Of a stretch of 32,000 nucleotides of DNA, positions 1 to 32,000 are shown in pieces. A program made the position numbers and the translations under genes. Source of the DNA: Bacteroidota bacterium (lineage in GTDB: Bacteria > Bacteroidota > Bacteroidia > Chitinophagales > Chitinophagaceae); NCBI GenBank assembly GCA_031384415.1, contig JANNAM010000001.1, positions 30,168-62,167 of the forward strand, in the 5' to 3' direction. How positions within the stretch are numbered: position 1 is the first letter of the stretch; each line of letters opens with the position of its first letter. The notes under the pieces are model-generated. The model saw only the letters and a list, made by a program, of their open reading frames with translations. It was not told the origin of the DNA and searched no databases.

Positions 1-108
1 AGAAAGTTTTTTCCAGTTCATGCTGCTAAAATTAAAATAAAAATCCATGATGAAGCATTCTCCACCATGGACTATGGTCTATGTACTATTGACTTTGTGC
101 CCCCCAAC

Positions 109-639
109 TCACCACTTCATCCGCTCTCTCAGCACAGTAATATGCGCCACATGATGGCGGCTGTGCCATGCATACATACCCAGCAGATCCCAAAGCAGGA
201 ATTCCATTTTATGTTCGGGGTGATAAACCGTACGCCCCAAATCATCCTGCGATAAACTTTGCAAAACGTGGTGCCATCTTGAATGCAGCGCATGCAGCAG
301 GGTTAATGAAATATTAATGGGCAATTCTTTTACATCAATCATTTCGGCCCATTTTACTTCATCATAAGGTTTAATGGTGGGATTGTTTTCTGTTAACCCG
401 GCTTTAAAACGAATGTAGGCATTCATGTGGCTGTCGGCAACATGGTGCACCACCTGCTTCACCGTCCAGCCGCCATTGCGGTAGGGTGTGTTTAATTGTG
501 CATCATCCAAATTAAGCACTGCATTTTCCAGATGCTGCGGCAGGTTTTTTATGTCGGTGAGCCATTCTTTCAATAATTTTTTTGAAAATGGCTGCACTTC
601 ATATTTGCCGATGGGATATCTTGAGTCTGTTGTCATCAT
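109..639 (-). CDS. DinB-superfamily protein, YfiT/BstA-like putative bacillithiol S-transferase (metal-dependent)
   Basis: 176-aa ORF. It resembles Bacillus subtilis YfiT (as I recall that sequence) end to end by eye: YPIGKY, TPYRNGGWTVKQVVHHVADSHMNAYIRFK, PYDE..W, WHSRHHVAHIT. The DinB-fold His residues are present. Its ATG overlaps the stop of the upstream FKBP gene (ATGA at 636-639). Confidence 0.8.
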   Translation of the reverse strand: MMTTDSRYPIGKYEVQPFSKKLLKEWLTDIKNLPQHLENAVLNLDDAQLNTPYRNGGWTVKQVVHHVADSHMNAYIRFKAGLTENNPTIKPYDEVKWAEMIDVKELPINISLTLLHALHSRWHHVLQSLSQDDLGRTVYHPEHKMEFLLWDLLGMYAWHSRHHVAHITVLRERMKW

Positions 640-1364
640 TTAATAGCTGCTGGGTTTATACCTTCCAGAGAAATGTCAAAAACTAAAGCAGCACCTGCAG
701 GTATTGCAGGCGTTGGCGGGTTCATGCCATACGCAAGTTCGGTTGGTATATAAACCCTCCACCGGTCTCCCACCCTCATTAGTTGCAAAATTTCTGTCCA
801 GCCCCTTATTACACCATTCAAAGGAAAAGTAGCAGGGTTTCCACGTTTGTAAGAATTATCAAATTCGGTTCCGTCTATCAATGTGCCCACATAATTTACT
901 ACCACCGTATCTGACGGCGCAGGCTTAAGTACGCTGCTGTCCGGTGCTGCTTTCAATACTTCGTATTGCAAACCATTGGGCAGCGATACCACTTCTTTTC
1001 TTTTGGCATTTGCTTCCAGGTATGTCTTGCATTTTAGTTTTTCCGCTTCACTTTTTTTGCCTGCAAATTCCTGCAGCTTTGCCTGGATACTCATGTTACA
1101 CTGGTTTTCGTCCATTAATTTTTTTTCGTTTTTAAAAGAAGCATTCATACCTTTTTGCAAATAGGCAAAATTGATAGATGTTATACCCTGCTGCATCATG
1201 TTATTGGCAATGCTTACCCCAACGGCATAACTAAAACTGTCGGTAGAATTCTGGAAAGTGGGTTTGGATAAAGTTTTAACGGGGGCTTTGGCTTTGCCTT
1301 TTGTTTGAGCAACTGCATTAACAACTGTTGTAAAACAAAGTACTGCAATCAAAAATTGTTTCAT
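636..1364 (-). CDS. Secreted FKBP-type peptidyl-prolyl cis-trans isomerase (FkpA/FklB-like)
   Basis: The track ORF 636..1394 starts at a TTG. The ATG at 1364 gives a signal peptide, MKQFLIAVLCFTTVVNAVAQ. The C-terminal VVVNYVGTLIDGTEFDNSY...FPLNGVIRGWTE...VYIPTELAYG...GAALVFDISL matches the FKBP domain pattern. Confidence 0.85.
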   Translation of the reverse strand: MKQFLIAVLCFTTVVNAVAQTKGKAKAPVKTLSKPTFQNSTDSFSYAVGVSIANNMMQQGITSINFAYLQKGMNASFKNEKKLMDENQCNMSIQAKLQEFAGKKSEAEKLKCKTYLEANAKRKEVVSLPNGLQYEVLKAAPDSSVLKPAPSDTVVVNYVGTLIDGTEFDNSYKRGNPATFPLNGVIRGWTEILQLMRVGDRWRVYIPTELAYGMNPPTPAIPAGAALVFDISLEGINPAAIK

Positions 1365-1406
1365 CAATATTTTTTTAGTTAAAAGAAAGTGCAAAGAAAA
1401 GGGAAA

Positions 1407-2177
1407 TTATTCTTCCCTTATTTCTTTGCCTGTTAAATGTATAAAAACATCTTCGAGGCTGGCGGCTTTTACCTGTTTTGGCCTTTCGAACCCGGTGGCA
1501 ACTAAATCATCTATCATTTTATCGGGAGAATCCATTTTAATGATTTTTCCTTCATCCATAATAGCAATGCGGTCGCAAAGCTGCTCGGCTTCATCCATGT
1601 AATGTGTGGTGATGATTACCGTGGTGCCTTTGCTGCGGATGTCTCTTATTAAGTCCCACAAATTTCTTCTTGCCTGTGGGTCCAAACCAGTTGTTGGTTC
1701 ATCCAAAAAAATAATTTTGGGTTTGTTTACCAAAGTAGTGGCAATAGAAAAGCGTTGTTTTTGCCCGCCACTCATTTCTTTAAACTTGCTTTTTGCTTTG
1801 TCTTCCAGGTTAACCAGTTTTAAAAAATCCATGGGCTTTATCTGCTGGTTGTAAAGGCCGGCAAACAACTGCAGCAATTGAACAAGGCTTAACCCGGGGA
1901 AAAAGCCAGAGGTTTGCAATTGCACCCCAATTATTTTTTTAATGCTGCCGGGGTCTTTGTCAAGGTTGAAGCCATCAACAATTACCTGGCCGCTTGTTTT
2001 GCTCCGGAGCGTTTCTATAATTTCAAGTGTAGTGCTTTTGCCTGCACCATTGGGGCCAAGCAATCCAAAAATTTCGCCTTCATACACATCAAAAGAAATT
2101 CCTTTAACCGCTTCAAAAGAGCCGTAGTTCTTTTTTAAATCTTTTACAGAGATGATTGGTTTTGTCATTGATTTCAT
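1407..2177 (-). CDS. ABC transporter ATP-binding protein (ABC-2/DrrA-NatA type), no adjacent permease
   Basis: Walker A GPNGAGKST, signature MSGGQKQR, Walker B IIFLDEPTTGLD and H-loop TTHYM are all present. The ATG at 2175-2177 overlaps the dps TGA (2174-2176), so I prefer it to the upstream start at 2201. Confidence 0.85.
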   Translation of the reverse strand: MKSMTKPIISVKDLKKNYGSFEAVKGISFDVYEGEIFGLLGPNGAGKSTTLEIIETLRSKTSGQVIVDGFNLDKDPGSIKKIIGVQLQTSGFFPGLSLVQLLQLFAGLYNQQIKPMDFLKLVNLEDKAKSKFKEMSGGQKQRFSIATTLVNKPKIIFLDEPTTGLDPQARRNLWDLIRDIRSKGTTVIITTHYMDEAEQLCDRIAIMDEGKIIKMDSPDKMIDDLVATGFERPKQVKAASLEDVFIHLTGKEIREE

Positions 2178-2647
2178 TTTAAATATGCCGAATACATCCA
2201 AACCATTTTTTCCTGCTCCCTTATATAATCACTCATGAGTGCGTTAGTACCTTCGTCATCTGCTTTGGCAGAAATTTCCAGTATTTTTCTTTCGGTAGTT
2301 AATAAAACTTTAAAGCCATCCAGTATAAAGGCAACAGCTTTTTTACCATCACTTATGTTTTTGGTTTCTTTTATATCAGACTGTTTCAGGTAATCTGTAA
2401 AAGTATTTAGCGGCGTGTGGCCCAGCGTAAGAATTCGTTCGGCAATTTCGTCCACTTTCAGTAATGCATCGGTATAAAGTTCTTCAAACTTTACATGCAG
2501 TTCAAAAAACTTATCGCCTTTAATGTTCCAGTGATAACCCCTTGCATTCATGTAAAACAGTTGGTAATTTGCCAGTAGTGTGTTTAAGTTTGTGGCCAGA
2601 TCAGCCGACAATTTTTCATTTAATCCAATTGAATTTAATTTACTCAT
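2174..2647 (-). CDS. dps: Dps-family DNA starvation/stationary-phase protection protein (ferritin-like)
   Basis: 157-aa ORF with the Dps pattern LLANYQLFYMNARGYHWNIKGDKFFELHVKFEELY...VDEIAERI..LG. The size is typical. Confidence 0.85.
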   Translation of the reverse strand: MSKLNSIGLNEKLSADLATNLNTLLANYQLFYMNARGYHWNIKGDKFFELHVKFEELYTDALLKVDEIAERILTLGHTPLNTFTDYLKQSDIKETKNISDGKKAVAFILDGFKVLLTTERKILEISAKADDEGTNALMSDYIREQEKMVWMYSAYLK

Positions 2648-2665
2648 TGTGTGTTGATTTGTTTC

Positions 2666-3676
2666 TTATTTTTCCAGATAAGTTTCCAGCTCTTCCATCA
2701 TCAGCTTGCTGCCTACAAAAAAAGCACTTCGCTGGTGAAGTTCTGTTGGCTGCACATCTAATATCCTTTGTTTTCCATTGGTGGCTTTACCGCCGGCAAT
2801 TTCTACTATGAACCCAAAGGGATTACATTCATACAGCAGCCTTAGTTTTCCTTTTGGTTTATCCGTTGTTACGGGGTACATAAAAATACCGCCCTTGATT
2901 AAATTGCGGTGCACATCGGCCACCATGCTGCCAATATATCTTTGTGTGTAAGGCCCGCCGGTTGTTTTATCTTTTTTCTGGCAGGCAGTAATGTATTGCT
3001 TCACTGGTTCTTCATACTGAAAAAAGTTGCCATGATTTACCGAATACAATTTGCCTTTGTCGGGGCATTTTATATCGGGATGGCTCAAAGAAAATTCCCC
3101 GATGGACGGGTCAAGTGTAAAACCATTTACCCCCAGCCTTGTTGCATACACCATCATGGTTGATGAACCATAAATGATATACCCAGCCGCCACCTGTTTA
3201 TTGCCGGGTTGTAAAAAATCTGCTTCGGTGGCTGGTTTGCCCAGCTCACTCACACGCCTGTAAACACTGAAGATAGTGCCTATAGAAACATTCACATCAA
3301 TATTGCTGCTGCCATCCAGCGGATCAAAAAGGCAAACATATTTACTGCGGTTGCTTACTTCATCATCAAACACCACAATATCATCCAGCTCTTCGCTGCC
3401 AATGCCGGCGCAACTGATGCCATGCCGCAGCACACCCACAAACTGGTTATTGGCAAAAATGTCTAACTTCTTCACTTCTTCGCCCTGTATGTTCATCGTG
3501 CCGGCATCGCCCAAAATATCTACGAGGCCCGCTTTGTTTACTTCCACGTTTACTCTTTTGGCCGCAAGGCCAATGTCACGAAGCAGGCCGGCCAGTTCGC
3601 CTGTTGCCTGCGGAAAATCTCTCATTTGCTGAATGGTAAACTCATCCAATGTTTGAACCCTGCGATTGGTTGCCAT
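2666..3676 (-). CDS. fbp: Class 1 fructose-1,6-bisphosphatase
   Basis: 336 aa. FBPase class 1 motifs are present: DPLDGSSNIDVNVSIGTIFS, GYIIYGSSTMMV, RYIGSMVADVHRNL.KGGIF.YP and LRLLYECNPF.FIVE.AGG. Confidence 0.9.
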   Translation of the reverse strand: MATNRRVQTLDEFTIQQMRDFPQATGELAGLLRDIGLAAKRVNVEVNKAGLVDILGDAGTMNIQGEEVKKLDIFANNQFVGVLRHGISCAGIGSEELDDIVVFDDEVSNRSKYVCLFDPLDGSSNIDVNVSIGTIFSVYRRVSELGKPATEADFLQPGNKQVAAGYIIYGSSTMMVYATRLGVNGFTLDPSIGEFSLSHPDIKCPDKGKLYSVNHGNFFQYEEPVKQYITACQKKDKTTGGPYTQRYIGSMVADVHRNLIKGGIFMYPVTTDKPKGKLRLLYECNPFGFIVEIAGGKATNGKQRILDVQPTELHQRSAFFVGSKLMMEELETYLEK

Positions 3677-3696
3677 AAACTAATTTTAGATTTTGC

Positions 3697-3712
3697 CCCG
3701 ATAGCTATCGGG
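3697..3712. repeat. Perfect 16-bp palindrome CCCGATAGCTATCGGG in the divergent fbp/lysC intergenic region
   Basis: Read directly from the sequence; it is self-complementary over all 16 nt. It lies 21 nt from the fbp ATG and 3 nt before a TAnnTTTG box. Confidence 0.7.
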
Positions 3713-3714
3713 AG

Positions 3715-3722
3715 TAGATTTG
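3715..3722 (+). promoter_or_regulatory. Candidate Bacteroidota -7 promoter box (TAGATTTG, consensus TAnnTTTG) for lysC
   Basis: Exact match to the TAnnTTTG consensus, 80 nt upstream of the lysC ATG. This is a single-motif call only. Confidence 0.3.
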
Positions 3723-3762
3723 TATTTCAAAAGTATGAATTATTAATAACAGATGTGTCTTT

Positions 3763-3802
3763 CATTAGCGCATTATCACATTAGCATATCAGCACATTAT
3801 TA
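3763..3802 (+). repeat. Five tandem octamers (CATTAGCG CATTATCA CATTAGCA TATCAGCA CATTATTA) abutting the lysC start codon
   Basis: Strict 8-nt periodicity read directly. The last unit ends on the A of the ATG at 3802. Confidence 0.7.
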
Positions 3803-5064
3803 TGAAGGTATTCAAATTTGGCGGGGCAAGTATCAACAGTATAGAACGGATAAAAAATGTTGCTGCTATTTTACAATCTTTTAAAGGAGAAAAAATATTA
3901 GTGATTATTTCTGCCATGGGCAAAATGACCAATGCCCTTGAAAAAGTGGTGGATGCTTTTTGCGAAGGAAGAAAAGAAGATGCACTGAAATTGTTTGAGC
4001 AGGTAAAAGAACAGCATCTTACCACACTCAAATATCTTGTTGTGTTAAACTGGCAGCAGGCCGAAAACCAGTTGAAAGATTTTTTTACTGAAGTAGAATG
4101 GCTGCTGCACGACAAGCCGGTAAATGAGTACGACTATTATTACGACCAGATAGTTTGCAGTGGCGAGTTACTGAGCACTGCCATCATGAGTAACTACCTT
4201 AATGAAGCCGGTATAAAAAATAAATGGGTGGATGTGAGGGATGTTTTAAGAACGGATGATAATTTCAGGGATGCGGCCATTGACTGGAATTTTACCCAAC
4301 AAAAAATTGATGAAGACATTAAACCTTTGTTTGCAGAAACTGATATTGTAATTACGCAGGGCTTCATTGGCGCTACTGATGAAAATGAAAGCACTACATT
4401 AGGAAGGGAGGGCAGTGATTACAGCGCTGCCATTTTTGCCAACATGCTTGATGCCCAGAATCAAACCATCTGGAAAGATGTGGAAGGTGTGATGAATGCC
4501 GACCCAAAACAATTTGCAGATGCCATATTTATTCCGGCACTTAGTTTTGATGAAGTAATAGAGATGGCTTATTATGGCGCACAGGTTATTCATCCAAAAA
4601 CAATTAAACCGCTGCAAAACAAAAATATTCCGCTGCATGTGCGTTGCTTTTTAAAACCCGAACTGCCGGGCACCATCATCAGCAGTAAGGCTGTGCATCA
4701 GCTTCCGCCAATAATTGTTTTAAAAGAAAAACAAGTGCTGCTGCAACTGAGCAGTAAAGATTTTTCTTTTGTGGGAGAAAAAGGCATCAGCGATTTGTAT
4801 GAATTATTTGCCGCCATAAAAGTAAAGCCTAACCTTTCGCAAACGGGTGCCATCAGTATTTTATGCTGTTTAGATGACCATGCAGATAAGATAGAAAAAC
4901 TGGCACTGTCTGCTGCTGATTTATTTGATGTGCAGGTAAAAAAAGATTTAACGCTGCTAACCATCAGGCATTATACCAAAGAAAAATTTGATGAACTTAC
5001 AAAAGACAGAAAAATATTGCTGACCCAACGAACAACAGAAACTGTGCAGGCGTTAATGGAGTAA
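3802..5064 (+). CDS. lysC: Aspartate kinase (monofunctional)
   Basis: 420 aa. N-terminal MKVFKFGGASI, then ISAMGK.TN and GREGSDYSAAIFA. The C-terminal half fits tandem ACT-like regulatory domains. Confidence 0.9.
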   Translation: MKVFKFGGASINSIERIKNVAAILQSFKGEKILVIISAMGKMTNALEKVVDAFCEGRKEDALKLFEQVKEQHLTTLKYLVVLNWQQAENQLKDFFTEVEWLLHDKPVNEYDYYYDQIVCSGELLSTAIMSNYLNEAGIKNKWVDVRDVLRTDDNFRDAAIDWNFTQQKIDEDIKPLFAETDIVITQGFIGATDENESTTLGREGSDYSAAIFANMLDAQNQTIWKDVEGVMNADPKQFADAIFIPALSFDEVIEMAYYGAQVIHPKTIKPLQNKNIPLHVRCFLKPELPGTIISSKAVHQLPPIIVLKEKQVLLQLSSKDFSFVGEKGISDLYELFAAIKVKPNLSQTGAISILCCLDDHADKIEKLALSAADLFDVQVKKDLTLLTIRHYTKEKFDELTKDRKILLTQRTTETVQALME

Positions 5065-7014
5065 TTTAACAAACGGCTTTACTATTTTTTCTGTTCCGGC
5101 TTTAATAGTAACAAATAAAATTCCATCGGGTAATTTATCCAGTACAATAGTTACAGTATTTTTTCCGGCAAATAATTGTTGCTGCTTTGTTGCCAGTATT
5201 CTTCCGGCTTTGTCAGTAATGTTTATGGTAGCCGCAATGTTTAATTTACTTTCTGCCTGCATTGCAAGGATTTCCCTGGCAGGATTGGGGAAAATTTCAA
5301 CCGATAAATTTTTACCTTCTTCTTTTTTACTAAATCTTAATACCAAAGAATAACTTACCCCACCATCTTTGCTTATAATTTTTACCCGGTACAAAACAGT
5401 TTGGTAAGAAACAACTGCATCAACAAAATTATACTGCGTTGAATGATTATTTTGCTGCGAACTTACATCTGCAAAATTGCCGGCAGCAGTTGCTCTTTGC
5501 AAAATACATTGCCTTAGATTTTGTGCATTACTGATAATAGCGGTTAAAAATGTTTTATCATTTTGTACATAACCATTTAACGAAACCAGCATTTGCAAAG
5601 GCACAAGCGACTGGCAAATGGGAGAAGAATCCCTGGGTGTTGGAAAAGAAAAATTGAAAAGTACGTTACCTCCGTTGCCTGATGCAGCACCATTTGCACC
5701 GCCATTGCATGCTGCAGAAGAATTCATGATGATTCCACTGGCACCACCCGATTTACTTGCACTAACACCTGCCGGAAGAGATACACTTTTAAACCAGATT
5801 AATCCGCCACCACCGCCACCGCCCGGGCCTGTGCAATTTGAATTACCTGCAGAAGCTTCGGTATTGGAACCTTTGCCCCCGTTAACTTCTACTTGTAAAT
5901 TGCCTGTTATATTTATAGCATCCACTATAATAACACCACCTGCACCACCGCCACCCCCACCATCACTGTTGGAAGCATAAGGGTCTGGTGTTAAGCCAGC
6001 CCTGTAAGGCACACCGCCGTTTGCTGTAATTTTTTGGTTATTGCTTTGTAAAGTATTGCAAAGCAGGTAAACAATTCCAGCACCATGTCCGCCAGGAGTT
6101 CCCACATCATTATCCTGGTGACCGGTGCCACCGCCGCCGCCCATAAATATTTTAAAATTTGAAAGAGAATAACCAATTGAAGAAAGTGCTGAACCACCAA
6201 TACCAGGATTAGGATTTACGCAAGAGCTTCCCGTTTTACTTCCTCCACCACCACCCGAACCATAATTGCCACCACCAGCACCGCCGTGGTTACTATTATT
6301 GCCACCGCCGCCGCCATTTACCTGTTTTCCTTTTGCAAATTCTTTTCCTGAGATATAAAAAGCAATTCCCTCTCCTTTATTTCCCCCGCTTTTATAACTA
6401 TTGCCACTAGGATTTGCCAGAAAAAATTCTGTGCAATTATATACAACCGGAGGAAAATTAAAATCACTACAATCGCCGCTGTAACTATATACATTCCCGC
6501 CCCTGAACCCCGACGAATCAGCATTAATATCGGCATTCAATGTAATTGTTCCGGTTGCTTCCAATGCAATAATGCCCCCAACTCCATTTGCCGAATCCCA
6601 TGACATTGGCAGCAATGTTCCTGTAACAGTTACATCAGTATATTTTGGAAGAATAACACATTGCACTTTACCGCTTACATCATAAAAGTTATTCAGTTTT
6701 CTTTCAAACACCAATGTATCATTGAGGAAACCACAAATGGTACCTACTTCAAAATTGCCTGCATTGTTTGCTGATAATAGGTTTCCAAACGATGTTGTAT
6801 TCGTCTCATCCATCGTCGCCCCCTTCATTTGTACCAGCATTGCTTTGTTGCCTACATAAGTGCCAAAACCCGACACATCAGACAATTTAATTCTTCCGTT
6901 TGCACTATCCACCCACAATACTTTGCGGTAAATATTTACAACACCCGAAATGTTTTGTGTAAATGCCTGCTGGCAACTGAATAAGAAAATGCTGAAAATA
7001 ATTGTACGCCTCAT
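5053..7014 (-). CDS. Glycine-rich secreted protein with a T9SS (Por) type A C-terminal sorting domain
   Basis: The ATG at 7014 gives a signal peptide, MRRTIIFSIFLFSCQQAFTQ (the track start at 7038 is a TTG). The central region has repeated GGGGG(N/A/T)G blocks alternating with short hydrophobic strands (GAGIVYL, GGVIIVDA, GGLIWF). The last ~80 aa (EIFPNPA...ITDKAGRIL...LPDGILFVTIK) look like a T9SS CTD. Confidence 0.75.
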   Translation of the reverse strand: MRRTIIFSIFLFSCQQAFTQNISGVVNIYRKVLWVDSANGRIKLSDVSGFGTYVGNKAMLVQMKGATMDETNTTSFGNLLSANNAGNFEVGTICGFLNDTLVFERKLNNFYDVSGKVQCVILPKYTDVTVTGTLLPMSWDSANGVGGIIALEATGTITLNADINADSSGFRGGNVYSYSGDCSDFNFPPVVYNCTEFFLANPSGNSYKSGGNKGEGIAFYISGKEFAKGKQVNGGGGGNNSNHGGAGGGNYGSGGGGGSKTGSSCVNPNPGIGGSALSSIGYSLSNFKIFMGGGGGTGHQDNDVGTPGGHGAGIVYLLCNTLQSNNQKITANGGVPYRAGLTPDPYASNSDGGGGGGAGGVIIVDAINITGNLQVEVNGGKGSNTEASAGNSNCTGPGGGGGGGLIWFKSVSLPAGVSASKSGGASGIIMNSSAACNGGANGAASGNGGNVLFNFSFPTPRDSSPICQSLVPLQMLVSLNGYVQNDKTFLTAIISNAQNLRQCILQRATAAGNFADVSSQQNNHSTQYNFVDAVVSYQTVLYRVKIISKDGGVSYSLVLRFSKKEEGKNLSVEIFPNPAREILAMQAESKLNIAATINITDKAGRILATKQQQLFAGKNTVTIVLDKLPDGILFVTIKAGTEKIVKPFVKLLH

Positions 7015-7109
7015 AATTAGTAAGTAATGGGGTTGCAATACGGCAGGGGTTTAAAAGGGAAAGGAAAATAAACTTACTAATCCGGGGTAAACATACGGGA
7101 TACGCTGTA

Positions 7110-7877
7110 TCAGTTAACTACATACTGCCCTTTTTTATTTACCATAATTACAGGCAATTGTTTTTTCTCTTCAAAATAATCAAATGCTTCTTTTAGTTTA
7201 AATGCAAACTGGTGAAGGTTTACATTTTGTCTGGAAGCATCTTCAAGGTAATCCATTGATTTTTTTACATTGTACCTTACAGGGTAAACATGCACCGGAA
7301 TAAAATCCTGACCGCTGGCTTTTGCATAAGTGGCTATTACATACACTTCTTCAACAGGCACATCATCTATGGGGATGCAGCCTGTGGAAACACAGTTGCC
7401 ATGAATGTAAATGGCGTTGCCGGGCCTGGTGCTGTCGCTTAAAATTTTGTCGGAAGCATTGGGATAGTTTAAACCAAGCGATAAATGGTAATTGCTGTTG
7501 GGATTAAATTCATTGATGTAATAAAACCCTTCCGGCACCTGAAAATCGCCTTCAATTCTTTTGGGACCCACAGTGCCGCTTTGCATGCAAACCTTGTAGG
7601 TTTTAAATAGTTTGTAGGGTTCTTTAGCGCTTCCTTTTACCCACACTTCCAGTTGCCTGTCTAATTTAAAAGAACGGATGTACATGGATTGAGGCGGCCA
7701 GGTAAGTTTTTTTGCTTCAAACTGTTTTTTTACTGAATCTTCCATGCGGCCAAAAACATCCGAAATTTTCATAGACGATTTCTGGTAATCAACAAAAGAA
7801 GTTTGGGAAAATGAGCTGCCTGCTGCAATAATTGCAAATAATATTATAAGACAGTATTTAAGAAACAAACGCTTCAT
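7110..7877 (-). CDS. L,D-transpeptidase family protein (YkuD/YafK-like), secreted
   Basis: Signal peptide MKRLFLKYCLIILFAIIAAGSSFSQ. The catalytic motif IYIHGNCVSTGCIPI fits HG...S.GC, and an upstream GDFQVPEGFY pattern is present. Confidence 0.75.
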   Translation of the reverse strand: MKRLFLKYCLIILFAIIAAGSSFSQTSFVDYQKSSMKISDVFGRMEDSVKKQFEAKKLTWPPQSMYIRSFKLDRQLEVWVKGSAKEPYKLFKTYKVCMQSGTVGPKRIEGDFQVPEGFYYINEFNPNSNYHLSLGLNYPNASDKILSDSTRPGNAIYIHGNCVSTGCIPIDDVPVEEVYVIATYAKASGQDFIPVHVYPVRYNVKKSMDYLEDASRQNVNLHQFAFKLKEAFDYFEEKKQLPVIMVNKKGQYVVN

Positions 7878-8032
7878 AAAAAATAATCAACAACAGTGTA
7901 AAATAAAAATTGGGGGTTACAGCTACAGAAACGTGAAAATAGCAATTTTATTGAAACCGGAGCCAATTATAACACAATTATGTGGAAAAGTTGAAAACTC
8001 CGGGCTATGGAATGATTAAAAAAATCATGTGT

Positions 8033-9160
8033 TTATAAATTGCCCCTTGCATCCTGTTCTCTTTCCAATGCTTCAAACAATGCTTTAAAATTTCCTTTAC
8101 CAAAACTTTTTGCTCCCTTCCGTTGTATAATTTCAAAAAATAATGTTGGCCTGTCTTCTAATGGCTTAGAAAAAATTTGCAGTAAATAACCTTCTTCATC
8201 CCTGTCAATTAAAATACCCAGTTCCTGCAATGGTTTTAAATCCTCGTCAATTTTACCAACCCTGTCCAGCACATCTTCATAATAGCTGGATGGAATATTT
8301 AAAAAATCAATGCCACGTTTTTGAAGTTCGGTAACCGTCTTAACAATATCGGCAGTGGCAATGGCTACATGTTGCACACCTTCTCCATTATAAAAATCAA
8401 GATACTCTTCCACCTGGCTTTTCTTTTTTCCTTCGGCAGGTTCGTTAATAGGGAATTTTACAAAGCCATTCCCATTGCTCATCACTTTACTCATCAATGC
8501 AGAGTATTCTGTAGAAATATCTTTATCATCAAAAGTGAGAATATTGCGGAATCCCATCACTTCTTCATAAAAATTCACCCAGGGGTTCATCTGGTTCCAG
8601 CCAACATTACCCACGCAATGATCTACATACAATAAACCAGTTTCAGTTGGATTATAATTCGATTTCCACTCCCTGAAGCCTGGCATAAAAATGCCGTTGT
8701 AATTTTTTCTTTCAATAAAAAGATGCACTGTATCGCCATAAGTGTGAATGCCGCTTACAATCACCTCGCCATTTTCATCTTTCAAAGTTTCAGGAGCTTT
8801 ATAACTTTTGCCACCACGTTTGGTGGTTTCTTCATAAGCAGTTGTTGCATCTTCCACTTTTAAAGCAAGAAATTTTACCCCATCGCCATGTTTGTAAATA
8901 TGGTCGGCAATTTCGTTGCCCGGCCTCAGCGGCGTGGTTAACACAAAAGTGAGTTTGTTCTGCCTTATCACATAGCTTACTTTATCTTTCATCCCCGTTT
9001 CGGGGCCGGCATAAGCCAGCGACTGAAAGCCAAAAGCAGTTTTATAAAAATGTGCAGCCTGCTTTGCATTGCCCACATAAAATTCTACATAATCGGTGCC
9101 CTGCAATGGCAGAAAATCTTCAGCAATTATTTTTTTATCTGTTGTTAATTCAGCTAACAT
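8033..9160 (-). CDS. hppD: 4-hydroxyphenylpyruvate dioxygenase
   Basis: Two VOC/glyoxalase-fold halves (DYVEFYVGNAKQAAHFY; VDHCVGNV) are followed by the C-terminal LLQIF.KP..DRPT.FFEIIQR.GA.SFGKGNFKALFEA.EREQ. The start is uncertain: the ATG at 9160 is preferred, the ATG at 9190 is possible, and the track start is 9238. Confidence 0.85.
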   Translation of the reverse strand: MLAELTTDKKIIAEDFLPLQGTDYVEFYVGNAKQAAHFYKTAFGFQSLAYAGPETGMKDKVSYVIRQNKLTFVLTTPLRPGNEIADHIYKHGDGVKFLALKVEDATTAYEETTKRGGKSYKAPETLKDENGEVIVSGIHTYGDTVHLFIERKNYNGIFMPGFREWKSNYNPTETGLLYVDHCVGNVGWNQMNPWVNFYEEVMGFRNILTFDDKDISTEYSALMSKVMSNGNGFVKFPINEPAEGKKKSQVEEYLDFYNGEGVQHVAIATADIVKTVTELQKRGIDFLNIPSSYYEDVLDRVGKIDEDLKPLQELGILIDRDEEGYLLQIFSKPLEDRPTLFFEIIQRKGAKSFGKGNFKALFEALEREQDARGNL

Positions 9161-9410
9161 AAAAAGGAATTTATTTTTTGTACCCGGCATTTGTTTATTG
9201 TGCAACTTCAGTGGCGTCGCACACTTGTACTGCAACACTTTATTGAGCCAGTGCCGAACCCATCGCTAAAACCTCCATCAGCAAATTGTAATGGCAGCGT
9301 TCGTCGGGAAAAATCTTATGTGGGTAATCAGGAATCATTTGCCCACAAAGATAGATAAGTTAGCAACACAATTATTTCTTACACTAACTTCACACAACAA
9401 AAATGTTTTT

Positions 9411-9926
9411 ATGGAAAAGTGGAAAGATTATTTAACCATTGCAGGCCAGTCGGTTGCTGTTTACTTTTTTATTATTGCCGCCATCCGCATTTTTGGCAAA
9501 AAAGAACTTTCGCAGCTTTCGGTTGTTGACTTGGTGTTTATTTTATTAATCAGCAACAGTGTTCAAAATGCCATGGTGGGCAAAGACGATACATTGCCCG
9601 GCGGCCTTGTGGCTGCATTAAGCCTTTTTATTGCCAACTATATTTTAAAATATTTGTTCCGTGTAATTCCCTCCATCAGCAAAGCAGTGCAGGGCGAAAA
9701 AATAATTCTTGTGCATGATGGCGAAGTTTTTGAAAAAGGAATGAAAGAAGCCATGATGAATATGGATGAACTGGAAATGGCAGTGAGGGAACATGGCATT
9801 AACAGCGTCAAAGATGTAAACCTTGCAGTGCTGGAAGTGGATGGCAATATCAGTGTGCTGTCTAAAAACTATTCTCATAAAACTGTAAAAAGAAGAAAGA
9901 AACCCCAGCTATCTCACAACCCATAA
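9411..9926 (+). CDS. DUF421 (YetF-like) membrane protein
   Basis: From the ATG at 9411 the protein reads MEKWKDYL...AVYFFIIAAIRIFGKKELSQLSVVDLVFILLISNSVQNAMVG, the YetF N-terminal pattern. The C-terminus has the NMDELEMAVREHGI..V.DV.LAVLE.DGNISV pattern. The upstream 40 codons of the track ORF look non-coding. Confidence 0.75.
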   Translation: MEKWKDYLTIAGQSVAVYFFIIAAIRIFGKKELSQLSVVDLVFILLISNSVQNAMVGKDDTLPGGLVAALSLFIANYILKYLFRVIPSISKAVQGEKIILVHDGEVFEKGMKEAMMNMDELEMAVREHGINSVKDVNLAVLEVDGNISVLSKNYSHKTVKRRKKPQLSHNP

Positions 9927-9987
9927 AAACAGAAACTTTATTCGCTGTAATTTTTTGGCGTTGTATCTTCGGCTCTTAATTATTAAG

Positions 9988-11115
9988 ATGAAAAAAGTTG
10001 GCATACTTGGCGGCGGACAATTAGGCAGGATGTTACTGCAGGCTGCAGCAAATTACCCGGTGGAAACTTTTGTAATGGAGAATGATGATGACTGCCCCGC
10101 TGCACACCTCTGCCATCATTTTACCAATGGCGATATTAAAAACTTTGACGACGTTTATAATTTTGGCAAAGGCCTCGATGCCCTTACCATCGAAATAGAA
10201 AGTGTGAATGAAGATGCACTGGAAAAATTAGAAACCGAAGGAGTACGCATTTATCCCAAACCATCTGCTTTAAAAATTATTAAGAACAAAATTTTACAAA
10301 AGCAGTTTTATAAAGCCAGTGAAATACCCACCAGCGAATTTGTAATTACGCAAAATGCCGGCGAACTTAACCAGCATTTTAACTTTTTACCGGCAGCCCA
10401 TAAAATTGGTATTGGCGGCTATGATGGCCGTGGTGTTCAGCTTTTAAAAACAAAGGAAGACATAGCAAAAGGATTTGACAGCCCATCGGTACTGGAAAAA
10501 TTAGTTACCATAAAAAAAGAACTTTCGGTAATTGTTGCGGTAAATGATAAAGGAGAAAATGCTTTGTACCCTTCTGTAGATATGGTTTTTGACCAGCGGT
10601 TAAATTTATTAGATTACCAGATAAGCCCGGCAGACATTGCTGAAAAAATTTTATGGAAGGCCGAAGCCATTGCATTGAAAGTGGTGAAAGATTTAAAAAG
10701 CCCCGGCATTTTTGCCATAGAATTATTTATTGACGACAAAGACAATGTGCTGGTAAATGAAACCGCACCAAGGGTACACAACAGCGGCCATCATACCATT
10801 GAAGCAAATTACAGCAGCCAGTTTGATATGTTGTGGCGGATAATGCTGGGCTACCCTCTGGGAAATACCGAACACATTTTACCGGCCGCTATTGTAAATT
10901 TGCTAGGGGCAGATGGCCACAGCGGCGAAGCCCATTATGAAGGGCTGGAAGAAATTTTAAAAATAGAAAATGTATTTGTTAATATTTATGGAAAAAAAGA
11001 AACAAGGCCCGGCAGAAAAATGGGGCATGTAACTATACTTAGTAAAGAAAAGCAGGAACTGATTCACCAGGCTAACAGAATAAAACAACATTTAAAGGTG
11101 ATATCAAAAACTTAA
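9988..11115 (+). CDS. purK: N5-carboxyaminoimidazole ribonucleotide synthase
   Basis: MKKVGILGGGQLGRM start, an ATP-grasp core and NE.APR.HNSGH.T. The ATG at 9988 is preferred over the TTG at 9955. Confidence 0.9.
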   Translation: MKKVGILGGGQLGRMLLQAAANYPVETFVMENDDDCPAAHLCHHFTNGDIKNFDDVYNFGKGLDALTIEIESVNEDALEKLETEGVRIYPKPSALKIIKNKILQKQFYKASEIPTSEFVITQNAGELNQHFNFLPAAHKIGIGGYDGRGVQLLKTKEDIAKGFDSPSVLEKLVTIKKELSVIVAVNDKGENALYPSVDMVFDQRLNLLDYQISPADIAEKILWKAEAIALKVVKDLKSPGIFAIELFIDDKDNVLVNETAPRVHNSGHHTIEANYSSQFDMLWRIMLGYPLGNTEHILPAAIVNLLGADGHSGEAHYEGLEEILKIENVFVNIYGKKETRPGRKMGHVTILSKEKQELIHQANRIKQHLKVISKT

Positions 11116-11164
11116 ACGACTGTTTTTTTGTTTAAAAAGATTCTAATAAAAAAATAAAAATCAG

Positions 11165-12229
11165 GTGAGCGTAATTTCAAAATCAATTGCAGTAATTTTT
11201 ATTTTTACAGTGCTGCTTACATTCGGTTGCCAGTCTGGTAAAAAAGAAGACAGTAAAACACCTGCCGCAAAACCACCAGCACCCGTTTCAAAAGCCGAAG
11301 GATATATTGTAACTCCAAAATTGCTTTCGCAGGGGCTTGAAGTGCCGGGCAGCCTGGCACCTTATGCAGAAACTGAACTGCACCCCGAAGTGAGCGGCAG
11401 GGTAACAGCCATTTATTTTAAAGAAGGCAGCTATGTAAACCAGGGTGCAATGATTTTAAAAATTTATGACGGCGATTTGCAGGCCCAGCTTAAAAAACTG
11501 CAGGTGCAGTTGAAAGTAGCTGAGCAAACTGCAGCAAGATATGAGGCTTTACTAAAAATTGGCGGCGTAAGCCAGCAGGAGTATGATATGCAGGCTTTAT
11601 CGGTTAACACAATTAAAGCCGATATGAATATTGTAAGCACCAGCATTTCAAAAACATCATTGAGGGCACCCTTCAGCGGCAAACTCGGTTTAAGTACGCT
11701 CAGCATTGGCGCTTACATCACGCCTGCCACGGTAGTTGCTACGCTTAGAAAAGTAAGTCAGCTTAAATTATCTTTTACTGTGCCGGAAAAATACGGGCCA
11801 AAAATGAAAATTGGTAACCTGGTTCATTTTTCTGTTGAAAACAATCCAACTGTTTACACCGCAAAAATTACAGCCACCGAAAATAATATAACAGAAGAAA
11901 ACCGCAGCCTGAATGTAAATGGAGTGGTTGTAAAACCCGATGCTCAATTAATTGCCGGCGCTTTTGCCAGAGTGCAAATTCCCTTAGGCGAAAATGATGC
12001 AGCATTAATGATACCAACACAGGCCATAATACCTGAAGCAAGAAATAAAAAGGTAATTGCTGTAAGAAACGGCCTTGCTTCGATGGAAGTGGTAACACTG
12101 GGCACAAGGGATTCGGCGATGGTGGAAATAACTAGCGGGCTAAAAGCAGGCGATACGGTTTTAATAAGCGGCCTGTTAACTACAAAACCCGGCAGCAAAG
12201 TGCAGATAAATAAAATTTCTAAAAATTAA
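11165..12229 (+). CDS. RND efflux periplasmic adaptor (membrane fusion protein), lipoprotein
   Basis: GTG start. Lipobox LLTFGC. Typical HlyD/AcrA pattern: E.SGRVT.I.F.EG..V..G..L..I, a coiled-coil segment, and LRAPFSG..G. Confidence 0.85.
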   Translation: MSVISKSIAVIFIFTVLLTFGCQSGKKEDSKTPAAKPPAPVSKAEGYIVTPKLLSQGLEVPGSLAPYAETELHPEVSGRVTAIYFKEGSYVNQGAMILKIYDGDLQAQLKKLQVQLKVAEQTAARYEALLKIGGVSQQEYDMQALSVNTIKADMNIVSTSISKTSLRAPFSGKLGLSTLSIGAYITPATVVATLRKVSQLKLSFTVPEKYGPKMKIGNLVHFSVENNPTVYTAKITATENNITEENRSLNVNGVVVKPDAQLIAGAFARVQIPLGENDAALMIPTQAIIPEARNKKVIAVRNGLASMEVVTLGTRDSAMVEITSGLKAGDTVLISGLLTTKPGSKVQINKISKN

Positions 12230-12242
12230 ATAAGCAAGCGCT

Positions 12243-15200
12243 GTGAACATTTCAGAATTAAGTTTGCGAAGGCCGGTACTGGCAATGGTGCTTAACTTAA
12301 TTATTATTTTATTCGGATTAATCGGGTATAAATTTCTTGGTGTAAGAGATTATCCCGCTATTGATCCGCCCAATATAAATGTACGGGCATCTTATCCCGG
12401 TGCCAATGCCGATATTATCGAATCGCAAATAACCGAGCCTCTCGAAAAAGCCATTAACGGTATTGCAGGTATAAAAAATATTACTTCCAGCAGCAGCCAG
12501 GGCAGCAGCAATGTTAATGTAGAGTTTGAATTGGATGTTGACCTGGAAGCCGCAGCCAATGATGTAAGGGATAAAGTATCGCAGGCCAGCCGTTCGCTGC
12601 CCGCCGACCTGGATGGGCTGCCAGTTGTTTCAAAAGCCGATGCCAGCAGCGACCCAATTTTTTTTATGATCATCCAAAGCTCCACAAAAAACCAACTGGA
12701 GTTAACAGAGTTTGTTCAAAACAATATTGTTGAAAGGATTCAGACAATACCCGGAGTAAGCGGCGTAAATATCTGGGGCGAAAAAAAATACGCCATGCGT
12801 ATCTGGCTAAATCCTTCAAAACTGGTTGCTTTTTCTATTACACCCGGCGATGTGCAGCAGGCGCTGGCAAAAGAAAATATTGAATTGCCATCTGGCAAAA
12901 TATCGGGCAATGCAACTGAACTTTCCATCCGTACATTTGGCCGCCTTAATACCGAAGAGCAGTTTCAGGAACTGATTGTAAAAAACATTAACGGCACCGA
13001 TATAAAACTGAAAGATGTTGCCGAAGTGCTGCTGGGCCCCGAAAACGAAGAATCTGTTTTAAAAGAAAGCGGTGTACCCATGCTGGCCATTGTAGTTGTT
13101 CCACAGCCCGGCACCAACAATATTGCCATTGCCAATGAATTGTTCAAACGATTTGATGCAATACTTAAAGACATGCCCGCCGACATAAGGCTTGAGATAA
13201 GTTACGATCAAACCAAATTCATACGCAAATCAATTTCTGAAGTAAAAGAAACACTGCTTATTTCTTTCATCCTTGTTGTGTTAATCATCTATCTTTTTTT
13301 CAGAGACTGGATAATTGCCATCCGGCCATTGATAGATATCCCCGTTTCATTAATTGGTGCCTTCTTTATTATGTACCTCTGTGGTTTTACCATTAACCTG
13401 CTTACGCTGCTTGCCATTGTGCTGGCCACGGGCCTTGTAGTAGATGACGGAATTGTGGTAACAGAAAACATTTTTAAAAAAATGGAAAAGGGAATGAACA
13501 AGTGGCAGGCTGCCAAAGAAGGTTCCAAAGAAATTTATTTTGCCGTTATTGCCACTTCCATCACACTGGCTGTGGTGTTTTTGCCCATTATTTTTTTAGA
13601 AGGTTTTGTGGGCAGGTTGTTTCGTGAGTTTGGAATTGTGGTTGCCGGCGCTGTGCTCATTTCTGCTTTTGTATCATTAACATTAACCCCGGTACTCAAT
13701 GTTTTTTTATCAAGAAAAAATGTACACAAGCATACCTGGTTTTACAATGTAACCGAACCTTTTTTCAGGGGAATGGAAAACGGATATAAAAAATCGCTGG
13801 CCGGATTTATGAAAGTAAGATGGATGGCATTACCAATTATTGCAGGCTGTTTTTTAATCATCTGGTTCATTGGCAAAAACCTGCAGTCGGAACTGGCACC
13901 AATGGAAGACCGCAGCGGCTTCCGCCTTACTGTAACTGCACCCGAAGGCACTGCTTATGATGCCATGGATAAATACATGGATAAACTGGTAACACTGGTA
14001 ATGGACTCTGTACCCGAAAAAAAATATGTGGTAAACATGACAGCCCCCGGTTTTGGCGGAGGAGGCAGTGCCAACAGCGGATCTGTGAGGGTGGTATTAA
14101 GTGAGCCAAAAGAAAGAAACAGGAGCCAGCAGGATATTGTAAACCTTATCACCAAAAATTTATCCCGCTATAACGAAGGAAGGGCTTTCCCCATTCAGGA
14201 ACAAACCATTGCTGTAAACCGCCGTGGCGGCCAGCCTGTTCAGTTCGTAATTCAGAACAATGATTTTGATAAACTTTCAAAAGCCCTTCCCCGGTTTTTA
14301 GAAGAAGCATCTAAAAGCACCATATTACAAGGCATTGATGCCGACCTTAAATTTAATAAACCCGAACTGCGGTTGAATATTGACCGGTTGAAAGCAAGCC
14401 AGTTGGGTGTAAGTGTCCAGGATATTTCAGAAACCATGCAACTGGCTTTTAGTAACAGAAGGCTTGGATATTTTATTAAAGACGGAAAACAATACCAGGT
14501 TATTGGCCAGGTTGACAGGGATAACCGTGACGACCCCGAAGATTTAAAAGCCATCTATGTAAGAACAAACAAAGGAAACATCATCAGCTTAGACAATGTG
14601 GTTTCCATCACAGAAGATGCAACGCCGCCAACTATCTTCCATTTTAACAGGTATAAATCTGCAACCATATCTGCAGGATTAGCACCTGGCAAAACTGTAG
14701 GCGATGGCATTAAAGAAATGGAAAGAATTAAAACAAAAGTACTGGATGAAAGTTTTAGTACTGCATTAAGCGGCTCATCCAGAGATTTTGCAGAAAGCAG
14801 CAGCAACACAAGTTTTGCTTTTATGCTGGCGCTGGTGCTTATCTTTTTAATTTTGGCGGCCCAGTTCGAAAGTTTTATTGACCCCTTCATCATCATGTTT
14901 ACCGTTCCGCTTGCCATTGCAGGCGCTGTGTTATCGCTTTGGCTTTTTGGGCAAACCATCAATATATTTTCGCAAATTGGAATGATTATGCTGATTGGGC
15001 TGGTAACCAAAAATGGAATTTTAATTGTGGAGTTTGCCAACCAAAATCAGTTGAAAGGCATGAAAAAAACACAGGCTGTTATTTATGCAGCTTCGCAAAG
15101 GCTGCGGCCTATTTTGATGACGAGCCTTGCCATGAGTTTGGGAGCATTGCCGCTGGCATTGTCATTAGGCGATGCTGCCACCAGCCGTATTCCACTCGGT

Positions 15201-15338
15201 ATAGTAATTGTTGGTGGCATTATGTTTTCGCTGATACTTACTTTGTTTGTTATACCGGCTATGTACTCTTTTCTTTCTTCTAAAAAGAAAACAAGTGCAT
15301 TGGATGACAATATTGAACAAACATCTATTTCTGTTTAA
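12243..15338 (+). CDS. RND efflux pump inner-membrane permease (AcrB/HAE1 family)
   Basis: 1031 aa with a GTG start. Begins NISELSLRRPVLAMV and has 12-TM/two-large-loop architecture. Conserved LVVDDGIVV.ENI and GLVTKNGILIVEFAN motifs are present. Confidence 0.92.
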   Translation: MNISELSLRRPVLAMVLNLIIILFGLIGYKFLGVRDYPAIDPPNINVRASYPGANADIIESQITEPLEKAINGIAGIKNITSSSSQGSSNVNVEFELDVDLEAAANDVRDKVSQASRSLPADLDGLPVVSKADASSDPIFFMIIQSSTKNQLELTEFVQNNIVERIQTIPGVSGVNIWGEKKYAMRIWLNPSKLVAFSITPGDVQQALAKENIELPSGKISGNATELSIRTFGRLNTEEQFQELIVKNINGTDIKLKDVAEVLLGPENEESVLKESGVPMLAIVVVPQPGTNNIAIANELFKRFDAILKDMPADIRLEISYDQTKFIRKSISEVKETLLISFILVVLIIYLFFRDWIIAIRPLIDIPVSLIGAFFIMYLCGFTINLLTLLAIVLATGLVVDDGIVVTENIFKKMEKGMNKWQAAKEGSKEIYFAVIATSITLAVVFLPIIFLEGFVGRLFREFGIVVAGAVLISAFVSLTLTPVLNVFLSRKNVHKHTWFYNVTEPFFRGMENGYKKSLAGFMKVRWMALPIIAGCFLIIWFIGKNLQSELAPMEDRSGFRLTVTAPEGTAYDAMDKYMDKLVTLVMDSVPEKKYVVNMTAPGFGGGGSANSGSVRVVLSEPKERNRSQQDIVNLITKNLSRYNEGRAFPIQEQTIAVNRRGGQPVQFVIQNNDFDKLSKALPRFLEEASKSTILQGIDADLKFNKPELRLNIDRLKASQLGVSVQDISETMQLAFSNRRLGYFIKDGKQYQVIGQVDRDNRDDPEDLKAIYVRTNKGNIISLDNVVSITEDATPPTIFHFNRYKSATISAGLAPGKTVGDGIKEMERIKTKVLDESFSTALSGSSRDFAESSSNTSFAFMLALVLIFLILAAQFESFIDPFIIMFTVPLAIAGAVLSLWLFGQTINIFSQIGMIMLIGLVTKNGILIVEFANQNQLKGMKKTQAVIYAASQRLRPILMTSLAMSLGALPLALSLGDAATSRIPLGIVIVGGIMFSLILTLFVIPAMYSFLSSKKKTSALDDNIEQTSISV

Positions 15339-15347
15339 ATAAATTGA

Positions 15348-16667
15348 ATGAAGAACTGTTTTAAAATATCATTGCTTTTAAGTTTGGTTTTTTATTTACC
15401 GGCTGCCGCCCAAAAAATGCTTACGGCAGAAGAAGCCATTGCTGCTGCATTAAAAAATAATTACGATATACAATTACTTAAAAACGATTCTACTGCCTTT
15501 GCATTGGATAACGCTTATGCAAAAGCTGCTTTTTTGCCCAGGGTAAATGCAAACACAGGCGTTGTTTTTAATACCAACAATCAAAAACAAAAACTTGCCG
15601 ACGGAAGCATTAAACAAAAAAACGGTATCCGCTCAGATAATATTACTGCAGGCGTATCGCTTAACTGGACGGTGTTTGACGGTTTTAAAATGTTTGCCAC
15701 CAGGGATAAGCTGGCAGAATTTATAAGGCTGGGGCAACTGAATATTAAAAACCAAATTGTAAATACCATTGCCGCCGTTATCACAAATTACTACAACATT
15801 GTAAGGCAAAAACAACAACTGAAAGCCATCGAAGAACAAATGGGCATTAATGAAGAAAGGGTAAAGCTGGCCGAAAAAAAATTAAGTGTTGGCCTTGGCG
15901 CCAAACCAGAATTGCTGCAGGCTAAAACAGATTTGAATGCACAAAAAGCTGCCCGGCTTCAGCAGCAAACAATTACCGAACAGTTAAAAGAACAACTGAA
16001 CCAGTTAATGGCCGCACCGGTAAATACGATGTATGATGTGGCAGATTCCATCCCCATCAACAGCAATCTTATTATGGGAGATATTTTAAACAGCGCCGAA
16101 ACAAACAACCCTGCCCTGCTGGTGGCCAAGCAAAATATTACCATTGCCGGTCTTACTTTAAAAGAAAGAAAAGCCGAACGTTACCCGGTTGTTTCGGTTA
16201 ACTCGGCTTACAACTTTGGCAGAACAGATAACAAAACAGTACTGAATACTTTTACACCGCTTTACAACCGCAACCTTGGTTTTAATTATGGCATATCTGC
16301 CAGCATCCCCATTTTTAACGGCTACAATGCAAGGCGCTTAATTCAGCAGGCGCAATTGGATATTGATTACAACAAAATTGTGTACAACAACATAAAAACA
16401 AAAAACGATATTGCCATCAGCAGTGCATTTAAAGAATATAAACTGCGTAAAAAAACACTGCAGTTAGAAGAAGAAAATATTTTACTGGCAAAAGAAAATG
16501 TTTTCATCTCGGTAGAAAGGTTGCGGCTTGGCATTACCACTTATTTAGAATTAAGAGAAACACAAAAAACTTTAGAAGATGCTTTCAACCGCCTGATTGC
16601 GGCAAGGTATAATACCAAGGTTGCCGAAACTGAGTTGCTGAGGCTGAAGGGGGATTTGGTTAGATAG
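15348..16667 (+). CDS. TolC-family outer-membrane efflux protein
   Basis: Signal peptide MKNCFKISLLLSLVFYLPAAAQ. Two OEP repeats with long helical segments. It starts 10 nt after the pump gene. Confidence 0.85.
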   Translation: MKNCFKISLLLSLVFYLPAAAQKMLTAEEAIAAALKNNYDIQLLKNDSTAFALDNAYAKAAFLPRVNANTGVVFNTNNQKQKLADGSIKQKNGIRSDNITAGVSLNWTVFDGFKMFATRDKLAEFIRLGQLNIKNQIVNTIAAVITNYYNIVRQKQQLKAIEEQMGINEERVKLAEKKLSVGLGAKPELLQAKTDLNAQKAARLQQQTITEQLKEQLNQLMAAPVNTMYDVADSIPINSNLIMGDILNSAETNNPALLVAKQNITIAGLTLKERKAERYPVVSVNSAYNFGRTDNKTVLNTFTPLYNRNLGFNYGISASIPIFNGYNARRLIQQAQLDIDYNKIVYNNIKTKNDIAISSAFKEYKLRKKTLQLEEENILLAKENVFISVERLRLGITTYLELRETQKTLEDAFNRLIAARYNTKVAETELLRLKGDLVR

Positions 16668-16705
16668 TTTATAGTTTATGGTTTGTAGTTTGTGGTTTGT
16701 TGTTG
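16665..16705 (+). repeat. Tandem heptamer array (TTTATAG TTTATGG TTTGTAG TTTGTGG TTTGTTG; about 5 units of RGTTTRT) starting at the TolC stop codon
   Basis: Read directly. It is the inverted partner of the array at 17139-17171. Confidence 0.8.
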
Positions 16706-16728
16706 ATTAAATTTGAAAAGAAATATTT

Positions 16729-17133
16729 ATGGCAACAATTACAAGGTTTGAAGACCTGGAAGTTTGGAAACTGGCAAGAGAATTATCAAAGGAAATTTAT
16801 TCATTAACTTTTATTGAACCAATAAAAAGCGACTTCAGGTTAAAAGACCAGATGCGTGGGAGTTCCGGCTCTGCAATGGATAATATTGCTGAAGGTTTTG
16901 AAAGAGCAAGCCAGCTTGAATTTATTAATTCACTTAGTTATTCAAAAGGAGAAGTTGGCGAATTAAAATCGCAACTCTGTCGCTGTTTGGATAACATATA
17001 CATAACCCAGGAATTATTTGATGACTTGTATAAAAAAGCAGACACCTTAACAAAAAAGCTTACTGCATTTATTTCTTATCTTAACACTTCAAACATAAGA
17101 GGACAAAAATTTAAAAACAGACATTCGTCATGA
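16729..17133 (+). CDS. Four-helix-bundle protein (23S rRNA intervening-sequence protein / Avd-like family)
   Basis: 134 aa. [18 protein letters not shown]...[39 protein letters not shown] matches the family pattern. Its TGA overlaps the purE ATG (ATGA at 17130-17133). Confidence 0.85.
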
Positions 17134-17684
17134 CTGAACCACAAACCACCAACCACAAACAACAAACCAACGGACCCCTTGTAGGCATCATCATGGGCAG
17201 CGAAAGCGACCTGGAAATTATGAAAGGCGCTGCCGAAATGCTTCGCCAGTTTGAAGTGGAGCCCGAGCTAACCATCGTATCGGCCCACCGTACGCCGGAG
17301 CGCCTGCGTGAATATGCCAGTAAGGCAAAAAGCAGGGGCATTAAAGTAATTATTGCCGGGGCAGGCGGCGCCGCACATTTGCCGGGCATGGTGGCCGCAC
17401 AAACTATTTTGCCTGTTATTGGTGTGCCCGTAAAATCTTCCAACAGTATTGATGGCTGGGATTCGGTACTCTCTATTTTGCAAATGCCTTATGGCGTACC
17501 CGTGGCAACGGTTGCATTAAACGGCGCAAAAAATGCCGGTATTTTAGCCGCACAAATTTTAGCCCTGCATGATACCAGCATTGCCGGAAAATTAGAAGCC
17601 TTTAAAGAATACCAGGATGATATCGTTATCGAAAGTGTGAAGAATGTAGCCGGGCTTGGATACAGGAATGAGTTTGATGTGTAG
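17130..17684 (+). CDS. purE: N5-CAIR mutase (class I PurE) with a low-complexity N-terminal extension
   Basis: [43 protein letters not shown] and [15 protein letters not shown] are present. ATG 17130 is the only in-frame start upstream of the conserved core. Residues 3-14 ([12 protein letters not shown]) are encoded by the heptamer array. Confidence 0.92.
17139..17171 (+). repeat. Inverted heptamer array (ACAAACC ACCAACC ACAAACA ACAAACC), reverse complement of GGTTTGT units
   Basis: Read directly. 17151-17168 is complementary to 16680-16697 at 17 of 18 positions. Confidence 0.8.
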
Positions 17685-17736
17685 AAAAAAACAGGGGTTC
17701 ATAGTTTGCAAACTGCAGAAATAACCAATAAAAAAA

Positions 17737-17761
17737 ATGGCAGCCCAAAAAAAGCTGCCAT
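17737..17761. terminator. 8-bp GC-rich hairpin (ATGGCAGC / GCTGCCAT, 9-nt loop) with an A8 tract on its left side
   Basis: It lies 53 nt after the purE stop. On the plus strand no T-tract follows. On the minus strand it reads as a hairpin plus T8. Function and orientation are unresolved. Confidence 0.35.
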
Positions 17762-17809
17762 CTCAACCTTAACCTCAACCTTACCATCAACCTCAACCTC
17801 AACCTCTGT
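17762..17809. repeat. Hexanucleotide tandem repeat, 7-8 units of CTCAAC (variants CTTAAC, CTTACC, ATCAAC)
   Basis: Strict 6-nt periodicity read directly. It is intergenic. Confidence 0.8.
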
Positions 17810-17870
17810 CCCAGCAGGGTTTTCACCGCTTACTCCCCGTAACAAAAACTTCTCCCGTGAAACCCCGCTG
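17807..17870 (+). repeat. Palindromic ~65-nt element, copy 1 (arms CAGCAGGGTTTTCAC / GTGAAACCCCGCTG)
   Basis: About 85-90% identical by eye to the copy at 18811-18881, in the same orientation. Confidence 0.7.
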
Positions 17871-18308
17871 TTGTGAACACTCCGTATTAAATACCTGCCA
17901 TTTATTAACTTAGCAGTATGCCTGTAAAATACCAACACTCCGATATTTACTGCATGTACTTTTGCACTTTCACCAGCTACAACTGGTTATCATTAATAGA
18001 AAAAAAACAGTTATGATTTAGTTTACAAATGGGTTACGCTTTCGAGTGTGCTGAAATAACTTTGATGGCGGTTGTGGCCTTGTATAAATTGCATGGCTTT
18101 TTTTAAACAAAAACTATACTGCTTTTGTGCTCATTAACATTGTGTGTATATTTATAGGGCGGCGCTGAGTGATGGGTTTTTTCACAAACTGACGTTGGCA
18201 GCAATTTTCGAGCTACCGTTTATTAATCGAAGTGAATATACTTTTAATCCTATCTTGTTTCGTAACATCCATCCTTTTGAGCAAAATTTTTAAACCGAAA
18301 ATTATAAC

Positions 18309-18755
18309 ATGAAAAAACTAATAATACTATCGATAGTTCTAAATGCATTCACGTCTGCTCCAAGTCAAACAAAAATATCAAATGAAGCAAAGTTAAAAGC
18401 TCAAATTATCGCCCTGGAAACATCCGGCTGGGAGGCCTGGAAAAAAAAGAATGGAAATTGGTTTCAGATCAATACGACAGACGAGTGTGTATGGATAAAT
18501 TCCGAAGGTATTAGTGATAAAGCGCAAATGATTAAATCTACTCAAACAGAGTGCACCGTTGCTAGCGTTGCCTTAAACGATTTCAAATTTGTTATGCTAA
18601 ATGAAAATACTGTTCTCTTAACTTATGTTGCTGTCCAGAATGGTTCATGTGGAAACAAAAAGCTACCGGAAAAAATTAGAGCTTCAGTCAACTACGTTAA
18701 GCGAGGAAAAAAATGGCTGGAAGCTTTCTACATGGAAACAACGCTTGCAGAGTAA
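18309..18755 (+). CDS. Secreted NTF2-like (DUF4440/SnoaL-fold) protein
   Basis: 148 aa. Signal peptide MKKLIILSIVLNAFTSAPSQ. The pattern E.SGWEAWKKKN...DFKFVMLNENTVLLTY...YVKRGKKWLEAFYMET resembles nuclear-transport-factor-2 family proteins. A spot count of one 60-nt line gives about 32% GC. Confidence 0.55.
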   Translation: MKKLIILSIVLNAFTSAPSQTKISNEAKLKAQIIALETSGWEAWKKKNGNWFQINTTDECVWINSEGISDKAQMIKSTQTECTVASVALNDFKFVMLNENTVLLTYVAVQNGSCGNKKLPEKIRASVNYVKRGKKWLEAFYMETTLAE

Positions 18756-18810
18756 AACATGATTCAACAGGTTAAACTTGCCGCCAAACTGCAGGCAACA
18801 GTGCATTTTT

Positions 18811-18881
18811 TGTCTCAGCGGGGTTTTCACTGCTTACTGCCCCTTAACAAAAAACTGTACCCGTGAAACCCCGCTGGGACA
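18811..18881 (+). repeat. Palindromic ~70-nt element, copy 2 (arms TGTCTCAGCGGGGTTTTCAC / GTGAAACCCCGCTGGGACA)
   Basis: A ~19-bp imperfect stem with a ~32-nt loop. It lies between the convergent stops of the NTF2-like gene (18755) and bshC (18898), so it may act as a bidirectional terminator. Confidence 0.7.
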
Positions 18882-18897
18882 GAAAATGGATGCAATT

Positions 18898-20496
18898 TCA
18901 TTGCTCTTCCAAAATACCAAACCCTTCCTGCAGCCCCAATGAATTTTCATGCAGCATTTTAATAAACCCGTTACCCCATTTTGCATAATAAGGCATTATA
19001 TTCTCCACTCTTTCCTGCAAACTGTTATTAGCAAACAACTGCATTTTTAATTTGTGCAACTGCCGCTGCTGTGCTTCAAATTTTCTCTTTGCTGCTTTCA
19101 GCATTTTCTTTTCCAGTGCTTCAATCTTTTTTAATGTATTTACCTGCAGGTTTTGGGTATGCTTTATTAAACTTACATCAACAGCGCCGGAGGTTTTTTG
19201 TAAGAACTGGTAAAAATTAACCAGACTTTGTTTTTCATTTTCCAGGGTTAACTGAACCGTGCTGTCTCTTTTCACCAGTTCATTCATCAGTTCCTCTTCG
19301 GGTTTAAATAAATCAGCCGGCGTAAAATTTAATTTGGCAAGCAATTCCCGGTGATTTTTTTCAATAATCAAAAAAGAATTACGCAATACCATTACAGGAA
19401 AAGGAACATCTACCGCTTCAAAAACCTTTTTAAGTTCCAGCCAATAAGCAATTTCGCCGCCGCCGCCTATAAAAACAATATTGGGCAAAATCATTTCCTG
19501 GAAAACCGGCCGCAGAATTACATTGGGGCTAAATCTTTCGGGGCTATTTTGAAGTTCTGATAATATCTCATTCTCTTCAAACTCAATTTTCGAATTTATA
19601 ATTTTGAATTTTGAATTATTTTTTTCAATTCGTTCCCTGCTGTCATCCTTCAAATAAAACAAATTCAGTTCCCGTCCACTTGCCTGTAATTTATATGCCG
19701 CCGGAAAAGCGGCCGCTGTTTCTTCCACCGCTTTATGAGAAAACTGTTCTTTTAATTCTTTTTCAATAACCGGGGCAAAAGCATTTTTGAGCACTGCATT
19801 ATCTGGCAATAAAACGATTAACCCATATTCTGCAAACAATGCATTGATTAACTGAAAAGTTGCCCTTTCAATAGTTGTTCCTTCTTTGTAACAATCCTTC
19901 ATCAGAGCAACAGTCTCTTTTCCAAAAGGATAAATCGTTAACTGCCCGCTGATAGTTTCAATTAATTTCACCAGGGGTTTATCCACTTTCATACGGCCCA
20001 CTGCGCCGGTTTGGTTTGTTTTCCATTCATATTTTTGGCCAAACAAATAAATATGCCCAAGTTCGTCCAGGTCGGCATCTTCGCTGCCCATGTAAAAAAC
20101 AGGAACAAAATTATTTTCGGGCAATTCCTTTTTTAAATCTGCGGCCAGTTTTATGGTATGAAGAATTTTATAAACAAAATACAAATGGCCGGTAAAAATA
20201 TTGGGCTGGTGGGCAGTAGTTATGGTAAAACAATTTTCATTGCTTAATTGCTTTATGTTTAATTGTTGCCGGGCTGTAATGTTTTCAGCAACATATTGTT
20301 TTTTTAAAACTTCTGTCAGTAATTTTCTGTCGGTGGGGTATTTTTTTCTTGCTTCAATGGCTGCTTTTATCCCATCAGGCGAAACAGCATGGGTATAAAA
20401 TGGCTGCAGTTTTTCATCTGCCTTCAAATAATCCAATATGATTTTAGAAAAATAACCGGTTTGTTCGTATGGCAGGTATTGAGCAGTAAAATCCAT
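18898..20496 (-). CDS. bshC: Bacillithiol biosynthesis cysteine-adding enzyme BshC
   Basis: 532 aa. The FYMGSEDADLDELGH block corresponds to WVAGEDHDLDEINFVH of B. subtilis BshC as I recall it. A Rossmann-like N-terminal part is followed by a long C-terminal coiled coil (KKIEALEKKMLKAAKRKFEAQQRQL). Confidence 0.8.
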   Translation of the reverse strand: MDFTAQYLPYEQTGYFSKIILDYLKADEKLQPFYTHAVSPDGIKAAIEARKKYPTDRKLLTEVLKKQYVAENITARQQLNIKQLSNENCFTITTAHQPNIFTGHLYFVYKILHTIKLAADLKKELPENNFVPVFYMGSEDADLDELGHIYLFGQKYEWKTNQTGAVGRMKVDKPLVKLIETISGQLTIYPFGKETVALMKDCYKEGTTIERATFQLINALFAEYGLIVLLPDNAVLKNAFAPVIEKELKEQFSHKAVEETAAAFPAAYKLQASGRELNLFYLKDDSRERIEKNNSKFKIINSKIEFEENEILSELQNSPERFSPNVILRPVFQEMILPNIVFIGGGGEIAYWLELKKVFEAVDVPFPVMVLRNSFLIIEKNHRELLAKLNFTPADLFKPEEELMNELVKRDSTVQLTLENEKQSLVNFYQFLQKTSGAVDVSLIKHTQNLQVNTLKKIEALEKKMLKAAKRKFEAQQRQLHKLKMQLFANNSLQERVENIMPYYAKWGNGFIKMLHENSLGLQEGFGILEEQ

Positions 20497-20589
20497 GAAA
20501 TAATTTTCTGTGCTGAAAAATATTCAACAAACTTACATGATTAGTTTTAAAATGCAGGGAGGGCTTTGTTAAATGAGAAACGGGTTTTT

Positions 20590-21897
20590 CTATATCACCT
20601 CTCCTTCAATATCATAATCGTAAGCTTTGGTAATTTTCACATTCACAAAATCGCCAATGGTAAGTTTCCTTTGGCTGTTAATGATAACTTCATTGTCTAC
20701 TTCCACGCTGTCAAACTCTGTGCGGCCAAGATAACGGCCTGCTTCTTTTTTATCAATCAGTACTTTAAATGTTTTGCCAAGCTTGGCCATGTTTTTTTCT
20801 AAAGAAATTTCCTGCTGGGTTTCCATTATCTCCTGTGCCCTTTCTTCTTTTTCTTCCTGTGGCACATCATCCGCCAAATCATAAGCACTCGTTCCTTCTT
20901 CGTGGCTGTAAGAAAAAATGCCCACCCTGTCAAAACGCATCTTTTGCAAAAATAGTTTCAGTTCTTCCACATCATCTCTTGTTTCGCCGGGGAAGCCGGC
21001 AATTAAAGTAGTTCGCAAACAAATATCCGGGATGCGGTTTCTTATTTCACTAATCAGTTCTTCCATTTCTTCCCTTGTTATTTGCCGCTTCATTGCCCTC
21101 AGCATATTGTTGGCGGCATGTTGCAGCGGCATGTCTAAGTAATTGCAGATGTTTTCCCGTTCCTTCATTGCATCAATTATCTCCAGCGGAAATTTACTGG
21201 GGTAAGCATAGTGCAAACGAATCCACTCCAGGCCCTGCACATCTGCAAGCGCATGTAACAATTTTGGCAGTTCTCTTTTCTTATAAATATCCAGGCCATA
21301 GTAAGTAAGTTCCTGGGCAATCAGCATCACTTCTTTTACTCCTCTTTGCACTAGGCGTTTTGCTTCATCCACCAGCGATTCAATTGGTCTGCTCACATGC
21401 TGGCCCCTCATTAGCGGAATGGCGCAAAATGAACAGGTGCGGTTGCAGCCTTCGCTTATTTTGATATAAGCATAATGCTGCGGTGTGTAAAGCAAACGTT
21501 CGCCAATCAAATCAGTTTTATAATCTACATTAAACTGTTTCAGCATACCCTGCAGTTCCATGGTGCCAAAAAAAGCATCCACTTCAGGTATTTCTTCTTC
21601 CAGGTTATTTTTATAGCGTTCGCTGAGGCAGCCGGTAACATACACTTTATCTAACTTTCCCCTTTTCTTCAATTCTACCTGCTGCAAAATGGTGTTGATG
21701 CTTTCTTCTTTTGCTTTTTCAATAAAACCGCAGGTGTTTACTATAACAATATTGTGGTCTTTCTTTGAGTTTTCATGCACCACATGTATGTCATTGGCCA
21801 GCAACTGGCCGCTCAGCACTTCGCTGTCAACCATATTCTTACTGCAACCCAGTGTGATGATATTTACCTTGTCTTTTTGTAATGTTTTTGTTTTCAT
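20590..21897 (-). CDS. rimO: Ribosomal protein S12 methylthiotransferase RimO (radical SAM)
   Basis: 435 aa. The N-terminal UPF0004 domain has three Cys (LGCSKN, NTCGFI, TGCL). The radical-SAM motif is CNRTCSFCAIP. A C-terminal TRAM domain is present. Confidence 0.88.
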   Translation of the reverse strand: MKTKTLQKDKVNIITLGCSKNMVDSEVLSGQLLANDIHVVHENSKKDHNIVIVNTCGFIEKAKEESINTILQQVELKKRGKLDKVYVTGCLSERYKNNLEEEIPEVDAFFGTMELQGMLKQFNVDYKTDLIGERLLYTPQHYAYIKISEGCNRTCSFCAIPLMRGQHVSRPIESLVDEAKRLVQRGVKEVMLIAQELTYYGLDIYKKRELPKLLHALADVQGLEWIRLHYAYPSKFPLEIIDAMKERENICNYLDMPLQHAANNMLRAMKRQITREEMEELISEIRNRIPDICLRTTLIAGFPGETRDDVEELKLFLQKMRFDRVGIFSYSHEEGTSAYDLADDVPQEEKEERAQEIMETQQEISLEKNMAKLGKTFKVLIDKKEAGRYLGRTEFDSVEVDNEVIINSQRKLTIGDFVNVKITKAYDYDIEGEVI

Positions 21898-22064
21898 AAA
21901 CGGGGCAAAGGTAAGAAGTTTGGCTTTGGGGTAATGAAAGAGCTAAGCGGTGATAATCAAACATTAACCACTCATCCGCTTAAAATATCGTTCATGAAAT
22001 ATTACTCAAAAATTACAGTTGTGTTTAGATAGCTTTGCGCTCAAATTTATAAAAAGTATATAGC

Positions 22065-24533
22065 ATGAAACAAAAACTACTACTTATCGCAATAACTGTA
22101 TTGCTCACAGCCTTTGGGGCAACTGCCCAAAACCGGGCTAAAATTACCGGGCAGGTAAAAAACAATGACGGCAATGGGGTGAAGGCTGCCACCATCATGT
22201 TAAATAAATCATCTGATTCTTCACTGGTTAAAACTGCTGTGTCGGATGCAAGAGGCAACTATGAAATGGAAGGCATTAAAGCAGGCAGCTATTTTATTAC
22301 TACCAGTTTTGTAGGAATAAAAAAAAGCTTTTCGCCCGTTTTTACTGTTAAAGACGGAGAAACATTTTCTGTGGCAGCCATTACCTTAAAACCTGCCGAA
22401 AAAAACCTGCAGGCTGTTAGCGTAACAAGCACTTACAAAAAACCAATGATAGAAGTGAAGGCTGATAAAACCATCCTGAATGTGGAAAGCAGCATTAACT
22501 CTACAGGGAGCAATGCCTTTGAACTGCTGCAAAAAGCACCGGGTGTTGTAACTGATAAAGATGATAACATTACATTGAAAGGTAAAAATGGTGTAAGGGT
22601 TTATATTGATGGCCGGCCTACTCAAATGAACAATGCTGATTTGGCTGCTTATCTTAAATCAATCAACTCGGTAGATATTGAATCAATTGAAATGATTGAC
22701 AACCCTTCTGCCAAATATGACGCAAGCGGCAATGCCGGCATCATCAATATCAAATTAAAAAAGAATAAAAAATACGGTACCAATGGTTCCTTTTCATCGG
22801 GGCTTAATGTGGGTGAAAGGCCAAAAACAAATATGGGTTTAAGTTTAAACAACCGCAATAAAAGACTTAACCTGTTTAGCAATTACAGCAATGGATGGAA
22901 TGACAACATCATGCATTTTAACTCGAACAGGAAACAGGGAGACAGTAATTATAGCCAGGTAAGCAAAATGCTGAACAAAGGCTGGAACCATAATATGAAA
23001 GCAGGTGCCGACCTGACTATAAACAAAGAACAAACCATTGGTTTTATTGCCACTTTAAATCTAAACAACTCAACAGGCCGTACTGAAAGCCGCACACCAA
23101 TCAGTTCATTAAGTACGGGCAAGGTTGGCAGCATATTATACGCCAACAACACAATCCCAACTAATACAAAAAATTTCAACTTCAATTTCAACTATCGTTT
23201 TGCTGATACTGCCGGGCATGAGTTTAACCTTGATGCAGACTTTGGTTCTTACAGAAGCCGTAAGAACAGTTTTCAGCCTAATAATTATTATGGTTTCTAC
23301 CCCGAAATATTTTTATACGATAGAATTTACCGCAACCAAACCCCCACTGATATAAAAATACGCACTGGCAAGTTTGATTACGAAACGCCATTTAAAAAAG
23401 GCAAACTGGGCGTTGGGGCAAAAGTAAGCGGTGTGCAAACTGATAATACATTTAATTTTTACAATGTTATCAGCGGATATGATATGATTGATTTAAACAG
23501 GAGCAATACTTTTACTTACAAAGAAAATATAAATGCATTGTATGTAAACTATAACCGTCCATTGGGTAAGAAGTTTACAGTACAGGCAGGTGTACGCATG
23601 GAAAACACCATAAGCGATGGCCAGTTAAAAAGGGCTGATGGCCTGCCCCAAGCCGATGACAGGGTGAAAAGAAATTACACAAATTATTTTCCCAGCGCTG
23701 CCATTACTTTTAATCAAAGTATGAACCATATTTATAACCTTACTTACAGCCGCAGGATTGACAGGCCCAATTACCAGGACTTAAACCCTTTTGAAAATAA
23801 AATAGACGAACTTAGTTATCAAAAAGGAAATGCTTTTCTTCGTCCGCAATATACTAATGCAGTATCGCTAACACATACTTACAAATACAGGTACAATATG
23901 TCAGTAAGCTATAGCCATATCAGCGATTATAAAGCACAAATAATTGATACTACCGAAAAAAGTAAATCGTATATCACACAAAAGAATTTGGCCAGCCAGG
24001 ATATATTCAATGTCAACCTGTCGCTGCCTTTTCAAATTACAAAGTGGTGGACGCTGTATGCAAACATCAATGCATACAACAGTAAGTACAAAGCAGATTT
24101 TGGGAATGGCAAAAAAATAAACATCAATGTTACTTCAGGTAACTTGTATATGTCAAACTCTTTTACGATTGGTGGTGGATACACAGGCGAAATTTCTGGT
24201 TTTGTAACCGCTCCTTCTGTTTGGGCAGGAACTTTCAAAAGCAGGGCATTGGGCACATTAGACCTTGGCCTGCAAAAATCATTGTTTAAAGGAAAGGGCA
24301 ATTTTAAAGTAAGTTATACCGACTTATTAAAAACCTTTAAATTCCGTGGCATCAGTGATTATGGTGGATCTTACATAGATGTTAGTGGCCACTGGGAAGC
24401 ACAGCAATATCGTATGAACTTTACATGGCGCTTTGGTAACAGCCAGGTGAAAGCAGCACGCCAGCGCCAAACAGCCAGCGAAGAAGAAAATAAAAGAACG
24501 CAGCAAACTGGTGGCGGCATAGGCGGTAATTAA
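22065..24533 (+). CDS. Outer-membrane beta-barrel receptor with CarboxypepD_reg-like and TonB-dependent plug domains
   Basis: Signal peptide MKQKLLLIAITVLLTAFGATAQ. GQVKNNDGNGVKAATIML...DARGNYEM is the carboxypeptidase-regulatory fold. The plug pattern is LLQKAPGV......I.L.G..GV.V.IDGRP...IESIE.I.NPSAKYDASGNAGIINI. A long beta-barrel ends in NFTWRFGN. Confidence 0.8.
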   Translation: MKQKLLLIAITVLLTAFGATAQNRAKITGQVKNNDGNGVKAATIMLNKSSDSSLVKTAVSDARGNYEMEGIKAGSYFITTSFVGIKKSFSPVFTVKDGETFSVAAITLKPAEKNLQAVSVTSTYKKPMIEVKADKTILNVESSINSTGSNAFELLQKAPGVVTDKDDNITLKGKNGVRVYIDGRPTQMNNADLAAYLKSINSVDIESIEMIDNPSAKYDASGNAGIINIKLKKNKKYGTNGSFSSGLNVGERPKTNMGLSLNNRNKRLNLFSNYSNGWNDNIMHFNSNRKQGDSNYSQVSKMLNKGWNHNMKAGADLTINKEQTIGFIATLNLNNSTGRTESRTPISSLSTGKVGSILYANNTIPTNTKNFNFNFNYRFADTAGHEFNLDADFGSYRSRKNSFQPNNYYGFYPEIFLYDRIYRNQTPTDIKIRTGKFDYETPFKKGKLGVGAKVSGVQTDNTFNFYNVISGYDMIDLNRSNTFTYKENINALYVNYNRPLGKKFTVQAGVRMENTISDGQLKRADGLPQADDRVKRNYTNYFPSAAITFNQSMNHIYNLTYSRRIDRPNYQDLNPFENKIDELSYQKGNAFLRPQYTNAVSLTHTYKYRYNMSVSYSHISDYKAQIIDTTEKSKSYITQKNLASQDIFNVNLSLPFQITKWWTLYANINAYNSKYKADFGNGKKININVTSGNLYMSNSFTIGGGYTGEISGFVTAPSVWAGTFKSRALGTLDLGLQKSLFKGKGNFKVSYTDLLKTFKFRGISDYGGSYIDVSGHWEAQQYRMNFTWRFGNSQVKAARQRQTASEEENKRTQQTGGGIGGN

Positions 24534-24552
24534 CGTTAGTTTTTAAACAAAT

Positions 24553-24582
24553 AAAACCACTTCATAACTGAAGTGGTTTTTT
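24553..24582. terminator. Bidirectional rho-independent terminator
   Basis: Perfect 11-bp stem AAAACCACTTC / GAAGTGGTTTT with a 6-nt loop. It is flanked by an A-rich tract on the left and T-rich tract on the right, between convergent stops at 24533 (+) and 24604 (-). Confidence 0.85.
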
Positions 24583-24603
24583 ATTGGATCATTTACAAAA
24601 TAT

Positions 24604-25389
24604 TTACAACTTGCTGTAAATACTTCTGTACCTGAAAACTTCTTTAGAATAATCTTTAGAAAAAGTATAAGTATCAACATCAAGGTTTTTTGTCAATGCC
24701 TTGTGTACATTTCCTTCTCCGCAGTTGTAGGCCGCAGTGATAGCTCGGTGCCAGGTATCGGTGGGTAGTTTTTGCTCCCAGCCCTTGCTTTTTAAAAAAG
24801 TTTTTTTACCATCCAAAACCTTCACAGCCATCATTGCAGTTTCATGTGGGTCAACCCATTTACCAGAATTTACAAAAGCTGCAAAAGAATCTATATCAAT
24901 TTGCCAAAACCCAAACCCATGATATATTTTTTTGGCATCGCCGGCCCGCTTTCCATAATCGCCTTTCATCAAAGGGCAAATTTCTGCAAATGAATTGCCA
25001 TGGTTTACGAAACGGGTAAATAAAAAACCTGTTTCCCTTGCACACATGCCGGCAAGCCAGTCTTCGGTGTAAATGCTGCCGGTAATTGCCTGCTTCATAA
25101 TATTGCCCAAATTATCTTTAATCCATTTCATCATTTTTTGATCGCTGTTTAGTTGCAATGGCTTTGGTTCACTGTCTGGGTTAAAGCCAAGTGCTGCAGC
25201 CTTGCCCAATGTTATACTGCCTGCCAGCCCTGTCGCCTGAATGCCATAAAATTTTTGAAACGCTAAGGTGGCTTCTTTTGTTTTGGGGCCAAAAGTGCCG
25301 TTGGGTTCAGCAGTAAAAAAACCCTGGACTTTAAGAAACTGCTGCCATTTTTTTACCAATGGTCCGCTGTCGTTTAGTTGAATTGCCAT
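24604..25389 (-). CDS. Leaderless peptidoglycan-binding (PG_binding_1) + goose-type lysozyme/GH23 muramidase, endolysin-like architecture
   Basis: The N-terminal GPLVKKWQQFLKVQGFF...DGxFG-like NGTFGPKTKEATLAFQKFYGI fits PG_binding_1. The C-terminal CARETG (putative catalytic E119), KGDYG...YHGFGFWQIDIDSF and ITAAYNCGEGNV...DVDTYT..KDYSKEVFRYRSIY parallel SRESHAG, GDRGNGFGLMQVD and ISAYNAGAGNV...DIGTT.DDYANDVVARAQYY of goose egg-white lysozyme as recalled. There is no hydrophobic N-terminus. An in-frame stop lies 18 codons upstream with no intervening start codon. Confidence 0.75.
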   Translation of the reverse strand: MAIQLNDSGPLVKKWQQFLKVQGFFTAEPNGTFGPKTKEATLAFQKFYGIQATGLAGSITLGKAAALGFNPDSEPKPLQLNSDQKMMKWIKDNLGNIMKQAITGSIYTEDWLAGMCARETGFLFTRFVNHGNSFAEICPLMKGDYGKRAGDAKKIYHGFGFWQIDIDSFAAFVNSGKWVDPHETAMMAVKVLDGKKTFLKSKGWEQKLPTDTWHRAITAAYNCGEGNVHKALTKNLDVDTYTFSKDYSKEVFRYRSIYSKL

Positions 25390-25484
25390 AAAAGTTAGAG
25401 TTTGATTGTTAAAATTATTGTTTAAAAAAAATGTATCCCATTATTTAGCCGAAAAGAAAGTTGTAGCTATTTTGTTATACACAT

Positions 25485-27161
25485 TTATTTTACAAATGTT
25501 GTCGGATTGATTTCAGCGATCTGTTTAATTTCCTCAGCAGATAAATGCGCCTGTATATCTGTCCAGAATTTTTTATCGGTTCCTTTTTGCCGCACCACAT
25601 AAAAATCGGTGCCGTATAAAATACGTTCCCGTAAATGTGGCACCTGCAGTGAAGATTTTAAGAGTGCAATTATTTTTTCATCATAAATAATAAAACTTAT
25701 GTCGGCATAAACGTTTGGATAATCGGGATTCATTATTATACTCCGTATGATGCTGTACCATGTTTCCTGTTTCCAGGATGCAGCAAGTGCAGGATTTTGA
25801 AATTGCTGAAAATAAAGCGGGCTTTGAGCAAATTTATTATCATAATTGTTGCGGTCGGCAGCAATATATTTTTCCCACTCATCTTCGCCGCCAAAATGGC
25901 CAAAGCATAATTTAAGTTTCCGCAAATCGTTAAGCAATTCAGACTCTTCTGCAGTAGCAGCTTTTATAAAGCCGTAAAGCTTGTATAATTTATCAGTAAG
26001 CGGTTCCCCTTCTTTTAAATCAAACAAAACTATTTTTAAAAACACAGGGTCGAGCAGGCAGAGATAATTAAGCGGATGCGTAAAATTTACCGTGAAATCA
26101 ATGTTTTTAAATTCTTTCAGTTTCATTTTATCTTCTTTGCCTTCCCATTTTTCTTTAAAAACCGGATGAAAATCCCATTCAGCCTTTTTCATGCCCCTGT
26201 AAAAAATTACTCCCCTTATGCAATGAGTTAATACAGGTATTTCATTTTTGCAGGCATATAAAAACAGTTCCAGCAAATGTTTATCAAAAGGATAATAACC
26301 CAGTGCCGGGTAAATTTTTATTCCGCTAAACTCGTGTTTCTCTAAGCAATCAATTACCGTTTGATAATATCCGGGCTGTGCTGCAAAACGGCGGGGGTCG
26401 GCAAATACAAAGGGTTTCAGCGTAAGGCCATGATCGGGATGCTGCTTTAATTTAATCAGTTCATCTAACTGTTGCAGGTAATTAAAGCTGGGTTTTCCGG
26501 CTTTTAAATAATCCATATCCATTGGCAGCACAACAAAATTAGCGCCTGCCGGATAGCTTTTTGTTAACACAGTATAAATGTAACGCTGGCTCCTGTTTTT
26601 ACTGAGCAATGCAATATTGTAATACCGTTTTAATAATTGAATGTTGGCACTGCCCATGATAATTTTTAAAAAAGAAAAAGCTGCAAACAGCAAAAGCTTC
26701 ACCACATTGCGTACGGCTTTAAACAAAATGATGCCCACCAAAAGTATAATTGCTTTCCACCACCAGTTTATTCCAATAAGAATTTTTACATACTCGTTGC
26801 TAACACTCCAGTTTAAAAATTTAATTATGTATTCGTTTGTAAAAAAACGCCTCAAAAAACTAAGTGTAATAAATGTACAAACAGCAATTACAGATAACCT
26901 GATTAACCATGCCAAAAATTTTGATATTGCGTTATGTTCTGTCAGCCTTCCCCACCAAAAATAAAATCTCTTGAGTGGTGTTTTAAAAAACCACCAGGCA
27001 TTTTTTAGCCAGCCATCGTTGGCGCTTCGCACAATTGCAATAAGCCATTTTATATTTAACAGATAATAAAATGGAAAAGGCATCAGTGTTTTACCAAGGT
27101 ATGGCGGCACATGATCGCCGGTGAAGATGTGAGTGTGACAGTTGGTGATTTTGGTGGACAT
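25485..27161 (-). CDS. Amidohydrolase-fold (amidohydrolase_2-like TIM-barrel metallohydrolase) protein interrupted by a ~145-aa hydrophobic, Trp-rich membrane insertion
   Basis: The HxH motif is at the extreme N-terminus (NCHTHIF, H9/H11). Later come VLTHCIRG, CFGHFGG and ILYGTDFYVV, in the order expected for the metal and catalytic ligands. Residues ~27-170 contain 3-4 hydrophobic helices and 11 Trp. The gene starts 12 nt after the upstream gene's stop. Confidence 0.6.
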   Translation of the reverse strand: MSTKITNCHTHIFTGDHVPPYLGKTLMPFPFYYLLNIKWLIAIVRSANDGWLKNAWWFFKTPLKRFYFWWGRLTEHNAISKFLAWLIRLSVIAVCTFITLSFLRRFFTNEYIIKFLNWSVSNEYVKILIGINWWWKAIILLVGIILFKAVRNVVKLLLFAAFSFLKIIMGSANIQLLKRYYNIALLSKNRSQRYIYTVLTKSYPAGANFVVLPMDMDYLKAGKPSFNYLQQLDELIKLKQHPDHGLTLKPFVFADPRRFAAQPGYYQTVIDCLEKHEFSGIKIYPALGYYPFDKHLLELFLYACKNEIPVLTHCIRGVIFYRGMKKAEWDFHPVFKEKWEGKEDKMKLKEFKNIDFTVNFTHPLNYLCLLDPVFLKIVLFDLKEGEPLTDKLYKLYGFIKAATAEESELLNDLRKLKLCFGHFGGEDEWEKYIAADRNNYDNKFAQSPLYFQQFQNPALAASWKQETWYSIIRSIIMNPDYPNVYADISFIIYDEKIIALLKSSLQVPHLRERILYGTDFYVVRQKGTDKKFWTDIQAHLSAEEIKQIAEINPTTFVK

Positions 27162-27173
27162 GGGCTGTTTTAC

Positions 27174-29108
27174 TTATTCTGATTTATCTTTTTTAGCGAA
27201 CAAGTTTGTTTTAAACCCAAATTGAAATTGTGGGTAATTATATTTTGCATCTCCTATTTGTGCAAAATGTGCATACCTGATATAAATTTTATTATTTGGA
27301 TTAGAGAAAGGATAATAATAAATAGTAGCCTGTGGATTAAATATGCAGATTGTTTCTCTATTCTTATACGGCGAGTTTTTTGGAGATTTTTGCCATAAAT
27401 ACTTTATAGATGCTTCCAGCCCGAAATTATCAAGACGGTTAATTGTATATTCTATTTCAGGGAAATAGTTTACCGTAACCAAATCCTTTTTATATATACT
27501 ATCTGCATTTGTTAAACTAATTTCTGCACCGGCATTTAAATACAACTGCTGGTTATTACCAATACCTAATCTAAAAATATTTGTCTTTAAGCCAGCTTGT
27601 AAGTAAGCAATTTGATTAAGATATAACCTGTTTATTACACTATCAACTTTATCCCGACTATTATTTATACTGTCCAATTGGCCAAATTTACTATCATACT
27701 TTGAAAGTCTGAAGTAAGCTTTTACAAAATTATGAATCATAAAATCCTTATTCCTCCAAATATTATTTGAATTAGTTAAAAATATTCCAGTTACCTGTGT
27801 CTGTATAATTCCATTTGCTTTTCTGCCAACCAGGGCAAGTAAATCTGAATATACATTTACATCTAATAGTTCGCTGATTGTAGATCCAGTATAAAGAGTG
27901 TCAATTGGATTTCGGGGTGTTAATATAGCCGTTTCATCACCCGGATAACTAAACTTTCCATTATAGACATAGTTAAATACCTGCCTAATCTCAATGATAT
28001 CATTATAGTCAATATCATCCACTCTTAAAACATCTCCTTTTCTTCTGTCTAATCTGTAAAGAGTAACAGGGGCCCATTTATTTCTAAATATTCTGCCATC
28101 AACTAAAGTAACTTTAATTCCATTTTTTCTTATTGCACCATTAGCCATAACAATCTCTACAGAAGCTATTTTAACTTCTGTTGAATCAATTCCGGGCCTT
28201 TTTGTACAATTCTTAATATTGACCAAAGAATCAACAAGCTTAAAATATCCAATAGATTTTTTAGTAGCTTTTTCATTAAATAAATCTTCAAGTTTATTAT
28301 TGATGATAGTCATTTGCTTTTCCGATTCTGTTGGCTCTTTTGGTTGTTTCTTTGCCATTTCAGCAATGTAATTGACATATTCATCTTCAGGAAGTGGGTC
28401 AAATTTTAAAGAGTCCAAACTTATATTACCCATTAATTTAGAAACCATTTCTTTTGTAAACCGAACAAATGTCTCTCTTTTGATATCTCCAAACACAATT
28501 TTAGTTATACAAGTATCAATTCCGGCAATAGTGTCTTTGCAAATTTTCATTTCTGTTTTTCCAGAATATTTTTTAAGTGTTAAATTAAAAAGATTAGTAG
28601 CATCATAACTAAAGTTATCTTTAAAAGAAGGGGTATCTATAACTTTTTTATCTTTTTTACTTTCAGCAATATACTTTTCATTTAATGCAGTTAATGAATC
28701 AATGATTTTTTTATCAGCTTCGTTTTTTTCATCTTCAGCAATTCTTTGACCAGCAGCTTTTTCTTCAACTGCAATAAAATCATTGGCACTTTCAAAAAGT
28801 ATATCAATATCATCATTTAAGCGATTGTCGGTTTTTGCTGTGGAATCAAATTTCGAAAGCAGGGTTTTAAAAACAGGTCGAAATATTGCCGGTGATTTAT
28901 AACCCATACCGATTATAGAATCGCAACAATTATTTGCATGTAATGAGGCATTTGCTTTACAAACAATCATTTTGTAACCAGTCATTTTATTTTTCTCAAA
29001 TTTCAATTCATAAACCGTTGAATCGAAAATAAACTTATGGGCATACTTTTGTGCAGTTGCAGAAAATTGTACCATCATAACAATAAGAAGTAAAAGTAAA
29101 TTACGCAT
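27174..29108 (-). CDS. Secreted protein of unknown family; C-terminal third looks like an outer-membrane beta-barrel
   Basis: The ATG at 29108 gives MRNLLLLLIVMMVQFSATAQ (the track start at 29129 is a TTG). The N-terminal half has two similar Cys-pair modules and Lys/Glu-rich linkers. The C-terminal ~230 aa have alternating hydrophobic beta-strand periodicity ending in YPQFQFGFKTNLF plus a short charged tail. The gene is markedly AT-rich. I recognise no family. Confidence 0.45.
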   Translation of the reverse strand: MRNLLLLLIVMMVQFSATAQKYAHKFIFDSTVYELKFEKNKMTGYKMIVCKANASLHANNCCDSIIGMGYKSPAIFRPVFKTLLSKFDSTAKTDNRLNDDIDILFESANDFIAVEEKAAGQRIAEDEKNEADKKIIDSLTALNEKYIAESKKDKKVIDTPSFKDNFSYDATNLFNLTLKKYSGKTEMKICKDTIAGIDTCITKIVFGDIKRETFVRFTKEMVSKLMGNISLDSLKFDPLPEDEYVNYIAEMAKKQPKEPTESEKQMTIINNKLEDLFNEKATKKSIGYFKLVDSLVNIKNCTKRPGIDSTEVKIASVEIVMANGAIRKNGIKVTLVDGRIFRNKWAPVTLYRLDRRKGDVLRVDDIDYNDIIEIRQVFNYVYNGKFSYPGDETAILTPRNPIDTLYTGSTISELLDVNVYSDLLALVGRKANGIIQTQVTGIFLTNSNNIWRNKDFMIHNFVKAYFRLSKYDSKFGQLDSINNSRDKVDSVINRLYLNQIAYLQAGLKTNIFRLGIGNNQQLYLNAGAEISLTNADSIYKKDLVTVNYFPEIEYTINRLDNFGLEASIKYLWQKSPKNSPYKNRETICIFNPQATIYYYPFSNPNNKIYIRYAHFAQIGDAKYNYPQFQFGFKTNLFAKKDKSE

Positions 29109-29157
29109 GATTATAGGTTTTGCTTGCAAAGATTTATATTAACATTAAAAAGTTCTA

Positions 29158-29194
29158 CCGTGTTTTACCCATTTACACACCCGTGTTTACACCC
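29158..29194. repeat. Direct repeat CCGTGTTT(T)AC(A)CCC x2, starts 22-23 nt apart, in the upstream region of the 27174-29108 gene
   Basis: CCGTGTTTTACCC (29158-29170) and CCCGTGTTTACACCC (29180-29194) read directly. They lie 50-86 nt upstream of the ATG at 29108. Confidence 0.5.
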
Positions 29195-29413
29195 GCCACT
29201 TTGCAGTTGCCTCATGTTCGAAAGAATATTTAGAAAAGGATATTATAAAAAGCCGGTTAGCTTAGCCGAGGGTGAGGGATTGAGCTAATTTAGTATGCAA
29301 TTCTGATAAAAAGAAGAGTTTGATAAAAAATATTTTTTATTATTTCTGCTGTAAGCAAAAAAAGTTAGGCTTAATGAAAATATTTAAAGCAGCATGTTAA
29401 AAGAAAAACTGCT

Positions 29414-31240
29414 TTAATTGGCAACTACAAAATCGGGTTTGCGGATAAAAGTGCTGTTGTATTTAAATAATAATTTGGTGGAAAATTCTACCCTGTAATT
29501 TTTCATTCCGGGAATTACTCTTGGGAAAAAATATCCCTTTAATTCCATCGTGCCAAACAACAGGTTTTCGTTGCGGCTGCGTATGCCGCTTCCAACTGCA
29601 GTAAAGACATCACTTTTGGCAAATGTTTTATTAATGGGAGTAACCATGCATACATCAGTAAAAACAAATGGGGCTAAGCGGAATCCAAGAATTTTATTGG
29701 TATTAAAAAAAACAGATTCTAATTTTAAGGTACTTCTAAAGTCGGCTGCTGTAGTTGCATTGTTAAAATATGGCAGCCCAAAATCGCTTTGCAAAAATAA
29801 GGGCGCACTTAAAACAGGATTAATAAGTTTTGTAAACCCTGCATTAATAAAATTTCTGTTAAGCCAGTTACCTTTCATTTTTTTTAACCTGGTAAAATGA
29901 GTGAGGTTGGCAAGCACATTTGCATCGGCAAATTTACCCGACTCATAATAACCACCCAGGCTGAGAAAATAGCTGCTGTAAATTCCCTTCTTAATAAAAT
30001 GCTCACGCCTGAAATCGAGCCCATAGTAAGGCCTGTGTTTGCCCTGCTGGTTAGTCCATCCGCCGGTAAAAGAAAGACTGTAGCCTTCCGGAACATCTTC
30101 GTTGCGGCCAAAACCATAAATAAAATTGGTCCGGTAAAATTCCTGTTTAAAAATATTTACAGATGCCAGTACACCGGTGTTGTCAGCATAATTATAATCG
30201 TATTGCAAAGCAGCTTTGGCAGGTATTTTATTAAACCTTCTGCTGTAAACCCTGAGGGCAATAAATTTACGCAGCCGGGTTTCCTTGTTGGTATATAAAT
30301 ATTTACGGCTGCCAAAATTGTAACCTGCCCATGCATCAGCATTAAAATATTCGTACCTGAAATCAGTTTTGTAAACTGAATCACCGGCGTAATAATTATT
30401 AAACGTTTTATTAAATGAAAAATTTACTGCACCAGTCCAGGGAATGTAAGCGCTAACCAGAGGTTTATCAAAACCAGTATAAAAAACAGATTCCTGCCTT
30501 CGGCCATTATTAAAGGCAGGCCCAAAATTTTTAAACCCAATGGTAAAATCAGCAAAACTTCCGGCAACATTACGGTTTACCATTTCGCCGCCATAGCCTG
30601 TTGATGGGCCCCGGTCCTTATCATAAAACCCATTGAGTGCAATACGGGTAGCCGATCCGTTAAAATTTTCTTCTTTCAGCACCATCCTTCCGCTTTTTGT
30701 ATTGCTTATTGTAACACTGCCGCCCAGTGAGAACACGTCTTTTGTAATTACAATAATATCCACAGAGTCTGCCCCCGAAAAAATGTCATCGGCTATAATC
30801 CTTGCATCCTGCAAATAAGGCAACTGGCGCAAATGGCGTTCATTGTCGGCAATCAAATAAGGAAATAAACGGTCGCCTTTGGCAAAAAATAAATTGTGGC
30901 GGATAACTTTTTCACGGGTGTTGTGGTGAAGTGTGTTGGCAACCCTGACACCAAAATTTCTTTTTATTAAAGTAGTATCATTGATGTTTCTTTCAAAACC
31001 CAGCGAAACAAATTCGATATTACGGATAATTTTCTTTTTAAACCTCAGGTAGGGGTTTTGTAACTGAATAGGTTCGTCAACCGGAGGATCGGTAGAAATA
31101 CTGCGGCCAAGCCTGCCCAGCAGCCCTTTCTTTTTTGCAAGAAAAAAAGTATCATTCTTTTCGACAGGCTGCTGTGCCACTATTTGCGGAGAAGCAAATA
31201 ACAAAACAAAAAAAATTGGCAAAGGGTAGAATTTTCCCAT
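29414..31240 (-). CDS. Omp85-superfamily (BamA/TamA-like) outer-membrane protein with a single POTRA-like domain
   Basis: Signal peptide MGKFYPLPIFFVLLFASPQIVAQ. A POTRA-like segment runs IIRNIEFVSLG...VIRHNLFFAKGDRLFPYLIADNERHLRQLPYLQDARI...SVDIIVITKDVFSL. A long Tyr/Gly/Asn-rich beta-barrel follows, with VGSGIRSRNENLLFG near the C-terminus. Family assignment is by eye only. Confidence 0.5.
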   Translation of the reverse strand: MGKFYPLPIFFVLLFASPQIVAQQPVEKNDTFFLAKKKGLLGRLGRSISTDPPVDEPIQLQNPYLRFKKKIIRNIEFVSLGFERNINDTTLIKRNFGVRVANTLHHNTREKVIRHNLFFAKGDRLFPYLIADNERHLRQLPYLQDARIIADDIFSGADSVDIIVITKDVFSLGGSVTISNTKSGRMVLKEENFNGSATRIALNGFYDKDRGPSTGYGGEMVNRNVAGSFADFTIGFKNFGPAFNNGRRQESVFYTGFDKPLVSAYIPWTGAVNFSFNKTFNNYYAGDSVYKTDFRYEYFNADAWAGYNFGSRKYLYTNKETRLRKFIALRVYSRRFNKIPAKAALQYDYNYADNTGVLASVNIFKQEFYRTNFIYGFGRNEDVPEGYSLSFTGGWTNQQGKHRPYYGLDFRREHFIKKGIYSSYFLSLGGYYESGKFADANVLANLTHFTRLKKMKGNWLNRNFINAGFTKLINPVLSAPLFLQSDFGLPYFNNATTAADFRSTLKLESVFFNTNKILGFRLAPFVFTDVCMVTPINKTFAKSDVFTAVGSGIRSRNENLLFGTMELKGYFFPRVIPGMKNYRVEFSTKLLFKYNSTFIRKPDFVVAN

Positions 31241-31278
31241 CTCTGTTCAAAAAGATTTTACCAAAGATAGAGTTTTGT

Positions 31279-32000
31279 TTAAACCTGTGAGGGTTGCCCA
31301 AGAATCCCTTCTATAAAGTCCTTTTTATCAAAAACCAATAAGTCCTGTGCTTTCTCCCCCACCCCTATAAACTTAACAGGAATTTTAAACTGGCTTGCAA
31401 TGGCCAGCACCACGCCACCTTTTGCAGTGCCGTCTAATTTGGTAATGGTCAGTGCTGTTACATCAGTGGCAGCTGTAAAATGTTTTGCCTGCTCAAGGGC
31501 ATTTTGCCCGGTACTGCCATCCAATACCAGCATCACTTCATGCGGTGCATCGGGAATAACTTTTTGTATAACACGTTTTATTTTGGTCAGCTCATCCATC
31601 AGGTGGGCTTTGTTATGCAGCCGGCCGGCGGTATCAATTAATATTACATCAACCTCTTTGCTTACGCCACTTTTTACAGTGTCAAAAGCTACAGATGCAG
31701 GGTCGCTGCCCATTTCTTTTTTAACAATGGGTACGCCAGTTCTTTCACTCCAGATGGTTAACTGGTCAACTGCTGCTGCCCTGAAAGTGTCGGCAGCGCC
31801 CAGCAAAACAGATTTACCGGCCAGTTTAAAATTATGCGCCAGTTTGCCAATGGTGGTGGTTTTGCCAACACCATTTACGCCTACTACTAAAATGATATGA
31901 GGTTTATGCCCGGCGGGCAATTCGTAGTTTTCATAGCTGCTGTCCTGTGGTGCATCAACAAGAATGTTTTGTATTTCTTCTTTAAGGATTGCATTAAGTT
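31279..32000 (-). CDS. ftsY: Signal recognition particle receptor FtsY (C-terminal NG domain; 5' end lies beyond the window)
   Basis: GVNGVGKTTTIGKLA, ADTFRAAAVDQL, DTAGRLHNK and TKLDGTAKGG are present. The reading frame stays open upstream of the track's TTG at 31920 through to position 32000 (...LNAILKEEIQNILVDAPQDSSYENYEL-PAGHK). Confidence 0.9.
   Translation of the reverse strand, partial: LNAILKEEIQNILVDAPQDSSYENYELPAGHKPHIILVVGVNGVGKTTTIGKLAHNFKLAGKSVLLGAADTFRAAAVDQLTIWSERTGVPIVKKEMGSDPASVAFDTVKSGVSKEVDVILIDTAGRLHNKAHLMDELTKIKRVIQKVIPDAPHEVMLVLDGSTGQNALEQAKHFTAATDVTALTITKLDGTAKGGVVLAIASQFKIPVKFIGVGEKAQDLLVFDKKDFIEGILGQPSQV

Follow-up and report, generated by a model that had tools for sequence, protein, structure and literature searches.

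The gene cluster analysed here, from a soil Bacteroidota bacterium, raises the question whether three adjacent genes (g1, g2 and g3) form a functional unit acting on the cell envelope, and what purpose such a unit would serve. Their products had been assigned to the outer membrane, the inner membrane and the murein layer, respectively, in a first-pass annotation, and these predicted locations hold in the present analysis.

Organization of the locus

In the window (the whole stretch of 32,000 nucleotides that was analysed), g1, g2 and g3 are three ORFs on the minus strand, at positions 27174-29108 (ATG start, with an alternative TTG start at 29129), 25485-27161 and 24604-25389, respectively. 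The stop of g1 is separated from the start of g2 by 12 nt, and the stop of g2 from the start of g3 by 95 nt, exactly as first described. The bidirectional terminator reported downstream of g3 was also recovered, as the hairpin AAAACCACTTCA-GTTA-TGAAGTGGTTTT (24553-24580; 12-bp stem, 4-nt loop, flanked by an A-run and a T-run). This intrinsic-terminator-like hairpin sits between the convergent cassette and outer-membrane protein gene and closes both, and no terminator was found at the internal g1/g2 and g2/g3 junctions. The tight same-strand spacing, a hairpin after the upstream gene and the strong bidirectional hairpin after g3 suggest an operon-like unit in which the three genes are probably co-transcribed; a separate promoter could lie within the 95-nt gap before g3.

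Upstream of g1, the non-coding region with direct repeats that had been noted earlier is present as a leader on the minus strand (29130-29413; 284 nt counted from the TTG, 305 nt from the ATG), which is likely to contain the promoter/operator and has no match in Rfam. At its 5' end, directly 3' of the stop of the preceding gene, an inverted repeat forms a terminator-like hairpin (29384-29417). The preceding gene (29414-31240, minus strand) encodes a secreted protein of 608 residues with a weak POTRA/BamA-like match. It is doubtful as a member of the cassette: it lies between ftsY and g1 in this genome only, has its own terminator-like hairpin, and is absent from the corresponding sites of two relatives (loci L082 and L098), in the latter of which the g1-like gene directly follows ftsY. 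On the other side, the convergent gene (22065-24533, plus strand) encodes a TonB-dependent-receptor-like outer-membrane protein of 822 residues (CarboxypepD_reg, Plug and OMP_b-brl_3 domains). This gene belongs to the backbone, with syntenic counterparts in L082 (75% identity) and L098 (50%); it forms the right border of a variable site and stands outside the cassette. The locus is set among housekeeping genes and, in agreement with the initial inspection, no integrase, capsid, tail or small holin-like ORF was found in the window.

Predicted properties of the three proteins

In the g1 protein (644 residues from the ATG, 651 from the TTG at 29129), a signal peptide is followed by a hypervariable N-terminal region containing a coiled coil, by a middle domain that is conserved (residues ~280-400) and by a C-terminal outer-membrane beta-barrel (residues ~400-635). 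No match was found in Pfam, NCBIfam, PADLOC or PHROG. The family comprises 451 representative clusters that share a C-terminal core of about 390 residues, and the large part outside the barrel is fast-evolving and would be periplasmic or surface-located. The AF2 model (pLDDT 80) has Foldseek matches to porins, FapF, NanC, OpcA and OmpT. The gene is AT-rich (29.8% GC, compared to 39% for the window), which, like the signal peptide and barrel, had been noticed at first reading.

The g2 protein (558 residues) is a metal-dependent TIM-barrel hydrolase of the Amidohydro_2 type (PF04909, 32.4 bits; cut-off 26.4), in line with the amidohydrolase-type ligands recognized initially. Invariant residues in an alignment of 27 sequences include H9 and H11 (an HxH motif), H313, H362, H422, D487 and D519, and the metal ligands are intact. 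The AF2 model (pLDDT 86, pTM 0.83) matches ACMSD, LigJ and uncharacterised amidohydrolases in Foldseek. With enzymes of this type (ACMSD, LigJ, LigI, uracil-5-carboxylate decarboxylase) g2 shares the TIM-barrel, the N-terminal HxH and the conserved His/Asp ligands, but the identity is only 12-14%. What sets g2 apart is a helical membrane insert of about 170 residues (residues ~30-200), which separates strand 1 from the remaining barrel and was not seen in the solved Amidohydro_2 members that were found. It contains a putative membrane hairpin (26652-26930, minus strand; residues ~78-170) with hydrophobic helices at ~82-106 and 130-150, plus one at 153-171. In hydropathy profiles of g2 and nine homologues, two strongly hydrophobic helices are kept family-wide and the others are amphipathic, which comes close to the three to four hydrophobic helices originally counted. 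Hydrophobicity of the hairpin is conserved, its sequence is not. Its flanks are rich in Lys and Arg (seven and six, with no Asp or Glu), suggesting an N-in/C-in hairpin and a catalytic domain that is predicted to be cytoplasmic. The family has more than 1000 members and is essentially restricted to Bacteroidota; soluble relatives of ~350 residues, missing exactly the hairpin insert, are encoded on viral contigs. An attack of g2 on the membrane is speculative, since members of Amidohydro_2 with a characterised structure, the Foldseek matches among them, are mostly decarboxylases, hydratases and lactonases of small soluble substrates.

The g3 protein (261 residues) combines an N-terminal PG_binding_1 domain (residues 8-61; E 1.4e-11) with a C-terminal GH23 (goose-lysozyme/SLT-like) domain. 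As the Pfam SLT match (15.5 bits) is below the curated cut-off of 21.3, the GH23 assignment rests on the family-invariant motifs R118-E119-T-G, GFGFWQID and AAYNCGEGN, and on a family profile match to goose lysozyme (3gxk, E 1.2e-7). No signal peptide and, by hydropathy, no hydrophobic segment was found, and upstream of the ATG no start codon precedes an in-frame stop 17 codons away, so the initial description of a leaderless enzyme that cannot be extended N-terminally holds. The protein has the size (~260 residues), domain order and lack of a signal peptide of endolysins of the phiKZ gp144 class, but the match to gp144 (E 3e-9) is confined to the binding domain; the catalytic domain did not align to gp144 in the search and matched goose-type lysozymes instead. 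Unlike those phage genes, g3 is a chromosomal gene conserved in Chitinophagaceae, and no full-length relative was found in 50,697 deposited phage genomes. By its architecture g3 would be a cytoplasmic, endolysin-derived muramidase that could not reach murein on its own.

The phage-like features could also mean that the genes no longer have a function and are what is left of a decaying prophage lysis cassette or another element of phage origin. The domain architecture of g3 is that of endolysins of Gram-negative phages, its relatives with 40-50% identity occur on 20 IMG/VR contigs of uncultivated viruses, consistent with an endolysin origin, and the soluble g2 relatives are found on IMG/VR contigs as well. 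However, no g1 relative was found on viral contigs, and the window contains no other recognizable phage gene. Moreover, none of the three ORFs is disrupted and the catalytic residues are invariant. Nearly all of the 252 g3 homologues have 260-262 residues, and the retention of a 261-residue length in many Chitinophagaceae, at identities of 57-78%, points to purifying selection in cellular genomes. Such a remnant is therefore very improbable.

Recurrence and exchange of parts

The gene order in the window is ftsY, the 608-residue protein gene, g1, g2 and g3 (PG_binding_1 plus GH23), followed by the convergent TonB-dependent-receptor-like gene and miaB. At the same site in L082, the g1 homologue (66% identity) is followed by a gene for a 306-residue protein with a weak peptidoglycan-binding domain and a pesticin/T4-lysozyme-like (GH24-like) domain, then g2 (78%), the receptor-like gene (75%) and miaB (92%). 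At this site in L098, ftsY (89%) and a g1 homologue (41%) precede an 875-residue multi-TM protein with patatin motifs (GGxxRxG, GGSVG and DGG) and a PG_binding_1 plus GH25 protein (E 2e-45), again followed by the receptor-like gene (50%). In the non-syntenic locus L099, a g1-like gene occurs together with genes for a TM protein, an EEP phosphoesterase and a lysozyme of the pesticin-like type, which shares 44% identity with that of L082. In addition, a g1-like gene precedes a homologue of the TM-patatin in L130 and follows a PI-PLC gene in L097. None of the alternative lysozymes in these sister cassettes has a signal peptide.

Adjacency of g1-like genes and g2 recurs in L087, in L003 and, with the lysozyme gene in between, in L082; the g1-like ORF of L003, possibly a remnant, comprises only the barrel half and has no signal peptide. 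Distant g2 homologues (~37-40% identity), from distant genera, directly adjoin leaderless peptidoglycan hydrolases on the same strand, with gaps of 9-56 nt: Amidase_2 proteins in L050 and L022, and LysM-CHAP proteins in L070 and L071. Within 1.37 Mb of g2-anchored loci, six of the seven homologues of these hydrolase families are immediate g2 neighbours.

The first-pass annotation had called for a check of neighbourhood conservation and envisaged a functional unit around the leaderless muramidase. The recurring g1-g2 adjacency, the swapped lysozymes and the hydrolases beside distant g2 genes speak for such a unit, but not for a fixed trio. A g3 homologue was found in none of the 88 other g2 loci, so the partnership of g2 with g3 in particular is not conserved. 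In about 80 of 89 loci, g2 is flanked by no g1-like gene and no peptidoglycan hydrolase. Similarly, g2 is absent from all ten metagenome-derived g1-family loci, the five most distant of which also lack a lysozyme, and no recognisable lysozyme accompanies the g1-like genes of L087, L096 and L129. These data indicate a cassette that is loose and modular and not a fixed set of three genes. The informative g1 loci form a small sample (about nine) and are partly non-independent, as three of them (the window, L082 and L098) are related by synteny.

A second element shared between loci is found upstream of g1. In the window, direct repeats GGGTGTAAACACGG / GTGTGTAAATGG / GGGTAAAACACGG (gene-strand reading; 29158-29194, minus strand), of which copies 1 and 3 are separated by 23 nt, lie 60-85 nt upstream of the g1 ATG; CCGTGTTT is present twice, 23 nt apart (29158-29188). 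They are a candidate transcription-factor binding site. Taken alone the repeat of the window is a weak indication, but paired G[GT]T[GTA][TA]AA (GGTGAAA-like) repeats with equal spacing precede g1 in the window and its counterparts in L087, L096 and L098; L082 has a variant of the pair. Four of 11 g1-like loci thus contain the pair, compared to 0.02 expected from shuffles (background 0.006 per 200 nt).

Alternatively, the three genes may have no joint function, and the stretch from ftsY to the TonB-type receptor gene may be an integration hot spot of variable content in which unrelated accessory genes accumulate, with g2 a stand-alone defence-island gene, g3 a stray or domesticated endolysin and g1 an ordinary outer-membrane protein. 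A variable hot spot can collect functionally similar yet independent genes. The content of the site differs among relatives, the strongly AT-rich g1 looks recently acquired, g2 homologues are mostly solitary in highly variable neighbourhoods, g3 homologues occur in contexts as different as an eCIS operon and viral contigs, and the gap before g3 could fit a promoter of its own. Chance, however, leaves unexplained why the same three functional classes meet at this site with non-homologous members (GH23, GH24-like or GH25; amidohydrolase-TM or patatin-TM). The same applies to the pairing of a g1-like gene with a leaderless lysozyme in L099, to the distant g2 genes abutting leaderless Amidase_2 and CHAP hydrolases at gaps of 2-56 nt, and to the common upstream repeat. 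We consider independent insertion unlikely, albeit a serious alternative.

Proposed function

The neighbours of solitary g2 homologues provide an indication of purpose, as they are often Septu, Lamassu-like or OLD defence genes: PtuA/PtuB of Septu in eight of 80 g2 loci, a caspase and LmuA-like pair (Lamassu-like), OLD/AriA-like genes and type I restriction-modification genes. None of g1, g2 and g3 matches a PADLOC model. The roles originally listed for the cluster could not be narrowed down from sequence, but these neighbours tilt the balance towards conflict or defence. In contrast, a housekeeping role in envelope remodelling or murein recycling seems highly improbable. Amidohydrolases and peptidoglycan-binding lytic transglycosylases do participate in cell-wall turnover, and the locus lies among housekeeping genes. 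Housekeeping lytic transglycosylases are Sec-exported or lipoproteins, however, and neither g3 nor any of its substitutes has a leader. For core metabolism it would be unusual to find a patchy distribution, exchanged parts, an AT-rich gene such as g1 and neighbours from defence islands.

From the domains, the predicted topology, the operon-like spacing, the recurrence of the genes and the replacement of parts by non-homologous ones, we propose, tentatively and with somewhat less than even confidence, that g1-g2-g3 is a modular envelope-breaching cassette resembling those for phage lysis, probably used for abortive-infection defence or programmed lysis. Interchangeable parts that recur elsewhere make it probable that this is an undescribed self-lysis or defence device following the logic of a phage lysis cassette. 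We infer the order of events, the g2 substrate, what g1 does and what the cassette is for as follows. A trigger would induce the operon, probably by acting through the conserved repeats that precede g1 and would serve as operator. Anchored by its hairpin on the cytoplasmic side, g2 would then compromise the inner membrane or a lipid-linked envelope precursor, a role that the multi-TM patatin phospholipase would take in sister cassettes. This would give g3 access to the peptidoglycan, which it would cut, and the g1 barrel would deal with the outer membrane as a spanin analogue or conduit, or act as a sensor. The outcome would be a local or complete breach of the envelope, i.e. programmed lysis. 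An abortive-infection-type use appears most likely because g2 family members are so often found beside known anti-phage systems; release of cell contents is an alternative use.

Comparison with known systems

Lysis cassettes have been domesticated as type 10 secretion systems, such as Serratia ChiWXYZ and the system for Tc-toxin release in Yersinia entomophaga (PMC10847048). Like the lysis cassettes of phages that infect Gram-negative hosts (holin, endolysin and spanin) and type 10 systems, g1-g2-g3 is predicted to have one component per envelope layer, with a cytoplasmic leaderless muramidase relying on a membrane partner and interchangeable between catalytic families; as in type 10 secretion, the cassette is chromosomal and outside a prophage. 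Homology to these systems is limited to the muramidase. In place of a small holin, the inner-membrane part is a 558-residue enzyme with a two-helix hairpin, or a multi-TM patatin in L098 and L130; in place of i- and o-spanins or a lipoprotein, the outer-membrane part is a beta-barrel protein of ~650 residues; and unlike in type 10 secretion, no cargo gene is evident in the cassette.

Alternatively, the leaderless hydrolase may itself be the cargo, a bacteriolytic enzyme or bacteriocin directed against competitors or prey, for which the membrane hydrolase and g1 barrel would form a non-Sec route out of the producing cell, like type 10 secretion or colicin release. Pesticin is a muramidase bacteriocin, and the lysozymes of L082 and L099 match the Pesticin family. 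The g1 barrel is as FapF-like (a secretion channel) as it is porin-like, lipases (patatin, PI-PLC, EEP) accompany g1-like genes, and one g3 homologue lies inside an eCIS locus, encoding a delivery machine. The release of colicins and pesticin, in which a lysis protein activates OMPLA, likewise frees a leaderless toxin by means of an outer-membrane barrel and phospholipid hydrolysis, but the g1 barrel shows no sequence homology to OMPLA. Nor does the cassette contain an immunity gene, a small lipoprotein lysis gene, receptor-binding or translocation domains, or a secretion-system marker. A PG_binding_1 plus glycosyl hydrolase protein alone could not cross the outer membrane of a Gram-negative target, and the defence-island context of g2 would be left unexplained, making a weapon or export system improbable.

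For the lysis or defence device proposed here, the closest parallels in defence are the patatin-like phospholipase CapV of CBASS and the TM effectors of CBASS, Pycsar and Thoeris, in which a lipase or membrane effector is also found in a defence-island context. In contrast to these systems, the present cassette has no cyclase, sensor or signalling gene and is not matched by PADLOC models, and the association of a muramidase with an outer-membrane barrel is its own feature. The patatin-type enzyme that occupies the g2 position in sister cassettes echoes CapV.

Genomic context and borders of the gene cluster

The window is chromosomal and includes genes for FBPase, aspartokinase, HPPD, PurK, an RND efflux pump, BshC, MiaB and FtsY. 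Its named homologues are from Ferruginibacter, Panacibacter, Ginsengibacter and Chitinophagaceae, by which the organism is tentatively placed near the Chitinophagaceae within the Bacteroidota. The three genes recognised in the first-pass annotation were recovered at the same positions, i.e. g1 (encoding an outer-membrane barrel protein; 27174–29108), g2 (a membrane-inserted amidohydrolase; 25485–27161) and g3 (a leaderless PG_binding_1 + GH23 muramidase; 24604–25389), all on the minus strand and separated by intergenic gaps of 12 and 95 nt. The upstream border of the unit is an AT-rich leader of 284–305 nt, of which the 5' end carries a hairpin directly after the stop codon of the preceding gene. 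The downstream border is a terminator-like hairpin with a 12-bp stem (24553–24580), common to the convergent gene for a TonB-dependent-receptor-like (TBDR-like) outer-membrane protein. The leader region matched no Rfam family, and a scan with the sigma-70 consensus, which is not applicable to Bacteroidota promoters, gave sites no more frequently than in shuffled sequences.

The preceding gene (29414–31240, minus strand) encodes a secreted protein of 608 residues with a weak POTRA/BamA-like match (TIGR03303, E 1e-5), and is found between ftsY and g1 in this genome only. As the g1-like gene directly follows ftsY in the related locus L098, the gene for the 608-residue protein represents a further insertion into this hot spot. 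The GC content of g1 is 29.8%, compared to 39% for the window; g1 and its leader together (27174–29413) have about 30% and g2 has 36.7%. Since the g1-like genes in L098 and in a second related locus, L082, match their respective flanks, and since the g1-g2 pair of locus L087 resides in a genome of about 33% GC, the g1 gene of the window (perhaps also g2) appears to have been recently acquired from a donor of lower GC content.

A prophage remnant was rejected as an explanation, since phage genes are absent from the window. Sheath, tube, baseplate or tape-measure genes of an extracellular contractile injection system (eCIS) were not found in the window either, nor was a small, holin-like transmembrane ORF in the region 24500–29500. 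Elsewhere in the window, and unrelated to the three genes, are minus-strand genes for a 661-residue protein that carries a C-terminal sorting domain for type IX secretion (5053–7038) and for a YkuD-type L,D-transpeptidase (7110–7877), which show the organism to possess a type IX secretion system and L,D-crosslinking activity.

The outer-membrane barrel protein g1

No curated family in Pfam, PADLOC, PHROGs or NCBIfam matched the g1 protein, and a profile search against 1.84 billion representative proteins identified 451 relatives. The common core of this family consists of the C-terminal 390 residues or so; even close relatives could not be aligned over the N-terminal third. In the AlphaFold model (mean pLDDT 80) the signal peptide (MRNLLLLLIVMMVQFSATA-QK) is followed by a long coiled coil, then by a mixed domain in the middle of the protein, and finally by a barrel at the C-terminus, in which pLDDT values are mostly above 85. 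In Foldseek searches the barrel was matched to FapF, NanC, OpcA, OmpT/Pla and porins with a probability of 0.99–1.0 and modest TM-scores. The Sec signal peptide and the closed antiparallel barrel of the model are the characteristics of outer-membrane beta-barrel proteins, among which g1 can putatively be placed. At the C-terminus, where a beta-signal with a final aromatic residue would be expected, a conserved FQFGFKTNLF motif is followed by a charged tail of 7–9 residues. Relatives of g1 were not found on viral contigs, and relatives of neither g1 nor g2 on plasmids. A pattern scan was not feasible with the broad alignment of g1 (A5) owing to its diversity, and a narrower alignment (A6) was used instead; g2 is absent from all ten metagenome loci retrieved with the latter.

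The membrane-inserted amidohydrolase g2

The g2 family comprises more than 1000 proteins of 550–620 residues, nearly all from Bacteroidota. The match of g2 to Pfam family Amidohydro_2 (PF04909) has a score of 32.4 bits (gathering cut-off 26.4) and is limited to residues 480–556; precomputed PF04909 matches exist for most g2 homologues. The AF2 model (pLDDT 86, pTM 0.83) shows a TIM barrel of the ACMSD/LigJ type, in agreement with a Foldseek probability of 1.0 to ACMSD, LigJ and 3ij6. Residues H9, H11, H313, H362, H422, D487 and D519 are invariant in an alignment of 27 sequences. The predicted (beta/alpha)8 barrel, with an HxH motif after strand 1 and conserved His and Asp residues as putative metal ligands, points to membership of the amidohydrolase superfamily. 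A sequence search of the PDB gave no match, no close characterised relative was found, and there was no match in PADLOC, PHROGs or NCBIfam. Structurally characterised Amidohydro_2 enzymes, including those matched by Foldseek, act on small, soluble substrates.

The distinguishing property of g2 is a helical insert of about 170 residues between strand 1 and the remainder of the barrel. Its sequence is poorly conserved; two segments (about 82–106 and 130–150) show strong hydrophobicity in all homologues examined, and Lys and Arg are abundant in the regions flanking the insert. This hairpin provides the only membrane segments in the entire g1–g3 unit. Because strand 1 must pack with the remaining barrel, the number of membrane crossings made by the insert would have to be even, and because of the positive-inside rule, given the Lys/Arg-rich flanks, the catalytic domain is predicted to reside on the cytoplasmic side. 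Soluble relatives of g2 of about 350 residues are encoded at about positions 7842–8921 on three IMG/VR viral contigs (L126–L128); these have kept the HxH and LPMDM..GAGK motifs, and lack exactly the membrane hairpin insert.

The leaderless muramidase g3

The g3 protein has a PG_binding_1 domain at residues 8–61 (E 1.4e-11), followed by a C-terminal domain with the GH23 motifs R118-E119-T120-G121, GFGFWQID and AAYNCGEGN, all invariant or nearly so among 28 sequences. The putative catalytic Glu within an E-S/T motif, together with the GLMQ-like and AYNxG motifs, argues for a GH23 enzyme. The score with Pfam SLT is 15.5 bits, which is under the cut-off of 21.3, and the g3 family profile matches goose-type lysozyme 3gxk with an E-value of 1.2e-7 and 1gbs/153l with about 5e-3. 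Other binding domains were not detected with a PG_binding_1 HMM derived from the g3 family, owing to its high specificity. No hydrophobic segment is present, and the N-terminus indeed cannot be extended, as the first-pass annotation had concluded. A housekeeping lytic transglycosylase was considered as an alternative and rejected.

Endolysins of the phiKZ gp144 class likewise combine an N-terminal PG_binding_1 with a C-terminal lytic domain and lack a signal peptide, and the match of the g3 family profile to gp144 itself is confined to the binding domain. Phage endolysins act at the end of infection and are encoded in phage genomes next to holin and spanin genes; the window around g3 has no phage genes. 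Relatives of g3 (40–50% identity) occur on 20 IMG/VR contigs, of which one had an uninformative PHROG annotation; a full-length relative was not found in deposited phage genomes.

Closer homologues (57–78% identity) nearly all have exactly 261 residues, and their gene contexts differ from that in the window. In L090 the homologue adjoins genes for VanY, a C1 peptidase and a patatin, and in L091 it stands alone. Homologue P0193 (59% identity; on 178 contigs) is encoded inside an eCIS operon (L093–L095, gene at 8001–8786), flanked by the genes for a CIS tape-measure protein and an 870-residue eCIS_core toxin protein. From this location of P0193, the muramidase family of g3 may also serve in eCIS release or action. 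An eCIS component in the present window was rejected, as the operon location holds for P0193 only.

Exchange of components at a single chromosomal site

Conservation of the three genes as a unit was not apparent from 80 genome loci anchored on g2 homologues (36–43% identity), since tblastn detected g3 in none of these and g1 in one only (L003). Most g2 genes are solitary, and clustering of the neighbours revealed no universally conserved partner, the neighbours being highly variable. The resulting conclusion that there is no module was revised once non-homologous peptidoglycan hydrolases were found in the same positions.

Among closer relatives, L082 has the same flanks as the window (TBDR-like gene, 75% identity; MiaB, 92%) and a g2 of 78% identity. 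Here the gene order is g1-like, a gene of 306 codons, and g2, and g3 is absent. The 306-residue protein is leaderless and has a weak PG_binding_1 match and matches to Pesticin/T4-lysozyme; it is 44% identical to a 222-residue protein of L099, which passes the Pesticin threshold. Locus L098 has ftsY (89%) and the TBDR-like gene (50%) in common with the window, and three genes in between, encoding a g1-like protein, an 875-residue membrane protein and a leaderless PG_binding_1 + GH25 muramidase (E 2e-45). The membrane protein has at least six hydrophobic helices, and is designated patatin-like on the basis of a sub-threshold Pfam hit and the catalytic motifs GGxxRxG, GGSVG and DGG; a PDB sequence search gave no match for it. 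Judged from these sequences, one chromosomal site carries three versions of the same architecture, in which a barrel of the g1 type is combined with a hydrolase embedded in the membrane and with a leaderless muramidase that has a PG-binding domain, the muramidases of the window, L082 and L098 belonging to three unrelated catalytic families.

Five other loci fit this cassette pattern in part. L099 contains a g1-like gene, a transmembrane protein, an EEP phosphoesterase, two small conserved genes and the pesticin-like lysozyme; in L130 a g1-like gene is followed by a homologue of the transmembrane patatin, in L097 a PI-PLC gene precedes the g1-like gene, and in L087 the g1-like gene is followed by g2. 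L003 (Xanthocytophaga flavus) has only the barrel half of g1 upstream of g2 (7053–7940; 295 residues, TTG start, no signal peptide), which may be a remnant or a mis-assembled start. No lysozyme or membrane-hydrolase partners of the cassette kind were found in L096, L129 and with the five most distant g1 relatives. The informative g1 loci number only about nine, of which three are syntenic relatives.

In distant g2 loci, cell-wall hydrolases of still other families were found among the closely spaced neighbours on the same strand as g2. A leaderless Amidase_2 gene, itself preceded by a gene for a transmembrane protein of the "346-aa" family, lies 56 nt upstream of g2 in L050, Amidase_2+SH3 lies 44 nt downstream in L022, and LysM-CHAP lies 9–11 nt downstream in two Flavobacterium genomes (L070 and L071). 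In 1.37 Mb of g2-anchored sequence, six of the seven homologues of these Amidase_2 and LysM-CHAP families directly adjoin g2, a count that is biased as the query families were picked from the neighbours; even so, their concentration at this position is striking. The interpretation with the best support is a cassette of exchangeable modules, in which each layer of the envelope has one component. That unrelated accessory genes simply gather at a hot spot, as the many solitary g2 genes would allow, is considered fairly unlikely next to the repeated architecture at one site.

In L003, a patatin gene was also observed about 900 nt downstream of g2. Several unannotated families recur near g1-, g2- and g3-like genes, namely a transmembrane protein of about 350–420 residues, a soluble protein of 117/118 residues and a secreted protein of 399 residues (54–60% identity, L090 compared to L099). 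They are found in L090 (5261–7950), L099 (7915–11555), L050 (6236–7297), L084 (2111–3364) and L088 (2301–3413), and may be additional exchangeable parts of this kind of cassette.

Defence genes in the neighbourhood of g2 homologues

The commonest recurring neighbours of g2 homologues are defence genes, as identified with PADLOC models; g1, g2 and g3 themselves matched no PADLOC-DB v2 model at E-values up to 0.1, and matches were obtained only among the neighbours. Genes for Septu PtuA/PtuB are found next to g2 homologues in 8 of the 80 loci (L005, L018, L022, L030, L033, L047, L049 and L061; g2 at about 8001–9700). As PtuA starts only 3–6 nt past the g2 stop codon in L030 and L049, some Septu operons may include the membrane amidohydrolase as a third gene. 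A conserved trio, encoding a caspase-like protein, a protein of about 400–500 residues without assigned function and an LmuA-like metallo-beta-lactamase protein (PADLOC LmuA, E 1e-86), flanks g2 homologues on either side in Aquimarina and Cognataquiflexum (L046, L053, L056, L068, L077, 4218–7936; L073, 9812–13220), and a related 399-residue protein is encoded directly upstream of g2 in L089. Furthermore, an OLD/AriA-like nuclease is encoded near g2 in L084, and a type I RM system beyond the g1-like and g2 genes in L087.

Putative function of the cassette

Since both the muramidase family and the membrane-hydrolase family can be exchanged, it appears to be the activity that matters rather than a specific protein, this activity being cleavage of the wall from a cytoplasmic start combined with a membrane-located hydrolytic step. 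The membrane hydrolase would open access to the wall by damaging an inner-membrane lipid or lipid-linked precursor, and g1 would handle or sense the outer membrane. As g2 homologues keep company with defence islands, the N-terminal part of g1 is hypervariable and cassettes are swapped at a hot spot, we favour a putative role in conflict, namely abortive infection; programmed lysis for release, or export of a bacteriolytic enzyme, would be alternatives.

The logic of the cassette can be likened to that of holin-endolysin-spanin lysis and type 10 secretion (PMC10847048, PMC9527704), with the muramidase as the only homologous part. In those systems a small holin of 1–4 transmembrane helices is encoded beside the endolysin, and has no counterpart in the window; nor is there an i-/o-spanin pair or unimolecular lipoprotein, the outer-membrane part being a beta-barrel protein instead. 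The g3 muramidase is leaderless, and may depend on a membrane partner. Literature searches gave no description of such a cassette, and a paper on lipocones deals with different systems. The cassette is best regarded as a variant of the lysis-cassette or type-10 kind, with a small but real chance of its being a distinct defence family. The most far-reaching version, an undescribed Bacteroidota conflict system in the form of a three-layer suicide/lysis cassette, is put forward as an unlikely possibility: the hypervariable exposed part of the g1 barrel would sense phage attack or envelope damage and license the inner-membrane hydrolase (amidohydrolase or patatin), opening the way for the cytoplasmic muramidase, with the hydrolase in the place of the holin, the barrel in that of the spanin, and the enzymatic parts exchanged at a fixed hot spot.

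Defence and lysis systems of Bacteroidota are poorly known. If the cassette truly lyses or opens the cell, it would represent a holin-free and spanin-free delivery of a cytoplasmic muramidase to the wall, would extend the lysis and type-10-like repertoire by an outer-membrane barrel and by an enzyme that acts as the gate in the inner membrane, and would probably be a new abortive-infection defence family in this phylum. Even if it is not lytic, a first functional handle is obtained on two large unannotated families, the g1 barrel (451 representative clusters) and the membrane-inserted Amidohydro_2 proteins (more than 1000), and the non-homologous replacement at one site leads to a small set of directly testable constructs.

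A repeat element upstream of g1-like genes

Direct repeats had been noted upstream of g1 in the first-pass annotation, and these recur: 4 of the 11 leaders of g1-like genes contain paired G[GT]T[GTA][TA]AA repeats with a spacing of 22–23 nt, located 60–110 nt before the start codon, compared to 0.02 loci expected by chance from shuffled leaders and 0.006 pairs per 200 nt over all fetched sequence. A variant of the paired repeat is present in the leader of L082. As the pairs recur before g1-like genes far above shuffled and background levels, the element looks like a conserved operator.

Regulatory genes were observed just upstream of the g1-like gene in two loci, encoding a LytTR response regulator and a LytS-type kinase in L131 (1464–2989) and a hybrid Y_Y_Y histidine kinase in L099 (1320–4550). 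Either of these two-component regulators may be the factor that recognises the repeats.
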